Source of the DNA: Candidatus Omnitrophota bacterium
GTDB lineage: Bacteria > Omnitrophota > Gorgyraeia > 1-14-0-20-64-10
Direction of reading: 5' to 3'
DNA length: 64,000 bases
Assembly: GCA_023818695.1 (NCBI GenBank)
Contig: JAMWCF010000001.1
Coordinates: 339,306-403,305 of the forward strand
Shown here: positions 1-64,000 of the stretch, one piece after another
How positions within the stretch are numbered: position 1 is the stretch's first letter
How the letters are laid out: every line of letters starts with the position of its first letter
The notes under the pieces: generated by a model
Seen by the model: the letters and a program-made list of their open reading frames with translations, nothing else
What the model was told of the DNA's origin: nothing
Databases searched by the model: none
Program-made: the position numbers and the translations under genes

Positions 1-216
1 GCGATGAAGGACAAGTTCAAGACGTTCAGCCATGCTCATGAAATCAAAGAGGACTGGGTCGCCAATGTCTGGGAAAAGTGGCCGACCGACAGGCAGATGC
101 AGAATATCCACCCGGTGGATCCTCCGAAATTCCCGAGGGCCCTTTTGCGAGAACCGGACGACCTCCCGGCGATCTTAAAGGAACATCCGTACTATGCCTT
201 GGACATCATCCCATAG
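1..216 (+). CDS. 3' end of an unidentified gene (start lies upstream of the window)
   Basis: Frame 1 is open from base 1 to TAG 214-216, 9 nt before the next start. The 71 C-terminal residues give no recognisable family. Confidence 0.4.
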   Translation, partial: AMKDKFKTFSHAHEIKEDWVANVWEKWPTDRQMQNIHPVDPPKFPRALLREPDDLPAILKEHPYYALDIIP

Positions 217-225
217 GGGCCGACG

Positions 226-1338
226 ATGAAAATCCTGGTAACGGGCGGCGCGGGGTTCATCGGATCCCATCTGGTGGACGCTCTTGTCCGCAGGGGGCAC
301 AAGGTGAGGGTGCTGGACAACCTGGAGGAACAGGTCCATCACGGGGAGAAACCGGATTATCTCCATCCCGGCGCGGAGTATCTGTGGGGAGATGTTCGGG
401 ACAGGCGTCTGCTTTCTAAAGCCCTCCGGGGGATCGAGATCCTTTTCCATGAGGCCGCGTGCGTCGGCGTGGGGCAATCAATGTATCAGATCGACAAATA
501 CGTCGACAACAACACCCGCTCCGCCAGCATCCTCCTCGACATGATCGTCAACAAGAAACTCCCTATTCAAAAAATGGTCGTCGCCAGTTCCATGAGCATC
601 TATGGGGAAGGGGCCTACCGCTGTGCCGACTGCGGACCGGTCTTTCCCTCCGTGAGACCGGAAGAACAGCTGCGGCGGCGTCAATGGGAGATGCTCTGCC
701 CACGGTGCCGAAAACCGCTCGAACCCCAGCCGACCGCCGAGGAAAAACCTTTGGCTCCGACATCGGTCTACGCAATCACCAAAAGGGATCACGAGGAGCT
801 GTTCCTGACGGTCGGGCGCGCCTACAGGATCCCCACGGTAGCCCTGCGGTATTTCAACGTGTACGGGCCGCGACAGAACCTCTCCAACCCGTACACCGGC
901 GTCTGCGCCATCTTCTCGGCCAGGATCAAGAACAACAACCCTCCACTTATTTTCGAGGACGGCCTCCAGTCCAGGGATTTCGTGCATGTCAGCGACATCG
1001 TCCAGGCCAACCTCCTGGTGATGAAAAACCACCGGGCCGACGGCCAAGCGTTCAACGTCGGGACCGGACACTCCACCTCCATCCTGGAGATCGCCCGGAC
1101 GCTCGGCCGGCTCTACGGCAACGACATCGATCCGGAGATACCGAAGAGATTCAGGGCGGGGGACATCCGACACTGCTATGCGGAGATCTCGAAACTCCGC
1201 GCCATCGGGTTCCAGCCAACCGTCAAGTTGAAAGACGGGCTGCGGCAGCTGGTCCAGTGGGGCCAGCATGTCGCCGCCAAAGACGAGGTCCAAAAGGCGG
1301 CCTCGGAACTGGAGACGCGGGGATTGACGCGGGGATAG
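226..1338 (+). CDS. NAD-dependent sugar-nucleotide epimerase/dehydratase (extended SDR) carrying a Cys4 insertion
   Basis: Rossmann motif VTGGAGFIGSH; catalytic SSMS and YAITK (YxxxK); CxxC-x21-CxxC insert at aa 133-161. Confidence 0.9.
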   Translation: MKILVTGGAGFIGSHLVDALVRRGHKVRVLDNLEEQVHHGEKPDYLHPGAEYLWGDVRDRRLLSKALRGIEILFHEAACVGVGQSMYQIDKYVDNNTRSASILLDMIVNKKLPIQKMVVASSMSIYGEGAYRCADCGPVFPSVRPEEQLRRRQWEMLCPRCRKPLEPQPTAEEKPLAPTSVYAITKRDHEELFLTVGRAYRIPTVALRYFNVYGPRQNLSNPYTGVCAIFSARIKNNNPPLIFEDGLQSRDFVHVSDIVQANLLVMKNHRADGQAFNVGTGHSTSILEIARTLGRLYGNDIDPEIPKRFRAGDIRHCYAEISKLRAIGFQPTVKLKDGLRQLVQWGQHVAAKDEVQKAASELETRGLTRG

Positions 1339-1340
1339 GC

Positions 1341-2417
1341 ATGCAACCGATCTGCGACATCGTGATCCCGATTTGGAACCAGCCGGAGCTGACCGGTCGA
1401 TGCCTCGAAAGCATCCTGGCCGCCACCCTGGAGCCGGTTCGCTTGATCCTCATCGACAACGGCAGCGAACCGCCGACCAGGGAGCTGCTGGACCGCTTCT
1501 GCGCCTCCTCACGGGTTCAGACAACGCTGATCCGCAATGACGTGAATCTGGGGTTTATCAAGGCGGTCAACCAGGGAATCCAGGCGGCGCAGGCCCCCTG
1601 GATCTGCCTTCTCAACAACGACACCGTCGTCACGCAGGGGTGGCTCACGGAGATGCTCAAAGCGGCCGACCGGATCCCGAACGTGGGGCTGATCAACCCG
1701 ACCAGCAACTCCCTGGGATTCCGGCCCGGAAAGATGCCGCTGGAAGAGTACGCGCAGAATCTGCGGCGGTTCTCCGGCCAAACAACGGAGCTGACGGTGG
1801 CGCTCGGATTCTGCCTGCTGGCCAAAAAATCGGTTTTCGACCAGGTTGGCCTCCTGGATGAATCGTTCGGAATGGGTTACTTCGAAGACGACGACCTGTC
1901 GCGCCGAGTCCGGCGGGCGGGATTCACGAACGTAAGGGCCTGCGGTTCTTACGTCTATCATGAAGAGAAGGGATCCTTCCGCCATCTCAAAGATTCCAAC
2001 CGCTCTTTCGATGAGAACAGGCGCCTTTTCGAGAAAAAGTGGGGACGGCGGCTGCGGATCCTCTGGACCTACTACGGTCCGCAGCTGCCCGGGCCGTTCC
2101 CTGAAAAGACCGCGCTGCGCCTTCTCCAGGAAGGGCACTGGATCACCCTGATGGCTCCCGCCGGAGCGGTGCCTTCGGATCTGTCGTCGCATGCCCAGCT
2201 GATCTGGCGGCAAATCGACGGTTCCCGCTGGCGTCTCCACGCAACATGGCGGCTGCTGACAAAACGGAAAAAGCCGTTTCACATGGCCATCAGCTATGAC
2301 CCGGTATGGTCGGCTTGGGTTCAGCGGCTCAAACTCCTGCACCGAGCGGCCCTTCAGAAAAACCCTTCTGAGGAGGAGATCCTCCGGCAATGCAGGGAGC
2401 TGTCCCATGTCTCCTAA
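1341..2417 (+). CDS. Family 2 glycosyltransferase with about 110-aa C-terminal extension
   Basis: ATG at 1341, 2 nt after the upstream stop. Motifs DIVIPIWNQ, LILIDNGS, LLNNDTVV and GYFEDDDLSRR (DxD region). The 459-1340 part of the long ORF overlaps the SDR gene out of frame. Confidence 0.9.
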   Translation: MQPICDIVIPIWNQPELTGRCLESILAATLEPVRLILIDNGSEPPTRELLDRFCASSRVQTTLIRNDVNLGFIKAVNQGIQAAQAPWICLLNNDTVVTQGWLTEMLKAADRIPNVGLINPTSNSLGFRPGKMPLEEYAQNLRRFSGQTTELTVALGFCLLAKKSVFDQVGLLDESFGMGYFEDDDLSRRVRRAGFTNVRACGSYVYHEEKGSFRHLKDSNRSFDENRRLFEKKWGRRLRILWTYYGPQLPGPFPEKTALRLLQEGHWITLMAPAGAVPSDLSSHAQLIWRQIDGSRWRLHATWRLLTKRKKPFHMAISYDPVWSAWVQRLKLLHRAALQKNPSEEEILRQCRELSHVS

Positions 2418-3468
2418 GATTGAATGCGACATCGTCCTGCTCACCTGGAATCGGGCCGATCTCCTGAAACCCTGCGTCGAGCGGATCCTGCGCTTCACGG
2501 ACGTACCCAGCCGCCTCCTGCTCGTGGACAACGCCAGCACCGAGCCGGAGGCGGTGGAGTACCAGCAGCGGCTGAAGGGCAACGGGACGGTCCAGGTGGA
2601 GGTCATTAGACGCACTCACAACGACGGCTTTTCCAAAGGGATCAATGAGGGACTGCGCCGCGCCACGGCCCCTTGGGTCTGCCTGATGAACAACGACGTT
2701 CTGGTCGCGCAGGGGTGGCTCTCCGAGATGATCCGGGTAGCGAAGGCCCATCCAGAGATCGGGCTTTTAAACCCGATGAGCAACGAATTCGGTGCCTGGC
2801 CCGGCCGCGGCGAAACCATCGACCAGGCGGGGGAACGGGTCAGGCCGCGCAGGGGAGAATGGACCGAGTTCTGGAACTGCGTGGGCTTCTGCGCGCTTAT
2901 GCCCAGGCAGATCCTGGAAAAGGTGGGGATGCTGGATGAGGAGTTCGGCTTCATGTATTACGAGGATGCTGATTATTCACTGCGGGTCCGCCAGGCCGGG
3001 TACTGCTGCGGCATCGCGCTCGGAGCGTACGCCTACCACATCGGCAGCGCCACCATGAGCAGGAACCCGGACAAGGAGAGACTTTTCGAAGCCAACAAGG
3101 AACTGTTCCGAAAAAAATGGGGGCTGCCCCGGTCCGAAAGGATCGCCTGGCTCATGCCGCAAGGGCACAACCATTTCGACGACTCTCTGAAGCAAAGGGA
3201 ACAGATCCGTTTTCTGGCGAACCAGGATCACATCGTCTGGGTTTACTGCACCCCTTACAACAAATCGGCGGTGCCCCGGCACCTGAACGTTTTCTGCGAG
3301 GTCCTGCCGGCGCCGGTCTGCGTGCCGGTGGCCCTCTTGAAAATCCTGCTGAAGAAAAAAGGGTTCCAGCGGCTCATCCTCTCATCGGACAAACAACCGA
3401 GCTCGTGGATGCACTGGGTCGGCCGGATCACAAAAACGCGTGTGGAAACCCCTCCATCCCATGTCTGA
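2407..3468 (+). CDS. Family 2 glycosyltransferase, paralog of the preceding gene
   Basis: ATG 2407 overlaps the upstream gene by 11 nt. Motifs DIVLLTWNR, LLLVDNAS, LMNNDVLV and MYYEDADYSLR are colinear with the 1341-2417 product. Confidence 0.9.
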   Translation: MSPKIECDIVLLTWNRADLLKPCVERILRFTDVPSRLLLVDNASTEPEAVEYQQRLKGNGTVQVEVIRRTHNDGFSKGINEGLRRATAPWVCLMNNDVLVAQGWLSEMIRVAKAHPEIGLLNPMSNEFGAWPGRGETIDQAGERVRPRRGEWTEFWNCVGFCALMPRQILEKVGMLDEEFGFMYYEDADYSLRVRQAGYCCGIALGAYAYHIGSATMSRNPDKERLFEANKELFRKKWGLPRSERIAWLMPQGHNHFDDSLKQREQIRFLANQDHIVWVYCTPYNKSAVPRHLNVFCEVLPAPVCVPVALLKILLKKKGFQRLILSSDKQPSSWMHWVGRITKTRVETPPSHV

Positions 3469-5038
3469 AAAAATTCCCCTCTCTGTCGTCGTGCTGGCGA
3501 AAAATGAGGCCGGCCGGATCACCGAATGCCTCCGGTCGGTCGCCTGGGCCGACGAACTACTGGTCATCGACGATGACAGTTCCGACAACACCGCGGCGAT
3601 CGCCCAATCGATGGGAGCCACAGTCCTGCGCCGAACAATGGACATCGAGGGCCGCCACCGGAACTGGGCCCATTCCCAGGCCAAACATCCCTGGATCCTG
3701 AGTCTGGATGCCGACGAACGGGTCACCCCCGAACTGGAGCAGGAGATCCGCCGGCTGTTCGCCGACGGCCCCCAGTACGAGATCTACACCATCCCCAGAA
3801 GGAATTACATCGGCACCCGGTGGGTCCAGCACGGGGGATGGTACCCCAGCTCCCAGGTGAAGCTGTTCAAACCGGCCGTCTTTCGATGGGAGGAGACGAC
3901 GGTCCATCCGCGGGCAATCTCCGACCGGCCATGGGGCACCCTTCGAAGCGATATCATCCATTATTCCTACAGGGATCTCGGTGATTTCATCGGAAAACTG
4001 AACAGGCAAACGACCCTCGAAGCCCAGAAATGGGTTCAGGACGGCCGCCGGATGACGGCGGGCAAGGCGCTGTGGAGGACGGGCGACCGGTTCTACCGAA
4101 CCTGGGTGGGGAAGAAGGGAAGGCGGGACGGTTTCTTGGGATACGTCGTCGCCGTCTTCGCCGGCTTTTACCAGTTCTTGAGCTTCGCGAAATACTGGCA
4201 CTGGAAACACCGGGGGAAGGAAAGGCCGCCGGACATCAACGGAACAGGATCGCTCAAGGGGAGAAACCGCAGCAGACTCTCGGCCGTGATCCTGGCCAAG
4301 AACGCCGCGGAGAAGATCAGACCCTGTCTGGAATCGGTCCGGTGGATGGACGAGGTCATTGTCGTGGACGGGGGATCGACCGACGGGACGCAGGAGATCT
4401 GCCGCCGGGCTGAAGCGCGGGTGATCGTGGACGAAACGAGCGACGATTTCGGGAAACTGCGCAATGCCGGGACGGCAGCCGCCAGCGGAGACTGGATACT
4501 GCAGTTGGACGCCGATGAGGTGGTCATGCCGGACTTCCGGAAATGGCTCGAATCGCTGGCGCCCGAACCCAAACCCTACGCGGCCTACAAGTTCCGGCGG
4601 CGCAATAATTTTCTCGGCCACTGGATGCGTCACGGCGGGTGGGATCACCTCTCGCTGCACCTCTTTCACAGGGGCAGCGCCCGCTACGAGGGCCGGGTCC
4701 ATGAGAAACTGCTGGTGGAAGGAGCCGTGGGAACCCTGCCGGTGGGGGTGGAGCATTATCCCTTCGGCTCCCTGGAGGAATTCATGGAGAGGCAGAACCG
4801 GTACACCCTCCTGGAGGCCCGCCAGATGCTGGAATCGAACCCAACTCCCCCCATGAAAGAGATCTGGCGGCAGACAACCCTCAAACCAGCAAAACTGTTC
4901 TGGAAGCTGTACATTAAAAAGCAGGGGTTCCGGGAGGGAATGATCGGATTCATCTTCTGCGGACTCTTCGCGTTCGTCCATTTCATGAAATGGATCAAAG
5001 TGTGGGAAATGACTTATGCCAAAAGCGAACCGGTGTAA
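3461..5038 (+). CDS. Tandem double GT2 glycosyltransferase (two WaaE/KdtX-like domains in one polypeptide)
   Basis: Domain 1 has LSVVVLAKNEA, LVIDDDSSDNT, LSLDADE and HYSYRD. Domain 2 (from about nt 4274) has LSAVILAKNAA, IVVDGGSTDGT, LQLDADE and HYPFGS. ATG 3461 overlaps the upstream stop; a GTG at 3440 is an alternative start. Confidence 0.85.
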   Translation: MSEKIPLSVVVLAKNEAGRITECLRSVAWADELLVIDDDSSDNTAAIAQSMGATVLRRTMDIEGRHRNWAHSQAKHPWILSLDADERVTPELEQEIRRLFADGPQYEIYTIPRRNYIGTRWVQHGGWYPSSQVKLFKPAVFRWEETTVHPRAISDRPWGTLRSDIIHYSYRDLGDFIGKLNRQTTLEAQKWVQDGRRMTAGKALWRTGDRFYRTWVGKKGRRDGFLGYVVAVFAGFYQFLSFAKYWHWKHRGKERPPDINGTGSLKGRNRSRLSAVILAKNAAEKIRPCLESVRWMDEVIVVDGGSTDGTQEICRRAEARVIVDETSDDFGKLRNAGTAAASGDWILQLDADEVVMPDFRKWLESLAPEPKPYAAYKFRRRNNFLGHWMRHGGWDHLSLHLFHRGSARYEGRVHEKLLVEGAVGTLPVGVEHYPFGSLEEFMERQNRYTLLEARQMLESNPTPPMKEIWRQTTLKPAKLFWKLYIKKQGFREGMIGFIFCGLFAFVHFMKWIKVWEMTYAKSEPV

Positions 5039-5627
5039 AAAGCGGGCCGTTTTCCTCGATAGAGATGGGGTCATCAATCTACCTCCCAAACACCGGTTCA
5101 TCAGACATTGGGATGAGTTCCGGTTCATCCCGGGGACCCTTGCCGCCATCCGGCGGATGACCGTCCGGAAGATCGCGCTGGTGATCATCTCCAACCAGTC
5201 CGGCGTGGGTCGCCGGATCATGAGCCGGGCCCGGCTGGAAGAGATCCACCGCCGGATGATGGCTGCCGTCCGCCGACACGGCGGAAAGATCCTGGCGGCC
5301 TACTACTGCACCCACCATCCGGACCGGCGCTGCGGATGCCGGAAGCCCAAAACAGGGATGCTCACAAAAGCCGCGCGTGAACACGGAATCGATCTGAACC
5401 GATCGATCGTTGTCGGGGACAGGGAAACCGACATTCTGATGGCCCATGCAGCCGGCTGCCGCAGCGCCCTGGTCCTTTCCGGCAAACACGATAGGAAAAG
5501 CGCCAGCCGACTCGCCGTCCGTCCGGACAAAATCTTCCCGGACCTGTCCAGGACCGTCCCCTGGATACTCAAGGAAATGCAAAAGAAACCAAGCGCCGCC
5601 ATCCCCACTCCGGGGAGGCCTGCTTGA
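5016..5627 (+). CDS. gmhB: D-glycero-D-manno-heptose 1,7-bisphosphate phosphatase-like HAD phosphatase
   Basis: HAD motif I FLDRDGVIN; SNQSGVGRR; Zn-type CTHHPDRRCGCRKPKTGM; VGDRETD. Confidence 0.8.
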   Translation: MPKANRCKKRAVFLDRDGVINLPPKHRFIRHWDEFRFIPGTLAAIRRMTVRKIALVIISNQSGVGRRIMSRARLEEIHRRMMAAVRRHGGKILAAYYCTHHPDRRCGCRKPKTGMLTKAAREHGIDLNRSIVVGDRETDILMAHAAGCRSALVLSGKHDRKSASRLAVRPDKIFPDLSRTVPWILKEMQKKPSAAIPTPGRPA

Positions 5628-5637
5628 GGAGGCTTTG

Positions 5638-6750
5638 ATGCGGATCCTTCTCCTGCATGTGCCGGCCGGCGCGGGGCATCAACGGGCCTGCGAAGCAATC
5701 GCGGCCGCCTTCCATGAAAGGGGGCTGCAGATCGACGTCACGGTCAAAGACGCTCTCATCGGAGGCAACCGCATCTACCGGTGGGCGTTCACGAAGGGGT
5801 ATATCCGGCTGATCCATTCGTTCCCTTTTCTGTGGGGGATCGCCTATTACCTGACCGACATCCGGCCCTTGAACGGATTGATGCAGCGGCTTCACCGCTT
5901 GAGCAACGCCATGCACGGCAGCCGTCTCTCATCCTACCTGATCGAAAAGAAACCGGACGTCATCATCGGAACCCATTTCTTCCCAATGGAGGTGGCCGGC
6001 TGGCTTAAGTCGAGGGGAAAGATCACGAGCCGGCTTATCACGGTGGTAACCGATTACCAGCCGCACGCCCTGTGGGCCGCGCCTGGCATCGACACCTACG
6101 TCGTCGCCTCTCCCGAAGCGGGAGAAGAGTTGAGAAAGCGGGGGATCCCTCCGGACAAAATCAAACTGATCGGCATACCGGTCGATCCTAAATTTTCGTT
6201 CAACGGCACCCGTCCGGAGCTGGTCAAGAAACTCGGCTTGAAAGAGGGGACCTTCACCGTGCTGGTTGGCTCCGGTGGAGCGGGGACCGGTCCGGTGGTT
6301 GCACTGGTCAAGGCGCTGTGCGAATCCCAGGAACCGGTCCAGATGCTGGTTGTCGCCGGCTCCAACACCTCCCTCTTCGAAAAACTGGTCAGGATGAAAC
6401 CGTCCCTGCGGCACCCGGTGCATGTCTACGGCTTCATCAATAATATGGACGAGCTGATGGAGATCGCCGACCTGGTCGTCTCGAAACCGGGAGGGCTCAC
6501 CTGCACCGAAGCGCTGGCCAAACAGGTGCCCCTGGTGCTGGTCGCCCCCATCCCCGGCCAGGAAACGAACAACGCAAAAACGATGGTCTCCATGGGGGTG
6601 GCGGTCTGGGCGCGGAACGTCCAAGCGGCGGCCGGCTGGGTCCAGAAATTGCGGAACAACCGGCCGCTCCTGGAGGAGATGCGTCAAAAAGCGAAGGAAC
6701 AGGCCTGTCCGGACGCAGCGGCCCGGATCACCCGCCTGGTGATGCCATGA
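5638..6750 (+). CDS. MGDG-synthase-like / diacylglycerol glycosyltransferase (GT28 family)
   Basis: ATG 5638 is preceded by GAGGAGG. N-terminal MRILLLHVPAGAGHQRA and C-terminal SKPGGLTCTEALAKQVP...PIPGQE motifs are typical of the UgtP/MGDG synthase family. Confidence 0.75.
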   Translation: MRILLLHVPAGAGHQRACEAIAAAFHERGLQIDVTVKDALIGGNRIYRWAFTKGYIRLIHSFPFLWGIAYYLTDIRPLNGLMQRLHRLSNAMHGSRLSSYLIEKKPDVIIGTHFFPMEVAGWLKSRGKITSRLITVVTDYQPHALWAAPGIDTYVVASPEAGEELRKRGIPPDKIKLIGIPVDPKFSFNGTRPELVKKLGLKEGTFTVLVGSGGAGTGPVVALVKALCESQEPVQMLVVAGSNTSLFEKLVRMKPSLRHPVHVYGFINNMDELMEIADLVVSKPGGLTCTEALAKQVPLVLVAPIPGQETNNAKTMVSMGVAVWARNVQAAAGWVQKLRNNRPLLEEMRQKAKEQACPDAAARITRLVMP

Positions 6751-7427
6751 GCATGAACCGGCAGGAGCTTATCACGCTCATCGAACAGGGAAAACGGTTT
6801 TTGGAATCCCAGAAACGGCTCGGTATCGAGTGGATTGGCTTTCGCTGGGATGCCGCGGCGGGAAAAAGCAAAGCGGAGATCCTGGAACCGATCCGCTTCA
6901 AAGCGCTCGCGTGCCGCGCCTGCACGCTGGCCAAGGAACGCCGCTCCGTGGTCTGGGGGGAAGGGTCGCTGGACGCCCCGGTGGTCTTCGTCGGGGAGGG
7001 GCCGGGACGGGACGAAGATGAACAGGGCAGACCCTTCGTCGGCCGGGCCGGGGAACTCCTCAATAAAATGATCAAGGCGATGGGATTCCAGAGGGAACAG
7101 GTCTACATCGCCAACATCGTCAAATGCCGCCCCCCGATGAACAGAGTCCCGGAACCGGACGAGGTCGCCGCCTGCCACCCGTTTCTGGAGGCGCAGCTGA
7201 CCGTCATTCAACCGAAGGTGATCTGCGCCCTCGGCCGGACCGCCGCGAACAACCTCCTTGGAATCGACGCCCCCATGGGGATGCTGCGGGGCCGCGTTTT
7301 CGAGTGGCGGGGAATTCCGATGGTGGCGACATTCCATCCGGCCTATCTCCTGCGCAATCCTTCGGCCAAGACGGACGCTTGGAAAGACCTCCAGAAAGTC
7401 ATGAATATTCTGGGAATGAAGAAATGA
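6747..7427 (+). CDS. Uracil-DNA glycosylase, family 4
   Basis: GEGPGRDEDEQGRPFVGRAGELL motif, CRAC...C Fe-S cysteines, HPAYLLR; ATGA overlap with the upstream gene. Confidence 0.9.
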   Translation: MSMNRQELITLIEQGKRFLESQKRLGIEWIGFRWDAAAGKSKAEILEPIRFKALACRACTLAKERRSVVWGEGSLDAPVVFVGEGPGRDEDEQGRPFVGRAGELLNKMIKAMGFQREQVYIANIVKCRPPMNRVPEPDEVAACHPFLEAQLTVIQPKVICALGRTAANNLLGIDAPMGMLRGRVFEWRGIPMVATFHPAYLLRNPSAKTDAWKDLQKVMNILGMKK

Positions 7428-9427
7428 ACGAACCCCGGAAATTCGCGGAAGTGGCCGTCGGCCTGCCCGTGCAGAGTACGTTCCATTACCGGGTTCCGGC
7501 CCGCTTCCAGAGCCGGATCGGGGTCGGTCAGCGGGTGATGGTCCCCTTCGGGCACAGGCGCCTGCTGGGGGTGATCGTCGATTTCGTGGCCCGCCCCGAA
7601 GTGGCCGCGGTCAAACCGATCGACACCGTCCTCGATAACGAGGCGGTTCTGGAACCGGACCTGCTGCAGTTGACCCGCTGGATGGGCCGCCATTACCAGG
7701 TCGGATGGGGGGAAACGATCCAAACGGCGCTGCCGGTCCCTTTCAGGCGAGGTCAGTCGGACACGAAGCCCCGCGAGGAGGAGGAACCGGCGCCGCTGGT
7801 CCCCCATGAGCCGCCCCGGCTGACCGCCGCGCAGCGCGCCGTCCTGGAGCCGATCCAAAAGGCGATCGAAACCGGCGAGCACCAGATCTTTCTTCTCCAC
7901 GGGGTCACGGGAAGCGGAAAAACAGAGGTCTACCTGCAGGCGATCCGGACGGCACTGGAGAAAAACCTTTCCAGCATCGTTCTCGTGCCGGAAATCTCCC
8001 TGACGCCTCAAACCATCGAGCGGTTCCAGGGCCGCTTCGGGAGGAAAGAAGTGGCTCTTCTGCACAGCGGCATGCTGGAAAGCCGCCGGCTCCAGGAGTG
8101 GAAGAGGATCCGCTCCGGGGAAGCGCGGGTGGTGGTGGGGGCCCGCTCGGCGGTTTTCGCGCCGATCCGGTCGCTGGGACTCATCGTGGTGGACGAGGAG
8201 CATGAACCGTCCTATAAACAGGACGACTCCCCCCGCTACCATGCCAGGGAGGTCGCCATCCAGCGGGCGGTTTTGAACAAAGCGGTCGTCCTCCTGGGCA
8301 GCGCCACCCCCTCCCTCGAGTCGTATGAGAAAGCGCAGCGGGGAGAAATCCGGCTCCTGGAGCTGAAAGAGAGGGTCGAGGAGATCCCCCTGCCGGCCAT
8401 CGACATCGTCGATATGCGCCAGGAGATCCCCCGCGGACGCCATTCCTTCATCTTTTCCAGGAAGCTGGAGGAGGCGATCGCAAAAACGCTGGAGGAAAAA
8501 CAGCAGGCGATCCTTTTCCTGAACCGCCGGGGCTTCTCCACCTTTGCTCAATGCAGAAAATGCGGCCACACCATGCGCTGCCGGTCCTGCCAGATCGCGC
8601 TGACCTACCACATTGAAACCAAAGAGATGATCTGCCACTACTGCACGGCGGCGGTCCCTGCGCCGGAGCTGTGTCCCCAGTGCCGATCCGGTTATCTGCG
8701 GTTCTTCGGAACCGGCACGCAGCGGGTCGAAAGCGAGCTGGCGAAAAATTTCCCGCACGCCAGGATCGCCAGGATGGACACAGACGCCACGCGCGTGCGC
8801 GGCTCCCATGAAAAAATCCTCGGCGCGTTCCGGCGTGGCGAAACCGACATCCTGATCGGCACGCAGATGGTGGCCAAAGGGCTGGACTATCCCCGCGTTA
8901 CTCTGGTGGGGGTCATTTCAGCCGACACCGCCCTGAACCTGCCTGATTTCCGGTCCGCCGAAAGAACGTTCAACCTGTTGACGCAGGTGGCCGGGCGGGC
9001 AGGGCGCAGCCACCTGGCCGGACGGGTCATCGTCCAGACCTACGCCCCACACCACTACGCCATTCAGGCGGCCAGCCGCCACGATTACCGCGCCTTCTAC
9101 AACCAGGAGATCCAGGTTCGAAAGGAATTGAACCTTCCGCCGTTCAGCCGGCTCATCCAGCTGGTCAGCCGCTCCCCCAGCGCCCCGAAAGGGCTGGCCT
9201 TCGCCGAAAAAGCGGCCCAGGAATTGAGGAAGCACCTCCAGGGCCAGCCGGTGGAGATCGTGGGACCCTCTCCGGCTCCGATCCATAAGCTCCGGCGCCA
9301 GGTGAGATGGCAGATCCTGATAAAAACGGCTGTTTCGGATAAAATCGAAATGACGGTGGGGGAGGCGCTAAAGCGCCTCCATCCTCCCAAAGGATGCCAT
9401 CTGGCGGTCGACGTGGATCCTCTTTAG
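7424..9427 (+). CDS. priA: Primosomal protein N' (replication restart helicase PriA)
   Basis: Walker A GVTGSGKT, DEEH box VVDEEHE, Cys-rich Zn region CRKCGH..CRSC..CHYC..CPQC. ATG 7424 forms ATGA with the UDG stop; the 7124-7423 extension overlaps UDG and is rejected. Confidence 0.95.
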   Translation: MNEPRKFAEVAVGLPVQSTFHYRVPARFQSRIGVGQRVMVPFGHRRLLGVIVDFVARPEVAAVKPIDTVLDNEAVLEPDLLQLTRWMGRHYQVGWGETIQTALPVPFRRGQSDTKPREEEEPAPLVPHEPPRLTAAQRAVLEPIQKAIETGEHQIFLLHGVTGSGKTEVYLQAIRTALEKNLSSIVLVPEISLTPQTIERFQGRFGRKEVALLHSGMLESRRLQEWKRIRSGEARVVVGARSAVFAPIRSLGLIVVDEEHEPSYKQDDSPRYHAREVAIQRAVLNKAVVLLGSATPSLESYEKAQRGEIRLLELKERVEEIPLPAIDIVDMRQEIPRGRHSFIFSRKLEEAIAKTLEEKQQAILFLNRRGFSTFAQCRKCGHTMRCRSCQIALTYHIETKEMICHYCTAAVPAPELCPQCRSGYLRFFGTGTQRVESELAKNFPHARIARMDTDATRVRGSHEKILGAFRRGETDILIGTQMVAKGLDYPRVTLVGVISADTALNLPDFRSAERTFNLLTQVAGRAGRSHLAGRVIVQTYAPHHYAIQAASRHDYRAFYNQEIQVRKELNLPPFSRLIQLVSRSPSAPKGLAFAEKAAQELRKHLQGQPVEIVGPSPAPIHKLRRQVRWQILIKTAVSDKIEMTVGEALKRLHPPKGCHLAVDVDPL

Positions 9428-9430
9428 AAA

Positions 9431-9946
9431 ATGGCGACGATCAAGCTGATAAAAGAACCGGCTCCGATCCTCCACCAGCCGGCCGAACGGGTGCGCGAGA
9501 TTTCAAGCGATATCCGGCATCTGATCGATTCAATGATCCAGACGATGCACGCCGCGCGGGGAGTGGGGCTGGCGGCAAACCAGGTGGACTCTCCCTGGTC
9601 CGTCCTGGTGGCCAGCGACAACGGCGTCCCGGGGAAGGAGCTCGTGCTGATCAACCCGGTACTCCTCAAACAATCGGGGCGGCACACCGCCGCGGAGGGC
9701 TGCCTGTCCCTTCCCGGCATTGCCTGCGAAGTAACCCGCGCGGCCAGGGTCACCGTGCAGGGGTGGGACCGTGAAGGCCGCACCGTTACGATCGAGGCGG
9801 AAAACCTCCTGGCGAAGATCCTCCAGCATGAGATCGACCATCTGGCCGGCCGGCTTTTCGTCGACCGCCTCGGCGTCCTGAAACGACGCAAACTCCTGAA
9901 GGAGTACCGGAACCTTCAGAAGGCGCTCGGACAGATCGAGGTCTGA
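9431..9946 (+). CDS. def: Peptide deformylase
   Basis: Motifs GVGLAANQV, EGCLSLPG, HEIDHL. Confidence 0.97.
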   Translation: MATIKLIKEPAPILHQPAERVREISSDIRHLIDSMIQTMHAARGVGLAANQVDSPWSVLVASDNGVPGKELVLINPVLLKQSGRHTAAEGCLSLPGIACEVTRAARVTVQGWDREGRTVTIEAENLLAKILQHEIDHLAGRLFVDRLGVLKRRKLLKEYRNLQKALGQIEV

Positions 9947-10905
9947 TGCGGATCCTCTTCTTCGGCACGCCCGATTTCGCGGTCCCGGCCCTCACCCAGC
10001 TGCTGGAGTCGTCCCACGAGGTGGCCGCCGTCGTCACGCAGCCGGACAGGCCGAAGGGGAGGTCTTCGCGGCCTGTCCCTTCGCCGGCGAAAGAAGCGGC
10101 ACTCAAGGCGTCGCTGCCTGTCCTTCAACCGGAGGACCCGTCGGCAGAACCGTTCCTGAACTCCCTGCGGCCGCTGGCGGCGGAGATCGCTGTGGTGGTG
10201 GCCTACGGGCGGCTCCTCTCGGACGAACTTCTGGCCTCTTTCCCGAAAGGGGCGGTGAACCTGCACCCCTCTCTTCTTCCCAAATACCGGGGAGCCGCCC
10301 CCATCCAGTGGGCGCTGATCCGTGGTGAAAAGGAAACCGGAGTCACCATCTTCCAGCTTGACCGCCGTCTGGATCACGGTCCCATTCTTTTGCAGGTTCA
10401 TCACCCGATCGATCCGGAGGATGACGCCGTCAGCTTAAGCGGCCTGCTGGCCGACCTGGGTGCCCGGACCCTGATCGACGCGCTGGAGAGGGTGGAGGCC
10501 GGAGAAACCCATCCCCACCCGCAGAATGATGAAGAAGCTACTTTCGCGCCACCCCTTCAAAAAGGGGACGGTCTGCTGGATTGGACACAGGACTGTCTGT
10601 CCGTGCATAACAGGGTCAGGGGGGTCCAGCCCTGGCCCGGCGCCTTTTCTGAAGCGAACGGTAAAATCCTGAAGATCTTCAAAACCACGCCGGACCCGGC
10701 CGCTGCCGGCGGCGCGGAGCCAGGCACGGTCTTGAGCGCCGATCCGAACAAGGGACTCTGGATCCAGACCGGCAAAGGGGCGCTGCGGATCGATCGGCTG
10801 CAGCTCGAGGGGGGCAGGGAGATGGACACCGGTCCCTTTTTAAGGGGACACCCCTTTTTCCGGCCGGGCCTGCGGTTCGCCGCCCGAAGGAGGTCCCATG
10901 CCTGA
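9946..10905 (+). CDS. fmt: Methionyl-tRNA formyltransferase
   Basis: MRILFFGTPDFAV, HPSLLPKYRGAAPIQWALI; def-fmt synteny; 1-nt TGATG overlap. Confidence 0.95.
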   Translation: MRILFFGTPDFAVPALTQLLESSHEVAAVVTQPDRPKGRSSRPVPSPAKEAALKASLPVLQPEDPSAEPFLNSLRPLAAEIAVVVAYGRLLSDELLASFPKGAVNLHPSLLPKYRGAAPIQWALIRGEKETGVTIFQLDRRLDHGPILLQVHHPIDPEDDAVSLSGLLADLGARTLIDALERVEAGETHPHPQNDEEATFAPPLQKGDGLLDWTQDCLSVHNRVRGVQPWPGAFSEANGKILKIFKTTPDPAAAGGAEPGTVLSADPNKGLWIQTGKGALRIDRLQLEGGREMDTGPFLRGHPFFRPGLRFAARRRSHA

Positions 10906-11986
10906 ACTCCGCAAGGACCCTCTCACGAACCGCTGGGTCATCATCTCCACCGAGAGGGCCAAACGGCCCGACGAATTCCTGGAGATCACGCCCGATCAGG
11001 ATGCGGCGGCTCTGGAGGAATGTCCTTTCTGCGCCGGCAACGAAATCAAGACGGCTCCTGAAATCACGGCATTAAGACCCGCCGGCGGGGCCCCCAACAG
11101 CCCCGGCTGGAGCGTGAGGGTGATCCCATCCGTCGCGCCGGTCCTGCGGATCGAGGGCTCTCTGGAGCAGAAGTCGGATGGGGTCCACAGCGCGGTTTCC
11201 GGCATCGGGGCGCACGAGCTGGTGATCGAAACGCCGCACCACATCCGGTCCCTCTGGAACCTCCCCGATGAGCAGATCCGGTCGGTCATCCAGGCCTACA
11301 TCCAAAGGATCGTGGATCTGGAGAGGGACCCCCGGTTCAAATATGTCATGCTCTTCAAAAATTACGGCAAGGCGGCCGGAGAAGGGCGGTTCCGGCACAG
11401 CCGTTCCCAGCTCATCGCCCTGCCGATCACCCCCATTCGCCTGCGGGATGAACTGGGAGGATCCCGCCTTTACTTTCAGATGAAACAGCGCTGCATCTTC
11501 TGCGACATCATCCGCCAGGAATCCGAGACGCAGGAAAGGATCGCGGCCGAGACTGCCTCTTTCGTGGCGCTGGCGCCGTTTGCCTCTCGGTTTCCGTTCG
11601 AGGTCTGGATTCTCCCGAAGAACCATTCGTCAGACTTCACGAGGATGCCGCCTCCCCAGCAATCCGACCTGGCCACCATCCTGAAGATAACACTCGGGAA
11701 GCTCTGCGCTGCCCTCGGCGATCCGCCGCTGAACTACATCCTTCATACCGCTCCCTTCAGGCGTCCCCACCCGGGCTACTGGCAGACCATCGACAACGAT
11801 TTCCACTGGCACCTGGAGATCATGCCGCGCCTGACCCGGGTGGCCGGTTTCGAGTGGGGATCCGGGTTTTACATCAACCCGATCACGCCGGAGGAGACGG
11901 CCCGCTTCCTGCGCCGGGCCGTTTTCCCTCTGCCCCCGGAACCCCGTCCACAGCAGCCGGTGACGGAGGAGGGGAAAAATGGCTGA
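10898..11986 (+). CDS. GalT-like HIT-superfamily nucleotidyltransferase paralog with His-to-Arg change at the nucleophile position
   Basis: CPFCAGNE, GAHELVIETP, RHSRSQLIALP (HSR instead of HxH) and HWHLEIMPRLT..AGFEWGSGFYINP. Confidence 0.8.
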   Translation: MPELRKDPLTNRWVIISTERAKRPDEFLEITPDQDAAALEECPFCAGNEIKTAPEITALRPAGGAPNSPGWSVRVIPSVAPVLRIEGSLEQKSDGVHSAVSGIGAHELVIETPHHIRSLWNLPDEQIRSVIQAYIQRIVDLERDPRFKYVMLFKNYGKAAGEGRFRHSRSQLIALPITPIRLRDELGGSRLYFQMKQRCIFCDIIRQESETQERIAAETASFVALAPFASRFPFEVWILPKNHSSDFTRMPPPQQSDLATILKITLGKLCAALGDPPLNYILHTAPFRRPHPGYWQTIDNDFHWHLEIMPRLTRVAGFEWGSGFYINPITPEETARFLRRAVFPLPPEPRPQQPVTEEGKNG

Positions 11987-12977
11987 AATCCGCAGGGACC
12001 AGAGCACCCACCGATGGGTCATCATCTCAACGGACAACCCGATGGACCCCGAAGACTTTGAACCGGGCCAGAAGAAAACACGGATCGATTCATGCCCTTT
12101 CTGTCCAGGGAACGAATCGATGACGCCGGGCGATATCTTCTCCATCCCTTCGAAAACCGGCGGATGGCAGCTACGGGTCTTCCCGAACAAATTCCCAGCC
12201 CTCCGGATCGAGGGGGAGCTGAACAAGACGGGAACCGGCATCTACGACATGATGAACGGCATCGGGGCGCACGAGGTGATCGTGGAAACGCCGGACCATG
12301 CCAAAGATCTGGTGGATCTTCTGCCCGACGAGATGGATCTGGTGATTCGGGCCTACCGGGACCGGATCCGGGACCTGCGCCGCGACTCCCGTTTCCGCTA
12401 TATTCTGGTCTTCAAAAACGAGGGAGCCCCGGCCGGGGCCTCCGTCTCCCATTCCCATTCCCAACTGATCGCCCTTCCGATCATCCCCAAGCGGGTGAGC
12501 GAGGAGATCTGGTACGCTGATGCCCACTTCGAGCAGACCAGGCGCTGCATTTTCTGCGACACCATCCAGCAGGAACTTCGGGAGAAAACGCGTGTGGTGC
12601 TGGAAACCCCGCAAATCCTGGTCTACGCCCCCTACGCCTCCCGCTTCCCATTCGAGCTGTGGGTGCTGCCCAAGGAGCACCTGGCCCATTTCGCCGATTC
12701 TCCAGAACCGCTGCTGCTGGAGGCGGGCGACGCCCTCCGGAAAACGCTGGAGAAGCTGCGGACCCTCCTGCGACATCCTTCCTACAATTTTCTCATCCAC
12801 ACATCCCCTCTTGCGGCGCCGACGCCGGCAGGGTATCATTGGCATATTGAGCTGATGCCGCGTCTGACCCATGTGGCCGGATTTGAATGGGGATCTGGGT
12901 TTTACATCAACCCCACGCCCCCCGAATCAGCCGCCCGTTTCCTGCGCGAAGTCAAACCAAGTCTAAGCGGCGGGTAA
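11979..12977 (+). CDS. GalT-like HIT-superfamily hexose-1-phosphate nucleotidyltransferase / phosphorylase (intact HxHxQ)
   Basis: CPFCPGNE, GAHEVIVETP, SHSHSQLIALP and HWHIELMPRLT..AGFEWGSGFYINP; 8-nt overlap with the upstream paralog. Confidence 0.85.
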   Translation: MAEIRRDQSTHRWVIISTDNPMDPEDFEPGQKKTRIDSCPFCPGNESMTPGDIFSIPSKTGGWQLRVFPNKFPALRIEGELNKTGTGIYDMMNGIGAHEVIVETPDHAKDLVDLLPDEMDLVIRAYRDRIRDLRRDSRFRYILVFKNEGAPAGASVSHSHSQLIALPIIPKRVSEEIWYADAHFEQTRRCIFCDTIQQELREKTRVVLETPQILVYAPYASRFPFELWVLPKEHLAHFADSPEPLLLEAGDALRKTLEKLRTLLRHPSYNFLIHTSPLAAPTPAGYHWHIELMPRLTHVAGFEWGSGFYINPTPPESAARFLREVKPSLSGG

Positions 12978-13005
12978 TTTTTTAATTTTCATCGGAGAAG
13001 AATAA

Positions 13006-15265
<2,260 letters not shown>

Positions 15266-15269
<4 letters not shown>

Positions 15270-16060
15270 AAAGACGGCCGCTGGTGGCGGGCAACTGGAA
15301 GATGAACGGGACGATCCAGGAAGCCCGGCAGCTCGTGGAGGGGATCCTCCGGGCATCCCGCAAGCTGGCCGAGGTCGAAATCGTGCTCTTCCCCCCCTTC
15401 ACGGCGCTTGCCGAGGTGCGGGACCGGATCCAGGGCTCCCCGCTCCTGCTGGGGGCCCAGAACATGCACTGGGAAGAGAAGGGGGCCTACACCGGCGAGG
15501 TGTCCGGCGGAATGCTTAAGGAGCTCGGCTGCCGTTACGTGATCATCGGACATTCGGAACGGCGGGCCCTCTTCGGGGAAACGGATGAGTCGGTTCAGAA
15601 AAAAATCTCGGCCGTCTTTCGAACCGGCTTGAGCCCCATCCTATGCGTCGGCGAAACCCTCCAGCAGAGGGAAGCGAATCAGACATGGAAGGTCATCGAG
15701 CGCCAGCTTGAGATCGGGCTGGACAAAGCCAAAGCGGCCGACTCGATGAACCGGCTGGTGATCGCCTACGAGCCGGTCTGGGCGATCGGGACCGGCCGCA
15801 ACGCCACCCCCGCGCAGGCGCAGGAGGTGCATGCCCTGATCCGGTCGTGGCTCGACAAAAGATTCGGCAAAACCGAGGCTGATTCGATTCGGATCCAGTA
15901 CGGGGGTTCCGTCAAACCGGACAATGCCGCGGAACTGATGTCGCAGGCGGACGTGGACGGCGCGTTGGTCGGAGGGGCGAGTCTCGACACCACGTCGTTC
16001 ACCGCCATCGCCGAGGCGGCCGCTCTGCAAAGAAAGGGGGCTTCATGCTCTACGGATTGA
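15266..16060 (+). CDS. tpiA: Triosephosphate isomerase
   Basis: [33 protein letters not shown]. Confidence 0.97.
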
Positions 16061-16476
16061 TTCTAACGATTCATGTGCTGATGTGTTTCGTGCTCATCGC
16101 CGTCATTCTCCTGCAGGCGGGCCGGGGCGGGGGACTCTCCGACGCCTTCGGCGGGGGAGCCGCCCAGAGCTTCCTCGGCACCCGGGGAGCGGCGTACCTG
16201 ACCCGGGCCACCACCGTCTGCGCGACCATTTTCATGTTCACATCCCTGGGGCTGGCGATCCTATCGGTCCAGCGGGGACGCTCGCTGATGAGCCGCGTCC
16301 CGGCGACCCAGGCCTCTTCGCTGGCTGAGACCGCGCTCAAAGAGACACAGCCGGAAACGGCCGGCGCGACCGCCGCCCCTGCATCTTCAAACACCGTTCC
16401 GGAGTCAGCCAACGAGCAGACACCTGCCGAAAATCCCGTCCCGCAGCAAGAGCCGGCCGCCGCTGCCCAGCAGTAA
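16045..16476 (+). CDS. secG: Preprotein translocase subunit SecG with a long low-complexity C-terminal tail
   Basis: Two TM helices flank LLQAGRGGGLSDAFGGG; conserved position after tpiA; the C-terminal roughly 65 aa is rich in A/P/E/Q/T. Confidence 0.85.
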   Translation: MLYGLILTIHVLMCFVLIAVILLQAGRGGGLSDAFGGGAAQSFLGTRGAAYLTRATTVCATIFMFTSLGLAILSVQRGRSLMSRVPATQASSLAETALKETQPETAGATAAPASSNTVPESANEQTPAENPVPQQEPAAAAQQ

Positions 16477-16555
16477 ACTCGGTTTCTTTCTGCTGGCCGT
16501 CGGATTTTTCACCTCCGGCACCGCCGTTTTTTCCTCCGAATCACTCCCCGAAGCG

Positions 16556-18097
16556 ATGGAGCGCCACCTTCCTGCCGTGGGGGACGCCTACGTCAGCGGA
16601 ACTATCGGGGAACCGATCACCCTGATCCCGATCCTGGCATCCGATTCCCCCTCCGCGGAGGTCTGCGGCCTCGTTTACAACGGCCTGGTCAAATACGACA
16701 AGGATCTTGAGCTGATCGGCGACTTGGCCGATCGGTGGGAGATAAGCCCCGACGGCCTGGAAATCCGCTTTTTCCTGCGCAAGGGGATCCGGTGGCACGA
16801 CGGCGTCCCCTTCACCGCGGAAGATGTCGAGTTCACCTATCGGCGCCTGATCGACCCGGCGGTCCCCACCCCTTACCGAGGGGACTTCGAACGGATCGAA
16901 TCGGTGAAGGTGCTCGACCCCTGGACATTGCTGGTCCGCTACAAGGAACCGTTCGCGCCGGCCCTCTCCTCCTGGGGGATGGGGATCCTCCCCAAACATC
17001 TGCTGGAGGGGGCGGACCTGATGCGAACACCTTTGAGGGAGAAGCCGGTGGGAACCGGCCCCTTCCGGTTCCATCGATGGGTCCGGGGAGACCGGGTGGA
17101 ACTGAAGGCCAACCCGGACTACTTTGAAGGCCGGCCGTTCCTGGACTGGATCGTCCTGCGGGTCATCCCGGACCAAGGAACCATTTTTCTCGAACTCCAA
17201 GTGGAGGGGCTCGACTCGGCGGGGCTGACCCCTCTGCAGTTTTCCCGATCCTCCAACAACCCCCGTTTTTCGGATCTGTTTCATAAATTCCATTATCCGA
17301 GCTTCGGCTACACCTATCTGGGCTACAATCTGCGGGACCCGAAATTCCGGGACCCGCTCGTCCGGCAGGCCCTCAATGCCGCGATCAACAAGGAGGAGAT
17401 CATCCGAGGGGTGCTTTTGGGTTACGGCCGGGAAGCGACCGGTCCCTATCCGCAGGAATCCTGGGCCTTCGATCCAGCCATCCGACCCGCCCCTTACGAT
17501 CCCCGGCGGGCCAAGGAGCTGCTGGCCCAGGCCGGCTGGAAAGATGCCGACGGCGACGGCATTCTGGAAAAAGAGGGAATCCCTTTCGAATTCACAATCC
17601 TAACCAACCAGGGGAATCTCACCAGAGAACTCGCCGCGCAGATCATCCAGCAGCGGCTGGCCGCCATCGGTATCCGGGTGAAGATCTGGATCCTGGAGTG
17701 GTCCGCGCTCCTGCACGAGTTTATCGACAAGGGGAAGTTCGAAGCGATCTTGATGGGATGGAGTCTCTCGAGGGATCCGGATCAGTTCGATCTTTGGCAC
17801 TCCTCGAAGATAAAGCCGGGGGAGTTCAACTTCATCGGCTATTCCAACCCCGAGGCCGACCGGCTGCTGGAAGAGGGCCGCAGGACCTTCGACCCCCTCC
17901 GGCGCCAAGAGATCTACCGCCGCTTCCACCGGCTCCTTTACGAGGACCAGCCGGTCTGCTTCCTCTACGTCCCGGAAGCGTTGCCGGCGGTTCACCGGCG
18001 TTTTCAGGAGGTGGAGGTTTCCGCCATCGGTGTGGGCTATAATCTGATCCATTGGTACGTACCGTCCAACAAGCAGCGATACCGGATGGAGCCATGA
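16556..18097 (+). CDS. ABC transporter substrate-binding protein, family 5 (OppA/DppA-like); N-terminus probably extends upstream
   Basis: Typical SBP_bac_5 sequence (WHDGVPFTAEDV, GTGPFRF, ANPDYFEG). 16556 is the first ATG, but the in-frame upstream codons encode a signal-peptide-like segment (see findings). Confidence 0.85.
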   Translation: MERHLPAVGDAYVSGTIGEPITLIPILASDSPSAEVCGLVYNGLVKYDKDLELIGDLADRWEISPDGLEIRFFLRKGIRWHDGVPFTAEDVEFTYRRLIDPAVPTPYRGDFERIESVKVLDPWTLLVRYKEPFAPALSSWGMGILPKHLLEGADLMRTPLREKPVGTGPFRFHRWVRGDRVELKANPDYFEGRPFLDWIVLRVIPDQGTIFLELQVEGLDSAGLTPLQFSRSSNNPRFSDLFHKFHYPSFGYTYLGYNLRDPKFRDPLVRQALNAAINKEEIIRGVLLGYGREATGPYPQESWAFDPAIRPAPYDPRRAKELLAQAGWKDADGDGILEKEGIPFEFTILTNQGNLTRELAAQIIQQRLAAIGIRVKIWILEWSALLHEFIDKGKFEAILMGWSLSRDPDQFDLWHSSKIKPGEFNFIGYSNPEADRLLEEGRRTFDPLRRQEIYRRFHRLLYEDQPVCFLYVPEALPAVHRRFQEVEVSAIGVGYNLIHWYVPSNKQRYRMEP

Positions 18098-19077
18098 GCC
18101 GATATCTCCTTTTTCGCCTGCGGTCGCTGATTCCCGTCTTCTTCGGGATCACGGCCATCAGCTTCGCCGTGATGCACCTGGCGCCGGGCAAGCCGACCGA
18201 CTCGATCACCGATCTGAACGTCAAGGTCTCCCTGCAGGCGAAAGAGCAGCTGATCAAGCTCTACGGTCTGGACCGCCCGGTGCATGTGCAGTACCTGGAC
18301 TGGCTCACAAGGATTGTGCGGGGGGACTTCGGCCGCTCCTTCAAAGACGGCAGGCCGGTGTCGGCGAAGATCGCGGAGCGGATCCCGCTGACCCTGCTCC
18401 TGAACGGGCTGGCCCTCTTCTTCATCCTGCTGCTGTCGGTCCCCCTGGGGGTCGTCAGCGCGGCGAGGGAGGGGTCTGTCTTCGACCACCTGGTGACTCT
18501 CTTTGTCTTCATCGGCTTCGCCCTGCCAACGTTCTGGGTGGCCCTGCTGGCGGTCGATTTCTTCGGAGTGAAGATGGGCTGGCTACCTGTCTCGGGCCTT
18601 TTTTCGCTGGGGGCCGACCGTCTGCCGCTCCAGGAACGGATCGCGGACGCGGCCCGGCACCTGGTCCTGCCGGTCGGCGTCATTGTCTTCGGCGGACTGG
18701 CCGGTTATTCCCGCTACGTCCGTTCCGGCATGCTGGAGGTGCTCCAGCAGGATTACATCCGGACCGCCTACGCCAAAGGATTAAAAAGATCGGAGGTCCT
18801 CTACAAGCACGCCCTGCGCAACGCGCTGCTGCCGATGATCACGGTCCTGGGGCTTTCGGTCCCGGGGCTGATCAGCGGCTCGGTGATCTTTGAGTCGATC
18901 TTCGCCCTGCCCGGGATGGGGCGCCTCTTCTATGAGGCGGTCATGGGCCGGGACGGGCCGGTGATCATGGGAATCCTGGTGATCGGGGCGGGGCTGACCC
19001 TGCTTGGGAACCTAATAGCCGACATCGCCTATGCGTACGCCGACCCGAGAATCCGGCATGGGGAGCCGGCCTCATGA
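18094..19077 (+). CDS. ABC transporter permease (DppB/OppB-like)
   Basis: ATG 18094 forms ATGA with the SBP stop. MSRYLLFRLRSLIPVFFGITAISF, YIRTAYAKGL, multiple TM segments. Confidence 0.9.
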   Translation: MSRYLLFRLRSLIPVFFGITAISFAVMHLAPGKPTDSITDLNVKVSLQAKEQLIKLYGLDRPVHVQYLDWLTRIVRGDFGRSFKDGRPVSAKIAERIPLTLLLNGLALFFILLLSVPLGVVSAAREGSVFDHLVTLFVFIGFALPTFWVALLAVDFFGVKMGWLPVSGLFSLGADRLPLQERIADAARHLVLPVGVIVFGGLAGYSRYVRSGMLEVLQQDYIRTAYAKGLKRSEVLYKHALRNALLPMITVLGLSVPGLISGSVIFESIFALPGMGRLFYEAVMGRDGPVIMGILVIGAGLTLLGNLIADIAYAYADPRIRHGEPAS

Positions 19078-19880
19078 AGAAGCGCTGCGCCTCCGGAATG
19101 TTTCTCGGAAGCATCATGCTGTTATCCATCCTCTTTGGCGCCGCGCTGTTCGCCCCGCAACTGACCGGAGCGGACCCCCGGGAAATCCGGCTGGAAGAGG
19201 CCCTGCTGGGTCCCTCCTGGCAGCACCCGTTCGGGACCGACCAGCTGGGGAGGGACGTCTACGCCCGGATGCTTTACGGAGCGAGGGTCTCCATCGCTGT
19301 CGGCTTCGTGGCGGTGGGAATCGCCACCCTTCTGGGAGTCCTGATCGGATCGGTTTCCGGCTATCTGGGAGGGTGGATTGACACCGTGCTGATGCGCTTC
19401 ACCGACATCATGCTCTGTTTTCCGACCCTCTTTCTAATCCTTGCGGCGATCGCTTTTCTGGGGCCCAGCATCTTCAACATCATGGCGATCATTGGTCTGA
19501 CCGGCTGGATGGGGGTCGCCCGTCTGGTCCGGGCCGAAATACTGACCTTGAAGGAGAGGGAATTCGTGCAGGCGGCCCGCGTCATCGGCTGCTCCCATCC
19601 GCGGATCATCCTCCGGCATCTGCTGCCTAACGCCATGGCGCCGGTGATTGTCAGCGCCACACTGGGAATCGGCTCGGCGGTGCTGATCGAATCGGCCTTG
19701 AGTTTTCTGGGGATCGGCGTCCAGCCGCCAGACCCCAGCTGGGGAAATATCCTGGCGGAAGGAAAATCGACGCTGGGGGTGGCTCCCTGGCTGATCGTGA
19801 TCCCTGGGATCGCCATCTGTTGGATCGTTCTGGGATTCAACATGCTCGGAGAAGCGCTGCGCCAGCGATGGAGGAGCTGA
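19074..19880 (+). CDS. ABC transporter permease (DppC/OppC-like)
   Basis: PFGTDQLGRDV, EFVQAARVIGCS, TM-rich; ATGA overlap. Confidence 0.9.
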   Translation: MKKRCASGMFLGSIMLLSILFGAALFAPQLTGADPREIRLEEALLGPSWQHPFGTDQLGRDVYARMLYGARVSIAVGFVAVGIATLLGVLIGSVSGYLGGWIDTVLMRFTDIMLCFPTLFLILAAIAFLGPSIFNIMAIIGLTGWMGVARLVRAEILTLKEREFVQAARVIGCSHPRIILRHLLPNAMAPVIVSATLGIGSAVLIESALSFLGIGVQPPDPSWGNILAEGKSTLGVAPWLIVIPGIAICWIVLGFNMLGEALRQRWRS

Positions 19881-19885
19881 CCGCC

Positions 19886-20704
19886 ATGGAAGAACCGTCC
19901 ATGATCCGGCAGAAACTGAAAAAAGCGGCCCGCAAAATTCGGCGGGCGATCCTGCGGGATGAACCGGGCTACTACGACATGTTCATGAACAAAGGGGAAC
20001 ATTTTTTCGGCCGGCTCTATCTTCATGAGATCACCCGAATCCTCGAAGAGGAAAAGAGAAACCCACCCCTGAAAATCCTGGACGCTGGCTGTCAGTCCGG
20101 CCGTCTGACGGTCCCCCTGGCGGCGGCTGGCCACGACGTCACCGGCGTGGACACCTCCGACCTGGCCCTTCGGCGGGCTAGGAAACACGCGGCCGAGATG
20201 AAAACCTCTTTCCGGCCGGTCCGGGCCGACCTCTCCTCGTGGCTGCCGAAACAGCCGCAGGGGTTTTTCGACGCCGTCCTCTGCACCGAGGTCCTTTACA
20301 TGAGGGAAAACCACCTGGAGCTGCTGGAGGGGCTCCTGAAGGTCTTGAAACCGGGCGGACTGTGCTTCATCTCCCACCGGCCGACCGGCTACTACCTGGC
20401 CGAGGCCTTCCGGAAAGGGGACAAGCAGGCGATTGAAACCCTGACCGGCGCCTCCGAGGGAATTCTTTTCGGCTCTTATTACAACTGGCAGAGCAGGGAA
20501 GAGCTCCGAACACTCTACAGCCGCTTTCCCGTGGAGGTGTTGAGCATCGTTCCGATCGGCTTCCTCTCCTGGGCAGTGATCGATCCCAGCGGCCTGGAGC
20601 CAGAAATGGAGGAGCTCCTTTTCCAGGTGGAAACCGCCCCGGAACATCGGCAGAACGACTGCGGCCGGTATCTGCTGGTTTCGGCGAGGAAGAAAACGTC
20701 ATGA
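19886..20704 (+). CDS. Class I SAM-dependent methyltransferase
   Basis: Motif I ILDAGCQSGR; post-I acidic residue GVD; LKPGG. The start is ambiguous (19868, 19886 or 19901); 19886 is the first ATG after the upstream stop. Confidence 0.75.
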   Translation: MEEPSMIRQKLKKAARKIRRAILRDEPGYYDMFMNKGEHFFGRLYLHEITRILEEEKRNPPLKILDAGCQSGRLTVPLAAAGHDVTGVDTSDLALRRARKHAAEMKTSFRPVRADLSSWLPKQPQGFFDAVLCTEVLYMRENHLELLEGLLKVLKPGGLCFISHRPTGYYLAEAFRKGDKQAIETLTGASEGILFGSYYNWQSREELRTLYSRFPVEVLSIVPIGFLSWAVIDPSGLEPEMEELLFQVETAPEHRQNDCGRYLLVSARKKTS

Positions 20705-21399
20705 GCTGGTGGTACCCGCCGATTCTGGCTTACCACCGGGTCGATCCCTCCGCCGGAGGGGACACGCCGACGGTCTCCCCTTCCGTCTTCGAAAAGCAGA
20801 TGTCGATCATCTCCCGGTACTGGAACCCGATCTCTCTCGAGGAATGGGTCCACAACAGGCAGAAAGGCCTTCCTTTCCAGAAAGGTCGGGTGGCGGTCAC
20901 GTTTGACGACGGCTCTGGTGATCTTTACCTTTACGCCTATCCGGTCCTCCGGAAACACAAGATCCCGGCGACCGTCTTCCTGATCGTCTCAAACATCGGC
21001 AAACCGGGCTGGCTTCAGCCGGACCAGATCCGGCAAATGGCCGCCGGCGGCATCTCCTTCGGAAGTCACACGATCCATCACGCCTACCTGCCGTCCCTTC
21101 CCAGGGAAAAGATACGGGAGGAGCTCTCCGGCTCCAAAAAGGAACTGGAATCGATGGGGATCCAGGCCCGTTTCTTGAGCTATCCGGGCGGCGGCTTCAA
21201 TCCGGAAATCCAATGCATGGCGGCCGGGGCCGGCTATGAAGCGGCCTGCACCACCAACCGGGGTCTTCGCCGCCAGCCGGTCGACCTCTGGGCCATCCGT
21301 CGGATCGCCATCCATGAAAACAGCCGGACGCCATTCGACTTCTGGATCCGCTGCCGCGGCTACTACGGGTTGAACCGGCGGCTGCGCTCTCCCTCCTGA
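20701..21399 (+). CDS. Polysaccharide deacetylase (CE4 / NodB homology domain), cytoplasmic
   Basis: ILAYHRV, TFDDG, metal-binding SHTIHH, YPGGGF; no signal peptide; ATGA overlap with the methyltransferase. Confidence 0.85.
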   Translation: MSWWYPPILAYHRVDPSAGGDTPTVSPSVFEKQMSIISRYWNPISLEEWVHNRQKGLPFQKGRVAVTFDDGSGDLYLYAYPVLRKHKIPATVFLIVSNIGKPGWLQPDQIRQMAAGGISFGSHTIHHAYLPSLPREKIREELSGSKKELESMGIQARFLSYPGGGFNPEIQCMAAGAGYEAACTTNRGLRRQPVDLWAIRRIAIHENSRTPFDFWIRCRGYYGLNRRLRSPS

Positions 21400-21401
21400 A
21401 A

Positions 21402-22367
21402 ATGGACGCCATCCTGCGCCTACGGAACGTCAAGACCCAGATCGCAGACAGAATTCCTCCTGTCCGGGCGGTGGACGGGGTAGACCTGGAGATCGCCCCG
21501 GGACAGATGCTGGCTCTCATCGGAGAATCCGGCTGCGGCAAGACGATACTGGCCCTCTCGATCGGCCGGCTCCTGCCGCCATCGGCCCGGGTGACCGCGG
21601 GGGAAATCCTTTTTGAGGGAGATGACCTCTTGGAGCTGGAGGAGGACCAGCTGCGGAGAATCCGCGGGAAGAAGATCTCCTACATCTTTCAGGACCCGAT
21701 GAGCTCCCTGAACCCCGTCATGTCGATCGGGGAACAGCTGGAGGAAGCGATCCGACTTCACCAGCCGGAGCTGGACAAAACAGCCCGGAGGCGAACGGCC
21801 CTTGCCCTGCTCGAACAGGTCCGGATCAACGTCCCGGAAAGCCGGCTACGGCAGTACCCCCACCAGCTCTCCGGCGGCATGCGGCAAAGGATCATGATCG
21901 CCATGGCGCTGGCGGGGAAACCGGCTCTGCTGATCGCGGACGAACCGACCACCGCTCTGGACGTGACGACGCAGGCGGAAATCATGCGGATCCTCAAAGA
22001 ACTCCAGAGGACCCGCCGGATGGCAGTCCTGCTGATCACGCACGACCTGGCCGGTGTTGCGCCGATCGCTGACCGGATCGCGGTGATGTACGCGGGACGG
22101 ATCGTGGAAACGGCGCCAGCGGCGCAGCTGTATCAGAACCCGTCCCATCCCTACACGCAGGCCCTGCTGGGGTGCGTGCCGCGGGTCGGCGGAGGGAAAC
22201 AACTCCTGAAACCGATCCCGGGGACGGTTCCGGATTTAAGACAGATCCCGCCCGGCTGTCCTTTCCATCCCCGATGCCCGGAATCGATCACCCGCTGCTC
22301 TCAAGAGGAACCGGTCCTGAAACCGGATGACGGACGGCGGGTCAGCTGCTGGGTCCGTGCTCCATGA
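21402..22367 (+). CDS. ABC transporter ATP-binding protein (DppD/OppD-like)
   Basis: Walker A GESGCGKT, signature LSGGMRQR, Walker B LLIADEPT, C-terminal oligopeptide-type extension with CPFHPRC. Confidence 0.93.
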   Translation: MDAILRLRNVKTQIADRIPPVRAVDGVDLEIAPGQMLALIGESGCGKTILALSIGRLLPPSARVTAGEILFEGDDLLELEEDQLRRIRGKKISYIFQDPMSSLNPVMSIGEQLEEAIRLHQPELDKTARRRTALALLEQVRINVPESRLRQYPHQLSGGMRQRIMIAMALAGKPALLIADEPTTALDVTTQAEIMRILKELQRTRRMAVLLITHDLAGVAPIADRIAVMYAGRIVETAPAAQLYQNPSHPYTQALLGCVPRVGGGKQLLKPIPGTVPDLRQIPPGCPFHPRCPESITRCSQEEPVLKPDDGRRVSCWVRAP

Positions 22368-23155
22368 ACCAGCCGATCCTGCAGACCATCGACCTTTCCA
22401 AGCGGTTCCCCCTGCGACCGCTGCCTTTCTCCCCAGCACGCGGATGGATCCACGCCGTGCAGGAGGTTTCGCTTGAAATCAGGCGCGGGGAATCGGTCGG
22501 GCTGGTCGGTGAATCCGGCTGCGGTAAAAGCACGCTGTCCCGTCTGCTGTGCAAACTCCTGGAGCCGTCCGATGGAAAGATCCTGTTTCGCGGAGAGGAG
22601 ATCTCTCGCCTCCGGTCCGGCTCCCTGAAAGAATTCCGCAGGAGAGTCCAGCTGATCTTCCAAGACCCGATGGCCTCGCTCAACCCCCTGATGCGCATCG
22701 GCCAAATCATCGCGGAGCCGATGCAGATCCACCGTCTGATTGCAAACCGGGAGGTGCGCCAGAGGGTTCACGGCCTGATGGAGGAGGTCGGACTAGACCC
22801 AGCGTTGGAAAACCGGTTTCCACACATGTTGAGCGGCGGCCAAAAACAGAGGGTCGGTATCGCCCGGGCCCTCTCCCTGGAGCCAGAACTGCTGATCTGC
22901 GACGAACCGGTCTCTTCCCTGGACTTGTCGGTCGGGGCCCAAATCCTGCGACTGCTGTCTGACCTGCAAAGGAAAAAGTCTGTCGCCCTCTTCTTCATCT
23001 CCCACAACCTGGCCACCGTCAGCGCGGTCGCCGACAGGGTGCTGGTCATGAAAGAGGGCCGGATCATCGAGGAGGGAGCCAACCCGGATCTCTTCCGGCA
23101 GCCGGCCCATCCATACACGCAACTGCTTGTGAAGCTGGCTTTCCAAACGCTATAA
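22364..23155 (+). CDS. ABC transporter ATP-binding protein (DppF/OppF-like)
   Basis: GESGCGKST, LSGGQKQRV, LLICDEPVSSLD, HPYTQ. Confidence 0.93.
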   Translation: MNQPILQTIDLSKRFPLRPLPFSPARGWIHAVQEVSLEIRRGESVGLVGESGCGKSTLSRLLCKLLEPSDGKILFRGEEISRLRSGSLKEFRRRVQLIFQDPMASLNPLMRIGQIIAEPMQIHRLIANREVRQRVHGLMEEVGLDPALENRFPHMLSGGQKQRVGIARALSLEPELLICDEPVSSLDLSVGAQILRLLSDLQRKKSVALFFISHNLATVSAVADRVLVMKEGRIIEEGANPDLFRQPAHPYTQLLVKLAFQTL

Positions 23156-23164
23156 TGAAACGCT

Positions 23165-24400
23165 ATGCCGACGATGAAGAACGTCATCACTTTTGTCATG
23201 GCCGGGGGCCGGGGGGAGCGCCTGATGCCGCTGACTCGGGACAGGGCGAAACCCGCCGTCCCGTTCGGAGGGATCTACCGGATCATCGATTTCACCCTTT
23301 CCAACTGCATCAATTCCGGAATCCGGAAGATCCACGTCCTGACGCAGTATAAATCGATCTCCCTGGTGCGGCACCTCTGGATGGGATGGAACATTTTCGA
23401 CGCGGAATTGGGCGAATACATCGACATCATCCACCCCCAGCAGCGCCTGGAGGACCATCAGTGGTACCAGGGAACCGCCGATTCGGTGTACCAGAACCTC
23501 TACTCGATCGATATGGAGGGGGCGGACTACACCCTGGTCCTGGCAGGAGACCACATCTACAAGATGGATTACGGCCAGATGTTCGAGTTCCACAAACAGA
23601 TGGAGGCCGACGTAACCATCGGAATCGTCAAGGTCCCGCTGGGGGGAGCCGCTTCCCTCGGCGTGGTGGAACTGGACAGAGACTCTCGAATCACGCGCTT
23701 CCTCGAAAAGCAAAAAGACCCCCCCACGATCCCGGGCGATCCGAACCATTGCTACGCCTCCATGGGGATCTATCTTTTCAGCAGGAAGGTCCTCGAAGAG
23801 GAGCTGGTGGCTGACGCGAAGCGGCCGGAATCGGCCCATGATTTCGGGAAAAACATCCTGCCCAGCTGCGTCCAGCAGGGAAGAAAAGTGGTCGGCTATT
23901 CCCTGGTGGGACCCAGAAGCCAGCAGCAGAGCTATTGGCGGGATGTCGGGACGATCGACGCTTATTTCGACGCGAACATGGACCTGGCGGGGGTGGCGCC
24001 GGTGCTGAACCTGTATGACAAAGAATGGCCGATCCGGACCTTCATGGAACAGCACCCGCCGGCGAAGTTCGTCTTCTCCGGCGAGAAGGAGCCAGGCCGC
24101 ATCGGCACCGCCATTGAATCGCTGGTTTCCCCCGGCTGCATCGTTTCAGGCGGCAAGGTCGTCCACTCCGTCCTTTCTCCAAAAGTGCGGATCAACAGCT
24201 ACGCCGAAGTCCAGGACTCCGTCCTCATGGAAGGGGTGGACGTCGGCAGGCACTGCAAAATCAAGCGGGCGATCATCGATAAAGATGTTAAAATTCCTCC
24301 CTCGACGGTCATTGGCTACCATCCGGACGAGGACAGGAAACGTTTCCACGTCTCGGAATCCGGCATCACCGTCGTGGCGAAAAGAACGGAGCTGACTTAA
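23165..24400 (+). CDS. glgC: Glucose-1-phosphate adenylyltransferase
   Basis: AGGRGERLMPLTRDRAKPAVPFGG, YRIIDF, WYQGTADSV, left-handed beta-helix C-terminus. Confidence 0.93.
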   Translation: MPTMKNVITFVMAGGRGERLMPLTRDRAKPAVPFGGIYRIIDFTLSNCINSGIRKIHVLTQYKSISLVRHLWMGWNIFDAELGEYIDIIHPQQRLEDHQWYQGTADSVYQNLYSIDMEGADYTLVLAGDHIYKMDYGQMFEFHKQMEADVTIGIVKVPLGGAASLGVVELDRDSRITRFLEKQKDPPTIPGDPNHCYASMGIYLFSRKVLEEELVADAKRPESAHDFGKNILPSCVQQGRKVVGYSLVGPRSQQQSYWRDVGTIDAYFDANMDLAGVAPVLNLYDKEWPIRTFMEQHPPAKFVFSGEKEPGRIGTAIESLVSPGCIVSGGKVVHSVLSPKVRINSYAEVQDSVLMEGVDVGRHCKIKRAIIDKDVKIPPSTVIGYHPDEDRKRFHVSESGITVVAKRTELT

Positions 24401-24403
24401 CCG

Positions 24404-25201
24404 ATGCCTTCCCTGACGAAATCGAGCGAAGACCTGCTGAAAATCGGATCGCTGGTTTTCCGCTCGCGGCTGATCGTCGGGACGGGGAAATACCCCTCCC
24501 CGCAGATCATGCGGGAAGCACTGGAGGCCTCCGGCGCCCAGATGGTGACCGTGGCGGTGCGGCGGGTCGACCTGAAAAACCGCGTAGCCGATCCGATCCT
24601 GGGCTCCCTGGACGCTTCCCGCTACACCCTCCTGCCGAACACGGCGGGCTGCCACACGGCGCAAGAGGCAGTGCGGGTCGCCCGGCTGGCTCGGGCCGCC
24701 GGATTCTCCAACCTGATCAAGCTGGAGGTGATTGGCGATCAGAAAACCCTCCTGCCGGACACGGAGGCGCTGCTAGAGGCGACGAAAATCCTGGTCAAAG
24801 AGGGCTTCATCGTCATGCCGTACACCAACGACGATCCGATCGTAGCGAAAAAGCTGGAGGATGCCGGCGCAGCCTGCGTCATGCCGCTGGCGGCTCCCAT
24901 CGGTTCCGGGCAGGGGATCTTGAACCCCATCAACATCCGCTTCATCCTGGAGGCCGTCTCCGTGCCGGTCATCGTCGATGCGGGGGTCGGGACCGCGTCT
25001 GACGCCGCCATCGCGATGGAGCTGGGGGTCAGCGGCGTCCTGATGAACACCGGAATCGCTGAAGCGGGAAACCCGGTGATGATGGCAGAGGCGATGCGGC
25101 TGGCGGTTGAAGCGGGCCGCCTCGCTTTCCTGGCCGGCAGGATACCGAAAAAGAGTTATGCTTCCGCCTCGAGCCCGCAGGCAGGAGTCATCCGGACATA
25201 A
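24404..25201 (+). CDS. thiG: Thiazole synthase
   Basis: [32 protein letters not shown]. Confidence 0.93.
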
Positions 25202-25239
25202 GAGTCATTCACGGTCAGACCAGATAAGGACAAAAAACA

Positions 25240-26322
25240 ATGGAACGACATTATAAGATCGCTGTCATACCGGGGGACGGGACCGGCCCGGAGGTGATCC
25301 GGGAAGGAATCAAGGTGCTTCAGGCCGTCGCCCAACGGACCGGCTTCAGCGTGGAGCTGATCCATTACAACATCGGCGGGGAGCGGTACCTGAAAAGCAA
25401 AGAGACCCTCCCGGACTCGGTCTTGAAGGAACTGCGCAACGTTTCAGCCATCTATCTGGGAGCCATTGGGCATCCCGACGTGAAGCCGGGTATCCTGGAG
25501 AAGGAAATCCTTCTGCGGATCCGGTTCGAGCTGGACCAATACATCAACCTGCGGCCGGTCAAACTTTATCCAGGCGTCTGGACCCCCTTGAGGGACAAAA
25601 AGCCGGAAGACATCGACTTCGTGGTGGTCCGAGAAAACACCGAGGGGCTGTACGTCGGTGTGGGCGGAAATTTCAAGAAGGGGACACCGGATGAGGTCGC
25701 TTTCCAGGTGGACGTCAACACCCGCAAAGGGGTGGAGCGCTGCATCCGCTACGCCTTCGAAGTCACCCGGACCCGCGACAACCCGAAGAAAAAATTGACT
25801 CTTTCCGCAAAAACAAACGTGCTGACCTACGCGCATGATCTGTGGATGAGGGCGTTTGAGGAGGTCGGCCGGGAGTATCCCGATGTCAACCGGGATTACG
25901 CCCACGTCGACGCGCTGACCATGTGGATGGTCAAATCGCCCGAGTTTTTCGACGTCATCGTCACCAACAACATGTTCGGCGACATCGTGACCGACCTCGG
26001 AGCGATGATCCAGGGGGGGTTGGGGATCGCCGCGGGGGGCAACATCAATCCTTCCGGTGTCTCCATGTTCGAGCCGATCGGGGGGTCCGCTCCAAAATAC
26101 GCCGGCAAGAACGTGATCAACCCGCTGGCGGCGATCGTGGCCCTCTCCATGATGCTCGAACATCTGAAAGAGCCGGGCGCCGCCACGCTGGTGGAGGAGG
26201 CGGTCAAACAAGTGACGGCCACCAAGCTCAAGTCCCTCGCCGCCGGCAAGATGGGCTACGGCACGACCGAAGTCGGGGACCTTGTCGTGGACGCTCTGAA
26301 CCAAGTCGCTGTGCCGGGATAA
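25240..26322 (+). CDS. Isopropylmalate / tartrate (D-malate) dehydrogenase-family oxidative decarboxylase
   Basis: [55 protein letters not shown]. Substrate cannot be assigned from sequence alone. Confidence 0.8.
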
Positions 26323-26323
26323 G

Positions 26324-27325
26324 ATGATACAGAAACGGTCCCGCTACAACGTCTGCGTTGTGGGAGCCGGCGCCGTGGGGATCGAAATCCTGCGGGTGCT
26401 GAAACAGCGTCGCTTTCCTATCGACAAGCTGACGGTTCTGGCCAGATCCGCCCGGACAGTCGAGGTGGACGGCGAAACGTACCAAGTGCGACCGGTTTCG
26501 CCGGAAGCGTTCAAAGACCAGCATATCGTCCTTTTCGCAGGCACGGAGGGGGAGAAGGGCGCGGCGGTCATCTATGCCAAAGAGGCGATCCGGCAAGGAG
26601 CGGTCTGCATCGATAATGGAGCCGATTTCCGGATGGATCCCGGCGTACCGCTGGTCGTTCCCGAGGTCAACCCCGAAGACGTCAAACGCCATCAGGGCCT
26701 GATCGCCAACCCGAACTGTTCCACCATCCAGATGGTGGCGGCCCTGGCACCCGTCCATAAAAAGTACGGCATCCGCCGGATCATCGTCTCCACATACCAG
26801 GCCGCTTCCGGCGCCGGCAGCAAGGCGGTCAGCGCGCTGGCTGCGGAGATATCCGCGGCGGTCCGGAAAGAAAAGATGCCGCCGCCTGAAGCACTGCCCC
26901 AGCAGATCGCTTTCAACGTCTTCCCCCATATCGGGCCGTTCCAGGAGATGGGGTACACCAGCGAGGAATGGAAAATGGTGAAAGAAACCCGGAAGATCCT
27001 GCATGACGAGAACATCCAAGTCACGGCGACGGCGGTTCGTGTCCCTGTTTCGGACGCCCATTCGGAATCGGTCTACGTGGAAACGAAACAGCCGGCGTCC
27101 ATTGAAGAGATTAAGCAACTCTGGAAAAACAGCCCCGGCATCCTCCTGATCGAGGAGCCGGATTACCCGATGCCGATCCGGGCCGCTCACAGGGACGAGG
27201 TTTTCGTCGGAAGGGTCCGGCCGGACCCTTCTGTTAAAGGGGCTTTCTGCTGTTGGATCGTTTCCGACAATCTCCGCAAAGGGGCCGCTCTCAACGCCGT
27301 TCAGATAGCGGAACTGCTCATCTGA
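26324..27325 (+). CDS. asd: Aspartate-semialdehyde dehydrogenase
   Basis: VVGAGAVG, NPNCSTIQM (active Cys), STYQAASGAG. Confidence 0.93.
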   Translation: MIQKRSRYNVCVVGAGAVGIEILRVLKQRRFPIDKLTVLARSARTVEVDGETYQVRPVSPEAFKDQHIVLFAGTEGEKGAAVIYAKEAIRQGAVCIDNGADFRMDPGVPLVVPEVNPEDVKRHQGLIANPNCSTIQMVAALAPVHKKYGIRRIIVSTYQAASGAGSKAVSALAAEISAAVRKEKMPPPEALPQQIAFNVFPHIGPFQEMGYTSEEWKMVKETRKILHDENIQVTATAVRVPVSDAHSESVYVETKQPASIEEIKQLWKNSPGILLIEEPDYPMPIRAAHRDEVFVGRVRPDPSVKGAFCCWIVSDNLRKGAALNAVQIAELLI

Positions 27326-28056
27326 TCAAACTCAAGCTGACTATCGCGTATGACGGCTCCTCTTTCGCCGGCTGGCAGCGGCAAAAGAACGCCCGAACGG
27401 TGCAGGGGACGCTTGAAGAGGCCTTTCAAAAGATCACCGGCAAGCGGGTCCGGGTCGTGGGGGCCGGACGGACCGACAGCGGCGTTCACGCGCAGGGACA
27501 GGTCGCGCACACGATTTTACACTCCGGGAGAATGCAGCCGAAAGAGCTCCTGCGGGCCCTCAACGCGGTTCTCCCGGAGGATGTAGCGGTCCGGTCCCTC
27601 TCGAGGACCCCCGCCTCCTTCCACGCCATCGCCTCCGCGAAAAAGAAACGCTACCGCTACCTGATCTGGAATAAACCGGTCCGTCCGGTCCGGGACCGCC
27701 AGTACATGCTTCACGTTCCGCATCCCCTTGACATCCGGGCGATGCAAACAACGGCCAAAGCCCTGCGCGGACGTCATAACTTCAAAGCGTTCCACTCCGC
27801 TGGCCGGCCGGTTCGCTCGACCATCCGGCGCCTTTACCGGCTGGATGTGCGGGCCCGCGGGGGCATGGTGGTCATCAACGCCGAGGCGGACGGCTTCCTC
27901 TATCACATGGTCCGCCGGATCGTCGGTTTCCTCCTGGAAACCGGCAGAGGCCGCCGAAAGCCGGCCGACACCGGGAAACTGCTGGACAGAGATGGAAAAC
28001 TGATCGCCCCCACGGCCCCGGCCAAAGGGCTGTGCCTGGTGAAGGTTTCCTATTGA
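27253..28056 (+). CDS. truA: tRNA pseudouridine(38-40) synthase TruA (start uncertain)
   Basis: [17 protein letters not shown] and [11 protein letters not shown] (catalytic Asp). The only canonical-class start is TTG 27253, 73 nt inside asd. Homology suggests the protein begins near 27322 (see findings). Confidence 0.85.
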
Positions 28057-28087
28057 AGCGAAATCAGCTATACTACCCTCAAATAAG

Positions 28088-29524
28088 ATGAATTTATCGG
28101 ACCCTTCAGTCATCATCGGCACAATCACTGGCTGCATCGCGATCGTTGTGGCGCTGGGGCTTTTCTTCCTCTCCGATCAGAAACTGCATGTCCGCCTGCA
28201 GGACCAAAGGGCGTCGCAGGAACTGTCCGGAGACATCCGGTCCGTGGTGCTGGACAAACTTTCCAACCTTCCGGTCCCTCCCAAAGAGCAGGACAGGATC
28301 GCCACCGCCCTGTCCGATTACCTCCATTCCGAAATAGACCGCCAGAAATCGGTCATCGAGGCGCAGTTCGAAGAGACGCTCGAACAAAAGGACCGTCAGA
28401 TCCAGGAAACCCAGCAGGAAATCGAGCGCCTCGGCCAGGATTACAAAGCGGTCTACGACAAGTACCAGAGGACCCAGACGGAGAAGACCCAGACCGAAAC
28501 AATCGTCCGCAGCATGGCGGAAGGCCTCGTGGTCGTCAACAACAGGGGGGAAATCCTTCTGATGAACCCGGCCGCCGAGAAGATGCTGGATATCAAGGAC
28601 GGCAAAAAACTGGACGCATCGACCCTCTTTTCTTCCCAAGACGATCGGCTGATCTCTCTGGTCAAGGAAGGGGCCGAAGGAAACAAGGAGATCGAGCTCT
28701 CCAGCGGCAGCGACAACACCAAGAGGGTGCTGCGGGCCAGCAACACAGTGATCGAGAACGAAAGCGGCCAGACGATCGGCATGGTGTCGGTCTTGAGCGA
28801 CGTCACGAAGCAGAAGGAGATCGATGAGCTGAAATCGAAGTTCTTGGGGACCGTTTCCCATGAGCTGCGCACCCCCATCGTCACCATCCAGAAGGCGCTT
28901 GCCCTCGTCCACGACCAGTCCACCGGTCCCCTGAACGAAGCGCAGGAGAAATTCATCGACATCGCCCAGAGAAACCTCCAGTCCTTGAGCCGCCTGATCA
29001 ACGACCTGCTGGACATGCAAAAACTGGAATACGGCCAGATGCGGATGGAATACAAGCTCAACCAGATCCAGGACGTAGCCAGGACGGTGATCGAAAACCT
29101 CGGGCCGTGGGCCGACTCCAGGCAGGTCCAGCTGGAGAACAAGATCCCGGAAACCATCCCCTCCATCGAGATGGACGGCCAGCGGATCGGGCAGGTGCTG
29201 ATCAACCTGATCGGCAACGCCATCAAATTCACGCCGGCTGGCGGGTTTATCCGAACGCAGGCGGTCCAGAAAGGGGAGATGGTCGAGGTATCGGTGACCG
29301 ATTCGGGAATCGGCATCGCCAAGGAAGACCTCCATAAGGTTTTCGACCGCTTCCAGCAAGTAGGCGAACGTACCGCTTCCGACATCAGCGGGACAGGACT
29401 GGGACTTGCCATCGCCAAAGAGCTCGTGGAACTCCATGGCGGCAGAATATGGGTGGAGAGCGAACTCGGCAAGGGAGCGACATTTTTCTTCACGCTGCCG
29501 CTGCGCAGGCCTTCTTCATCATAA
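28088..29524 (+). CDS. Sensor histidine kinase (single N-terminal TM, coiled coil, PAS, HisKA, HATPase)
   Basis: H-box SHELRTP, N-box [10 protein letters not shown]-boxes DSGIGI and GTGLGLAI; PAS-like segment [23 protein letters not shown]. Confidence 0.9.
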
Positions 29525-29534
29525 GGAGACAAAC

Positions 29535-29930
29535 GTGGAAAATAAAATCAAAATACTGCTCGTGGACGACTTGAGGGACTTCGTGGAAACGATCTCCTTC
29601 TGGATGAAATCCAAAGGATACTCGGTCTACGTCTGCCGCAGTGGGGAAGAGGCTCTGCGGTCAATCAAGTCGGAGTCCTTCGACATCATCTTCATGGACA
29701 TCCAGATGCCGAACATGAATGGCGTCGAGACCCTTAAAAAGATCAGGGAGATCGACAAGAAGGTCCCGGTCATCCTGGTGACCGCCTACCCGGAAAATCC
29801 TATCGTCAGCGAGGCCAACGAATACGGCATCTCAGGCGTCTTCCCCAAAGAGGGCTCTTTCGAGCGTCTGACCAGCGTCATCGAGGTGGCCCTGCGAAGC
29901 CACCGGGGACTCAAGCCCTCGGACGGATAA
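29535..29930 (+). CDS. Stand-alone response regulator receiver protein (CheY-like)
   Basis: GTG 29535 is 7 nt after the RBS AAGGAG. Motifs LLVDD, DIIFMDIQMP, LVTAY; no output domain. The longer ORF from 29406 overlaps the kinase. Confidence 0.85.
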   Translation: MENKIKILLVDDLRDFVETISFWMKSKGYSVYVCRSGEEALRSIKSESFDIIFMDIQMPNMNGVETLKKIREIDKKVPVILVTAYPENPIVSEANEYGISGVFPKEGSFERLTSVIEVALRSHRGLKPSDG

Positions 29931-29960
29931 AAACAGCTCCCGCAGCAATCGTTTTTCCGC

Positions 29961-29988
29961 TTGACAAAATCCCCGCCTCTGCTAATAT
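29961..29988 (+). promoter_or_regulatory. Sigma70-type promoter upstream of fur
   Basis: TTGACA (29961-29966), 16-nt spacer, TAATAT (29983-29988), in the only 100-nt intergenic gap of this region. Confidence 0.6.
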
Positions 29989-30006
29989 TGAGACTCATTC
30001 TCAATA
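29986..30006. promoter_or_regulatory. Fur-family operator-like palindrome overlapping the -10 element
   Basis: TATTGAGA-CTCAT-TCTCAATA has perfect 8-bp arms. The core TGAGACT-C-ATTCTCA matches the 7-1-7 Fur box TGATAAT-N-ATTATCA at 11 of 14 positions by my count. Confidence 0.6.
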
Positions 30007-30030
30007 GACTGAAAAGGAATCTCAAAATCA

Positions 30031-30552
30031 ATGGCGGCGAAACAGGCGGAAGTTACTCTCTTCCCGAGATACGCCCAAAAACCTGAAAAATACCAGCAGT
30101 GGCTCTCCTCCATCCAGGAGCGGTTCCAGGAGCATCTCGGCCGGCGGGGGCTGAAGCTGACCCATCAGAGGGAAGAGATCCTCCGGTGCCTGATGGCGGC
30201 AGAGAAGCACCTGGGGGTGGAGGAGATGTACACCATCCTGAAAAAACAGGACCCCCTGATCGGGCGGGCCACGATCTTCCGGACCATCAAGCTGCTCCAG
30301 GAATGCGGCCTGGTGGCGGAGGTCGGCGTCTTCCAGAACGGGGGGGCCAAATTCGAGCTGAAGGCGGACCGCCCCCACCATGACCACATGATTTGCGTGG
30401 AGTGCGGGCGGATCATCGAGTTCCAGAGCCCCATGATGGAACGGTTCCAGGACGAGGCGATCAAGCGGCACGGCTTCCTCGCCCTCTGGCACCGGCACGA
30501 GATCTTCGGCCGGTGCGCGGCCTGCAGCAAGAAACGTACCGGCACGCCCTAA
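30031..30552 (+). CDS. fur: Fur-family metalloregulator
   Basis: wHTH region LTHQREEILRCL...TIFRTIKLL, metal site HHDHMICVECG, C-terminal CAAC. Confidence 0.9.
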   Translation: MAAKQAEVTLFPRYAQKPEKYQQWLSSIQERFQEHLGRRGLKLTHQREEILRCLMAAEKHLGVEEMYTILKKQDPLIGRATIFRTIKLLQECGLVAEVGVFQNGGAKFELKADRPHHDHMICVECGRIIEFQSPMMERFQDEAIKRHGFLALWHRHEIFGRCAACSKKRTGTP

Positions 30553-30731
30553 TGGAACAGCCGCCCAGCCCGACAACTAAACTTTTGGACCGTATCCTCT
30601 CCGCGATAAGCTCGATCCGGTACGGCACGGTCCAGATCGTGATCCAGGACGCCAAGGTGATCCAGATCGAAAAGACGGAAAAGATCCGGCTCGACAAAGC
30701 TGACCAGACCCCTGGAGGCTCACTGCAATAA
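30552..30731 (+). CDS. Small DUF2292 (YezD-like) protein
   Basis: 59 aa; IRYGTVQIVIQDAKVIQIEKTEKIRL matches my recollection of the YezD/DUF2292 signature; TAATG 1-nt overlap with fur. Confidence 0.65.
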   Translation: MEQPPSPTTKLLDRILSAISSIRYGTVQIVIQDAKVIQIEKTEKIRLDKADQTPGGSLQ

Positions 30732-30787
30732 CTTCCCGCGCTTGACCAGTCCACTGGAGATATGCGGTTTCCATAAGGAAACTGAAA

Positions 30788-32887
30788 ATGAAACTGTTTC
30801 CAAGAAAAGCAGGACTCTTTTTACTAGCCATGGCGGTTTTCTCAGCGGCGCCCCTGCTGGCGGCCGAAGAAACGACCTCGCTCCAAGAGGTGACGGTGTC
30901 GGCTCCAAAGGAAAGCGGCTCTCCCTTACCGGATGTCGAGGGAGCCAGGATTTACGCCGGCAAGAAAACGACGGTCGCCTATCTGCAGAACGTTCCCCAG
31001 ATACAGGCCAACAACTACCGCCAAGGATTCGCCCAGATGCCGGGTCTTCTGGTGGCCGAGCAGTACGCTCCGAGCCACGCAAATCTCAACTACCGGGGGG
31101 TGGGAGACCCCCATGAGACGGAATACCTGCTGGTCATGAAGGACGGCATCCCAATCGTATCGGACTGGTTCGGCTATTCGACTCTCTACTATTCACCGCC
31201 TCTTGAGTCAATCGAAAGGATTGAATTTATCCGGGGCGGTTCCTCCCTTCTTTATGGTCCCCAACCGGGTCCGGTGTTAAACTACGTCACCTCCCTGCCT
31301 CCGGAGGACCGGATCCTGACCGGCAGCACTCAGCACATCATGGGATCGAACGGGCTGTACGCCACCTTCCATTCCTTCGGGGGAACTCGGAATTCTTTCG
31401 GCTATTCTGGACACTTCAACCACAGGCAGGCGAATGGCCCAAGAGAAAACTCCGACTACTCGGTCTTTTCGGGCAACCTCAAAGGACTCTACCGAACTTC
31501 GAACGGTTCCCGGATCGTCCTCAACGCCGATATCTACCGGTCCGAGAGCGGCGAAGCGGGCCGCCTTACCCAAGCCCAATACACCGCCAACCGGAACCTC
31601 ACCCGGACATCGAACGACCGGATATGGATCGAACGATACGTCCCCAGCATATCCCTGGAGAAAGATCTTTCCGAGGAGACTCTCCTGACGGTCAAATCCT
31701 GGGGCGGCTATCAGGACCGGTTCAGCCGGCGACAGACCGGTTCAGCAACCAATCTCGACAGGCAGGAGTTCAACTTCTTCGGAACGGATGCGCGACTCCG
31801 CCATACCTGGGAGGGCTGGGGGAATACCCACACGGCGACCGGCGGGTTCGTGGTCTACACATCCGACAGCCCCCGATCCCGTGAGCGGGGGGTCTCGCCG
31901 CAGACGACTTCCGGCATTGCGCAATTCGACCTGGACAGAAACACCAACTACGGTGCGTTGTTCTTTGAAAACGCGTTCAAATTCGGCCGCTTGGGCGTCG
32001 TACCCGCTTTCCGGGTGGACATCGTGAATGTCTCTGTCGAAGAGCTCTTTAACACAACCGTCAACCGGTCCCTCATCAACACGTCCGACTTTTCAGCGGT
32101 CCCACTCGGGGCATTGGGAGCGACATTCGATCTGAACGCTGAAAACCAAGTTTATGGCAACGTGTCGCAGGGATACCGGCCAGTCGAGTACGACGATCTG
32201 GCCAACCCGACCAGCAGCACCCAAGCTCCCCCATCGGACCTCAAGGAATCCAGGACGTGGACATACGAAGCCGGCGTCAGGGGTGTGCCAACACCCTGGT
32301 TCCAATACGACACGAGCATCTTTCTGATCGATTACGACAACTTCATCGAGAACCGAACACTCGGATCAGGGAATGTCGAGAGGTCCAACTCGGGCCGGGC
32401 GATTTATAAAGGATGGGAAGCGGCGGCGGAGGCGGACGTGATCGGCTTCTACGACGCGCTGGCCGGTACCGAACACGGGCAGAAGGTCGGCCGGCTGGGG
32501 GTCTTTGGAAACGTTTCGATCTTGGACGCCGAGTTTGTCAGCGGCAGCAACGACGGAAGGGAGCCGGCCTATGCCCCAACCTATCTGCTGCGGTTCGGCG
32601 CCAATTACCGACTCGGCAGCCGGCTGAAGGCCTCCCTCTCAAGCCAGTTCGTGGATGAGCACTTCTGGCAGGACAACAACGCCGCAGGGACCGTTGGGAC
32701 GGACAAGGTAGATTCCTATAAGGTCTGGGACGCAGCCCTGGAGGCGAAGGTTTACAAGGAAACGGTCTCGGTGATCGCGGGGGTGAACAATATTTTCAAC
32801 GAGGATTATTACGCCCGTGTCCGCACAGACGGCATCGACCCGGCCTCGGAGAGGACCGTTTACGCCGGGGTTAAGTTCGAGATCTGA
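30788..32887 (+). CDS. TonB-dependent outer-membrane receptor
   Basis: Signal peptide ...AAPLLAAEE; TonB-box-like LQEVTVSA; plug motifs (IEFIRGGSSLLYG); long beta-barrel with a C-terminal VYAGVKFEI strand. Confidence 0.92.
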   Translation: MKLFPRKAGLFLLAMAVFSAAPLLAAEETTSLQEVTVSAPKESGSPLPDVEGARIYAGKKTTVAYLQNVPQIQANNYRQGFAQMPGLLVAEQYAPSHANLNYRGVGDPHETEYLLVMKDGIPIVSDWFGYSTLYYSPPLESIERIEFIRGGSSLLYGPQPGPVLNYVTSLPPEDRILTGSTQHIMGSNGLYATFHSFGGTRNSFGYSGHFNHRQANGPRENSDYSVFSGNLKGLYRTSNGSRIVLNADIYRSESGEAGRLTQAQYTANRNLTRTSNDRIWIERYVPSISLEKDLSEETLLTVKSWGGYQDRFSRRQTGSATNLDRQEFNFFGTDARLRHTWEGWGNTHTATGGFVVYTSDSPRSRERGVSPQTTSGIAQFDLDRNTNYGALFFENAFKFGRLGVVPAFRVDIVNVSVEELFNTTVNRSLINTSDFSAVPLGALGATFDLNAENQVYGNVSQGYRPVEYDDLANPTSSTQAPPSDLKESRTWTYEAGVRGVPTPWFQYDTSIFLIDYDNFIENRTLGSGNVERSNSGRAIYKGWEAAAEADVIGFYDALAGTEHGQKVGRLGVFGNVSILDAEFVSGSNDGREPAYAPTYLLRFGANYRLGSRLKASLSSQFVDEHFWQDNNAAGTVGTDKVDSYKVWDAALEAKVYKETVSVIAGVNNIFNEDYYARVRTDGIDPASERTVYAGVKFEI

Positions 32888-32914
32888 CAGACTCATGGAA
32901 AAGGGGGGAGATTC

Positions 32915-33526
32915 ATGCTGAAGGATCTTTTCATGAAGGGGGGGCCGGTCATGTGGCCCCTCCTTGTCTCTTCTCTGGTGGCGGTATCCGTGGTGATCGA
33001 ACGGCTGCTCTTCATCGCGCGCGAAAAGAGAAGACGCTCACCGGAGCTGGTGGAACAGATTCTCTCCAGCGCCGAAACCGGGCAGATCGACGAGGCGATT
33101 CGGGCGGGAAAAAACTCCGAAGATTTCGTGGCGCGGACGCTGGTTTACGGGTTGACGCACCGGGAGAAATCGTTCAGCAACGCACTCTTTCGGGCGGCAA
33201 ACCAGGAGCTGAAGCGGTTCAACCAGGGACTGCCGGTCCTCGATACGATCATCACGCTGGCCCCCCTGCTGGGGCTCTTGGGGACGGTGACCGGCATGAT
33301 CCGTTCTTTCGGCCTTCTTGGCAACAGCGCTCTGGAGGCCCCCACCGTCATCACCGGGGGAATCGCCGAAGCGCTGATCGCCACCGCTTTTGGACTGGCC
33401 ATCGCTATCGTTGCACTGATCCCGTTCAATTACCTGAACGCCAGACAGGAAGAGGCACGGCATGAAATCGAAGATGCCTCCACGCACCTGGAGCTGATAC
33501 TGATGGAGGAGCCGGCCAAGCGATGA
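32915..33526 (+). CDS. exbB: MotA/TolQ/ExbB proton-channel protein
   Basis: GGPVMWPLL, LAPLLGLLGTVTGMIRSF, ALIATAFGLAIA. Confidence 0.9.
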   Translation: MLKDLFMKGGPVMWPLLVSSLVAVSVVIERLLFIAREKRRRSPELVEQILSSAETGQIDEAIRAGKNSEDFVARTLVYGLTHREKSFSNALFRAANQELKRFNQGLPVLDTIITLAPLLGLLGTVTGMIRSFGLLGNSALEAPTVITGGIAEALIATAFGLAIAIVALIPFNYLNARQEEARHEIEDASTHLELILMEEPAKR

Positions 33527-33948
33527 GACTCTCCGCCGGGGCTGCCAGACGCCGAGCCCGGATCGAGATCATCCCCCTGATCGATGTGGTCTTTTTTCTC
33601 CTGGCGACTTTCGTCATGGTTTCCCTGTCGATGGTGAAAAACCAGGGAATTCAGGTCCGTCTGCCCAGAGCGTCAACCGGGACCCCCCAAGATCGCAGCG
33701 AACCGGTGACCATCACCGTCACCGACACCGATGAACTGTATCTCAATTCGCAGCCGATCGGACTTCAGGACCTGGCCCCCGAGCTGGAGCGGCGTCGGAT
33801 CCACTCCCCGGCGCTAAGCGTCTTCATCCACGGAGACGAAGAGGCCGCTTTCGGCAGAGCCATTCGGGTTTTAGATGAGGTGCGGAAGGTCGGGATCACT
33901 CAAGTGGCCATCCAAACGCAAGGGAAGTCTCCGAAGGGGGACCGTTAG
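33523..33948 (+). CDS. exbD: ExbD/TolR biopolymer transport protein
   Basis: IEIIPLIDVVFFLLATFVM TM segment, periplasmic domain; ATGA overlap with exbB. Confidence 0.9.
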   Translation: MRLSAGAARRRARIEIIPLIDVVFFLLATFVMVSLSMVKNQGIQVRLPRASTGTPQDRSEPVTITVTDTDELYLNSQPIGLQDLAPELERRRIHSPALSVFIHGDEEAAFGRAIRVLDEVRKVGITQVAIQTQGKSPKGDR

Positions 33949-33949
33949 A

Positions 33950-34636
33950 ATGCACCACCTTTGGGCCGTTCATGGGGACAGGATCACGGCGATTCTTCTT
34001 TCAGGGCTAATCCATCTGACCGCCTTCTGGACCGGCGGGAAAATATTCCTTCAGCCGGCCCAATACGGGGTAGAAACCGGCTACGGCGGAATAGAGATCC
34101 AGTTGGTGGCGGCCCTGCCTGAAACTTCCGCGCCGCCGGAAGCGCCCGTTGTGGGCGAAACCCCGCCAATACCAGCCGGAAGGAATCCGGAGGAGATCCA
34201 GATCCCTTCACAAGAAACGGCCCTTCGCGGACCCGAAGTAAAACCGGCTCCCGGGAAGACACAAACCGCCGGCGATGGGTCTTCTCCGGTTCCCGGCAAC
34301 GATCCGACCACTTATTATTCGCCGGGCGGGGCCAGGATCAGGAACCTGCTCCGCTCTCTCCGAAACCCGGCCCCCGCCTATCCCGAGCGGGCCCGGCAAC
34401 TCAACCAAGAGGGACTGGTCGTAGTACGCGTTCAGGTGGACAAGCGGGGCCTGGCCTCTCGGGTGGAGATCAAGCGCAGTTCCGGGTTTCCTCTCCTGGA
34501 TGATTCGGCGGTCAGAACGATTCGCCGATGGAAATTTATACCGGCCCATATGGGTCCGGTCGCTAAAGAATCGACCGTGGAAATCCCGGTCCGATTCGTT
34601 CTGGACAACCGAGAGAAATTCGGCAAACAAGAGTAA
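33950..34636 (+). CDS. tonB: TonB-family energy transducer
   Basis: N-terminal TM, Pro-rich spacer (PETSAPPEAPVVGETPPIP), C-terminal YPERARQLNQEGLVVVRVQVDKRG...GFPLLDDSA. ATG 33950 is 2 nt after the exbD stop. Confidence 0.85.
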   Translation: MHHLWAVHGDRITAILLSGLIHLTAFWTGGKIFLQPAQYGVETGYGGIEIQLVAALPETSAPPEAPVVGETPPIPAGRNPEEIQIPSQETALRGPEVKPAPGKTQTAGDGSSPVPGNDPTTYYSPGGARIRNLLRSLRNPAPAYPERARQLNQEGLVVVRVQVDKRGLASRVEIKRSSGFPLLDDSAVRTIRRWKFIPAHMGPVAKESTVEIPVRFVLDNREKFGKQE

Positions 34637-34650
34637 AAAGGAAACGCGCC

Positions 34651-35580
34651 ATGAAAAAAATCATCGTTGGATCCGCTATTGGGACCGCAGGGCTGCTGGT
34701 TCTCTGCTCTCTTCAAACGCCTCCGGAGGCGGCAGCGGAGAAACTGGTAATCGCCGTCCAGCCGACTTCCACACCCGAGCAGCTGACCGCGCAGGCAACC
34801 GAGCTGGAGCAGTTCCTTGAGCGGGAAACCGGCATGGCTGTGGAAATCCGCTTTCCGACCAACTACGCCGGCGTCGTGGAGGCATTGCGGTTCGGCCACG
34901 CCCAAGCCGCCTTTATGAGCGCCTGGCCGGCGGCTCTAGCCGGCCAGCAAGCCGGCGCAGAAATCGTCCTGGCGGAGGTACGCGAGGTTACCATCGGCAG
35001 CGAGAAAACAGAAGCGCCATATTATTACTCTTATTGGGTCGTCCCCCGGGAAAGCCCGGTCCAAAAGCTGTCCGATCTGCAAGGCAAACGGGCCGCCTTT
35101 CCGAATCCCTTGTCCACATCGGGATATGTGGCTCCTCTAGCAAGGATGGTTGAACTCAAACTGATCGATAAGGGCAAGCAGGAAGCCGATCCGAAAAACT
35201 TCTTCGGCGATGTTCTCTTCTCCGGCGGATACGCCCAGGCATGGGCGGCCTTGAGGGGAGGCCAGGCGGATGTCTCCATCATTGCAGGAGACGTGCCGGA
35301 ATCCCTCTACAGGGAGGTTCTGGCGTCAACCCGCGTCATTGAAACGCAGGGGCCGATCCCTTCCCATGCCGTTGTCTTCAGCCGAAATTTCGAAGGGGCT
35401 GCCCGCCAAAAACTGCTGGACGCCCTGCTGAAACTCAACGAGCCAGGCAAGAGGGAATTAATGAGGAAGTTCGTTTCGGGACTATTCGTCCGGTTCGAGC
35501 CGACCGACACGGAAAAACACTTGGGCTCTTTGAACAATTATCTCAAGTTGACGGGGCTTTCTTTTTCGGAGAAAAAGTAG
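34651..35580 (+). CDS. PhnD-type (phosphonate/phosphite-family) ABC substrate-binding protein
   Basis: Signal peptide; LVIAVQPTSTPEQL, NYAGVVEALRFGHAQAAFMS, LSDLQGKRAAFPNPLSTSGY, GGQADVS. Confidence 0.8.
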   Translation: MKKIIVGSAIGTAGLLVLCSLQTPPEAAAEKLVIAVQPTSTPEQLTAQATELEQFLERETGMAVEIRFPTNYAGVVEALRFGHAQAAFMSAWPAALAGQQAGAEIVLAEVREVTIGSEKTEAPYYYSYWVVPRESPVQKLSDLQGKRAAFPNPLSTSGYVAPLARMVELKLIDKGKQEADPKNFFGDVLFSGGYAQAWAALRGGQADVSIIAGDVPESLYREVLASTRVIETQGPIPSHAVVFSRNFEGAARQKLLDALLKLNEPGKRELMRKFVSGLFVRFEPTDTEKHLGSLNNYLKLTGLSFSEKK

Positions 35581-35586
35581 CGCGCC

Positions 35587-36345
35587 ATGCTGAAAACAGC
35601 TGGACTGGATACTCATGCCGCGAACCTGTACAATCCCTGTCTGATCGCCAGAGACGTCTGGTTTTCGTACGACGGCCACACCCATATCCTGAAGGGAATC
35701 AACCTGATGGTCGAACGGGGGATCATGACGATGATCCTGGGACGCAGCGGCAGCGGGAAAACAACGCTTTTACGGCTCTTGAAAGGCTTGCTGCACCCCC
35801 AGAAGGGAAGCGTGGAAGTCCGTTTTTCCGCCGCGGGCCGAATCCCGGATAGAATCATCGCCTACGTTCCGCAGCATCTGGGTCTTGTGAGAAACCTGAC
35901 CGCTGTGGAGAACGTTCTGATCGGCTGCCTCTCTTCCATCGGCACCATCCGGTCCATCCTGCGGGCATTCCCAAAAACAGCCATCGAGGAAGCCCAGGAA
36001 ATCCTCCGAGAACTTGGCCTGAGCCATAAAATGGACGAACCGGTATCCGCATTGAGCGGAGGTCAGCGACAGCGAGTCGCCATCGCCAGAGCTCTTATGC
36101 TTAAACCGGAGATGATCCTGGCAGATGAATTCGTCTCCCAGCTCGACCCGGTGACCACCCGTGAAATGTTCGTGATCATGCACCGGTTCACTAAGAGGGG
36201 AGTGGGGTTTCTGATGACCACACACGAAACCGATCTGGTGGCAGATTATGCCGACCGGATCGTGATCATGAAGGAGGGAGTGATCACTTATGAAGGGCAG
36301 CAGGGCGGCCTCTCCGAGCCGGAAATGATCGAACTCCTCGGATGA
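35587..36345 (+). CDS. PhnC-type ABC ATP-binding protein
   Basis: Walker A GRSGSGKTT, LSGGQRQRVAIARAL, Walker B ILADEFVSQLD. Confidence 0.88.
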   Translation: MLKTAGLDTHAANLYNPCLIARDVWFSYDGHTHILKGINLMVERGIMTMILGRSGSGKTTLLRLLKGLLHPQKGSVEVRFSAAGRIPDRIIAYVPQHLGLVRNLTAVENVLIGCLSSIGTIRSILRAFPKTAIEEAQEILRELGLSHKMDEPVSALSGGQRQRVAIARALMLKPEMILADEFVSQLDPVTTREMFVIMHRFTKRGVGFLMTTHETDLVADYADRIVIMKEGVITYEGQQGGLSEPEMIELLG

Positions 36346-37139
36346 ACAAAAGCAAAACTGTGAAAAGATTGACGGTCCGGAGGTTCGTCATTCTGGCACT
36401 GCTGATTCTGATCACCATCGGGCTGTGGCACATCGGTCTGCTCGACGTCGCCCAGTGGAGTCTGGCGGCTGGACGCCTGCGCGAATTCTCCTGTGGACTC
36501 TTCCCTCCCCAGCTCAACTCTCTGCCGACACTAGCCGGCGCAATGATTGAGACGGTGGAAATCGCTTTCTTGGGGACCATGCTGGGGTTCTTCGCGGCCC
36601 TGCCGATCGCTTTTCTGGCAAGCACAATCTTTTCCGGAACGGCTGTTGCCTATGCCGTCCGGCTGATGATTGGTGCCGTCCGGACCGTTCCATCCATCCT
36701 GTGGGGCATCATTTTCGTGGTCGCTTTCGGCCTGGGCCCTGCCGCCGGCACCATCGGCGTGGCCTTCTACACGCTGGGCTATCTGGGGAAATTGTATTAT
36801 GAGGTGTTCGAAGGGGTCGACGCGGAGGTTCTCGAGGCGGTCCGTGGCGTTGGATGCAGCCGGCTGCAGCTGATGCTCTACGCCGTCCTGCCGGAGTCGG
36901 CCAATGCCATCTTAAGCCAGCTCCTTTTCATGTTCGAATACAACATCCGGGCCTCGGCCATCATGGGATTCGTGGGAGCCGGCGGCATTGGTTACTATCT
37001 CTTGGGATATGTCCAGATGCTCCAATATCGAAATCTCTTGACTGCTTTGCTGTTGACCTTTGTGGTCGTCATGGCGGTGGATTGCCTAAGCAGGAAACTG
37101 CGGACAGCCATCCTCCCGGCAAACCCGATCACGTCATAA
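36342..37139 (+). CDS. PhnE-type ABC permease
   Basis: MIETVEIAFLGTMLGFFAALPIAFLAS, EAVRGVGCSRLQ (EAA-like loop), about 6 TM segments; ATGA overlap. Confidence 0.85.
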   Translation: MNKSKTVKRLTVRRFVILALLILITIGLWHIGLLDVAQWSLAAGRLREFSCGLFPPQLNSLPTLAGAMIETVEIAFLGTMLGFFAALPIAFLASTIFSGTAVAYAVRLMIGAVRTVPSILWGIIFVVAFGLGPAAGTIGVAFYTLGYLGKLYYEVFEGVDAEVLEAVRGVGCSRLQLMLYAVLPESANAILSQLLFMFEYNIRASAIMGFVGAGGIGYYLLGYVQMLQYRNLLTALLLTFVVVMAVDCLSRKLRTAILPANPITS

Positions 37140-37154
37140 GATGGAAATGTCGCC

Positions 37155-37583
37155 ATGATCCGTGCACCTTACCGATCGATTGCACGTCGGCTCCTTTGGA
37201 TAGCAGCCGGGTTGACCGCCATCGGCGCTGCCGCTCCCCTCCACGCGGACGAAGAGCACCAACCCCGGCATGGGGGATATTTCGGTGATGCAGATGATCT
37301 TTACCATTATGAGCTTCTGCGCGAAAATGGGGGCGTCCTTATCCTCTACGTGAACGACGAGGAGAACGCTCCGCTGGACACCAAGAAACTGCGGAGCCGA
37401 TGGATCGCCAACGGCGGTTCACTGCAAACGAAACAAGGAGAATTCCTGCCGGAGGCGGACGGGTCCAGATTCGTCGCGACAATCCCTGATGCCACCGATG
37501 CGCAGCCGCTCGACGTCATTGTCGCTGTGGAAAAAGAAGGGGTCTGGGCGGAGATGGAGTTTTCACTGCCGCCAGTCTCTTAA
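37155..37583 (+). CDS. Secreted protein of unknown function with His/acidic-rich mature N-terminus
   Basis: Signal peptide RRLLWIAAGLTAIGAAAPLHA, then DEEHQPRHGGYFGDADDLYHYE; no family recognised. Confidence 0.6.
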   Translation: MIRAPYRSIARRLLWIAAGLTAIGAAAPLHADEEHQPRHGGYFGDADDLYHYELLRENGGVLILYVNDEENAPLDTKKLRSRWIANGGSLQTKQGEFLPEADGSRFVATIPDATDAQPLDVIVAVEKEGVWAEMEFSLPPVS

Positions 37584-37606
37584 TCAACCTTGAAAGGAGG
37601 GACACA

Positions 37607-38086
37607 ATGGGTAAGAAAGGCCGTGAAATCATCGAGATCGACATCAAACCGATTCTGTCGGCTCTGCGCTCCGCCTATGCCGACGAGTGGATGGCGCATT
37701 ACAACTATCTCCATGCCGCCCAGATTGCTACGGGTCTCAATGCCCCGCAGGTGGCCTCCATGCTCAAGGCCCGATCCGCCGATGAGTTGACCCACTCCAC
37801 CCTCATCGGGGAGCGGATCCTGGAGCTGGGGGGCACCCTGCCTGCCGACTGGTCTGACATTCCAAAGCTGGCAAATTCGAGAAAGTTTGATCTGCCAAAA
37901 TCGGCCTCGGACCTCAAAGGGATACTCAAAGCAGTCCTGAAGGCGGAGCGGGAGGCGATCGACGTCTACAAGAAACTGTTAGCCATTACACTTCATAAGG
38001 ATACCGTCACCCACGAACTGGCGGAGGAGCTCCTGGCCGATGAAGTCAGGGACGAGGAGGAGACGGAGAACCTGATTGGAGAGTAA
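37607..38086 (+). CDS. Ferritin-like four-helix-bundle protein (Dps-like / bacterioferritin-related)
   Basis: RBS AAAGGAGGG. Ferritin-like ligand patterns DEWMAHY, DELTHS, LKAEREAIDVY, ELAEELLADEVRDEEE. Confidence 0.75.
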   Translation: MGKKGREIIEIDIKPILSALRSAYADEWMAHYNYLHAAQIATGLNAPQVASMLKARSADELTHSTLIGERILELGGTLPADWSDIPKLANSRKFDLPKSASDLKGILKAVLKAEREAIDVYKKLLAITLHKDTVTHELAEELLADEVRDEEETENLIGE

Positions 38087-38101
38087 AGCAAAGAAAATCG
38101 C

Positions 38102-38129
38102 TTGAAAACGGGTTAAATTCGGATAGAAT
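38102..38129 (+). promoter_or_regulatory. Candidate sigma70 promoter for rplM-rpsI
   Basis: TTGAAA (38102-38107), 16 nt, TAGAAT (38124-38129). It ends only 11 nt before ATG 38141. Confidence 0.4.
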
Positions 38130-38140
38130 ATGGGTTTCCG

Positions 38141-38593
38141 ATGATGAATCCAAAGACATTTACAGTAAAGCACGACGATGTGCCAAGACAGTGGCACCTG
38201 ATCGATGCGGAAGGTCAGGTCCTCGGCCGACTCGCCGTCCGGGTGGCTGGTCTCCTGCGGGGCAAGCATAAGCCGGTCTTCACCCCTTTTGTCGACTGCG
38301 GAGACAATGTGGTGGTGATCAACGCCGGAAAGATTCGGGTGACCGGAAACAAGCTGACGACAAAGGTCTACACCCGGTACAGCGGCTATCCCAGCGGACT
38401 GAAAAAAGAGTCTCTGGGGCATCTGCTGAACAGACAGCCGACGGAGGCCCTTCACAGGGCGGTGGTCGGCATGCTGCCTAAGAATCCTTTGGGCCGGCGT
38501 TTGGCGAAACGGCTGCGGGTCTATGCCGGTCCAGAGCACCGCCAGGCGGCGCAGCTCCACAAAAAAGAGAAGAGGACGAAACCCACTTCGTAA
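38141..38593 (+). CDS. rplM: 50S ribosomal protein L13
   Basis: [44 protein letters not shown]-like. Confidence 0.97.
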
Positions 38594-38600
38594 AAAAGAG

Positions 38601-38978
38601 ATGCTGATCACGGGAAAAAGAAAAGAGGCGGTCGCGAAAGTCAACCTGAAGCCGGGGACGGGCAAAATCACCGTCAATGGCCGGCCGATGGAAGCGTACT
38701 TCCCGCGGCTGTCTCTGCAAACGTTGGTTCGCGAACCACTTATCGCGACCCAGACGGCCGAACGGCTGGATTGCGTGGCACGGGTTTCCGGCGGCGGAAT
38801 CGCCGGACAAGCAGGCGCCCTGCGGCATGGTGTGGCCAAAGCGCTGTGCGTTGTTGACGAAGCCCTTCGGCCGACGCTGCGGAAATCCGGCTTTCTCACC
38901 AGAGACTCCAGAGTCCGTGAGAGGAAGAAGTACGGCCAAAAGGGTGCGCGGAAGCGGTTCCAGTGGACGAAGCGTTAA
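38601..38978 (+). CDS. rpsI: 30S ribosomal protein S9
   Basis: GKRKEAVAKV, GGGIAGQAGALRHGVAKAL, C-terminal RKKYGQKGARKRFQWTKR. ATG 38601 was chosen because the longer ORF overlaps rplM. Confidence 0.95.
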   Translation: MLITGKRKEAVAKVNLKPGTGKITVNGRPMEAYFPRLSLQTLVREPLIATQTAERLDCVARVSGGGIAGQAGALRHGVAKALCVVDEALRPTLRKSGFLTRDSRVRERKKYGQKGARKRFQWTKR

Positions 38979-38987
38979 CTTCACCTT

Positions 38988-39030
38988 AGGACCTATCCCT
39001 GCACCAGAAACAGGATAGGTCCTTTTTCTT
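38988..39030 (+). terminator. Rho-independent terminator after rpsI
   Basis: Perfect 11-bp stem AGGACCTATCC / GGATAGGTCCT (38988-38998 and 39013-39023) followed by TTTTCTTT. Confidence 0.8.
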
Positions 39031-39045
39031 TCTCATGGAGCTGTT

Positions 39046-40095
39046 ATGATCGCTGTTGGCATTATCGGCGTGACCGGTTATACCGGTCAGGAGCTTCTGA
39101 AGATCCTCCTTCGGCATCCGAACGTTTCGGTGGAGCATCTCTCCTCCCGGAGCATTCGGAAAGAGGTCCCTTTGGGCTCCATACTGCCCTCCTTCCGAAA
39201 CCGGTCTGACCTGACAATCCATCCGTTCGACTGGAAAAAGGCGACCGCCGTGTGCGATCTCCTTTTCCTGGCCCTCCCGCACGGCGTCTCCATGAAGCTC
39301 GCCTCTGGGATCCTTCGAAGCGGCAAAGAGATCGCCGTCATCGACTTGAGCGGCGATTTTCGGCTCGCATCGGCCCCGCTTTTCAAGCGGGCTTACGGGA
39401 AAAACCACGCCAACCCGGCTCTGTTGAAGCAATCGATCTACGGCTTGAGCGAATGGAGCCGGAAGAAGCTGCCCGCCGCGCGGCTGGTGGCCAATCCGGG
39501 GTGCTATCCGACGGCGGTCCTGCTGGGGCTCGGCCCCTTGGCGGCCGCCGGTCTGCTCCAGAAGGAGGGGCTTGTCGTCGACGCAAAATCGGGGGTCACC
39601 GGAGCGGGGAAATCGGTCAAGGAGGAACTTCTCTTCAGCGAAGTCAACGAGGATTTGAAGGCCTACCGGGTCGACAACCATCAGCACACCCCTGAAATCG
39701 AGCAGACCCTCCGCCGGATCGCCGGCCGGCCGGTGAAGCTGACCTTCGTCCCGCATCTTGTCCCGATGAACAGGGGGATCTACGCGACGATCTACGCCCC
39801 CCTGAAGAAACGGCTGACCGGTGAGCAGCTGCGGCGGATCTACCAGAAAAGATACGCCGGGGAGCCGTTCATCCGGCTGCTGCCTGAAAAGGTCTGGCCG
39901 AACATCAAGGCGGTCAGCGGCACCAATTTCTGCGAGATCGGCCTGCAGGCGGACCACCAAGGCAAACGGGCCATCATCATCTCGGCGATCGATAACCTGG
40001 TCAAAGGAGCGGCCGGACAGGCGGTCCAGAATATGAACCTTCTCTACGGCTTTCCGGAAACCGCGGGACTTCTGCCGGAAGCGGACGGGGGATGA
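39046..40095 (+). CDS. argC: N-acetyl-gamma-glutamyl-phosphate reductase
   Basis: GVTGYTGQEL, ANPGCYPT (active Cys), IDNLVKGAAGQAVQNMN. Confidence 0.95.
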   Translation: MIAVGIIGVTGYTGQELLKILLRHPNVSVEHLSSRSIRKEVPLGSILPSFRNRSDLTIHPFDWKKATAVCDLLFLALPHGVSMKLASGILRSGKEIAVIDLSGDFRLASAPLFKRAYGKNHANPALLKQSIYGLSEWSRKKLPAARLVANPGCYPTAVLLGLGPLAAAGLLQKEGLVVDAKSGVTGAGKSVKEELLFSEVNEDLKAYRVDNHQHTPEIEQTLRRIAGRPVKLTFVPHLVPMNRGIYATIYAPLKKRLTGEQLRRIYQKRYAGEPFIRLLPEKVWPNIKAVSGTNFCEIGLQADHQGKRAIIISAIDNLVKGAAGQAVQNMNLLYGFPETAGLLPEADGG

Positions 40096-41300
40096 TCCGG
40101 ATGGAAGAACTGAAGGGAGGGGTCACCGCCGCGCAGGGGTTCCTGGCCGCCGGCATCTCCTGCGGCCTGAAAAAACGGGGTCATGACCTGGCCCTGATCG
40201 CTTCGGAATATCCGGCCACCGTCGCCGGAACCCTCACGCAGAACAAAATAAAGGCCCCCTGCGTGGAATGGACGCGAAAGATTTTGCGGCGGGGAAGCGC
40301 CAGGGCGGTCATCGCCAACAGCGGTAACGCCAACTGCTGCACTGGCAAGCAGGGGGTCCGTAACACACACCTGATGGCGCAGTGGACCGGCTCCCAATTG
40401 GGGCTGCCGGCTCACCAGGTGATCGTCGCTTCCACGGGGGTCATCGGCATCCAGTTGCCAATGGCCCGGATCCGGGGAGGAATTTCCAGGGCGGCGGACC
40501 GGCTTCATCGGCTCGGCTCCTCGGACGCGGCCGAGGCGATCATGACCACCGATACCCGCCCGAAAGAGATCGCCGTCCGTTTCAAGGAGGGGAAGAGGTG
40601 GATCCGGCTCGGCGGAATCGCCAAGGGGTCCGGGATGATCGCCCCTCACATGGCCACCATGCTGGCCTTCCTGACCACCGACGCCAAAGTGGACGCCTCC
40701 CTCCTGCGGGGAGTCCTGCAACCGGTTGTGGAGGAGACCTTCAACGCGATCACGGTCGACGGAGAGATGTCGACCAACGACATGGTGATCCTCATGGCCA
40801 ACGGTGCTTCCGGTGCGCCGGCCCTGCGCAGTAGAACACGGGCCCACCGGAATTTCCTGGAGGCCCTGCGGCTGGTCTGCCGTCATCTGGCGCATGAGAT
40901 CGCCCGGGACGGCGAGGGGGTGACGCGGCTGATGACCGTCCGGGTCCAGCACGCACCGAGCCGGGAAGCGGCGAAGACGATCGCCCAAAAGGTCGCCAAC
41001 TCGGCGCTGGTCAAAACGATGGTGGCCGGCCGGGACCCGAACTGGGGCCGGATCGCCGCTGCGGTCGGGGCTTCGGGCGTACCGCTTGATCCCCAACGGC
41101 TTGTGATCCGGCTCGGCGGGACAACCGTTTTCCGAAACGGCGAACCGGTCCGCTGCCGGCGGAAGATCCTTTTCAAGGAGGTTGACCGCCCGGAGGTGCA
41201 GATCGGGGTGGATCTGAGGTCCGGCTCATCCGGTTATCAGATCCTTTCCGGTGACCTCACCGAGGAGTACATCCGAATCAATGCCAAGTACACGACATAA
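40092..41300 (+). CDS. argJ: Bifunctional ornithine acetyltransferase / N-acetylglutamate synthase
   Basis: GVTAAQGF, autoprocessing site HMATMLAFLTTDA, NWGRIAAAVG. Confidence 0.95.
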   Translation: MIRMEELKGGVTAAQGFLAAGISCGLKKRGHDLALIASEYPATVAGTLTQNKIKAPCVEWTRKILRRGSARAVIANSGNANCCTGKQGVRNTHLMAQWTGSQLGLPAHQVIVASTGVIGIQLPMARIRGGISRAADRLHRLGSSDAAEAIMTTDTRPKEIAVRFKEGKRWIRLGGIAKGSGMIAPHMATMLAFLTTDAKVDASLLRGVLQPVVEETFNAITVDGEMSTNDMVILMANGASGAPALRSRTRAHRNFLEALRLVCRHLAHEIARDGEGVTRLMTVRVQHAPSREAAKTIAQKVANSALVKTMVAGRDPNWGRIAAAVGASGVPLDPQRLVIRLGGTTVFRNGEPVRCRRKILFKEVDRPEVQIGVDLRSGSSGYQILSGDLTEEYIRINAKYTT

Positions 41301-42165
41301 CCGGATTCCGGACGCCGTCATCCGGAAAGCCAGCATCCTGCTGGAAGCGCTGCCGTACCTGCAGAGCTTCCGCGGAAAAACGTTCGTGATCAAATACGGC
41401 GGCTCCGCGCTGGCCGACCCGGCCAAACGGCGGGCTCTCCTGCAGGACGTCGTCTTTTTGAGCGTCAGCGGCATCCGGCCGGTCCTGGTTCACGGCGGCG
41501 GGGCGGAAATCTCCAGGAAGATGTCCCGGAAAGGCAAGACCCCCCGCTTTGTGCATGGCCTGCGGGTCACCGACGCCGAAACGCTGAAGATGGTCGCCGC
41601 AGCGCTGGCGACGGTTAACCGGCTTCTGGTGAAAGAGCTGAAATCGCTCGGGGCCAGGGCCCAGGGGTTGATCGGTTCCGAGGCTAGAATCATCCGGGCT
41701 GAACCATACGTCATCCAGGGGGAGGACCTCGGATTTGTAGGGAAGGTGACCGGCGTCAACCCGGGACCTGTCCAGCGCCTTCTGGTGCTGGGGGTGATCC
41801 CGGTGGTGATGCCCCTGGGAAGCGGCTGGGACCATCAGACCTACAACATCAACGCCGATGAAGCGGCATCCGCACTGGCGGCGGCGCTGAAAGCGGAGAA
41901 ATTCGTCCTGGTAACCGACGTTCCCGGTATCCTCCGGGAGCCAGGCAACCGGAGATCTCTCATCCCGACCCTGACCCGGAAAGAGGCGGGCCGTCTCATC
42001 AAAAAGAAGGTGATCGCCGGCGGGATGATCCCGAAAACGAGGGCCTGCTTGAACGCCCTCAAAGGGGGGGTCCGGAAAACGCACATCGTGGATATCTCGG
42101 TCCCCCACAGTCTCCTTCTGGAGATCTTCACTGATTTGGGGATAGGAACGCAGATCATCAAATGA
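41281..42165 (+). CDS. argB: Acetylglutamate kinase
   Basis: GKTFVIKYGGSA, VLVHGGG, NINAD. A GTG at 41251 is an alternative start. Confidence 0.92.
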   Translation: MPSTRHNRIPDAVIRKASILLEALPYLQSFRGKTFVIKYGGSALADPAKRRALLQDVVFLSVSGIRPVLVHGGGAEISRKMSRKGKTPRFVHGLRVTDAETLKMVAAALATVNRLLVKELKSLGARAQGLIGSEARIIRAEPYVIQGEDLGFVGKVTGVNPGPVQRLLVLGVIPVVMPLGSGWDHQTYNINADEAASALAAALKAEKFVLVTDVPGILREPGNRRSLIPTLTRKEAGRLIKKKVIAGGMIPKTRACLNALKGGVRKTHIVDISVPHSLLLEIFTDLGIGTQIIK

Positions 42166-43352
42166 AGACGAAAGAGATCGCCAAACTGTACGACCGGTAC
42201 GCGATCCCGGTTTATAACCGGTTGGGGATCGCCGCCCGGAAAGGGTCCGGCTCCTGGCTCTGGGATTATGAGGGGCGCCGGTATCTGGACCTTTTCCCGG
42301 GCTGGGGGGTGGGGGCCATCGGACACTGCCACCCCCACGTCATCAGAACGGTGACGGCCCAGATGAAAAAATTGATGCATGTGCCGAACACCTTCTACCA
42401 CGAGCCGCAGGCACGGCTGGCGCGGATGCTGGTCACAAGCGCTTTTCCCGGCAAGATCTTCCTCTGCAGCACCGGCGCCGAGGCGGTGGAGGGGGCAATC
42501 AAACTGGCCAGGCGGGTGGGCTACCCGAAGCGGTATGAAATCATCACCATGAAACAGTCGTTCCACGGACGGACGATGGGGGCGCTGGCCGCCACCGGGC
42601 AAACGAAGCATTCCAAATGGTTCAGGCCGATGCTCAGCGGCTTCCGGCATGTCCCGTTCAACGACATCCGGGCGGTGAGAAGGGCCATCGGTCCGAAGAC
42701 GGTCGCCGTGATGGTGGAGCTGGTGCAGGGGGAGGGGGGAATCCATGTCGCCTCGAAAAAATACATCCGGCAGCTGAAAGAGCTGTGCCGGCGCAAGGGG
42801 CTGCTGCTGATCTTCGATGAGATCTCGACGGGAGGCGGCCGGACCGGAACCCTCTTCTGCTACCAGCAGTACGGGGTCACGCCGGACATCCTCCTGCTGG
42901 CAAAGGGGATCGGCGGAGGCCTGAACCTGGGGATCATCCTGGCCGGCAGGCATATCTCCGACGTCTGGGAGAAAGCCAGCCACGCTACGACGTTCGGAGG
43001 CAACCCGGTGGCGGCTGCGGCCGGCATCGCCACGTTGGAGGTGATCCGCAGGGAAAAACTCCTGCAGAATGTCAGGAAACAGGGGGCCTATTTCATGAAG
43101 CGGCTGGCCGAGCTGAAGAAAGAGATTCCGGCCATCCGGGAGATCCGGGGCATGGGGCTGATGATTGGCATCCAGATGGACCGGCCCGGGGCGCCCGTGG
43201 TTCAGGCCTGCCTTCGTCGGGGGCTGCTGATCAACTGCTCCCAGCAGACGGTTCTGCGGATCTATCCGGCCATGAACGTTACCAGAAAACAGATCGACCT
43301 GGGGTTGAAGATCTTGAAACAGGCCTTTGAAGAGGCGCTCGGGCAAAAGTGA
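42162..43352 (+). CDS. argD: Acetylornithine aminotransferase (class III)
   Basis: SGAEAVEGAIKLAR, FHGRT, IFDEISTGGGRTG, LLAKGIGGG. Confidence 0.92.
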   Translation: MKTKEIAKLYDRYAIPVYNRLGIAARKGSGSWLWDYEGRRYLDLFPGWGVGAIGHCHPHVIRTVTAQMKKLMHVPNTFYHEPQARLARMLVTSAFPGKIFLCSTGAEAVEGAIKLARRVGYPKRYEIITMKQSFHGRTMGALAATGQTKHSKWFRPMLSGFRHVPFNDIRAVRRAIGPKTVAVMVELVQGEGGIHVASKKYIRQLKELCRRKGLLLIFDEISTGGGRTGTLFCYQQYGVTPDILLLAKGIGGGLNLGIILAGRHISDVWEKASHATTFGGNPVAAAAGIATLEVIRREKLLQNVRKQGAYFMKRLAELKKEIPAIREIRGMGLMIGIQMDRPGAPVVQACLRRGLLINCSQQTVLRIYPAMNVTRKQIDLGLKILKQAFEEALGQK

Positions 43353-44275
43353 AGCATCTGCTGACAGTGCGGGACCTGAATGCGGAAACAATCCGCCGGC
43401 TTTTCGAGCTGACGGCCCGCCTCAAGCGGACCGGACAAGCGAGCCGCCCCCTGGCCGGGAAAACCCTCGGCCTGCTTTTCCAGAAACCGTCCCTGCGGAC
43501 GAGGGTCTCCTTCGAAGTCGGCATGGCCCAGCTGGGGGGACAATCGATCTACATCGGCCCGGTGGAACTGCAGGGAGGCCAGCGGGAAGGGGCGAAGGAC
43601 CTGGCCAATGTCCTCTCCCGCTACCTCGACGGGATCGTGGCCAGGACCTATTCGCACGACCATATCGTGGAGATGGCCGCCGCCTCCTCCGTCCCGGTCA
43701 TCAACGGTCTTTCGGATGAGAGCCATCCGTGTCAGGCGTTGGCGGACCTTTTCACGGTGCATGAGCGGTTCGGGAAACTCAAAGGGGTCCCGGTGGCTTA
43801 CGTCGGGGACGGGAACAACGTCTGCCACTCCCTGATGGAGGCCTCGGCCCTAACCGGTGTCCATCTCCGGATCGCGGCCCCGCGCGGCTATACTCCCGCC
43901 GCGCAGGTACTCCGATGGGCCGGCGCACAAGCGAAAAGAAACGCTGGAACGGTCGAACTGTGTGCTTCGCCTGACAAAGCGGTTAAGGGGGCCTGGGTGG
44001 TCTACACTGACGTCTGGACAAGCATGGGCCAGGAAAAGGAGGCGGCGAAAAGGGAAAAGGTTTTCAGGCCTTACCAGGTCAACAGCCGGCTCTTCCGGCA
44101 GGCCGATCCGCAGGCCGTCTTCATGCATTGCCTGCCGGCGCACAGGGGGCAGGAGGTCACGGACCAGGTGATGGACAGCACACGATCGATCGTCTATGAT
44201 CAAGCGGAGAACCGGCTGCACGTCCAGAAAGCAATCCTTTTAGAACTGCTGGGCAAAGGAAGGTCAATCCGATGA
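43349..44275 (+). CDS. argF: Ornithine carbamoyltransferase
   Basis: FQKPSLRTRVSFE, SHPCQALAD, HCLPAHRGQEV; GTGA overlap. Confidence 0.95.
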   Translation: MKHLLTVRDLNAETIRRLFELTARLKRTGQASRPLAGKTLGLLFQKPSLRTRVSFEVGMAQLGGQSIYIGPVELQGGQREGAKDLANVLSRYLDGIVARTYSHDHIVEMAAASSVPVINGLSDESHPCQALADLFTVHERFGKLKGVPVAYVGDGNNVCHSLMEASALTGVHLRIAAPRGYTPAAQVLRWAGAQAKRNAGTVELCASPDKAVKGAWVVYTDVWTSMGQEKEAAKREKVFRPYQVNSRLFRQADPQAVFMHCLPAHRGQEVTDQVMDSTRSIVYDQAENRLHVQKAILLELLGKGRSIR

Positions 44276-45486
44276 GAAGCGATCCTGCGGCAACGGGAAA
44301 CAAAGTGGTCTTGGCTTACTCCGGCGGGCTGGACACCTCGGTCATCATCCGGTGGCTGATGAACCGGGGATACCGGGTGATCGCGGTCTGCGCCGACGTG
44401 GGGCAGGGAGAGGATCTGCGGGTCGTCCGGGAAAGGGCGCTCGCCTGCGGGGCCTCCAAAGTGTTCGTCCTGGACCTGCGCAAAGAGTTCGCCAGGGAAT
44501 ACGTCCTGCCGGCGCTCAAGGCCGGCGCCGTCTACGAAGGGAAATACCTGCTGGCAACCGCCTTGAGCAGACCCCTCATCGCCAAGGCGATGGCGCAGGT
44601 GGCCCGCGCAGAGAAAGCGCGGACCCTGGCGCACGGCTGCACCGGCAAAGGCAACGACCAGGTCCGGATCGAGGTCTCCTTGAGAATCCTCTCCCCCGGA
44701 TTTCATATCATCGCGCCGGTCCGGGAGTGGGAGCTGAAATCGAGAGACGAGGAGATTCGCTACGCCCAGGACCATCATCTGCCGATCGCCAAAAAGAGCG
44801 AATCGAAATATTCGATCGACCAGAACCTCTGGGGGGTCTCGATCGAAAGCGGCCCCCTGGAAAATCCATGGACCGAACCGCCGGAGGAGGCATTCCGGTG
44901 GACAAAAAACCCGGCCACGGCACCAGCCAAGGGAGAGTATGTGACGATTGACTTCCTCCATGGAACCCCCGCGGCTCTGAACGGCCGGAAACTGCCGCTC
45001 GTGGAGCTGATCCAGAAGCTTAACGCCGCCGGTTCCAGGCACGGCGTGGGACGGACCGACATGGTTGAAGACCGGCTGGTGGGGATCAAATCGCGCGAGG
45101 TGTACGAAGCCCCCGCCGCGACGATCCTTCATGCGGCTCACTCCGAATTGGAACGGCTGACGCTCGACAGGGAAACGCTGGCCTTCAAGGAGGCGGTTGC
45201 CCAGCGTTATTCCCGGCTGATCTACGATGGGCTCTGGTTCTCCCCCCTCAAAGCGGCCCTCGACAAATTCGTGGAGGAGACGCAAGTCCGGGTCACCGGC
45301 ACGGTACGGATCAAGCTCCTGAAGGGGCAGGCGATCTGTGTGGGCCGGAAATCCCCCTATTCCCGGTATGCCGAGAAGCTGGCGACTTACGGGGCGGGGG
45401 ACCAGTTCGATCAAAGCCACGCGGCCGGCTTCATCACTCTCTGGGGGCTGCCGTACGCCGCGCGGAGGAACGGGAAAGGACGATGA
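44272..45486 (+). CDS. argG: Argininosuccinate synthase
   Basis: VVLAYSGGLDTS, HGCTGKGNDQVR, GRTDMVEDRLVGIKSREVYE. Confidence 0.96.
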   Translation: MRSDPAATGNKVVLAYSGGLDTSVIIRWLMNRGYRVIAVCADVGQGEDLRVVRERALACGASKVFVLDLRKEFAREYVLPALKAGAVYEGKYLLATALSRPLIAKAMAQVARAEKARTLAHGCTGKGNDQVRIEVSLRILSPGFHIIAPVREWELKSRDEEIRYAQDHHLPIAKKSESKYSIDQNLWGVSIESGPLENPWTEPPEEAFRWTKNPATAPAKGEYVTIDFLHGTPAALNGRKLPLVELIQKLNAAGSRHGVGRTDMVEDRLVGIKSREVYEAPAATILHAAHSELERLTLDRETLAFKEAVAQRYSRLIYDGLWFSPLKAALDKFVEETQVRVTGTVRIKLLKGQAICVGRKSPYSRYAEKLATYGAGDQFDQSHAAGFITLWGLPYAARRNGKGR

Positions 45487-46874
45487 AAAAGCAGAAGCTC
45501 TGGGGCGGCCGCTTCACGAAGAAAACCGCCCGGGTGATCGAGGAGTTCAGCCACTCTTTCGCTGTCGACAGCCGCCTGGCTCGCTGGGACCTGGTCGGCT
45601 CGATCGCCCATGCCAGGATGCTCGGCAAGACAGGGATCATCCCAAAGACCGACTCCGTCCGGCTGGTCCGGACCCTGACCGGGATGCTGGCGTCGCTGGA
45701 GAAGGGAACCCTGCGCCTGGATCCGACGGCGGAAGACATCCACACCGCCATCCAGACGGCGCTGGAAAAGAGGGCCGGGGCGGCCGCCGGGCGGCTCCAC
45801 ACCGCCCGCTCCCGCAACGACCAAGTGGTCACCAGCTTCCGGCTCTACTGCAAGGACCATCTGGAAAAACTCACGCAGGCGGTCTTGCGCCTGCAGAAAA
45901 CGGTTCTTCGGCAGGCGGAAGCGGCCGGGACACTGGTGCTGCCTGGCTACACCCATCTGCGGCATGCCCAGCCGGTGCTGGCAGCCCACCTGCTGGTCAG
46001 CTACGTGGTGATGCTGCAACGGGACAGGGAACGGCTCCGGGAAGCCGCACGTCGTCTGGACGAACTACCCCTCGGTTCGGCGGCGCTGACCGGGACATCG
46101 CTGGCGATCGACAGGGCGTCTGTCGCCAGAGAGCTCGGGTTTTCCAGGGTCGCCGAAAACTCAATCGACGCCGTCACGGAAAGGGATTTCGCCGTGGAGA
46201 TCCTCTCCTCCCTGGCGATCCTTGGGGTGCATCTGTCCCGAATCGCCGAGGACCTGCTGCTCTGGTCCACCGCGGAATTCGGTTTCCTTTCCTTTTCGGA
46301 GGAGCTCCTGACCGGCAGCTCTATGATGCCGCAGAAACAAAATCCCGATTTTCTGGAGCTGACCCGCGGCGGATCAGCCCGGCTTATCGGCAACCTCACC
46401 GGGATCGCCGCGCTCCTGAAAGGGCTCTCCTCCGGCTACCAGCGGGACCTTCAGCTGGACAAAGAGCTCGTGTTCGAAGGGTTGGACAGGGCCGCGGGGA
46501 TGCTGGCGGTCATGACGGCCGGCTTCCAATCGATCTCCTGGAACGGGAAAAAGATTTCCGAGCAGATGGAGGACGATTCCCTCTACGCCACCGACATCGC
46601 GGAATACCTGGTAGCCAAGGGGGTCCCGTTTTCAGAAGCCCACCAAATCGTGGGCCGGCTGCTGAGCCGCAGCGAGAAAGAAAAGGGCCGGCTGCGGTCC
46701 CTGCCGCTGGAGATCTTCCGGCGGTTCTCTCCTTTTTTCAACAACGACGTCTACCGCCTGTTCGACCCCGACTCCTCCGTCGGCCGCAAGAGGTCCGCCG
46801 GCAGCACGCAGCCGGCGGCGGTGGCCCGTTCCATCCAGAGCTGGAAAAAACGGCTCCAAGGCCGGGGAGGTTAA
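45483..46874 (+). CDS. argH: Argininosuccinate lyase
   Basis: LWGGRF, HTARSRNDQV, GSSMMPQKQNPD. Confidence 0.96.
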   Translation: MKKQKLWGGRFTKKTARVIEEFSHSFAVDSRLARWDLVGSIAHARMLGKTGIIPKTDSVRLVRTLTGMLASLEKGTLRLDPTAEDIHTAIQTALEKRAGAAAGRLHTARSRNDQVVTSFRLYCKDHLEKLTQAVLRLQKTVLRQAEAAGTLVLPGYTHLRHAQPVLAAHLLVSYVVMLQRDRERLREAARRLDELPLGSAALTGTSLAIDRASVARELGFSRVAENSIDAVTERDFAVEILSSLAILGVHLSRIAEDLLLWSTAEFGFLSFSEELLTGSSMMPQKQNPDFLELTRGGSARLIGNLTGIAALLKGLSSGYQRDLQLDKELVFEGLDRAAGMLAVMTAGFQSISWNGKKISEQMEDDSLYATDIAEYLVAKGVPFSEAHQIVGRLLSRSEKEKGRLRSLPLEIFRRFSPFFNNDVYRLFDPDSSVGRKRSAGSTQPAAVARSIQSWKKRLQGRGG

Positions 46875-46881
46875 CCGGCCG

Positions 46882-48141
46882 ATGCACCGGTTTTCGTACA
46901 GAAATGGACGGCTGATGTGCGAGGGGGTCGCCGTTGAAGAGGTGGCCCGCGAGGTCGGGACTCCTCTATATCTTTACAGCTACAACACGATCCTGGACCA
47001 TTTCAGGAAAGTCAAGAGCGCCTTCTCTCCGGTGGGGGCGCTGGTCTGTTTCGCCGCGAAAGCCAACAGCAACATGGCGATCCTGCGGGCGCTGGCCAAA
47101 GCCGGCGCCGGCTTTGATGTGGTTTCCGGCGGGGAGCTCAAAAGGGTCTTGCGCGCCGGCGCACATCCCAAAAAAATCGTCTTCGCGTCGGTCGGAAAAT
47201 CAATCGCCGAGATCGAACTAGCCGTCAAAACCGGAATTCTCTTCTTCAACGTCGAGTCGGCCCAGGAGCTGGAGCGGATCGAATCGGTCTGCCGGCGGCT
47301 GCGGCGCAGACAGCGGATCAGTCTCCGGGTCAACCCGGAGGTGGACCCTCACACCCATTCTTTCATCACCACCGGGCACAGGGCCAGCAAGTTCGGCATC
47401 GACCGGAAGACGGTGATCAAGCTATTCCAGCGGACAGCGGAATTCCCGCATCTGGCCTTCGAGGGGCTTCACATCCACATCGGCTCCCAGATTCTGGAAG
47501 CCCGTCCTTTCCGGGCCGCGATTGAGCGGGCCCTCCTGCTGGTGGAAGAGGCCAAGCGGCACGGCGTCACCATCGGCACCCTGAATATCGGAGGGGGGCT
47601 TGGGATTGTTTACCACAAAGAGACCCCGCAAACGGCCCGGGATTATGCGAAAGCGGTTCTGCCGGTCTTGAAAAGGAGCGGTTTAAAGGTTATTCTGGAA
47701 CCCGGACGTTTTATCGTGGGAAGCGGCGGGATCCTGGTGACCCGTGTGCTGTACCTGAAGTCAAGCCACGGCCGGCAATTCGCAATCGTGGATGCGGCGA
47801 TGAACGATCTCCTGCGGCCGTCCCTTTACGGCGCCTACCACGACATCTGGCCCGCCTCCGCCAACGGCCGGCTGCGGCCGGCTCGGTACGACGTGGTTGG
47901 ACCAGTGTGCGAGAGCGGGGATTTTTTCGCTAAAAACAGGAAACTACCCAAGCTGCATCCGGGCGACCTGCTGGCGGTGATGGGGGCGGGGGCCTACGGG
48001 TTCGTGATGTCCAGCAACTACAATTCCAGGCCTAGGGCGGCCGAGGTGATGGTCCGTTCCAACAAGTGGTATGTCGTCCGGAAAAGGGAAACCTTCGAAG
48101 AGATGATCCAGTCGGAAAAGATTCCGCCGTTCTTGCGATAA
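46882..48141 (+). CDS. lysA: Diaminopimelate decarboxylase
   Basis: PLP Lys in FAAKAN, HIHIGSQ, GGGLGI, CESGD, GAYG. Confidence 0.95.
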   Translation: MHRFSYRNGRLMCEGVAVEEVAREVGTPLYLYSYNTILDHFRKVKSAFSPVGALVCFAAKANSNMAILRALAKAGAGFDVVSGGELKRVLRAGAHPKKIVFASVGKSIAEIELAVKTGILFFNVESAQELERIESVCRRLRRRQRISLRVNPEVDPHTHSFITTGHRASKFGIDRKTVIKLFQRTAEFPHLAFEGLHIHIGSQILEARPFRAAIERALLLVEEAKRHGVTIGTLNIGGGLGIVYHKETPQTARDYAKAVLPVLKRSGLKVILEPGRFIVGSGGILVTRVLYLKSSHGRQFAIVDAAMNDLLRPSLYGAYHDIWPASANGRLRPARYDVVGPVCESGDFFAKNRKLPKLHPGDLLAVMGAGAYGFVMSSNYNSRPRAAEVMVRSNKWYVVRKRETFEEMIQSEKIPPFLR

Positions 48142-48150
48142 GCTCAAACC

Positions 48151-48966
48151 GTGGAACAAATCCCTTTTACAAAAGTCGTCGGAACAGGCAACGATTTCAT
48201 CCTCGTGGACGGGCGTAAGATCCCCTCCCTGAATCCGACTCCTGCTCGGTGGGCAACCGTCTGGTGCGACCGGAAGACAGGGGTTGGAGCCGACGGTCTT
48301 TTGTGGATCCTGCCCTCCAGGCGGGGCAACGCCCGGATGCGGATCTTCAACCCCGATGGCAGCGAAGCCTCCATGTGCGGCAACGGCCTGCGCTGCGTGG
48401 CTTGGTATCTCTACATGAAAGACCACGGCCGCACGACGCACGTCATCGAAACCGGGGCGGGCCTGATCACAACGGAGGTGGTCAAGAAGGAACGGACGAG
48501 GATTTACCTCACCCCGCCGAAGGAGTTCCGACTCGGGCTGAAACTGACCGTCCTGGGCAAACGCCTCGACTGGCATGCGGTGAACACGGGGGTCCCGCAC
48601 GCCGTTCTTTTCTCGTCCCGGATCGACAAGCTGGACCTCGGGAAACTGGGTCCGGCGGTCCGTTTCCATAAAATATTCAAACCGGCCGGCGCGAATGTGA
48701 ACCTCGTCCAGATCCAGACGCCGCACCGGATCGCGGTCCGTACCTACGAGCGCGGCGTGGAAGGGGAAACGATGGCCTGCGGGACCGGATCGGTCGCCTG
48801 CGTCGTGATCGGAGCCAGTCTGGGAAAGCTCAAGCCGCCGGTTTCCGTACTGACCGCAGGCGGTGAACGGCTGTCGGTGGGATTCAGACAGGAACGCAAA
48901 CTATGGGAAGGACTCTATCTCGAGGGTCCGGCCCGGATTCTCTTTGAAGGAGTGATCCGCCAGTGA
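48151..48966 (+). CDS. dapF: Diaminopimelate epimerase
   Basis: GTGNDFILVD, MCGNGLRC and ACGTGS catalytic Cys pair; GTG start. Confidence 0.93.
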   Translation: MEQIPFTKVVGTGNDFILVDGRKIPSLNPTPARWATVWCDRKTGVGADGLLWILPSRRGNARMRIFNPDGSEASMCGNGLRCVAWYLYMKDHGRTTHVIETGAGLITTEVVKKERTRIYLTPPKEFRLGLKLTVLGKRLDWHAVNTGVPHAVLFSSRIDKLDLGKLGPAVRFHKIFKPAGANVNLVQIQTPHRIAVRTYERGVEGETMACGTGSVACVVIGASLGKLKPPVSVLTAGGERLSVGFRQERKLWEGLYLEGPARILFEGVIRQ

Positions 48967-49859
48967 GCAAACCGCCCGTGTGGTTGAGAGGTTCGATGGT
49001 GGCCTTGGTGACGCCGTTCAAGAACGGCGGGGTCGACGTCAAGGGCCTTCAGCGCCTCGTGGAGTTCCACATCAAGAACGGGACGTCAGCGCTGGTCCCC
49101 TGCGGGACAACCGGCGAGTCGGCGACCCTTTCCCATGAAGAGCATGATCTGGTGATCGAAACGGTGATCGAAGCCGCCGGCGGAAAGATCTGCGTCATCG
49201 CGGGGACCGGCTCCAACAACACCGAAGAGGCAATCCGGCTGACCCGCCACGCCCAGAGAGCGGGGGCCGACGCCTCCCTGCAGATCGCCCCCTATTACAA
49301 CAAACCGACGCAGGAGGGGCTTTACAGGCATTTCAAGGCGATCGCCGAGGAGGTCGATATCCCTCTGGTCCTTTACAACATCTCCTCCCGGACCGGCGTG
49401 AATATCGAGCCGGCCACCTTCGGGCGGCTGGCAAAAATCCGCAACATCGTCGGCGTCAAGGAAGCGAGCGCCAACCTCGAGCAGATGGCCCGGATCAAGG
49501 ATGTCTGCGGCGAGAGGATCGCCCTGATCTCCGGCGATGACGCCTTGACACTGCCTATCCTCTCGATCGGCGGGACAGGGGTTATCTCGGTTGTGGCCAA
49601 CATCCTGCCGGGACCGGTCGAAAAACTGGTTCGGCTCTTTGAAAAAGGGGATATCCGGGGAGCCAGGAAAATCCATTATGACCTCCTGCCTCTCGTCAAA
49701 GCGATGTTTCTGGAAACGAACCCGATCCCGGTCAAGACGGCGATGGGGCTGATGAAGCTGATCGACGACCCCCATCTGCGTCTGCCCCTGTGCCCGTTGA
49801 GCGAAAGCAATCTGGCTGTTCTGAAAGAGACCCTAAGAAGATACCGGCTGATCCGATAA
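48963..49859 (+). CDS. dapA: 4-hydroxy-tetrahydrodipicolinate synthase
   Basis: GTTGESATLS, YNKP, GVKEAS (Schiff-base Lys region); GTGA overlap. Confidence 0.95.
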   Translation: MSKPPVWLRGSMVALVTPFKNGGVDVKGLQRLVEFHIKNGTSALVPCGTTGESATLSHEEHDLVIETVIEAAGGKICVIAGTGSNNTEEAIRLTRHAQRAGADASLQIAPYYNKPTQEGLYRHFKAIAEEVDIPLVLYNISSRTGVNIEPATFGRLAKIRNIVGVKEASANLEQMARIKDVCGERIALISGDDALTLPILSIGGTGVISVVANILPGPVEKLVRLFEKGDIRGARKIHYDLLPLVKAMFLETNPIPVKTAMGLMKLIDDPHLRLPLCPLSESNLAVLKETLRRYRLIR

Positions 49860-49860
49860 C

Positions 49861-50655
49861 ATGAATCCGAAAATCCGTCTTATCGTCACCGGCTGCTGCG
49901 GCCGAATGGGCTCCTTGATCGCCGAGGAAGCGCTCAAAAGGGGGGATCGTTTCGTCCTGGCCGCCGCCATCGAGCACGATTCGCACCCAATGATCGGCCG
50001 GCCGCACCCCACCGCGCCGTTCCTGAAAATCTCTACCGACCTGAAAACCGCGCTGGGACAGGCGGACCTGCTCGTCGAATTCACGACGCCGGAGGCGACC
50101 CTTTCCAATGCAGCGCTGGCCGCCTCGGCAAAAATCCCCATGGTGATCGGGACAACCGGCTTTTCTGCCGGCCAGATGGAAACCCTCAAAAAACACTCGG
50201 TCCACACGCCGATCTTCTGGTCCCCCAATATGTCGATCGGCATCGTCATCATCCGCAGGGCCATTCACCACGTTTCAGAACAGTTGTTCAAATTCGGGTT
50301 GGGGGCGCAAACGCATGTCCAGATCTCCGAGACCCACCACACCAGAAAGAAGGACAAACCGAGCGGCACGGCCAAAGCCCTGGCGGAAGAGCTCCTGAAA
50401 GCCACCGGCTGGCTGGTCAAAGACGAGGAGATCGAATCGGTTCGGGAAGGGGAGGTGGTGGGGATCCATTCGGTAACTTTCAACACCGGTCCGGAACTGA
50501 TCACCCTCCGTCACGAGGCGGTGGACCGGCGCCTCTTCGCCCAGGGGGCCCTCTTGGTCGCCGGAAATTTTCACAAGATCCTCAACGGAAACAAAACCGG
50601 CTGGTACTCCATGGATGACTTCACGAACGCGATGCAAAACCAGCGGGTCCCATGA
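49861..50655 (+). CDS. dapB: 4-hydroxy-tetrahydrodipicolinate reductase
   Basis: GCCGRMG, GTTGF, ETHHTRKKDKPSGTA. Confidence 0.93.
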   Translation: MNPKIRLIVTGCCGRMGSLIAEEALKRGDRFVLAAAIEHDSHPMIGRPHPTAPFLKISTDLKTALGQADLLVEFTTPEATLSNAALAASAKIPMVIGTTGFSAGQMETLKKHSVHTPIFWSPNMSIGIVIIRRAIHHVSEQLFKFGLGAQTHVQISETHHTRKKDKPSGTAKALAEELLKATGWLVKDEEIESVREGEVVGIHSVTFNTGPELITLRHEAVDRRLFAQGALLVAGNFHKILNGNKTGWYSMDDFTNAMQNQRVP

Positions 50656-51860
50656 CGGCAATGCGATCCATCATTCCCCCCGTCGCCGGCCGGTTGCAGC
50701 AACTGCCCCCCTATCTTTTTGTCCAGATCGACGCCATGAAGAACCGTCTCCTTCGCCAGGGAAGGGACGTCATCGATATGGGGGTGGGGGACCCGGATGA
50801 ACCGACCCCCGGCTTCGTCCTGCAGGCGATGGTCAAAGCGATCAAGGACCGGGCGAACCACCAGTATCCTTCGAACAAGGGACTGGCGGTCTTCCGGGAG
50901 GCGATCGCCCGCTGGTACAGGAAGAGATTCGGCGTCACGCTGGATCCGGCCGCCGAAATCCTCCCCCTGATCGGTTCCAAGGAGGGGATCGCCCATCTTC
51001 CTTTGGCTTACGTGAATCCGGGGGACCGAGTTCTCTGCCCGGATCCCTGCTACCCTCCTTACAGGACCGGGACGATCCTAGCGGGAGGAATACCGGTCTC
51101 CTTTCCCCTGTTTTCCAAAAATCAGTTCCTGCCGGACCTGGATCAGCTGAAAAAACAGGCCCGCAAGGCCAAGCTCCTTTTTCTGAACTACCCGAACAAC
51201 CCGACCGCCGCCGTGGCAACCCTTGGTTTTTTCAGAGACGCCGTTGCTTTCGCCAGGAAAACAAAGGTGCCTGTCTGCCACGACGCCGCTTACTCCGAGA
51301 TCGGCTACCGGGGTTTCCGGCATCCCAGCTTCCTGCAGGCCCCCGGGGCCAAAGAGGTGGGGATCGAGTTCCACTCCCTTTCCAAAACATTCAACATGAC
51401 CGGCTGGAGGATCGGCTGGGTCTGCGGAAACAAGCAGATGATCGCCGCGCTGGCCAAGGTCAAATCGAATATCGACTCCGGCGTTTTCCAGGCAATCCAG
51501 CTGGCGGGAATCCAGGCGCTCCGAGATAACGGCGGCCACCTCAATCGGATGCTGCGCATCTATGAAACCCGCATGAACGTGATGGTCCAAGCGCTTCAAA
51601 AAGCCGGATGGCCGGTCACGCCGCCGAAAGCCACCTTTTACCTCTGGACACCGATCCCCTCCTCAAAGCGGTCTCAAGAGGTCGCGGCCGATCTGCTGGA
51701 AAAGCAGGCGATCGTCGCCACTCCCGGCGTCGGTTTCGGACGGTACGGGGAAGGTTTCATCCGGTTCTCCTTGAGCATCCCGACACCGAGAATCCGGGAG
51801 GCGGCGCGGCGGATCGGACGGCTGGCGGTATGGCCCTACACGACTGCTTCATCGCCTTAG
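50652..51860 (+). CDS. dapL: LL-diaminopimelate aminotransferase-type class I aminotransferase
   Basis: LPPYLFVQIDAMK, GVGDPDEPTP, NYPNNPT, PLP Lys in SKTFNMTGWRIG. It sits directly after dapA and dapB, with no dapD, dapC or dapE in the cluster. Confidence 0.75.
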   Translation: MTAMRSIIPPVAGRLQQLPPYLFVQIDAMKNRLLRQGRDVIDMGVGDPDEPTPGFVLQAMVKAIKDRANHQYPSNKGLAVFREAIARWYRKRFGVTLDPAAEILPLIGSKEGIAHLPLAYVNPGDRVLCPDPCYPPYRTGTILAGGIPVSFPLFSKNQFLPDLDQLKKQARKAKLLFLNYPNNPTAAVATLGFFRDAVAFARKTKVPVCHDAAYSEIGYRGFRHPSFLQAPGAKEVGIEFHSLSKTFNMTGWRIGWVCGNKQMIAALAKVKSNIDSGVFQAIQLAGIQALRDNGGHLNRMLRIYETRMNVMVQALQKAGWPVTPPKATFYLWTPIPSSKRSQEVAADLLEKQAIVATPGVGFGRYGEGFIRFSLSIPTPRIREAARRIGRLAVWPYTTASSP

Positions 51861-52318
51861 GTTCCAACCTCGGCGACAGGGAAGAGAACCTGCGGACCGC
51901 TGTCGAAAAACTGCGCCTTCTTCCAAGTACTCGCCTATTGAAAATCTCCGCGTGGCTGGAAAACGAGCCGGTCGGGGGCCCGACCGGCCAGGGAAGGTAC
52001 CTCAACGGGGTTGTGCACCTGCAGACGGAACTCTCCCCTCAAGAACTGATGAAATCCCTTCAGCGGATTGAAGCGGAGATGGGCCGGCCGAGCCGACGAA
52101 TTCGGTGGGGTCCGCGGATCATCGATCTGGATCTGCTTTCCTGCGGAGACATTGTCCTGACATCACCGAATCTGAACCTCCCGCACCCGCGTCTTCACGA
52201 ACGCCCTTTTGTCCTGGCGCCTCTGGCCGAAATCGAGCCGGCCTGGCTTCACCCTCTTTTTCAAAAAACAGCGGTCCAGCTGCTCAACGACCTTTCATGC
52301 AGATCGTCCGGGGGATAA
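51830..52318 (+). CDS. folK: 2-amino-4-hydroxy-6-hydroxymethyldihydropteridine diphosphokinase
   Basis: ATG 51830; FIALGSNLGDR, WGPRIIDLDLL, LPHPRLHERPFVL. The longer ORF from 51608 overlaps dapL. Confidence 0.9.
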   Translation: MALHDCFIALGSNLGDREENLRTAVEKLRLLPSTRLLKISAWLENEPVGGPTGQGRYLNGVVHLQTELSPQELMKSLQRIEAEMGRPSRRIRWGPRIIDLDLLSCGDIVLTSPNLNLPHPRLHERPFVLAPLAEIEPAWLHPLFQKTAVQLLNDLSCRSSGG

Positions 52319-53163
52319 AGCCGCTGCGCCGCCTGATCCGGCGGGCCAAGAAACAGGGAAAAACCATCGGGTTCGTCCCGACGATGGGTGCCCTGCACGA
52401 AGGCCATCTCTCCCTGATCCGGGCGGCCAAGGTCGGCAACGACCTGGTTGCCGTCTCCATCTTCGTCAATCCGATTCAATTCAACCGGAAAACCGATCTG
52501 GCAGCTTACCCGCGCCCCCTGCGGCAGGACATCCGCCTGTGCAAAAAAAGCGGGGTCGATTTCCTCTTCATCCCGTCCGTCAAAACGATGTACCCAGCCG
52601 GGTTCCAGACCATCTGCGAAGTACTAGAGTTGAGCCGCCCCTGGGAAGGATTCTTCAGGCCGGGCCATTTCCGGGGCGTAACCACCGTCGTGGCGAAATT
52701 ACTCAACCTCGTCCAGCCGGACACCGCCTACTTCGGCGAGAAGGATTTCCAGCAGGCCGCCATCATCCGCCGGATGGTCCGGGACCTGAATGTCGACGTC
52801 CGGATCAAGGTCCTGCCCACCATCCGTGAGAAGGACGGCCTGGCGATGAGTTCCAGGAACCGGCTGCTTCCGTCGGAGCTCCGACGGCCGTCGAGAACCC
52901 TTTTTCTGGCTTTACAGGAGGGACGGCGGTTGATAGAATCAGGTGAGCGTCGACGGAGCGTCGTCGAGCGGCGGATGCGTTCGATGATCCGGACAATTCC
53001 GAGGTCCCGTCTCGAATACTGTGTCCTCGTCGATCCGGCCGGTTTGAGAAGGGTCCCCTCGATCAAAGGGGAAGTCGTCGCTCTGCTGGCGGTATGGGTC
53101 GGCTCGACGCGCCTGATCGACGCCATGAGGATCCGGCCGCGTCGGACCACAAGGATGCGCTGA
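52297..53163 (+). CDS. panC: Pantoate--beta-alanine ligase
   Basis: ATG 52297; [38 protein letters not shown]. Confidence 0.95.
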
Positions 53164-53168
53164 AGAGA

Positions 53169-53570
53169 ATGTTGCGGACCATTTTGAAATCAAAAATCCA
53201 CCAAGCTACCGTGACGGAGGCCAATCTCCAGTACGAGGGATCGATCACGATCGACGCCGAGCTCATGGAGGCGGCCGATCTTCTGACGTGGGAAAAGGTG
53301 CATGTCGTGAACCTCCATAACGGAAGCCGGCTGGAAACCTACTGCATCCCCGGCCGGGCGAGATCCGGCACCATCTGCCTGAACGGAGCCGCTGCCCGAT
53401 GGGCCCAGGTGGGAGATACCGTCATCATCCTCTCCTACAGCCAGGTGGAGGACCGGCTGGCCCGGGCCGCCAAGCCCAGAATCGTTTTCGTGGATAAAAA
53501 CAACCGGATCACTTCAAAAACGTTTTTGTCGGAGGTAATCCAGGCGGGAATCCCCAAGAGCGGGGTTTGA
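53169..53570 (+). CDS. panD: Aspartate 1-decarboxylase
   Basis: [29 protein letters not shown] (self-processing Gly-Ser), NGAAAR. Confidence 0.95.
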
Positions 53571-53614
53571 TTGCGCAGTTTCTCAAGCAGGTTTCCTGGA
53601 CGATTTGTTAAGCC

Positions 53615-54415
53615 GTGTTGACCATCGGACTTGTCGGGTGTGGAGTGATCGGCTCTCGGCTCGCTTCTGAAATTCAAAACCGGTTCAGAACAAAGGCACG
53701 ACTCATCGGCGTCTGCGACAAAGAACCTCACAAAGCGCGTCTCTTGGGAAGGACACTGCGCCCCCCGGTCCCGGTGCTGACGAAAAAACAGATCGTTTCA
53801 AGATCCCGCCTCATTCTGGAAACCGCCTCTGCCCAAGCGGTGGGTGAAATCCTGCCTGAAATCGTAAAGCAAAGGAAAGCCCTTCTGACCCTTTCGGCCA
53901 GCGGGCTTCTGCGATACCCCCGCCTGCTTCAGAAAGCCGTCAAGGCCCAAATCCCTCTTTACGTTCCCAGCGGCGCCCTGGCCGGCCTGGACGGCGTCAA
54001 GGCGGGTCGGGTCGGAAAACTCATCTCTGTGACGCTGAAAACAAGGAAACCTCCCCGGGCCCTGATCGGCGCGCCGGGGGTGGGGAAGATGAACCTGCTT
54101 TCCCTGAAACGCCCCCGCTTGATCTTTTCCGGGTCGGCTTCCCGCGCCATCTCTCTTTTCCCCCAGAACATCAACGTCGCCGCCACCTTGGCCCTAGCAG
54201 GGATCGGGGCCAAGCGGACGCGGGTGCAGATCATCGCCGATCCGTCCCTGCGGACCAACATCCATGAGATCACCGTGGTGGGACAATTCGGGCGGCTGAT
54301 CGCCCGGACGGAAAACCGGCCGTCCAAGGAGAACCCGAAAACGAGCCAGTTGGCGGTCGATTCAGCCGTCACAACATTGCGTCAAATTCTTGACCCCTTC
54401 AGGATCGGCACATGA
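53615..54415 (+). CDS. nadX: L-aspartate dehydrogenase-like protein (NadX family)
   Basis: IGLVGCGVIG, PSGALAGLDGVKA, NINVAATLALAG, NIHEITVVGQFG, NPKTSQLA. Confidence 0.75.
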   Translation: MLTIGLVGCGVIGSRLASEIQNRFRTKARLIGVCDKEPHKARLLGRTLRPPVPVLTKKQIVSRSRLILETASAQAVGEILPEIVKQRKALLTLSASGLLRYPRLLQKAVKAQIPLYVPSGALAGLDGVKAGRVGKLISVTLKTRKPPRALIGAPGVGKMNLLSLKRPRLIFSGSASRAISLFPQNINVAATLALAGIGAKRTRVQIIADPSLRTNIHEITVVGQFGRLIARTENRPSKENPKTSQLAVDSAVTTLRQILDPFRIGT

Positions 54416-54501
54416 TCCTGAAGGACGCTGGTGATGTGTGCGAAAAAGGGAAGCAGTGAAACAGATTAACAACCGAGATAATACAGGGGGTAAAACCAAA
54501 A

Positions 54502-54747
54502 GTGGCTGAAAAGGTCGCGAAAGCAGGCATCAAGCGGGTCAAGGGTTATCTGTACTACCTGGACAAGCAGGGTGACATCTCGAGAGCCAAGATGGCCCGC
54601 GGCGGTTCCAAGGGTGGTCGTCCCGAGAAAGTGATCAAGCTGGGCGTCAAGCGCGCGGATGGCTACCTTTACTTCATCGACAAGCAGGGAGACGTCTCCC
54701 GGGCCCGCATGGTCCGGGGAGGAAAGAAGAAGAGAAGCCGCCGCTAA
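54502..54747 (+). CDS. Small basic protein built from two tandem repeats of about 33 aa; function unknown
   Basis: GTG start 11 nt after [40 protein letters not shown] versus [33 protein letters not shown]; Lys/Arg-rich tail. Confidence 0.6.
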
Positions 54748-54779
54748 GCGCCTCTCTTTTCTTCACGCTGAATACCAGG

Positions 54780-54825
54780 GCACCCCGCCGACCGTCCATC
54801 ACAAGGCGCGGCGGGGTGCTCTTTC
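54780..54825 (+). terminator. Candidate intrinsic terminator hairpin
   Basis: Perfect 11-bp GC-rich stem GCACCCCGCCG / CGGCGGGGTGC (54780-54790 and 54809-54819), 18-nt loop, weak U tract TCTTTC. Confidence 0.5.
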
Positions 54826-54837
54826 AAAGGGAGTTTT

Positions 54838-57678
54838 ATGAATACCTCGCCTATCATCATCCGGGGAGCGCGGGAGCACAATCTCAAGGGGATTGACGTC
54901 GAAATTCCCCGAAATCGCCTCGTCGTCGTCACCGGGCTATCCGGCTCCGGCAAATCCTCCCTGGCGTTCGACACCATCTACGCGGAAGGCCAGCGCCGGT
55001 ACGTGGAGAGTCTCTCCGCCTACGCGCGCCAATTCCTGGAACAACTTCAGAAACCGAACGTGGAGCAAATCGAGGGGCTTTCCCCCGCCATCGCCATCGA
55101 ACAGCGGACCGCAGGAGGGAATCCCAGGTCGACCGTCGCAACGCAAACGGAGGTCTATGATTACCTGCGCCTGCTCTTCGCCCGAATCGGCATCCCCCAC
55201 TGCCCGAAATGCGGCCGCCCGATCCAGCGGCAGTCCGCCCAGGAGATCGTCGAGCAGATCCTGAAGAGCCATAACGGCCGTCCAGTTGTCATCCTGGCCC
55301 CGATTGTTCAGGGGCGTAAGGGGGAATACAAGGAGCTCCTGCGGGACGCACAGAAGGAGGGGTTTATCCGGGCGAGGATCGACGGCGTCATCAAAGAATT
55401 GGACGGCGCCATCGCGCTGGACAAAAAGAAAAAACATTCCATCGAGCTGGTTGTCGACCGACTGCAAGTGTCACCCCAGATCAAACAGCGGCTGAACGAT
55501 TCCATCGAAACCGCCCTGAAAGCAGGCAAGGGGACCGTTCTGGTCACGCCGCAGAACAAAGGGACCTCCCAGGATGCTGTCTTCAGCGAACGATACGCCT
55601 GCGCCCTGTGCGGCATCAGTCTGCCGGAGCTGGAACCGCGGCTCTTTTCATTCAACAGTCCCTACGGCGCCTGCCCGGCATGCCACGGTCTGGGCACGAA
55701 GGTGGAGGTCGACAAGGATCTGGTGATCCCGGACCCCTCCAAATCGATCGCCGAAGGGGCTCTCGAGCCCTGGCGCAGAGGAGGGCGGGGATACATCCTT
55801 TACCACCGGGCCCTCATCCGCGAATTCGCCGAGCAGGCCGGCTTCAGTCTGAATACCCCTTTCAAGCGACTTCCCGAAAAGATCCGCAGGGCCATCCTCC
55901 ACGGTTCAAAGGAGGTGGATGTCTGGGGCCGGCCGTTCGAAGGGATCATTCCCAACATGGAGCGGCTTTTCGAGGAGAGCGACTCCGACTTCGTCAAGGA
56001 AGAGATCTCCAAATACATGGCGATGCAGCCGTGCCCCTCCTGCCGGGGCAACCGCCTGAAACCGGAAACGCTGGCCGTCCGGGTGGCCGGCCTGTCCATC
56101 ATGGAGGTCACCCGGATGACCGTTTCCGAGGCCCTGCCTTTCTTCAGCGGAATAAAGCTGAATTCCCGTGAAACGGCGATCGCCGCCCAGATCCTGAAAG
56201 AGATCAAACTGCGCCTGCGGTTCATGACGGACGTCGGACTGGAATACCTGACGCTGGATCGTCCCAGCAACACACTCTCCGGAGGGGAGGCCCAGAGGAT
56301 CCGTCTGGCGACGCAGATCGGCGCCGGCCTGGTCGGTGTCCTTTACATTCTGGATGAGCCATCCATCGGGCTGCATCCCCGCGACACCGACCGACTCCTG
56401 AAAACGCTCAAATCGCTGCGCGACCTGGGAAACACCGTCATCGTCGTGGAACACGATGAAGCCACCATTCGGGCCGCCGACTACATCCTGGATCTCGGCC
56501 CCGGGGCGGGAAAACACGGCGGCGAGATCGTGGCGGCAGGCACCCTCCGGCAGATTTTGGAATCGGAAAAATCGCTGACCGGCCAGTACCTGCGAGGGGA
56601 GCGGACCATCCTCCCGCCGGCATCCAGGCGCCCCTGGCGGCAGCGGCCCTTCATCCAGGTGACAGGGGCACGCGAGAACAACCTCAAGAATGTCACGGTC
56701 CGCATCCCTCTGGGGACCCTCACCTGCGTGACCGGCGTTTCCGGCTCCGGTAAGTCAACGCTGGTGGACGTTACCCTTTACAGGGCCATTGCGCAGAAGC
56801 TCTACAAAACGAAGATCAAACCAGGCGCCTTCGACCAGTTGACCGGCGTCGATCAGATCGACAAGATCATCGTGATAGACCAGGACCCGATCGGCCGGAC
56901 GCCCCGGTCCAACCCGGCGACCTACACGGGCGTCTTCTCGGACATCCGGGACCTGTTCGCCAAAACGCAGGAAGCGCGCGCCAGCGGCTACCAGCCCGGC
57001 CGTTTCAGCTTCAACGTCAAGGGTGGCCGGTGCGAGGCCTGCCAGGGGGAAGGGGTCATCAAGGTGGAGATGCATTTTCTCCCGCCCGTTTACGTGACCT
57101 GCGAAGTCTGCAAGGGCAACCGTTTCAACGAGCCGACGCTCCAGGTCCGGTACAAAGGGTTCTCGATCGCGGACGTTTTGCGGATGACGGTGGAGGAAGG
57201 ACTCGATCTTTTCCGCGCCATTCCAAAAATCCGCCACCGGCTCCAGACCCTGCTCGACGTCGGCCTGGGATACATCGAGCTGGGACAGCCGGCCACCACT
57301 CTTTCCGGCGGGGAAGCCCAAAGAGTCAAGCTGGCATCGGAGCTTTCCCACAAAGCCACGGGAAAAACCCTCTACATCCTGGATGAGCCGACGACGGGAC
57401 TGCACCTGGCCGACACCGAGAAGCTCCTGAAGGTTCTCCATGCGCTGGTCGACCAAGGAAACACGGTGTTGATCATCGAGCATAACCTCGAGGTGATCAA
57501 AACGGCCGATTACCTGGTGGACCTGGGCCCCGAAGGAGGGGCAGCGGGAGGGAAGGTAGTGGCCTGCGGCTCTCCGGAAGAGGTCTCGCGCGTCGAGGGC
57601 TCTTACACCGGGATCTTCCTGCGTTCGGTATTGAACCGTCTGCCTCAATCTGGTATAGTCAAAATGGCAACTTCTTGA
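54838..57678 (+). CDS. uvrA: Excinuclease ABC subunit A
   Basis: Two ABC modules (GLSGSGKSS and [17 protein letters not shown] twice), Zn fingers CPKCG, CALCG..CPAC, CEAC..CEVC. Confidence 0.98.
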
Positions 57679-57697
57679 AATCAAGGTAGTTACACGA

Positions 57698-58381
57698 ATG
57701 CCCATCTCCCTTCTCGAGCTGTTCCAGAGAGGCGGTCCTGTTATGTGGCCGATCCTCCTGGCCTCTGTTATTGCCCTGGCCATCATCATCGAACGGCTCT
57801 GGGCTTTTTACCGGACCGATATCGACGGAACCCGTTTCCTGGCCGGCGTCTCCAGCGCTATCCAAACGCGCCAACTCGAACTGGCCCTGCAACTGTGCGA
57901 TCAGACACCGGGACCTCTTTCCCGAATGATTAAAAGCGGCATCGCGCAGATCGGCAAACCCAGGACGCAGATCCTGGAGGCGATGACAGAAACCGCCTCC
58001 GCGGAAATTTCCAGTCTCCAGCGCTACATCCCGTTGCTGGGAAGCATCGGCCACATGGCTCCTCTGCTTGGCCTTCTCGGCACGGTGACCGGGCTGGTCC
58101 GATGCTTTCAAACCATTCAAGAGAAAGCGACGACGTTGAACCCTGTCAATCCCGGGGATCTAGCGGGCGGAATCTGGGAAGCGCTTTTGACAACCGTTTT
58201 CGGGCTGCTGGTGGCCATCCCAGCCTACGGTTTTTACAACTACCTTGCCCACAGGGTCAACACGATGATGCATGACATGGAGCAGACCGCCGTCAAATTT
58301 TCTCGGTTTTTATCCGACGAGTCACCCCGAAGTGGCTCTTTTTCGGAAACAGAATCGATCGAATCGCATGCAGGGGTTTAG
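57698..58381 (+). CDS. MotA/TolQ/ExbB proton-channel protein (second copy)
   Basis: GGPVMWPILL, APLLGLLGTVTGLVRCF, ALLTTVFGLLVAIP. Confidence 0.88.
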   Translation: MPISLLELFQRGGPVMWPILLASVIALAIIIERLWAFYRTDIDGTRFLAGVSSAIQTRQLELALQLCDQTPGPLSRMIKSGIAQIGKPRTQILEAMTETASAEISSLQRYIPLLGSIGHMAPLLGLLGTVTGLVRCFQTIQEKATTLNPVNPGDLAGGIWEALLTTVFGLLVAIPAYGFYNYLAHRVNTMMHDMEQTAVKFSRFLSDESPRSGSFSETESIESHAGV

Positions 58382-58784
58382 CTCCTTCAAGAAAAAAACC
58401 GGTCTCCCACTGGCGGTCGGCATGGACACGACCCCCCTCATCGATATCGTTTTCCAGCTTCTCATCTTCTTCATGCTGACCTCCGCCTTCGTCTACCAGC
58501 CCGGCATCAAAGTCCATCTGCCGAAGGCGGTCACATCCGAACTGGCCAGCAGAGAAACGATCGTCGTCACCATCTCGGGCAACAGCTCCCTTTTCCTCGG
58601 TTCCCGCGCCGTGACGCTCAAAGAGCTGGAATCGCACCTTCAAAAATCGGCCCAGTCCAATCCGTCCATCCTGATCCGGGCGGACCATCAAACTGCTCTC
58701 GGCCGCGTTGTTGAAGTGTGGGACCTGTGCCGGGCCGTCGGCCTGCGCCAGGTGAACATCGCCACAAGCTCGGAAAAATCTTAA
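58368..58784 (+). CDS. ExbD/TolR-family protein (second copy)
   Basis: ATG 58368 overlaps the upstream gene by 14 nt; MDTTPLIDIVFQLLIFFML TM segment; periplasmic domain. Confidence 0.85.
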   Translation: MQGFSSFKKKTGLPLAVGMDTTPLIDIVFQLLIFFMLTSAFVYQPGIKVHLPKAVTSELASRETIVVTISGNSSLFLGSRAVTLKELESHLQKSAQSNPSILIRADHQTALGRVVEVWDLCRAVGLRQVNIATSSEKS

Positions 58785-58820
58785 AAATACGGCCTTTCAT
58801 AAAGGAGGCACAGTAGATTC

Positions 58821-59018
58821 ATGATCACGGAAATCGGCATCGTCGCGGGGGAGGTGTGGCATTACCTGGACAAACACGGGGAGATCACTCTCTCACAGCT
58901 CGTGCCGGGAATCAAACAACCGCGCGACATCACCCTGATGAGTGTCGGATGGCTTGCCAGAGAGGGGCACGTGGTGATATGGCAAGAGCAGAGTGACCTC
59001 AAGATCCGGCTCCGGTAA
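58821..59018 (+). CDS. Small winged-helix protein (DUF2582-like)
   Basis: 65 aa; IGIVAGEVWHYL...LMSVGWLAREGHV resembles the DUF2582 signature as I remember it. Confidence 0.6.
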   Translation: MITEIGIVAGEVWHYLDKHGEITLSQLVPGIKQPRDITLMSVGWLAREGHVVIWQEQSDLKIRLR

Positions 59019-59041
59019 ATTGAACCAGGACTAAACCGACG

Positions 59042-59401
59042 ATGCCATCCCTCAAGAAGGAGCTGAAACAGCACCGGCAAGCGGACCCGTGCCTGGTGCT
59101 AAGCACCGCCGGCTCCTCCGAAGAGGCCTCTAAACTTGCCAAGGAGATTCTCGAGAAGAAGCTGGCCGCTTGCGTCAACATCATTCCTTCTATTTCCTCC
59201 ATCTACTGGTGGCAGGGAAAGATTGAAACCTCCCCGGAAAGTCTGCTTCTTATAAAGACTCTACAAAGCCAGCTAAAACCGCTTTCTGACTTTCTGAAAC
59301 TGCATCACCCTTATGAAGTTCCGGAGCTCGTAGCCCTGCCTATTTTTTGGGGAAATCAGGTATATTTAGATTGGTTAAAAAAGAGTATTAAAAGCCCTTG
59401 A
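59042..59401 (+). CDS. cutA: Divalent-cation tolerance protein CutA
   Basis: KLAACVNIIPSISSIYWWQGKIE...HPYEVPELVALPI. Confidence 0.88.
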   Translation: MPSLKKELKQHRQADPCLVLSTAGSSEEASKLAKEILEKKLAACVNIIPSISSIYWWQGKIETSPESLLLIKTLQSQLKPLSDFLKLHHPYEVPELVALPIFWGNQVYLDWLKKSIKSP

Positions 59402-59438
59402 CAAATCCTGCTAAAAAAAGCATGCTAAAAGCAACTGG

Positions 59439-59475
59439 TATCAAATATTATCAAGTCATATCAAGCCATATCATG
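59439..59475 (+). repeat. Four direct TATCA(A/T) repeats with exact 10-bp phasing in an AT-rich spacer
   Basis: TATCAA at 59439, 59449 and 59459, and TATCAT at 59469; the last unit contains ATG 59473. Confidence 0.7.
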
Positions 59476-59667
59476 CGCATCCGGCGGGTAAAAAAGGTCT
59501 ATTTAAACGCCACTGAAGCGGCGGCGACCCTTGGTATCTCCAAGCAAACCCTTTTGAGATATGAGGGCAAGGGGATCTTCCCGAAAGCCAACCGCAACCA
59601 GGTCAACGGCTGGCGAGAATACACCGAACAGGACATCCAGAAACTAAGAAAGATTATAGGTCGCTAA
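59473..59667 (+). CDS. Short MerR/excisionase-type helix-turn-helix protein
   Basis: YLNATEAAATLGISKQTLLRYEGKGIF...WREYTEQDIQKL. ATG 59473 is preferred over TTG 59398 and ATG 59422 because the upstream part is AT-rich repeat DNA. Confidence 0.65.
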   Translation: MRIRRVKKVYLNATEAAATLGISKQTLLRYEGKGIFPKANRNQVNGWREYTEQDIQKLRKIIGR

Positions 59668-59670
59668 AAC

Positions 59671-61329
59671 ATGGCAACCGGGACAGTCGGAATTTACATC
59701 GGAACGGAAAATATCGACGTTGTTCATCTCGGCGGCACGTTTCAACGCCCGAGACTCCTCAATTTCGTTCGAACCCCCATCCCCGCCCAATCGGCCTGGC
59801 GGGCCAAAATCAGGGCTGAAGAATCCAGCGCTCCCGGCCTCGCGACCGCCGCTGGAGCCGGCGCGAAACAGCAGGTCTTGGACCAGGAAATCATCGCGGA
59901 ACTTCGGAAAGCCCTCCAGAAAGCGAACATCGCCACCAATAAAGTTTACGCGGCCGCCTCACCGGAATCGATCGTCATCCGCTACTTCCAGATGCCCACC
60001 ATTCCACCGCACGAAAGGAAACTGGCCGTCTCTTTCGAGGCCAAGAAGTACCTTCCCTTCAAGTTGGAAGATCTGATCACCGATTTCCAGGTCGTCGTCC
60101 GGCGGGCCGATCCCACCATCATGCGCATCATGTTCTTCGGAATCAAAAAGAACTCCATGAACACCTATCTCTCGCTCCTTCAGGGAGCAAACATCGTTCC
60201 CCTGTGCCTGGAACCCGCTCCTCTTTCCGTTGTGCGGCTGGTTCGCCAAACCGGACAGCTTCAACCGAATCAGGTCGCCGCCATCTTGAGCGTTGAAAAA
60301 GATACCGCCACGATCAGCATAGCGGGAGAAACCCTGCTTTACTTGAGCCGGAACGTCAGCATCATGACGACCTACGACACCTCCGCGACGGAACCCTCCG
60401 GCGAATTATTGGAAGCACTCATCAACGAAACGCGGGTGTCGGTCGACTATTACCGGCGGCGATTTCTCGGCGAACCAAGCGTCAGCAAAGTGATCTTGTT
60501 CGGGCAGGGGGTGAATGCCAAGCGGATAGAGGAAATGTCAACCACCCTCGAGCTGCCGGTGGAGCTGGGAGACCCTTTTAAAAGAATCACCGGCAATATG
60601 AAGGACATCCCGCTCACGGCTGCCAGCGCCATCGGCCTGGCGTTGCGGCCTCTTGAAAAACGCCAAGGGGAATCCAATCTTCTGCCAGCCGAGAGCCGCC
60701 GGGAACTTTCCGGCGTACTCAAACCTGTGGGCGTGAGTCTGGGAACGGCTGCGGCGCTGCTGGCGGCCTGTTATTTCTTCACGATGTTTGACCTATCCTC
60801 TCGAGAACAGAAGATCAACACCTTGAGGAGCCAGGAAACCGCCATCAAATCGGCTGCGCCGGGAACCCCTCTCGCAGATCTGCAAACGATTCAAAGCCGG
60901 CAACAGGCCCAGTTGCGGTTCGTCCGCGGGATCACGGAAGCGACCAAGGACAGGACGACGCTTTTGGCGGAAATAACAACTCTTCTGCCTCCGGAAGCGT
61001 GGGTCCGATACCTGGTCATGGAGGATACCCTGACCATCCTCAACAATGAAAACCTGAATTTTGAAAGAAAAAAACTCCTCCGGCTGGCAGGAGGTTCTTA
61101 TGCACAAAACCAGGCCAAGGAATTCGAGGGGATAAACGGCTTCTTGGCTTCCCTTCGGGAGAACAGGTACTTTCAGGCGGTTTTCACCGGGTTCAACCTG
61201 GACGCCGTTCAAAGGAGTCTCTATGAAGAGGAGGAGATCACGGAATTCCGTCTGACCTGCTCTTCCAACCCGGAGGATGCCAAATCGGATTCTTCCTTAA
61301 CGATGCCCGGCGGAGGATGGCGGCGATGA
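59671..61329 (+). CDS. PilM-PilN fusion protein (GspL-like architecture) of a type IV pilus / type II secretion-like system
   Basis: Actin-like PilM region (VGIYIGTENIDVVHL, FEAKKYLPFKLEDL, LCLEPAPLSVVRL), then the PilN-type NLLP motif at aa 336-339, a TM helix at about aa 351-373 and a periplasmic PilN-like domain. Confidence 0.75.
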   Translation: MATGTVGIYIGTENIDVVHLGGTFQRPRLLNFVRTPIPAQSAWRAKIRAEESSAPGLATAAGAGAKQQVLDQEIIAELRKALQKANIATNKVYAAASPESIVIRYFQMPTIPPHERKLAVSFEAKKYLPFKLEDLITDFQVVVRRADPTIMRIMFFGIKKNSMNTYLSLLQGANIVPLCLEPAPLSVVRLVRQTGQLQPNQVAAILSVEKDTATISIAGETLLYLSRNVSIMTTYDTSATEPSGELLEALINETRVSVDYYRRRFLGEPSVSKVILFGQGVNAKRIEEMSTTLELPVELGDPFKRITGNMKDIPLTAASAIGLALRPLEKRQGESNLLPAESRRELSGVLKPVGVSLGTAAALLAACYFFTMFDLSSREQKINTLRSQETAIKSAAPGTPLADLQTIQSRQQAQLRFVRGITEATKDRTTLLAEITTLLPPEAWVRYLVMEDTLTILNNENLNFERKKLLRLAGGSYAQNQAKEFEGINGFLASLRENRYFQAVFTGFNLDAVQRSLYEEEEITEFRLTCSSNPEDAKSDSSLTMPGGGWRR

Positions 61330-61952
61330 AAGTCCCGGCACTTCCTTCAGGATTTTCCCAGGGTATTGCCGAAAGAATCCCGCGTTCCCAACGGATCGCT
61401 CTCATGGTGGTGACCTTGTTTATCGGGACCATGCTCCTGGGCATCTCGACCATCTATACACCCTGGATGACCCGCCGCCAAGAGCTTGAACGTCAATACA
61501 GCGAAGAGCTTCAGCGGGGCAGCGTCATCGCCAACATCAAAAACATCGAGGAACAGTTGGCTCAACAGGAAAAAAAACTGATCCTGAAAGACGGCGATAC
61601 GCCTCTGCTGACCCGGGAGATAACGCGGATGGCCTCCCGTGCCGGCGTGGAAGTCATCTCCGTCCTTCCGCAGAATGAACTAAGGATCGGCAATTACGTC
61701 AAACTGCAGATCCGGCTGGACGCGGCCGCGGGTTACGCCGATCTGGTCCGGCTCATCCATGCCATCGAGCGTTATGAACCGATCCTGCAAATCGACCAGT
61801 TGGAGATGGGGAACCCCCCTCAGATGACTCAAAGCGACGTCTACCGGCGGGTCGACACCTCTGCCACCTCGATTCAGGTGGAAGCGGGGCAGGGTCGTCA
61901 AAAAATCAAATTACTGATCAGCGCTTTTGCCTTGGGGAGCACCAAGTCATGA
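61326..61952 (+). CDS. PilO-like (GspM-like) pilus/secretion alignment protein
   Basis: N-terminal TM, coiled coil (QELERQYSEELQ...EEQLAQQEKK), C-terminal ferredoxin-like pattern GNYVKLQIRLDAAAGYADLVRLIHAIE; ATGA overlap. Confidence 0.65.
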   Translation: MKVPALPSGFSQGIAERIPRSQRIALMVVTLFIGTMLLGISTIYTPWMTRRQELERQYSEELQRGSVIANIKNIEEQLAQQEKKLILKDGDTPLLTREITRMASRAGVEVISVLPQNELRIGNYVKLQIRLDAAAGYADLVRLIHAIERYEPILQIDQLEMGNPPQMTQSDVYRRVDTSATSIQVEAGQGRQKIKLLISAFALGSTKS

Positions 61953-62521
61953 GCAAAACCCAACTGTTACAACTTGGGGGAATCGGACTGCTTATCGCCT
62001 TGGCCTTTTTCTTTATACAGTCACAAAAGAACTCGAGCGTTCCCTCCGCGGTTAACCCGCAGGCCGTTTCAACCCAGCTGGCGTTCCCGTCGAAATCTCC
62101 AGCCAAGGATGATTCGGCGCTGGCCTCCGCCGCCTCACAGCAAGCGGAACCTCCCGCGATCAGCCGTGACCCCTTCGAGCTTCCGCCCTTGCTACAAGAG
62201 GTTCTCCGCCAGAAAGAGCTGGCACAGGTCAAGACGACTCCGGTCCCCGTGGGTCCCATCGACACCCATCTGACTCCCCAATTAAGACTCCAGGGGATTA
62301 TGTGGGGAATCGCTCAACCGAAAGCCATTATCAACCGACGGATCGTTGCTGTGGGGGATACCATTGAGAACGCCACCGTCGTCGCTGTCAGCAAGGATGG
62401 GGTGACGGTCTCCTTCGCAGGGCAGGAATACCTTCTGAAACTGCCGACGAAGGGTGGGGCAGGAGCGGGGACACAGACATCGACATGGCCAAATCAACAA
62501 TACGGGGGACAATCATTCTAA
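61949..62521 (+). CDS. PilP/GspC-like secretin-associated protein
   Basis: N-terminal TM, Pro/Ala/Ser-rich linker, C-terminal beta domain LQGIMWGIAQPKAIINRRIVAVGDTIENATVVAVSKDGVTV. Confidence 0.45.
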   Translation: MSKTQLLQLGGIGLLIALAFFFIQSQKNSSVPSAVNPQAVSTQLAFPSKSPAKDDSALASAASQQAEPPAISRDPFELPPLLQEVLRQKELAQVKTTPVPVGPIDTHLTPQLRLQGIMWGIAQPKAIINRRIVAVGDTIENATVVAVSKDGVTVSFAGQEYLLKLPTKGGAGAGTQTSTWPNQQYGGQSF

Positions 62522-64000
62522 TGAGAGCAAGGGAGGGCGCGACATTGAAAACCCGGACGGAGAACCTGATTTTCTTTTTTTTCATCCTCATGGGACTGTT
62601 GGTGCCACTCAAGGCGTCAGGCCAAACACCCGAGGAGAGCGCAGGCGGAAAGCTGTTCGGCGGCAAAGCCGCCGCAACCGTTTCCATCGATGTCACCGAG
62701 GCCTATCTAGAAGATGTCTTGAAATTGCTTTCCCAGCAGACCGGTTTAAGCTTCGTCGCCTCCGAGGAAGTGATCGGCCGGCGTTTGACGCTGTATCTGG
62801 ACAAGGTCCCGGTTGAGGCCGCCATTCAATCGATTCTGGACGCGAACTTTCTCGCGCTTCGCCAACCCAGTCAATCCACCCCCACTCTCTATATGGTCAC
62901 ATCATCCGGTCTGCCGAAAATCGGAACTGTTACGAAGGTCTACATCCTGAAATACGCCAGGGTAATCCCAAGCGCCGGGGAGATTATTCCCACCTTCGGA
63001 CTGTCCGGGTCCCTCATTGTTCAAACACTCTCGGGAGACGAGGAAGGGGGAACCGGTGGCGGAGGGGGATCCGGCGGCACACCCTCCCTCAGCGGAGGCG
63101 TGGGAAGCGCCTTCGGAGGGCAAACTCAAGGAATCAGTACCGGCTTCATGGCCATCATTCGGTCCATTCTGACGGAACACGGTTCGGTTGCGGCGGATCC
63201 GCGGCTTAATGCGGTCATCATCACGGATGTCCCGGAGAGGTTCCCTCTCATTGAAGAGACAATCGCCAAGATTGACGTTAAACCAATTCAGATCTACATC
63301 GAGGGGGAAGTCTTGGAGGTTTCTTTAGATACGCTTCGTCGGCTTGGGCTGGAGTATGGGAGCTCCGAGGGCACCCTGGGAAGCTATACTTTGCCGACCC
63401 GCTTTTCTGCCTTCCCCTATCACCTAGGATTGCTTGAAGGGGCCTCCGGAACACCGACCTTTGGAACGCTCGCTTTTTCGGACGGCAATATCGTCTTCCG
63501 GATGCTGGCGACGGAATCGGATGTTCAGTTCTTGGCAAGACCCCGGCTCGTCACCCTGAACAACGAGGTAACGGAGATCCGGATCATATCGGAGCCGGTG
63601 ATCAGCATCACGACGTCCTCCCAGGTGGACACCGGCACAATCAACGAAGAACCGAAGCGGACCACCGTCGGAACGATCCTTCGGGTAACACCGATTGTGA
63701 ACGAGAATTCATACATCACCATGGTCCTCGAGCCGGAAGTCTCAAAAGTTGTTGCTTCATCGACTTTCACCAACCAACTCGATCCGACAAGACGCCTCGC
63801 CCGAACAACCGTCATGGTTCCGGATGGAGGGACCGCCATGGTGGCCGGTCTGATCTCTACGGAAAACACCAGGACGGGCCGGCGCCTGCCGGTCCTGGGG
63901 GATATCCCCTTGCTCGGGCTGCCGTTCAAAAGGACAGACACCCAGCGCAACAACACCGAAATCATCGTTTTCATCACACCCTCGATCATGCATGAAGAAA
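62521..64000 (+). CDS. Secretin (PilQ/GspD family), 5' partial; continues beyond the window
   Basis: It is absent from the ORF track because no stop lies in the window. ATG 62521 overlaps the upstream TAA by 1 nt. Signal peptide, N0-like domain (VSIDVTEAYLEDVLKLLSQQTGLSFV) and secretin core (ARPRLVTLNNEVTEI, GGTAMVAGLI, LPVLGDIPLLGLPFK, IIVFITPSI). Confidence 0.9.
   Translation, partial: MRAREGATLKTRTENLIFFFFILMGLLVPLKASGQTPEESAGGKLFGGKAAATVSIDVTEAYLEDVLKLLSQQTGLSFVASEEVIGRRLTLYLDKVPVEAAIQSILDANFLALRQPSQSTPTLYMVTSSGLPKIGTVTKVYILKYARVIPSAGEIIPTFGLSGSLIVQTLSGDEEGGTGGGGGSGGTPSLSGGVGSAFGGQTQGISTGFMAIIRSILTEHGSVAADPRLNAVIITDVPERFPLIEETIAKIDVKPIQIYIEGEVLEVSLDTLRRLGLEYGSSEGTLGSYTLPTRFSAFPYHLGLLEGASGTPTFGTLAFSDGNIVFRMLATESDVQFLARPRLVTLNNEVTEIRIISEPVISITTSSQVDTGTINEEPKRTTVGTILRVTPIVNENSYITMVLEPEVSKVVASSTFTNQLDPTRRLARTTVMVPDGGTAMVAGLISTENTRTGRRLPVLGDIPLLGLPFKRTDTQRNNTEIIVFITPSIMHEE

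What the first reader, a model, noticed from the sequence alone, without database searches (positions are those of the whole stretch)
10898..12977. Tandem GalT-like genes in which the upstream copy has lost the nucleophilic histidine
Two adjacent HIT-superfamily GalT-like genes overlap by 8 nt. They are colinear: both have CPFC(A/P)GNE, GAHE(L/V) and HWH(L/I)E(I/L)MPRLT..AGFEWGSGFYINP. The downstream copy keeps the HxHxQ active site (SHSHSQLIALP). The upstream copy reads RHSRSQLIALP, so the second His is Arg (codon CGT at 11402-11404). That His is equivalent to the uridylyl-accepting His166 of the E. coli GalT HPH motif. The first His, which is the Zn ligand position, is retained. GalT enzymes are dimers with inter-subunit active sites. 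A translationally coupled active/inactive pair therefore suggests an obligate heterodimer with a pseudo-enzyme subunit, or a subunit with changed chemistry.
Basis: partly seen in the sequence, partly recalled or inferred. Interest (0 to 1): 0.6.

Follow-up and report, generated by a model that had tools for sequence, protein, structure and literature searches.

The report
Two half-broken GalT-like enzyme partners
Two adjacent, co-translated copies of a sugar-nucleotide enzyme have each lost a different half of the shared active site, so that only a mixed pair of the two proteins can assemble one complete catalytic centre; the arrangement is conserved across a whole bacterial phylum and appears to have evolved a second time elsewhere.

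Summary
ORF A (10898-11986) and ORF B (11979-12977) are 46% identical GalT-like / ADP-glucose-phosphorylase-like genes that overlap by 8 nt. A reads H167-S-R169-S-Q, with Arg (CGT 11402-11404) at the nucleophile position; B keeps H158-S-H160-S-Q.

The Arg is not an error or a strain lesion. It is found in 102 of the 120 closest homologues, is written with all six Arg codons, and A evolves at dN/dS of about 0.04-0.10.

The new result is that the degeneration is complementary:
- A-type proteins also lost the invariant Lys/Phe of the nucleotide-binding "NKFPAL" motif, but always keep the N-terminal "RAKRP" arm.
- B-type proteins keep the nucleophile and NKFPAL, but lost the first Arg of that arm in 30 of 31 pairs.

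In E. coli and human GalT that arm reaches into the partner subunit's active site. An A:B heterodimer would therefore have one complete site (B cis elements plus A trans elements) and one doubly crippled site. AA and BB dimers would have no complete site.

All 29 complete Omnitrophota loci carry the pair in priA-def-fmt-A-B-gap. An unrelated family shows the same pattern with reversed gene order, and one MAG carries a fusion that keeps only the live-site parts.

The heterodimer is inferred, not demonstrated. I found no prior description.

The parts
10898..11986 (+). Gene A ('up' type, 362 aa): GalT-like / ADP-glucose-phosphorylase-like subunit. Its own (cis) catalytic elements are degenerate; its trans-acting elements are intact.
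   Evidence: ORF; Pfam; 1Z84 E = 6e-74; AF2 pLDDT 84.3 and Foldseek 1Z84 TMt 0.91; 100% identical to an NCBI Omnitrophica MAG protein; dN/dS 0.04-0.10.
11979..12977 (+). Gene B ('dn' type, 332 aa): GalT-like subunit with intact cis catalytic elements and a degenerate trans-acting N-terminal arm.
   Evidence: ORF; Pfam and NCBIfam (TIGR00209 108.3 bits against a cutoff of 102.1); 1Z84 E = 4e-74; column analysis.
11979..11986 (+). 8-nt overlap ATGGCTGA: the start codon of B lies inside the end of A, which suggests translational coupling.
   Evidence: The same -8 overlap occurs in loci L001-L005, and most other pairs have -1 to +9 nt between the genes.
11965..11974 (+). Shine-Dalgarno-like GGAGGAGGGG, 4 nt upstream of B's ATG and inside A's coding sequence.
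   Evidence: Read directly from the sequence.
11396..11410 (+). A's H167-S-R169-S-Q171 motif. The Zn-ligand His and the Gln are kept; the nucleophile is replaced by Arg (CGT 11402-11404).
   Evidence: Arg in 102/120 homologues; six Arg codons in use.
11126..11146 (+). A's P77-S-V-A-P-V-L83, the degenerate counterpart of the nucleotide-binding 'PNKFPAL' motif (equivalent to human GALT N97-D98-F99-P-A-L).
   Evidence: Lys and Phe/Tyr are present in nearly all dn, Nitrospirota and other single-copy homologues, but Lys occurs in 2/120 and Phe in 0/120 A-type proteins. The role of N97/D98/F99 is taken from PMC5081055 and PMC8513022.
10955..10969 (+). A's R20-A-K-R23-P24 arm (equivalent to E. coli GalT R28/R31 and human R48/R51), the trans-acting phosphate-binding arm. 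It is fully retained.
   Evidence: R1 in 120/120 and R2 in 119/120 A-type proteins. Aligned to E. coli 'HRAKRP'. Trans role.
12033..12050 (+). B's D19-N-P-M-D-P24, the degenerate counterpart of the RAKRP arm. Both Arg are lost.
   Evidence: Gap-free alignment with identical flanks. The first Arg is absent in 30/31 paired dn genes and in 0/30 of the closest B homologues.
12183..12203 (+). B's P69-N70-K71-F72-P-A-L75, the intact nucleotide-binding motif.
   Evidence: NKFPAL in 31/31 dn genes. Lys in 118/120 and Phe/Tyr in 120/120 B hits.
12450..12464 (+). B's H158-S-H160-S-Q162, the intact HxHxQ motif with nucleophile His160 (CAT 12456-12458).
   Evidence: His in 120/120 B hits.
11846..11878 (+). 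A's G317-FEWGSGFYI-N327 loop (equivalent to the human GALT 334-346 loop). It is the trans-acting hexose-binding loop that would complete B's site.
   Evidence: 100% conserved in up genes. Trans role from PMC5081055 and the bioRxiv preprint. pLDDT is below 50 in the monomer model.
12879..12911 (+). B's G301-FEWGSGFYI-N311 loop. It is retained although it would point into the crippled site.
   Evidence: 94-97% conserved in dn genes. This is the basis of the 'dead site still binds hexose phosphate' idea, which is inference.
10898..10905 (+). 8-nt overlap ATGCCTGA between fmt (9946-10905) and A, so fmt, A and B form a chain of overlapping genes.
   Evidence: fmt identified by Pfam.

Best explanation
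A and B are the two subunits of an obligate, asymmetric heterodimer of the class I GalT / ADP-glucose-phosphorylase fold.

In this fold each active site is composite. The cis elements come from one chain: the HxHxQ nucleophile motif, the N-x-F nucleotide-binding motif and the KN..G loop. The trans elements come from the partner chain: the N-terminal RAKRP arm and the C-terminal GFE...N loop.

B supplies a complete set of cis elements (His160, Gln162, Asn70-Lys71-Phe72) but has lost the arginines of its own arm. A supplies a complete set of trans elements (Arg20, Arg23 and the 317-327 loop) but has lost its nucleophile (Arg169) and its Lys/Phe.

An A:B dimer therefore has exactly one fully equipped catalytic site, built from B cis elements and A trans elements. 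The reciprocal site lacks the nucleophile, the nucleotide-binding residues and the partner's arginines. An A:A dimer has no nucleophile. A B:B dimer lacks the arm arginine that is present in essentially every single-copy homologue surveyed.

Overlapping, coupled translation of fmt, A and B would deliver the two chains together.

The live site most probably carries out a His-mediated ping-pong nucleotidyl transfer on an NDP-glucose. The ADP-glucose + Pi <-> glucose-1-phosphate + ADP reaction of the nearest characterised homologue is the best guess. The role would be in glycogen metabolism, next to lower glycolysis.

Shown here: the sequences, the motif states, their conservation, selection, synteny, an apparently independent recurrence and a fusion. 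Taken from the literature: which elements act in cis and which in trans. Inferred: heterodimer formation, a single active site, and the substrate.
For: 1. Complementary degeneration in 31 Omnitrophota pairs.
- The up genes have ERAKRP in 31/31 and have lost NKF in 31/31.
- The dn genes have NKFPAL and HxHxQ in 31/31 but keep the first arm Arg in only 1/31.
- Larger samples agree. Among 120 A hits, R1 is 120/120, Lys 2/120, Phe 0/120 and His 13/120. Among the 30 closest B hits, R1 is 0/30 and Lys/Phe/His are 30/30. The 75 more distant B hits that keep R1, including all those named from other phyla (Bryobacteraceae, Calditrichia, Latescibacteria), also keep Lys/Phe/His.

2. Cis/trans assignment from solved GalT structures.
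- The Glc-1-P site is formed by K334-Q346 of one chain together with Q188 and N173 of the other.
- Arg48 comes from the chain opposite Gln188 (PMC5081055).
- Reported inter-subunit contacts are R48(A)-F99(B), H47(A)-P100(B), R51(B)-D98(A) and G338(A)-N173(B) (PMC8513031 and PMC8513022).
- Class I GalTs and At5g18200 are homodimers that need the neighbouring subunit to complete the pocket (bioRxiv 10.64898/2026.09.13.751320).
- A's R20/R23 align to E. coli R28/R31 and to the ARAKRP of At5g18200.

3. Both genes are under strong purifying selection. dN/dS is 0.04-0.10 for up and 0.02-0.31 for dn. Arg is kept through all six codons.

4. Phylum-wide fixed order and close spacing in priA-def-fmt-up-dn-gap-(glgA)-pgk-tpiA. 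The up and dn subtrees mirror each other.

5. An apparently independent replicate. About 24 tandem pairs related to a 'Candidatus Ozemobacteraceae' MAG show the same complementary pattern with reversed gene order. The upstream gene is cis-live with a degenerate arm. The downstream gene has an intact ERGKRP arm, NKF changed to D-x-x, and Gln changed to His. In an NJ bootstrap the two cis-degenerate clades group together in only 2/200 replicates.

6. A natural fusion in GCA_003558915.1 (P0121, locus L082). The up part retains only its N-terminal ERAKRP arm and its C-terminal half, having deleted CPFC, NKF, GAHE and HxHxQ. The dn part has lost its N-terminal arm. What survives is exactly the set of live-site elements.

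7. Functional link to glycogen.
- The best PDB match is the ADP-glucose phosphorylase.
- Relatives are fused to GlgA or GH57.
- Relatives lie next to glgA in several phyla and in several Omnitrophota lineages.
Against: - No direct evidence of a physical A:B interaction. No multimer modelling was available, and the AF2 model coordinates are not exposed, so trans contacts could not be measured.
- The trans role of the RAKRP arm is extrapolated from E. coli and human GalT, which are about 22-24% identical to A in the Foldseek alignments. The motif itself is identical in At5g18200.
- B keeps its trans hexose loop (94-97% conserved) although that loop would serve only the 'dead' site. Either the loop is structural or the site still binds something.
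- About a third of dn genes keep the second arm Arg, and some have Lys at the first position, so a B:B dimer might retain some activity.
- A third tandem pair (L121) has one copy with His changed to Gln, but both arms are degenerate, so the complementary pattern is not universal in the family.
- The window also encodes a bona fide GlgC, so the physiological direction and role of an ADP-glucose phosphorylase reaction are unclear.
- The trees are neighbour-joining only.
Confidence: 0.68

Rival explanations
1. The heterodimer exists, but the crippled site is not inert. It has been repurposed as a ligand-binding (allosteric) site for a hexose phosphate or phosphate. Arg169, and the Lys/Arg that precedes His167, would replace the nucleotidyl-accepting chemistry with anion binding.
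For: - The hexose-phosphate half of the crippled site is fully conserved. In up genes, K154-N155-x-G157..A160-G161 and Q171 are 100% conserved in Arg-type up genes (Gln 8/9 in His-type). In dn genes, the trans loop GFEWGSGFYIN is 94-97% conserved.
- Arg at position 169 is maintained by selection and has not drifted: 102/120 homologues, six codons.
- An extra basic residue (K/R) precedes the Zn-ligand His in most up genes.
Against: - Conservation of these elements could reflect folding or interface constraints.
- The up lineages with His, Cys, Leu or Lys at position 169, and with Gln changed to Glu, show that the site tolerates variation.
- No ligand can be assigned from sequence alone.
Confidence: 0.25
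2. A and B do not pair. B is a self-sufficient homodimeric enzyme. A is a separate homodimeric protein with changed chemistry (for example direct, non-covalent transfer or hydrolysis) or a sugar-phosphate-binding role. The two are merely co-transcribed.
For: - A keeps both Zn/metal sites, the Gln, the KN..G loop, both trans elements and a confident fold.
- Some dn genes retain the second arm Arg.
- The characterised relatives in this fold are homodimers.
Against: - This does not explain why dn proteins have lost an arm Arg that is kept by 47 of 48 single-copy homologues from the genome scan and by every A-type protein surveyed. Nor does it explain why the reciprocal losses map onto one composite site (papers).
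- A has lost the nucleotide-binding Lys/Phe as well as the nucleophile, so altered nucleotidyl chemistry is unlikely.
- The same complementary pattern arose in a second, apparently independent lineage, and one MAG has fused the two genes.
Confidence: 0.12
3. The Arg codon is a sequencing or assembly error (CAT read as CGT), or A is a decaying pseudogene specific to this genome.
For: CGT and CAT differ by a single transition. The sequence comes from a metagenome-assembled genome.
Against: - Arg is found at this column in 102/120 homologues from many independent assemblies and is encoded by six different codons.
- A is an intact ORF with dN/dS of 0.04-0.10.
- Column entropy is lower for Arg-type up genes than for dn genes: 0.89 against 1.00 bits.
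Confidence: 0.01

Closest known systems
Arabidopsis At5g18200 ADP-glucose phosphorylase (PDB 1Z84, 2H39)
   Same: - Closest solved relative of both A and B (E about 1e-74; Foldseek TMt 0.91).
- Same two-HIT-half fold.
- Same CxxC..H..H Zn site and the same CxxC/His motifs of the C-terminal half.
- Same SHSHSQ motif in B, same ARAKRP arm in A, same GFE.G.G.YIN loop.
   Different: - The plant enzyme is a homodimer of identical chains, each carrying both the cis and the trans elements. Here the elements are split between two paralogues.
- The activity of the window proteins is untested.
Class I galactose-1-phosphate uridylyltransferase (E. coli GalT, human GALT)
   Same: - Dimer with inter-subunit composite active sites.
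- His nucleophile in HxHxQ.
- R28/R31 (human R48/R51) and the 311-323 (human 334-346) loop act on the partner's site.
   Different: - Sequence similarity is weak: about 22-24% identity in the Foldseek alignments, phmmer E about 1e-20.
- Neither protein reaches the NF008724 GalT cutoff. A also misses the TIGR00209 cutoff.
- The enzyme is a homodimer and works in the Leloir pathway. No gal genes are present in the window.
GlgC/GlgD ADP-glucose pyrophosphorylase of Firmicutes, and plant AGPase small/large subunits
   Same: From my own knowledge: in the same pathway (ADP-glucose supply for glycogen or starch), a catalytic subunit pairs with a non-catalytic or weakly catalytic paralogue that is usually encoded next to it. 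The NCBIfam glgD model is listed.
   Different: - Unrelated fold (nucleotidyltransferase plus a left-handed beta-helix).
- The active sites are not composite across subunits, so there is no complementary degeneration.
Heterodimeric ABC transporters with one degenerate nucleotide-binding site (for example TM287/288, TAP1/2, CFTR)
   Same: From my own knowledge: composite sites are built from motifs of two chains. The substitutions in the Walker B / switch region of one chain and in the signature motif of the other chain map onto the same site. This leaves one consensus site and one degenerate site, which is the same logic as proposed here.
   Different: Unrelated proteins and chemistry. In those transporters the degenerate site still binds ATP and has a regulatory role, which is only a hypothesis here.
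Trypanosomatid AdoMetDC/prozyme and deoxyhypusine synthase paralogue pairs
   Same: From my own knowledge: an enzyme that is weakly active on its own becomes fully active only as a heteromer with a catalytically dead paralogue.
   Different: These pairs are eukaryotic, the genes are not operon-linked, and the folds are different.

Membership tests
Class I GalT-like branch of the HIT superfamily (Pfam PF01087 + PF02744) | Two tandem HIT-like half-domains recognised by the GalT N- and C-terminal domain models | tested here: met
   - A: PF01087 36.8 bits (cutoff 22.1) and PF02744 37.0 bits (cutoff 29.2).
- B: PF01087 54.9 bits; PF02744 26.8 bits, just below its cutoff, plus PF01230 HIT 36.7 bits.
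- Fold match to 1Z84, 1HXQ and 5IN3.
Class I GalT-like branch of the HIT superfamily | Zn site made of CxxC, a His (GAHE) and the first His of the HxHxQ motif | tested here: met
   - A: C42, C45, H106, H167.
- B: C39, C42, H98, H158.
- These columns are invariant in all groups.
Class I GalT-like branch of the HIT superfamily | HxHxQ motif whose second His is the nucleotidyl-accepting nucleophile | tested here: not met
   Not met by A (H167-S-R169-S-Q171). Met by B (H158-S-H160-S-Q162). A is therefore a family member by fold but not a catalytic member.
Class I GalT-like branch of the HIT superfamily | N-terminal R-A-K-R-P arm that supplies two arginines to the partner subunit's site | tested here: not met
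   Met by A (R20, R23). Not met by B (N20, D23).
Leloir-pathway galactose-1-phosphate uridylyltransferase (NCBIfam equivalogs NF008724 and TIGR00209) | Score above the curated equivalog cutoff | tested here: not met
   - NF008724: A 119.9 and B 131.5 bits against a cutoff of 448.
- TIGR00209: A 99.7 bits (below 102.1) and B 108.3 bits (marginally above).
- No galK or galE in the surveyed part of the window.
ADP-glucose phosphorylase (At5g18200 type) | Closest characterised homologue over the full length | tested here: met
   E = 6e-74 for A and 4e-74 for B over the whole length. The profile search gives E = 4e-98.
ADP-glucose phosphorylase (At5g18200 type) | Catalyses ADP-glucose + Pi <-> Glc-1-P + ADP | not testable with these tools
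   Only contextual support: fusions to GlgA and GH57, adjacency to glgA, and glgC in the same window.
Obligate heteromer of an active enzyme and a degenerate paralogue (pseudoenzyme partner) | Conserved co-occurrence and co-expression of the two paralogues | tested here: met
   All 29 Omnitrophota loci that are complete on both sides carry up then dn on one strand, and most pairs lie between -8 and +9 nt apart. The synteny is conserved.
Obligate heteromer of an active enzyme and a degenerate paralogue (pseudoenzyme partner) | The catalytic residue is lost in one paralogue while that gene stays under purifying selection | tested here: met
   Nucleophile column: Arg 102, Lys 3, Cys 1, Leu 1 and His 13 out of 120. 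dN/dS is 0.04-0.10.
Obligate heteromer of an active enzyme and a degenerate paralogue (pseudoenzyme partner) | The active paralogue depends on the partner (reciprocal loss) | tested here: inconclusive
   Loss of the arm Arg in dn genes (30/31) is the expected sequence signature. Dependence itself needs biochemistry.
Obligate heteromer of an active enzyme and a degenerate paralogue (pseudoenzyme partner) | Physical A:B complex | not testable with these tools
   Only a natural gene fusion (L082) as Rosetta-stone evidence. No multimer prediction was available.

The most novel reading that the evidence does not exclude
The doubly crippled composite site is a purpose-built allosteric pocket. It keeps the hexose-phosphate half of the old active site. 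The nucleotidyl-accepting His and the partner's arginines are replaced by Arg169 and Lys/Arg of A. The pocket would then sense Glc-1-P, phosphate or a glycolytic sugar phosphate and gate the single live site. That would give Omnitrophota a regulated ADP-glucose phosphorylase that couples glycogen turnover to the gap-pgk-tpiA genes it is transcribed with. The Ozemobacteraceae-like family would have reached the same solution independently.
Probability: 0.22. Interest if true: 0.75.

Novelty: new variant of a known kind. Interest (0 to 1): 0.62.

Why it matters
**Evolution of asymmetric enzymes.** Homodimeric enzymes with shared active sites are expected to be able to evolve into asymmetric heterodimers after duplication. 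Clean natural examples in which each paralogue has lost the complementary half of one site are few. Here the signature can be read directly from sequence. It is fixed across a phylum, it appears to have arisen again in a second lineage with the opposite gene order, and it is taken to its extreme in a fusion that has discarded the dead-site parts.

**Testable predictions.** The model predicts that activity appears only with A and B together. It predicts that A's Arg20/Arg23 and B's His160 are essential, and that A's Arg169 and B's Asn20/Asp23 are dispensable for catalysis.

**Annotation.** A-type genes are currently labelled 'DUF4921', 'DUF4931' or 'galactose-1-phosphate uridylyltransferase', and B-type genes are labelled GalT. 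Neither label describes a two-gene enzyme.

**Glycogen metabolism.** The family's tight linkage to glgA and GH57, by fusion and by adjacency, points to a GalT-like step in bacterial glycogen metabolism. A 2024 review of prokaryotic alpha-glucan enzymes does not mention any such step.

Tried and rejected
1. I tried to read the primary At5g18200 structure paper by PubMed id and by a guessed PMC id. It is not held. The cis/trans assignment therefore rests on papers about human and E. coli GalT.

2. I considered a charge swap, with A's Arg169 pairing with acidic residues in B's degenerate arm. It is not supported. Many dn arms keep Lys or Arg at the second position while up has Arg169.

3. I considered whether Lys at the first arm position of dn covaries with a retained His in up. 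It seemed so in one clade, but loci L116 and L118 have dn 'DKPR.P' together with up 'HARSQ'. Rejected.

4. I classified the 150 representative homologues as cis+/- and trans+/- using simple residue rules. The result was too noisy outside the close clades, because the Lys of NKF is not universal (At5g18200 has Leu). I used it only as a lead.

5. I tried to model a heterodimer. No multimer tool is available. The AF2 coordinates are not exposed in /data. MAFFT aligns both up and dn homologues onto the C-terminal part of the natural fusion, so a useful alignment for folding the fusion could not be built. The second AF2 job was not used.

6. The first bootstrap attempt with Biopython's distance calculator timed out. 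I repeated it with a numpy Kimura distance.

7. The exact-sequence look-up of A found no contig on record. The origin was inferred from the 100% identical NCBI protein instead.

8. I searched the literature for any prior description of GalT-like or HIT heterodimers with a dead subunit, and for GalT-like genes in Omnitrophota glycogen metabolism. Nothing relevant was found.

Full report
**1. Observation**

The window carries two same-strand ORFs, A (10898..11986, 362 aa) and B (11979..12977, 332 aa). They overlap by 8 nt (ATGGCTGA). A Shine-Dalgarno-like GGAGGAGGGG lies 4 nt upstream of B's ATG, inside A. The upstream gene fmt overlaps A in the same ATGnnTGA way, at 10898-10905.

A and B are colinear and 46% identical, with E = 7e-102. 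Both match the Pfam GalT N- and C-terminal domains, DUF4921 and DUF4931_N. Both align end to end with the Arabidopsis At5g18200 ADP-glucose phosphorylase, with E about 1e-74.

A reads RHSRSQLIALP where B reads SHSHSQLIALP. The odd residue is Arg169, codon CGT at 11402-11404. It aligns with the second His of At5g18200's SHSHSQ. That is the residue replaced by Gly in the deposited nucleophile mutant 2H39. The first His, a Zn ligand in all class I GalT structures, is kept. An AlphaFold2 model of A is confident (pLDDT 84.3, pTM 0.85), and its best structural match is 1Z84 with TMt 0.91.

**2. The Arg is neither an error nor a strain lesion**

A is 100% identical to a protein of a Candidatus Omnitrophica MAG. 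Among its 120 best homologues (58-69% identical), the nucleophile column holds Arg 102 times, His 13, Lys 3, Cys 1 and Leu 1. In the up genes of the related genomic loci, Arg is written with all six Arg codons.

Pairwise dN/dS is 0.04-0.10 for A-type genes and 0.02-0.31 for B-type genes. Mean column entropy is lower for the Arg-type up genes than for dn genes, 0.89 against 1.00 bits. A is therefore a selected, functional protein.

**3. Distribution**

A scan of one genome per species returned 80 loci.
- Every Omnitrophota locus that is complete on both sides (29 loci) has the pair in the order up (A-type) then dn (B-type) on one strand.
- Homologues in Nitrospirota, Eisenbacteria, Zixibacteria, Acidobacteriota and other groups are single at their locus and carry an intact HxHxQ.
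- The neighbourhood priA-def-fmt-up-dn-gap-(glgA)-pgk-tpiA is conserved across the phylum.
- Spacing between up and dn is -8 nt in the window's clade and -1 to +9 nt in most others. One locus has a 35-nt overlap and three have gaps of 63-113 nt.

In a neighbour-joining tree the up and dn proteins form two separate clades whose internal branching mirrors each other. Bootstrap support is 195/200 for the up clade and 173/200 for the dn clade. The pair therefore dates back at least to the common ancestor of the sampled Omnitrophota.

Within the up clade, His survives in three places: L005 (HTHSE), L006-L010/L014/L015 (HAHSQ) and L022 (HTHSQ). One lineage has Cys. On this tree the His/Arg state changed at least three times. 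Because CAY to CGY is a single transition, the recurrence alone is weak evidence for selection of Arg. The later retention of Arg through synonymous turnover is stronger evidence.

**4. The key finding: complementary degeneration**

I compared alignment columns across five groups: Arg-type up, His-type up, dn, Nitrospirota single-copy genes and other single-copy genes.

Almost every family-invariant residue is kept in both paralogues. This includes both metal sites, the KN.G..AG loop, the Gln and the C-terminal GFEWGSGFYIN loop. There are two reciprocal exceptions.

- **The up proteins.** Both the Arg-type and the His-type forms have lost the Lys and Phe of the 'P-N-K-F-P-A-L' motif, which is S-V/I-A/S in up and P77-S-V-A-P-V-L83 in A. 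The up proteins always keep the N-terminal 'E-R-A-K-R-P' arm.
- **The dn proteins.** They always keep NKFPAL and the nucleophile. They have lost the first Arg of the arm in 30 of 31 pairs and the second Arg in about two thirds. B reads D19-N-P-M-D-P24 in a gap-free alignment with identical flanks.

Larger samples agree.

| Sample | First arm Arg | Second arm Arg | Lys of NKF | Phe of NKF | Nucleophile His |
|---|---|---|---|---|---|
| 120 A-type homologues | 120/120 | 119/120 | 2/120 | 0/120 | 13/120 |
| 30 closest B-type homologues | 0/30 | 0/30 | 29/30 (1 Arg) | 30/30 | 30/30 |

The 75 more distant B hits that keep the first arm Arg also keep Lys/Phe/His. Those that carry a name come from other phyla (Bryobacteraceae, Calditrichia, Latescibacteria).

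**5. Why this points to a heterodimer**

Class I GalTs and At5g18200 are homodimers whose active sites lie between the subunits and need the neighbouring chain.

In human GALT the Glc-1-P pocket is made by K334-Q346 of one chain together with Q188 and N173 of the other. Arg48 comes from the chain opposite Gln188 (PMC5081055). Molecular-dynamics papers list stable inter-subunit contacts R48(A)-F99(B), H47(A)-P100(B), R51(B)-D98(A) and G338(A)-N173(B). They also show UMP contacting N97, D98 and H186, and Glc-1-P contacting R48 and R51 (PMC8513031 and PMC8513022).

Human R48/R51 correspond to E. coli R28/R31 and to A's R20/R23. Human N97-D98-F99-P-A-L corresponds to B's N70-K71-F72-P-A-L.

A composite site therefore has these parts:
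- Cis elements: the nucleophile, the Gln, the KN loop and the N-x-F motif.
- Trans elements: the Arg arm and the C-terminal loop.

In an A:B dimer, the site built on B's cis elements is completed by A's intact arm and loop. The reciprocal site lacks the nucleophile and Lys/Phe (from A) and also the arm arginines (from B). A:A has no nucleophile. B:B lacks an Arg that 47 of the 48 single-copy homologues from the genome scan retain. Losses in two different proteins converge on one site, and that is what an obligate heterodimer with one live and one dead site predicts. The step from sequence pattern to physical heterodimer is inference.

**6. Independent support**

(a) *A second family.* This family was first seen in a 'Candidatus Ozemobacteraceae' MAG (L069). 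About 24 further tandem pairs turned up in metagenomes. They repeat the pattern with the gene order reversed.
- The upstream protein is cis-live (PN[KR][FY]PAL, HPHSQ), but its arm reads E-[QKNHG]-x-K-x-P, so the first Arg is never present.
- The downstream protein has a perfect ERGKRP arm but reads P-D-x-x-P-I-L and HxHSH, with Gln changed to His.
- In 200 bootstrap replicates the two cis-degenerate clades group together only twice, so the origins look independent.

(b) *A natural fusion.* In GCA_003558915.1 the pair is replaced by one 599-aa gene in the same gap-pgk-tpiA context.
- Its up part keeps the N-terminal ERAKRP arm and the C-terminal half with GFEWGTGIYIN. It has deleted CPFC, NKF and GAHE and lost the HxHxQ motif.
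- Its dn part lacks its own N-terminal arm.
- What remains is exactly the element set of the live site.
- The linker is too short to hide a frameshifted dn N-terminus, so an assembly artefact is unlikely.

(c) *A divergent Omnitrophota-like pair.* L081 has an up gene reading HSRSH in which even a Zn-ligand His is lost. This shows continued erosion of that side.

**7. Caveats**

- B keeps its trans loop, which would serve only the dead site. A keeps the hexose-phosphate half of that site. Either these parts are structural, or the site still binds a sugar phosphate or phosphate. That is the basis of the allosteric-site reading, which I rate at about 0.2-0.25.
- A third tandem pair (L121) has one copy with His changed to Gln, but both arms are degenerate. 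The rule is therefore not universal in the wider family.
- The trans role of the arm is extrapolated from E. coli and human GalT, although At5g18200 has the identical ARAKRP.
- The monomer model of A has low confidence exactly at the N-terminal arm, at residues 83-103 and at loop 315-322. That is compatible with segments ordered by a partner, but it is not evidence for one.

**8. What the enzyme does**

Neither protein is a Leloir GalT by NCBIfam criteria. NF008724 gives 120-132 bits against a cutoff of 448. For TIGR00209, A is below the cutoff and B only just above it.

The nearest characterised enzyme is the ADP-glucose phosphorylase. Among representative homologues there are fusions to GH57 (P0144, P0214) and to starch/glycogen synthase GlgA (P0189). 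Single-copy homologues in several phyla, and the pair in several Omnitrophota lineages, lie next to glgA. The window itself encodes a bona fide GlgC at 23165-24397 (NF001947, 582 bits against a cutoff of 470).

The most likely reaction is therefore His-mediated nucleotidyl transfer on ADP-glucose or another NDP-glucose within glycogen metabolism. The direction and the physiological role are open.

**9. Comparison with known systems, and novelty**

By fold, both proteins belong to the class I GalT-like branch of the HIT superfamily. A fails the defining nucleophile test and B fails the arm test.

The logic resembles several known systems (my own knowledge): heterodimeric ABC transporters with one degenerate composite ATP site, GlgC/GlgD and the plant AGPase subunits in the same pathway, and the trypanosomatid enzyme-prozyme pairs.

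Full-text searches found no description of a GalT-like or HIT heterodimer with a degenerate subunit, or of these Omnitrophota genes. A 2024 review of prokaryotic alpha-glucan enzymes does not mention a GalT-like step.

I rate this a new variant of a known kind. It has clear, cheap experimental tests, and it is of interest to enzymologists and to people who study how heteromers evolve from homomers.

**10. Verdict**

- Observation: confirmed.
Both subunits are half-degenerate, and there is one live composite site.
- Confidence in the heterodimer model: about 0.7.
- Confidence in the specific ADP-glucose chemistry: about 0.5.
- Interest: 0.62.

Noticed in passing
window 23165-24397 (+): A bona fide glgC (glucose-1-phosphate adenylyltransferase; NCBIfam NF001947 582 bits against a cutoff of 470, TIGR02091 467 bits against 425) lies 10 kb downstream of the pair. 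The organism therefore has the classical route to ADP-glucose in addition to the GalT-like pair.
   Followed up: partly
window 9946-16060 (+), and loci L001-L032, L077: The gene order priA-def-fmt-up-dn-gap-(glgA in some lineages)-pgk-tpiA is conserved across Omnitrophota. In the window, fmt/A and A/B both overlap by the same 8-nt ATGnnTGA arrangement.
   Followed up: partly
loci L069, L083-L112: The Ozemobacteraceae-like cis-degenerate subunit carries HxHSH instead of HxHxQ. That is the canonical His-x-His-x-His triad of the Hint/Fhit hydrolase branch, and it keeps the nucleophile His. This subunit might therefore have hydrolase-type chemistry rather than being dead.
   Followed up: no
L082:4001-5800 (GCA_003558915.1, PWOP01000182.1): A single 599-aa gene replaces the pair. 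It is a strongly eroded up part (N-terminal arm plus C-terminal half only) fused through a Ser/Lys-rich linker to a dn part that lacks its N-terminal arm. It sits in a tyrS-fusion-gap-pgk-tpiA-secG context.
   Followed up: partly
L121:443-2578; L119:171-2779: L121 is a third kind of tandem GalT-like pair. One copy reads HAQSQ (nucleophile His changed to Gln), and both N-terminal arms are degenerate. L119 holds a cis-intact homologue whose arm and C-terminal loop are both degenerate. It lies directly upstream of glgA at a contig edge, so a possible upstream partner is unseen.
   Followed up: partly
proteins P0144, P0214, P0189, P0126 (representative homologues): Natural fusions of the GalT-like module to GH57 (875 and 858 aa) and to GlgA starch synthase (814 aa). 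There is also an 871-aa protein with two complete GalT-like modules in tandem, both with HxHxQ.
   Followed up: partly
L003:5995-7047: One Omnitrophota up gene has Cys (TGT) at the nucleophile column (HSCSQ), one transition away from CGT. Other up lineages have Gln changed to Glu (HTHSE) or Lys at this column.
   Followed up: no
window 16556-23152 (+): An Opp/Dpp-type ABC transporter operon (solute-binding protein, two permeases, two ATPases) is interrupted by two genes. A SAM-methyltransferase gene (19820-20701) and a polysaccharide deacetylase gene (20701-21396) lie between the permeases and the ATPases.
   Followed up: no
window 459-6747 (+): A run of three family-2 glycosyltransferase genes is followed by an MGDG-synthase / diglucosyl-diacylglycerol-synthase-like gene (5446-6747) and a uracil-DNA glycosylase superfamily gene (6747-7424).
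   Followed up: no
window 7124-7427 (+): The longest priA ORF starts at 7124 and has an N-terminus of about 100 aa that is rich in Pro, Gly and Arg and overlaps the UDG gene. The PriA 3'-DNA-binding domain begins at residue 109, so the real start is probably the Met near 7420.
   Followed up: no

What the first reader, a model, noticed from the sequence alone, without database searches (positions are those of the whole stretch)
19886..21399. Methyltransferase and CE4 deacetylase inserted between the permease and ATPase genes of an Opp/Dpp-type ABC operon
The usual order is SBP, permease, permease, ATPase, ATPase. Here it is interrupted after the second permease by a class I SAM methyltransferase (ILDAGCQSGR) and a cytoplasmic CE4 deacetylase. 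The deacetylase has all catalytic motifs intact (TFDDG, HTIHH, YPGGGF). The junctions are tight: 5 nt, an ATGA overlap, then 2 nt, so all seven genes look co-transcribed. Family 5 SBP transporters are known to import oligosaccharides such as chitobiose as well as peptides. The embedded enzymes therefore suggest uptake and cytoplasmic deacetylation or methylation of an N-acetylated glycan or muropeptide-like substrate, rather than plain peptides.
Basis: partly seen in the sequence, partly recalled or inferred. Interest (0 to 1): 0.55.

Follow-up and report, generated by a model that had tools for sequence, protein, structure and literature searches.

The report
Glycan-modifying gene pair inside peptide transporter operon
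In one lineage of the uncultured phylum Omnitrophota, a deacetylase gene and a methyltransferase gene that elsewhere sit in a cell-envelope sugar-synthesis cluster have moved into the middle of an ordinary peptide-uptake operon; this is a real and conserved gene order, but probably a rearrangement rather than a new sugar-import pathway.

Summary
The window, from an Omnitrophota MAG, has SBP, permease, permease, methyltransferase (19886-20704), CE4 deacetylase (20701-21399), ATPase, ATPase, with junctions of 5 nt, an ATGA overlap and 2 nt.

The same order occurs in at least six other Omnitrophota genomes whose CE4 is 45-59% identical.

The proposed function, uptake and cytoplasmic processing of an N-acetylated glycan or muropeptide, is not supported:
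- The binding protein is closest to the peptide binder AppA (322 bits). Chitin and sugar binders reach about 83-87 bits.
- An outgroup lineage has the same operon, uninterrupted, at the same place after secG.
- In the sister clade the MT-CE4 pair lies inside a glycosyltransferase cluster, between a GT2 gene and a YpfP-like gene. The window keeps that cluster 14 kb upstream without the pair.
- Tight junctions are the local norm: 27 co-directional, mostly unrelated genes.

The CE4 is a PplD/IcaB/PgaB-type de-N-acetylase with every catalytic residue conserved and no signal peptide.

Best reading (confidence about 0.5): a NodB/NodS- or ArnD-like cytoplasmic step that modifies an envelope glycoconjugate, relocated into a peptide-type Opp operon.

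One point stays open. A subclade replaced the ABC genes with an MFS transporter directly upstream of the pair, so a link to transport is not excluded.

The parts
16478..18097 (+). Family 5 substrate-binding protein of the Opp-type importer. The first ATG is at 16556. A signal-peptide-like segment, LGFFLLAVGFFTSGTAVFSS, is encoded in frame at 16478-16555 with no canonical start codon.
   Evidence: Pfam SBP_bac_5 5e-93. Best solved relative is AppA 1xoc at 4e-95. Orthologues are 59-75% identical across Omnitrophota and are named peptide-binding protein. Upstream frame.
18094..19077 (+). Permease 1 (OppB/DppB/NikB-like)
   Evidence: BPD_transp_1 7.6e-42 plus BPD_transp_1_N. The best NCBIfam matches are nickel and oligopeptide permeases, all below their cut-offs.
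19074..19880 (+). Permease 2 (OppC/DppC/NikC-like)
   Evidence: BPD_transp_1 1.2e-29. Opp4C 305 bits and NikC 281 bits, both below cut-off.
19886..20704 (+). Class I SAM-dependent methyltransferase of a narrow family seen almost only in Omnitrophota. It has a cationic, amphipathic N-terminal helix.
   Evidence: Methyltransf_23/25/11. About 108 homologues at 37-63% identity, then a sharp drop to E of about 1e-5. Model pLDDT 91.8. Fold matches are generic: CmoM, TM1389, UbiG. N-terminal helix has charge +5 to +8 and muH 0.5-0.8.
20701..21399 (+). CE4 de-N-acetylase of the PplD/IcaB/PgaB type, without signal peptide or membrane anchor
   Evidence: PF01522 1.4e-27. Model pLDDT 89.7. Foldseek best match is PplD 6dq3, TM 0.84, followed by BC0361, BA0330, IcaB and PgaB. 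H12, D69, D70, H123, H127 and R201 are invariant or nearly so and correspond to PplD H105, D167, D168, H223, H227 and R302 (PMC8807736).
21402..22367 (+). ATPase 1 (OppD/DppD-like), with the full C-terminal oligo_HPY domain and a Cys motif
   Evidence: ABC_tran 1.9e-31 and oligo_HPY 1e-21.
22364..23155 (+). ATPase 2 (OppF/DppF-like), with a truncated C-terminal domain
   Evidence: ABC_tran 7e-35.
1344..5038 (+). Upstream run of GT2 glycosyltransferase genes. This is the cluster that holds the MT-CE4 pair in the sister clade.
   Evidence: tblastn with the L005 GT2 proteins gives 37-66% identity. Pfam Glycos_transf_2.
5016..5627 (+). GmhB-like HAD phosphatase. It occupies the slot between the last GT2 gene and the YpfP-like gene, where MT-CE4 lie in the sister clade.
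   Evidence: Pfam Hydrolase_like. NCBIfam heptose-1,7-bisphosphate phosphatase 174 bits against a cut-off of 178. Compare L005.
5650..6750 (+). YpfP/UgtP-like (MGDG_synth plus GT28 C-terminal domain) glycosyltransferase. Its orthologue follows CE4 directly in the sister clade.
   Evidence: Pfam MGDG_synth 5e-31. NCBIfam diglucosyl-DAG synthase 184 bits, below the cut-off of 500. 35% identical to the L005 gene.

Best explanation
The MT-CE4 pair is a two-enzyme module that modifies a cell-envelope glycoconjugate, not imported material.

Proposed mechanism (inferred):
- The CE4 works on the cytoplasmic side of the membrane. It removes the N-acetyl group from an N-acetylhexosamine residue of a lipid-linked sugar or glycolipid made by the upstream GT2 and YpfP-like glycosyltransferases.
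- The methyltransferase then decorates the product, most simply by methylating the freed amine. Its cationic N-terminal helix may hold it at the membrane.
- This is the logic of NodB then NodS on NodC products, and of ArnD on undecaprenyl-phosphate-linked aminoarabinose.

Proposed history:
- In the ancestor of this Omnitrophota clade the pair moved about 14 kb, out of the glycosyltransferase cluster and into the gap between permC and atpD.
- The recipient was an older, phylum-wide, peptide-type Opp operon on the same strand of the same long string of genes.
- The seven genes are probably co-transcribed. That reflects genome compaction, not a shared pathway, and the transporter most likely still imports peptides.

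Shown: gene order, conservation, catalytic residues, lack of an export signal, the ancestral context, and the existence of the uninterrupted operon.
Inferred: the substrate, the membrane-face location, N- rather than O-methylation, and the absence of coupling to transport.
For: 1. Ancestral context. In L005, L009, L010, L011, L016, L090 and L095 the CE4 (38-44% identical to the window's) lies at the end of a run of GT2 genes, next to the YpfP-like GT where that gene is in the fetched stretch. In four of these loci (L005, L011, L016, L090) the co-orthologous MT is detected directly upstream of it. L005 also has a GT87 and an FkbM methyltransferase.
2. The window keeps that cluster on the same strand at 1344-6750, with a GmhB-like gene in the pair's former slot. 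There is only one CE4 and one MT copy in the 64 kb, and no further MT homologue on the 697-kb contig.
3. NJ trees of CE4, MT, gap and pgk all separate a GT-type clade from a transporter-type clade. That pattern fits one relocation followed by vertical descent.
4. An outgroup (L174-L177) has secG-SBP-permB-permC-atpD-atpF at the same syntenic place without the pair. SBP homologues of 58% identity or more fill the top 120 hits of 6561.
5. There is no sign of a change of function. 53 CE4 positions are conserved identically in both clades and 2 are conserved but different; for MT the figures are 54 and 5. SBP divergence from the pair-less lineage (62% identity) matches gap and pgk (59%).
6. The CE4 fold and active site match de-N-acetylases of surface glycans: PplD TM 0.84, then IcaB and PgaB. 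It has no signal peptide, unlike those enzymes and like NodB and ArnD (established knowledge; NodB/NodS in PMC11681206).
7. More distant homologues also sit in glycan clusters: L006 among GT4 and Wzm/Wzt genes, and 17 other loci with GT2 hits within the fetched locus (up to 10 kb from CE4).
8. The gene string tolerates unrelated insertions. L171 has NYN and an unknown gene between SBP and permB; L170 has HTH and an unknown gene after atpF; L174 has MarC.
9. Spacers across 27 co-directional genes are mostly -23 to +9 nt.
10. L169 keeps CE4 but has lost MT. That fits an optional decoration step following an essential deacetylation.
Against: - The pair has stayed exactly between permC and atpD across a clade whose CE4 has diverged to 45% identity.
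- When the ABC genes were lost in one subclade (L001, L088, L172), a BT1-family MFS transporter appeared directly upstream of MT with an 8-nt overlap. A transporter therefore always precedes the pair in this clade, which is the pattern expected for a functional link.
- No substrate was identified. The MT fold search is unspecific.
- The GT87 gene of L005 is not in the window.
- Whether the other transporter-type genomes keep the GT cluster could not be seen.
- The trees are simple NJ trees without support values.
Confidence: 0.5

Rival explanations
1. The Opp-type system imports an N-acetylated oligosaccharide or muropeptide-like compound, and the embedded CE4 and MT process it in the cytoplasm.
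For: - The genes are embedded with overlapping or near-overlapping junctions, and this is conserved in seven genomes.
- The CE4 is cytoplasmic and catalytically intact.
- Family 5 SBPs are known to bind sugars in some lineages, for example 1zty and 4pfu.
- The diverse CE4 contexts show no other transporter link that would explain the pattern, but the ABC-to-MFS swap does keep a transporter upstream.
Against: - The SBP is AppA-like at 322 bits. Sugar and chitin binders score 83-87 bits.
- The same operon exists uninterrupted in an outgroup, with proportionate SBP divergence.
- The pair descends from a biosynthetic GT cluster.
- Methylation has no obvious role in catabolism.
- No glycosidase, kinase or other sugar-catabolic gene is nearby.
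- The replacement MFS belongs to the BT1 (folate/biopterin) family. It scores only 36.7 bits against the AmpG muropeptide-permease model, whose cut-off is 350.
Confidence: 0.12
2. The pair is functionally tied to a transporter, but for a non-sugar cargo or cofactor. After relocation it would act on, or depend on, something that both the Opp system and the BT1-type MFS can bring in, such as a modified peptide, a pterin- or folate-like compound, or S-adenosylmethionine for the MT. The ABC-to-MFS change would then be a non-orthologous replacement of the uptake step.
For: - The MFS clade is monophyletic and nested inside the ABC clade in all four trees.
- The MFS gene overlaps MT by 8 nt in L001 and L172.
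- The MFS is a clear BT1-family member, Pfam 1.2e-43.
- From general knowledge, not tested here: this family includes folate, biopterin and, in Leishmania, S-adenosylmethionine carriers.
Against: - No known substrate is shared by AppA-like Opp systems and BT1 carriers.
- All characterised close relatives of the CE4 act on GlcNAc in glycans.
- The conserved cores of CE4 and MT are unchanged from the GT-cluster clade.
- The swap can also be explained by a single replacement of SBP-permB-permC followed by decay of the now useless ATPase genes.
- L003 lacks the ATPases but keeps the pair.
Confidence: 0.15
3. The pair acts on some other cytoplasmic target unrelated to both the transporter and the GT cluster, for example a peptidoglycan or LPS precursor or a small metabolite. 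Its position would then simply be neutral drift within a compact genome.
For: - The MT has no specific assignment.
- CE4-fold enzymes include non-glycan amidohydrolases; PuuE allantoinase appears among the weak fold hits.
- The gene string mixes glycolysis, secretion, amino-acid and thiamine genes.
Against: - MT and CE4 stay adjacent, often overlapping, in both clades, and are linked to GT2 and YpfP-like genes in the sister clade.
- The nearest structural relatives are all GlcNAc de-N-acetylases.
Confidence: 0.15

Closest known systems
PplD (S. pyogenes), IcaB and PgaB: the CE4 de-N-acetylase subgroup with swapped N- and C-termini
   Same: - Same fold: TM 0.84 to 6dq3, followed by IcaB 4wcj and PgaB.
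- Same catalytic set: an N-terminal His (YH motif), the Asp-Asp of TFDDG, the HxxxH metal ligands, and a C-terminal Arg that holds the catalytic Asp (PMC8807736).
   Different: - Those enzymes are extracytoplasmic, with a signal peptide, lipoprotein anchor or transmembrane helix. This one starts directly at the barrel with no export signal.
- Sequence identity is only 25-29%.
- NCBIfam PgaB and IcaB scores are far below their cut-offs.
NodB plus NodS of rhizobial Nod-factor synthesis
   Same: - A cytoplasmic CE4 de-N-acetylase is paired with a SAM-dependent methyltransferase.
- They act one after the other on the product of a GT2 glycosyltransferase. NodS methylates the amine freed by NodB (PMC11681206).
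- The pair here descends from a GT2 gene cluster, and the methyltransferase is dispensable in one lineage (L169).
   Different: - Neither protein is a family member. NodB model: 44 bits against a cut-off of 240. NodS: Pfam 22.1 against 24, NCBIfam 22.3 against 300.
- The CE4 is of the PplD/PgaB type, not the canonical NodB type.
- There are no NodA or NodC homologues, and the substrate is unknown.
ArnD (and Bordetella LgmC) of lipid A aminosugar modification
   Same: From established knowledge: a CE4-fold deacylase without export signal acts at the cytoplasmic face on a polyprenyl-phosphate-linked aminosugar made by a GT2 enzyme, before the sugar is flipped and transferred by a GT-C enzyme. 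The L005 cluster has GT2 genes and a GT-C (GT87) gene next to the pair.
   Different: - Homology to ArnD was not tested directly.
- No GT87- or ArnT-like gene was found in the window.
- No Arn-type flippase was identified.
B. subtilis App / Opp-type peptide importers (PepT family, TC 3.A.1.5)
   Same: - Five-component architecture.
- The SBP's best solved relative is AppA (1xoc, 4e-95).
- oligo_HPY domain above its Pfam cut-off on atpD, weak match on atpF.
- Omnitrophota genome studies describe this system as an oligopeptide importer (PMC8542988).
   Different: - The operon is split by two unrelated enzyme genes.
- The SBP lacks a canonical start codon ahead of its signal peptide.
- No NCBIfam equivalog cut-off is reached, so specificity is unassigned.
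Opp/Dpp-type operons that carry cargo-processing enzymes (E. coli ddpXABCDF, B. subtilis dppA-E, the Agrobacterium acc operon, the V. cholerae chitobiose operon)
   Same: Enzyme genes are co-transcribed with a family 5 SBP transporter. This is general knowledge and was not tested here.
   Different: In those systems the enzyme and the transporter share a substrate. Here the pair and the transporter each occur without the other in related genomes, and the pair's ancestry is biosynthetic.

Membership tests
Carbohydrate esterase family 4 (Pfam Polysacc_deac_1, PF01522) | Match to the family model above the curated cut-off | tested here: met
   96.5 bits against a cut-off of 23.1.
Carbohydrate esterase family 4 | Asp-His-His metal triad plus catalytic Asp and His | tested here: met
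   D70, H123 and H127 (metal ligands), D69 and H12 are invariant or at least 90% conserved in 24 sequences. They align to PplD D168, H223, H227, D167 and H105.
PplD/IcaB/PgaB-type CE4 subgroup | Swapped termini: catalytic His N-terminal to the TFDD motif, and a C-terminal Arg replacing the MT3 Arg | tested here: met
   H12 in ILAYHRV. R201 is invariant. Foldseek TM 0.84 to 6dq3 and 0.79 to IcaB. The subgroup is described in PMC8807736.
PplD/IcaB/PgaB-type CE4 subgroup | Extracytoplasmic location (signal peptide, lipobox or transmembrane anchor) | tested here: not met
   The protein begins MSWWYPPILAYHRV at the first strand. Orthologues do the same. More distant homologues such as P0112 and the Veillonella protein do carry an N-terminal transmembrane segment.
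NodB chitooligosaccharide deacetylase (TIGR04243) | Score above the equivalog cut-off | tested here: not met
   44 bits against a cut-off of 240.
NodS N-methyltransferase (PF05401 / NF041650) | Score above the family cut-off | tested here: not met
   Pfam 22.1 against 24. NCBIfam 22.3 against 300. The profile against PDB gives NodS 3ofj only 33 bits, behind UbiG at 59 bits.
Class I SAM-dependent methyltransferase | Rossmann-type fold with the glycine-rich SAM motif | tested here: met
   Methyltransf_23, Methyltransf_25 and Methyltransf_11 are all above cut-off. LDAGCQxGRL is conserved. Model pLDDT 91.8 with the canonical strand order.
Opp/Dpp/Nik-type ABC importer (PepT family) | Family 5 SBP, two BPD_transp_1 permeases, and two ATPases with an oligo_HPY C-terminal domain | tested here: met
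   SBP_bac_5 (312 bits), both BPD_transp_1 permeases and both ABC_tran ATPases are above their Pfam cut-offs. oligo_HPY is above its cut-off in atpD (77.5 bits vs 27.1) but below it in atpF (20.2 bits), whose C-terminal domain is truncated.
Oligosaccharide-binding family 5 SBPs (chitobiose CBP, Thermotoga/Pyrococcus sugar binders) | Closer similarity to sugar binders than to peptide or nickel binders | tested here: not met
   AppA 322 bits, NikZ-like 231 bits, GsiB 167 bits and DppA 154 bits, against mannoside binder 4pfu at 87 bits and chitin-oligosaccharide binder 1zty at 83 bits. This rests on similarity only; ligand binding was not tested.
Cargo-processing transporter operon (enzyme and transporter share a substrate) | Enzyme and transporter co-occur across genomes and do not occur apart | tested here: inconclusive
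   - The pair occurs without a transporter in the GT-type clade.
- The transporter occurs without the pair in L174.
- The pair occurs with an MFS instead of the ABC system.
- Within the derived clade, however, a transporter gene always precedes the pair.

The most novel reading that the evidence does not exclude
After it moved, the MT-CE4 pair became a true partner of an uptake system. These Omnitrophota, many of which are thought to depend on hosts, would then import an acetylated, host- or environment-derived compound through Opp. In one subclade a BT1-type MFS replaced Opp for this purpose. The imported compound would be de-N-acetylated and methylated in the cytoplasm. That would be a salvage or remodelling route with no described counterpart, built from enzymes recruited from envelope glycan synthesis.
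Probability: 0.15. Interest if true: 0.6.

Novelty: new variant of a known kind. Interest (0 to 1): 0.3.

Why it matters
If the best reading holds, this is a worked example of a general caution. In compact genomes with very long co-directional gene strings, embedding and overlapping junctions do not show a shared pathway, and annotating guilt-by-association functions such as "chitobiose importer" would be wrong.

It also defines an uncharacterised, Omnitrophota-restricted enzyme pair: a cytoplasmic PplD-like de-N-acetylase and its dedicated methyltransferase. The pair probably puts an amino or methylamino sugar into the envelope of a phylum with almost no cultured members. That bears on surface charge and on interactions with hosts or prey.

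The ABC-to-MFS swap directly upstream of the pair is the one feature that could turn this into something more interesting.

Tried and rejected
- Terminators, promoters, riboswitches and flanking repeats around the insert. No Rfam hit was found in the window. No repeats flank 19886-21399. GC content matches the neighbours. The only consensus matches are two weak terminator-like sites inside MT and one promoter-like site at 23127-23156, ahead of glgC. There is therefore no sign of a mobile or recently acquired cassette.
- AmpG-like muropeptide permease as the identity of the MFS in the sister subclade. Rejected: AmpG model 36.7 bits against a cut-off of 350, while Pfam BT1 gives 1.2e-43. The MFS has no solved homologue by sequence, so an LtaA-like glycolipid flippase could not be tested.
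- The Veillonella loci L047 and L055, where a CE4 gene follows a complete Opp-type operon. This looked like an independent recurrence. However, that CE4 has an N-terminal transmembrane helix, lies 148 nt after the last ATPase gene, and is only 28-32% identical. It was treated as coincidental.
- Apparent N-terminal truncation of the CE4 in L168 and L173, which would have removed the catalytic His. Rejected: the YH motif is intact in frame, and the gene callers chose late start codons.
- Assigning the methyl acceptor from sequence or fold. NCBIfam, a PDB profile search and Foldseek all gave only generic class I matches.
It was repeated with database homologues.
- The literature searches found no paper on this gene pair or on Omnitrophota deacetylases.
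Full report
**What is there.** On the + strand the window carries a long run of genes:
- 226-12977: epimerase, four GT2 domains, a GmhB-like phosphatase, a YpfP-like glycosyltransferase, udg, priA, def, fmt and two galT-like genes
- gap (13027-14064), pgk, tpiA and secG (16045-16476)
- a family 5 SBP (first ATG at 16556, ends 18097)
- two permeases (18094-19077 and 19074-19880)
- a class I methyltransferase (19886-20704)
- a CE4 deacetylase (20701-21399)
- two ATPases (21402-22367 and 22364-23155)
- glgC, thiG, leuB, asd and truA

Pfam confirms every assignment. The quoted motifs (ILDAGCQSGR, TFDDG, HTIHH, YPGGGF) are all present. The source is a Candidatus Omnitrophica MAG: both proteins have 100% matches on a 697-kb contig.

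**Is the order real and conserved?** Yes. Gene maps around CE4, MT and SBP homologues show several arrangements:

| Arrangement | Loci |
|---|---|
| secG-SBP-permB-permC-MT-CE4-atpD-atpF | window, L007, L008, L168, L170, L171, L173 (CE4 45-59% identical) |
| Same, without MT | L169 |
| SBP-permB-permC-MT-CE4, no ATPases after it | L003/L004 |
| secG-MFS-MT-CE4-thiG, no ABC genes | L001/L002, L088, L172 |

The MFS belongs to the BT1 family (Pfam 1.2e-43). The CE4 genes in L168 and L173 looked N-terminally truncated, but that was due to late start calls; the YH motif is intact in both.

**Where the pair came from.**
- Seven loci carry CE4 orthologues 38-44% identical to the window's: L005, L009, L010, L011, L016, L090 and L095. 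There CE4 lies at the end of a run of GT2 genes, directly before the YpfP/UgtP-like glycosyltransferase where that gene is in view. The orthologous MT is detected directly upstream of CE4 in four of them (L005, L011, L016, L090).
- In L005 the same cluster also holds a GT87 and an FkbM methyltransferase. Where the locus reaches that far, udg, priA and def follow, and gap-pgk-tpi lie 7-8 kb downstream.
- The window contains this same cluster on the same strand at 1344-6750. The GT2 genes are 37-66% identical to those of L005 and the YpfP-like gene is 35% identical.
- In the window, the slot between the last GT2 gene and the YpfP-like gene holds a GmhB-like phosphatase instead of MT-CE4.
- There is one CE4 and one MT copy in the 64 kb. 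No further MT homologue lies on the 697-kb contig, and none of the best 120 CE4 hits does either.
- NJ trees of CE4, MT, gap and pgk all split a GT-type clade from a transporter-type clade. All four place the MFS genomes as one group nested among the ABC genomes.

The simplest history is one relocation of the pair by about 14 kb along the same gene string. Later, one subclade replaced the ABC genes with an MFS.

**The transporter is older than the insertion.**
- The SBP has 6561 homologues below 1e-60. The top 120 are all at least 58% identical and nearly all come from Omnitrophota, where sources name them "peptide-binding protein".
- One of these, P0297 (62% identical), sits in L174-L177 in the order priA-def-fmt-galT-galT-gap-pgk-tpi-secG-SBP-permB-permC-atpD-atpF-MarC-glgC-thiG. 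That is the same syntenic place, uninterrupted.
- This lineage is about equally distant from the window clade and from the GT-type clade (gap 57-59%). The uninterrupted operon after secG is therefore the ancestral state.
- SBP identity between the window and L174 (62%) is no lower than for gap (59%), pgk (59%) or permB and permC (60% and 65%). Nothing suggests the binding protein changed specificity when the pair arrived.
- Among solved structures the SBP is closest to B. subtilis AppA (1xoc, 4e-95, 322 bits). Nickel, glutathione and dipeptide binders follow. The V. cholerae chitin-oligosaccharide binder and a Thermotoga mannoside binder reach only 83 and 87 bits.

**How much do the tight junctions mean?** Little. 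From 226 to 27325 there are 27 co-directional genes. Their spacers are mostly between -23 and +9 nt (for example priA>def 3, def>fmt -1, glgC>thiG 3, leuB>asd 1), and the genes span glycolysis, secretion, replication restart, translation, thiamine and amino-acid synthesis.

The string also accepts unrelated insertions elsewhere:
- an unknown gene and a NYN-domain gene between SBP and permB in L171
- an HTH gene and an unknown gene after atpF in L170
- MarC after atpF in L174

Consensus scans find no promoter inside the seven genes and only two weak terminator-like matches inside MT. One promoter-like site lies just before glgC. There is no Rfam element, no flanking repeats and no compositional break. 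Co-transcription of the seven genes is therefore likely, but it is not evidence of a shared substrate.

**What the enzymes are.**

*CE4.*
- The model is confident (pLDDT 89.7). Its best structural match is S. pyogenes PplD (6dq3, TM 0.84), followed by BC0361, BA0330, IcaB and PgaB. Canonical CE4 enzymes such as PgdA and chitin deacetylases align over only half the fold.
- PplD, IcaB and PgaB have swapped termini, a catalytic His before the TFDD motif, and a C-terminal Arg that holds the catalytic Asp (PMC8807736).
- The equivalents here are H12, D69, D70, H123, H127 and R201. All are invariant or nearly so across 24 homologues.
- Unlike all those enzymes, this protein and its orthologues have no signal peptide or anchor. 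More distant homologues do have one (P0112, and the Veillonella protein).

*MT.*
- It belongs to a narrow family: about 108 homologues at 37-63% identity, then a drop to E of about 1e-5.
- It is a standard class I enzyme (pLDDT 91.8).
- Sequence and fold matches are generic: UbiG, CmoM and TM1389. NodS reaches only 33 bits.
- Its N-terminal helix is strongly cationic (+5 to +8) and amphipathic. That fits binding at a membrane surface but does not prove it.

Both proteins keep the same conserved core in the GT-type and transporter-type clades. For CE4, 53 positions are identical and 2 are conserved but different; for MT the figures are 54 and 5. This argues against a new activity after relocation.

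**Most likely mechanism (confidence about 0.5).** A cytoplasmic, PplD-like de-N-acetylase frees the amine of an N-acetylhexosamine on a lipid-linked sugar or glycolipid built by the upstream GT2 and YpfP-like enzymes. The methyltransferase then decorates the product.

There are two precedents:
- NodB then NodS on NodC products (PMC11681206).
- From established knowledge, ArnD acting on undecaprenyl-phosphate-linked aminoarabinose.

Loss of MT alone in L169 fits an optional decoration step. The Opp system most likely still imports peptides, as genome studies of the phylum assume (PMC8542988). The substrate, the membrane-face location and N- rather than O-methylation are inferences.

**What keeps the alternative alive.** Within the derived clade a transporter gene always lies directly upstream of the pair. 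When the ABC genes disappeared, a BT1-type MFS took that place with an 8-nt overlap onto MT. Two explanations fit:
- one replacement of SBP-permB-permC, followed by decay of the orphaned ATPase genes;
- non-orthologous replacement of an uptake step that serves the pair.

A transport link with some other cargo or cofactor gets about 0.15, and an unrelated cytoplasmic target about 0.15.

**Novelty and score.** Enzyme genes embedded in Opp/Dpp-type operons are a known theme, as are CE4-plus-methyltransferase pairs in glycan synthesis. Three things are new here:
- a cytoplasmic PplD-type CE4 with a dedicated methyltransferase family restricted to Omnitrophota;
- its documented relocation into the middle of a conserved peptide importer operon;
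- the later transporter swap.

I rate this a new variant of a known kind, interest 0.3.

Noticed in passing
window 16440-16560: The SBP's signal-peptide-like segment (KLGFFLLAVGFFTSGTAVFSS) is encoded in frame upstream of the first ATG (16556). No ATG, GTG or TTG lies between it and the preceding stop. A CTG at 16461-16463, overlapping the end of secG, is a candidate start. The closest relative, P0235 (75% identical), is also called without a signal peptide, whereas other orthologues have normal ones. The cause could be a rare start codon, an assembly error or a damaged gene.
   Followed up: partly
window 3440-5038: Two GT2 domains lie in one 532-aa ORF. They are homologous to two separate genes of L005 (GT2b and GT2e). 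This is either a gene fusion or a missed stop.
   Followed up: no
window 21402-23155 compared with L174 13433-15218: In the window clade the first ATPase carries the full C-terminal oligo_HPY domain with the Cys motif (CPFHPRCP) and the second is truncated. In the uninterrupted L174 operon it is the other way round. The ATPases are also the most diverged parts of the operon (50% and 44%, against about 60-65% for SBP and the permeases).
   Followed up: partly
L171 5622-7386: An unknown 342-aa gene and a NYN-domain gene are inserted between the SBP and permB genes of the same operon in another Omnitrophota MAG. The operon is therefore split in a second place there.
   Followed up: no
L169 8220-10676: One genome has CE4 alone between permC and atpD, with no methyltransferase.
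   Followed up: partly
L003 3831-9480: This locus has SBP-permB-permC-MT-CE4 with no ATPase genes after it. An HTH gene, a GGDEF gene and type II secretion ATPase genes follow. It is unknown whether the ATPases are encoded elsewhere.
   Followed up: no
L001 6081-7220, L088 8051-9187, L172 7869-9008: A 379-aa BT1-family (folate/biopterin transporter-like) MFS gene replaces the whole ABC system directly upstream of MT in one subclade. Its substrate is unknown, and it has no solved homologue by sequence.
   Followed up: partly
window 226-27325: 27 consecutive + strand genes of unrelated function are packed with spacers mostly between -23 and +9 nt. This is a very long co-directional string, largely syntenic across the clade.
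   Followed up: partly
window 10898-12977: Two tandem, diverged galT-like genes (GalP_UDP_transf/HIT) lie just upstream of gap. The arrangement is conserved in several related loci.
   Followed up: no
window 16045-16476: SecG is 143 aa and has a long low-complexity Ala/Pro/Gln/Glu-rich C-terminal tail. Orthologues range from 99 to 144 aa.
   Followed up: no
L047 261-6351 and L055 (Veillonella): A complete Opp-type operon is followed by a CE4 gene of the same broad subgroup. [quoted passage not shown]
   Followed up: partly
window 12500-25500: The scan found 23 terminator-like matches against 12 +/- 3 expected from shuffles. Most lie inside coding sequence and many are on the minus strand. The excess is unexplained.
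   Followed up: no
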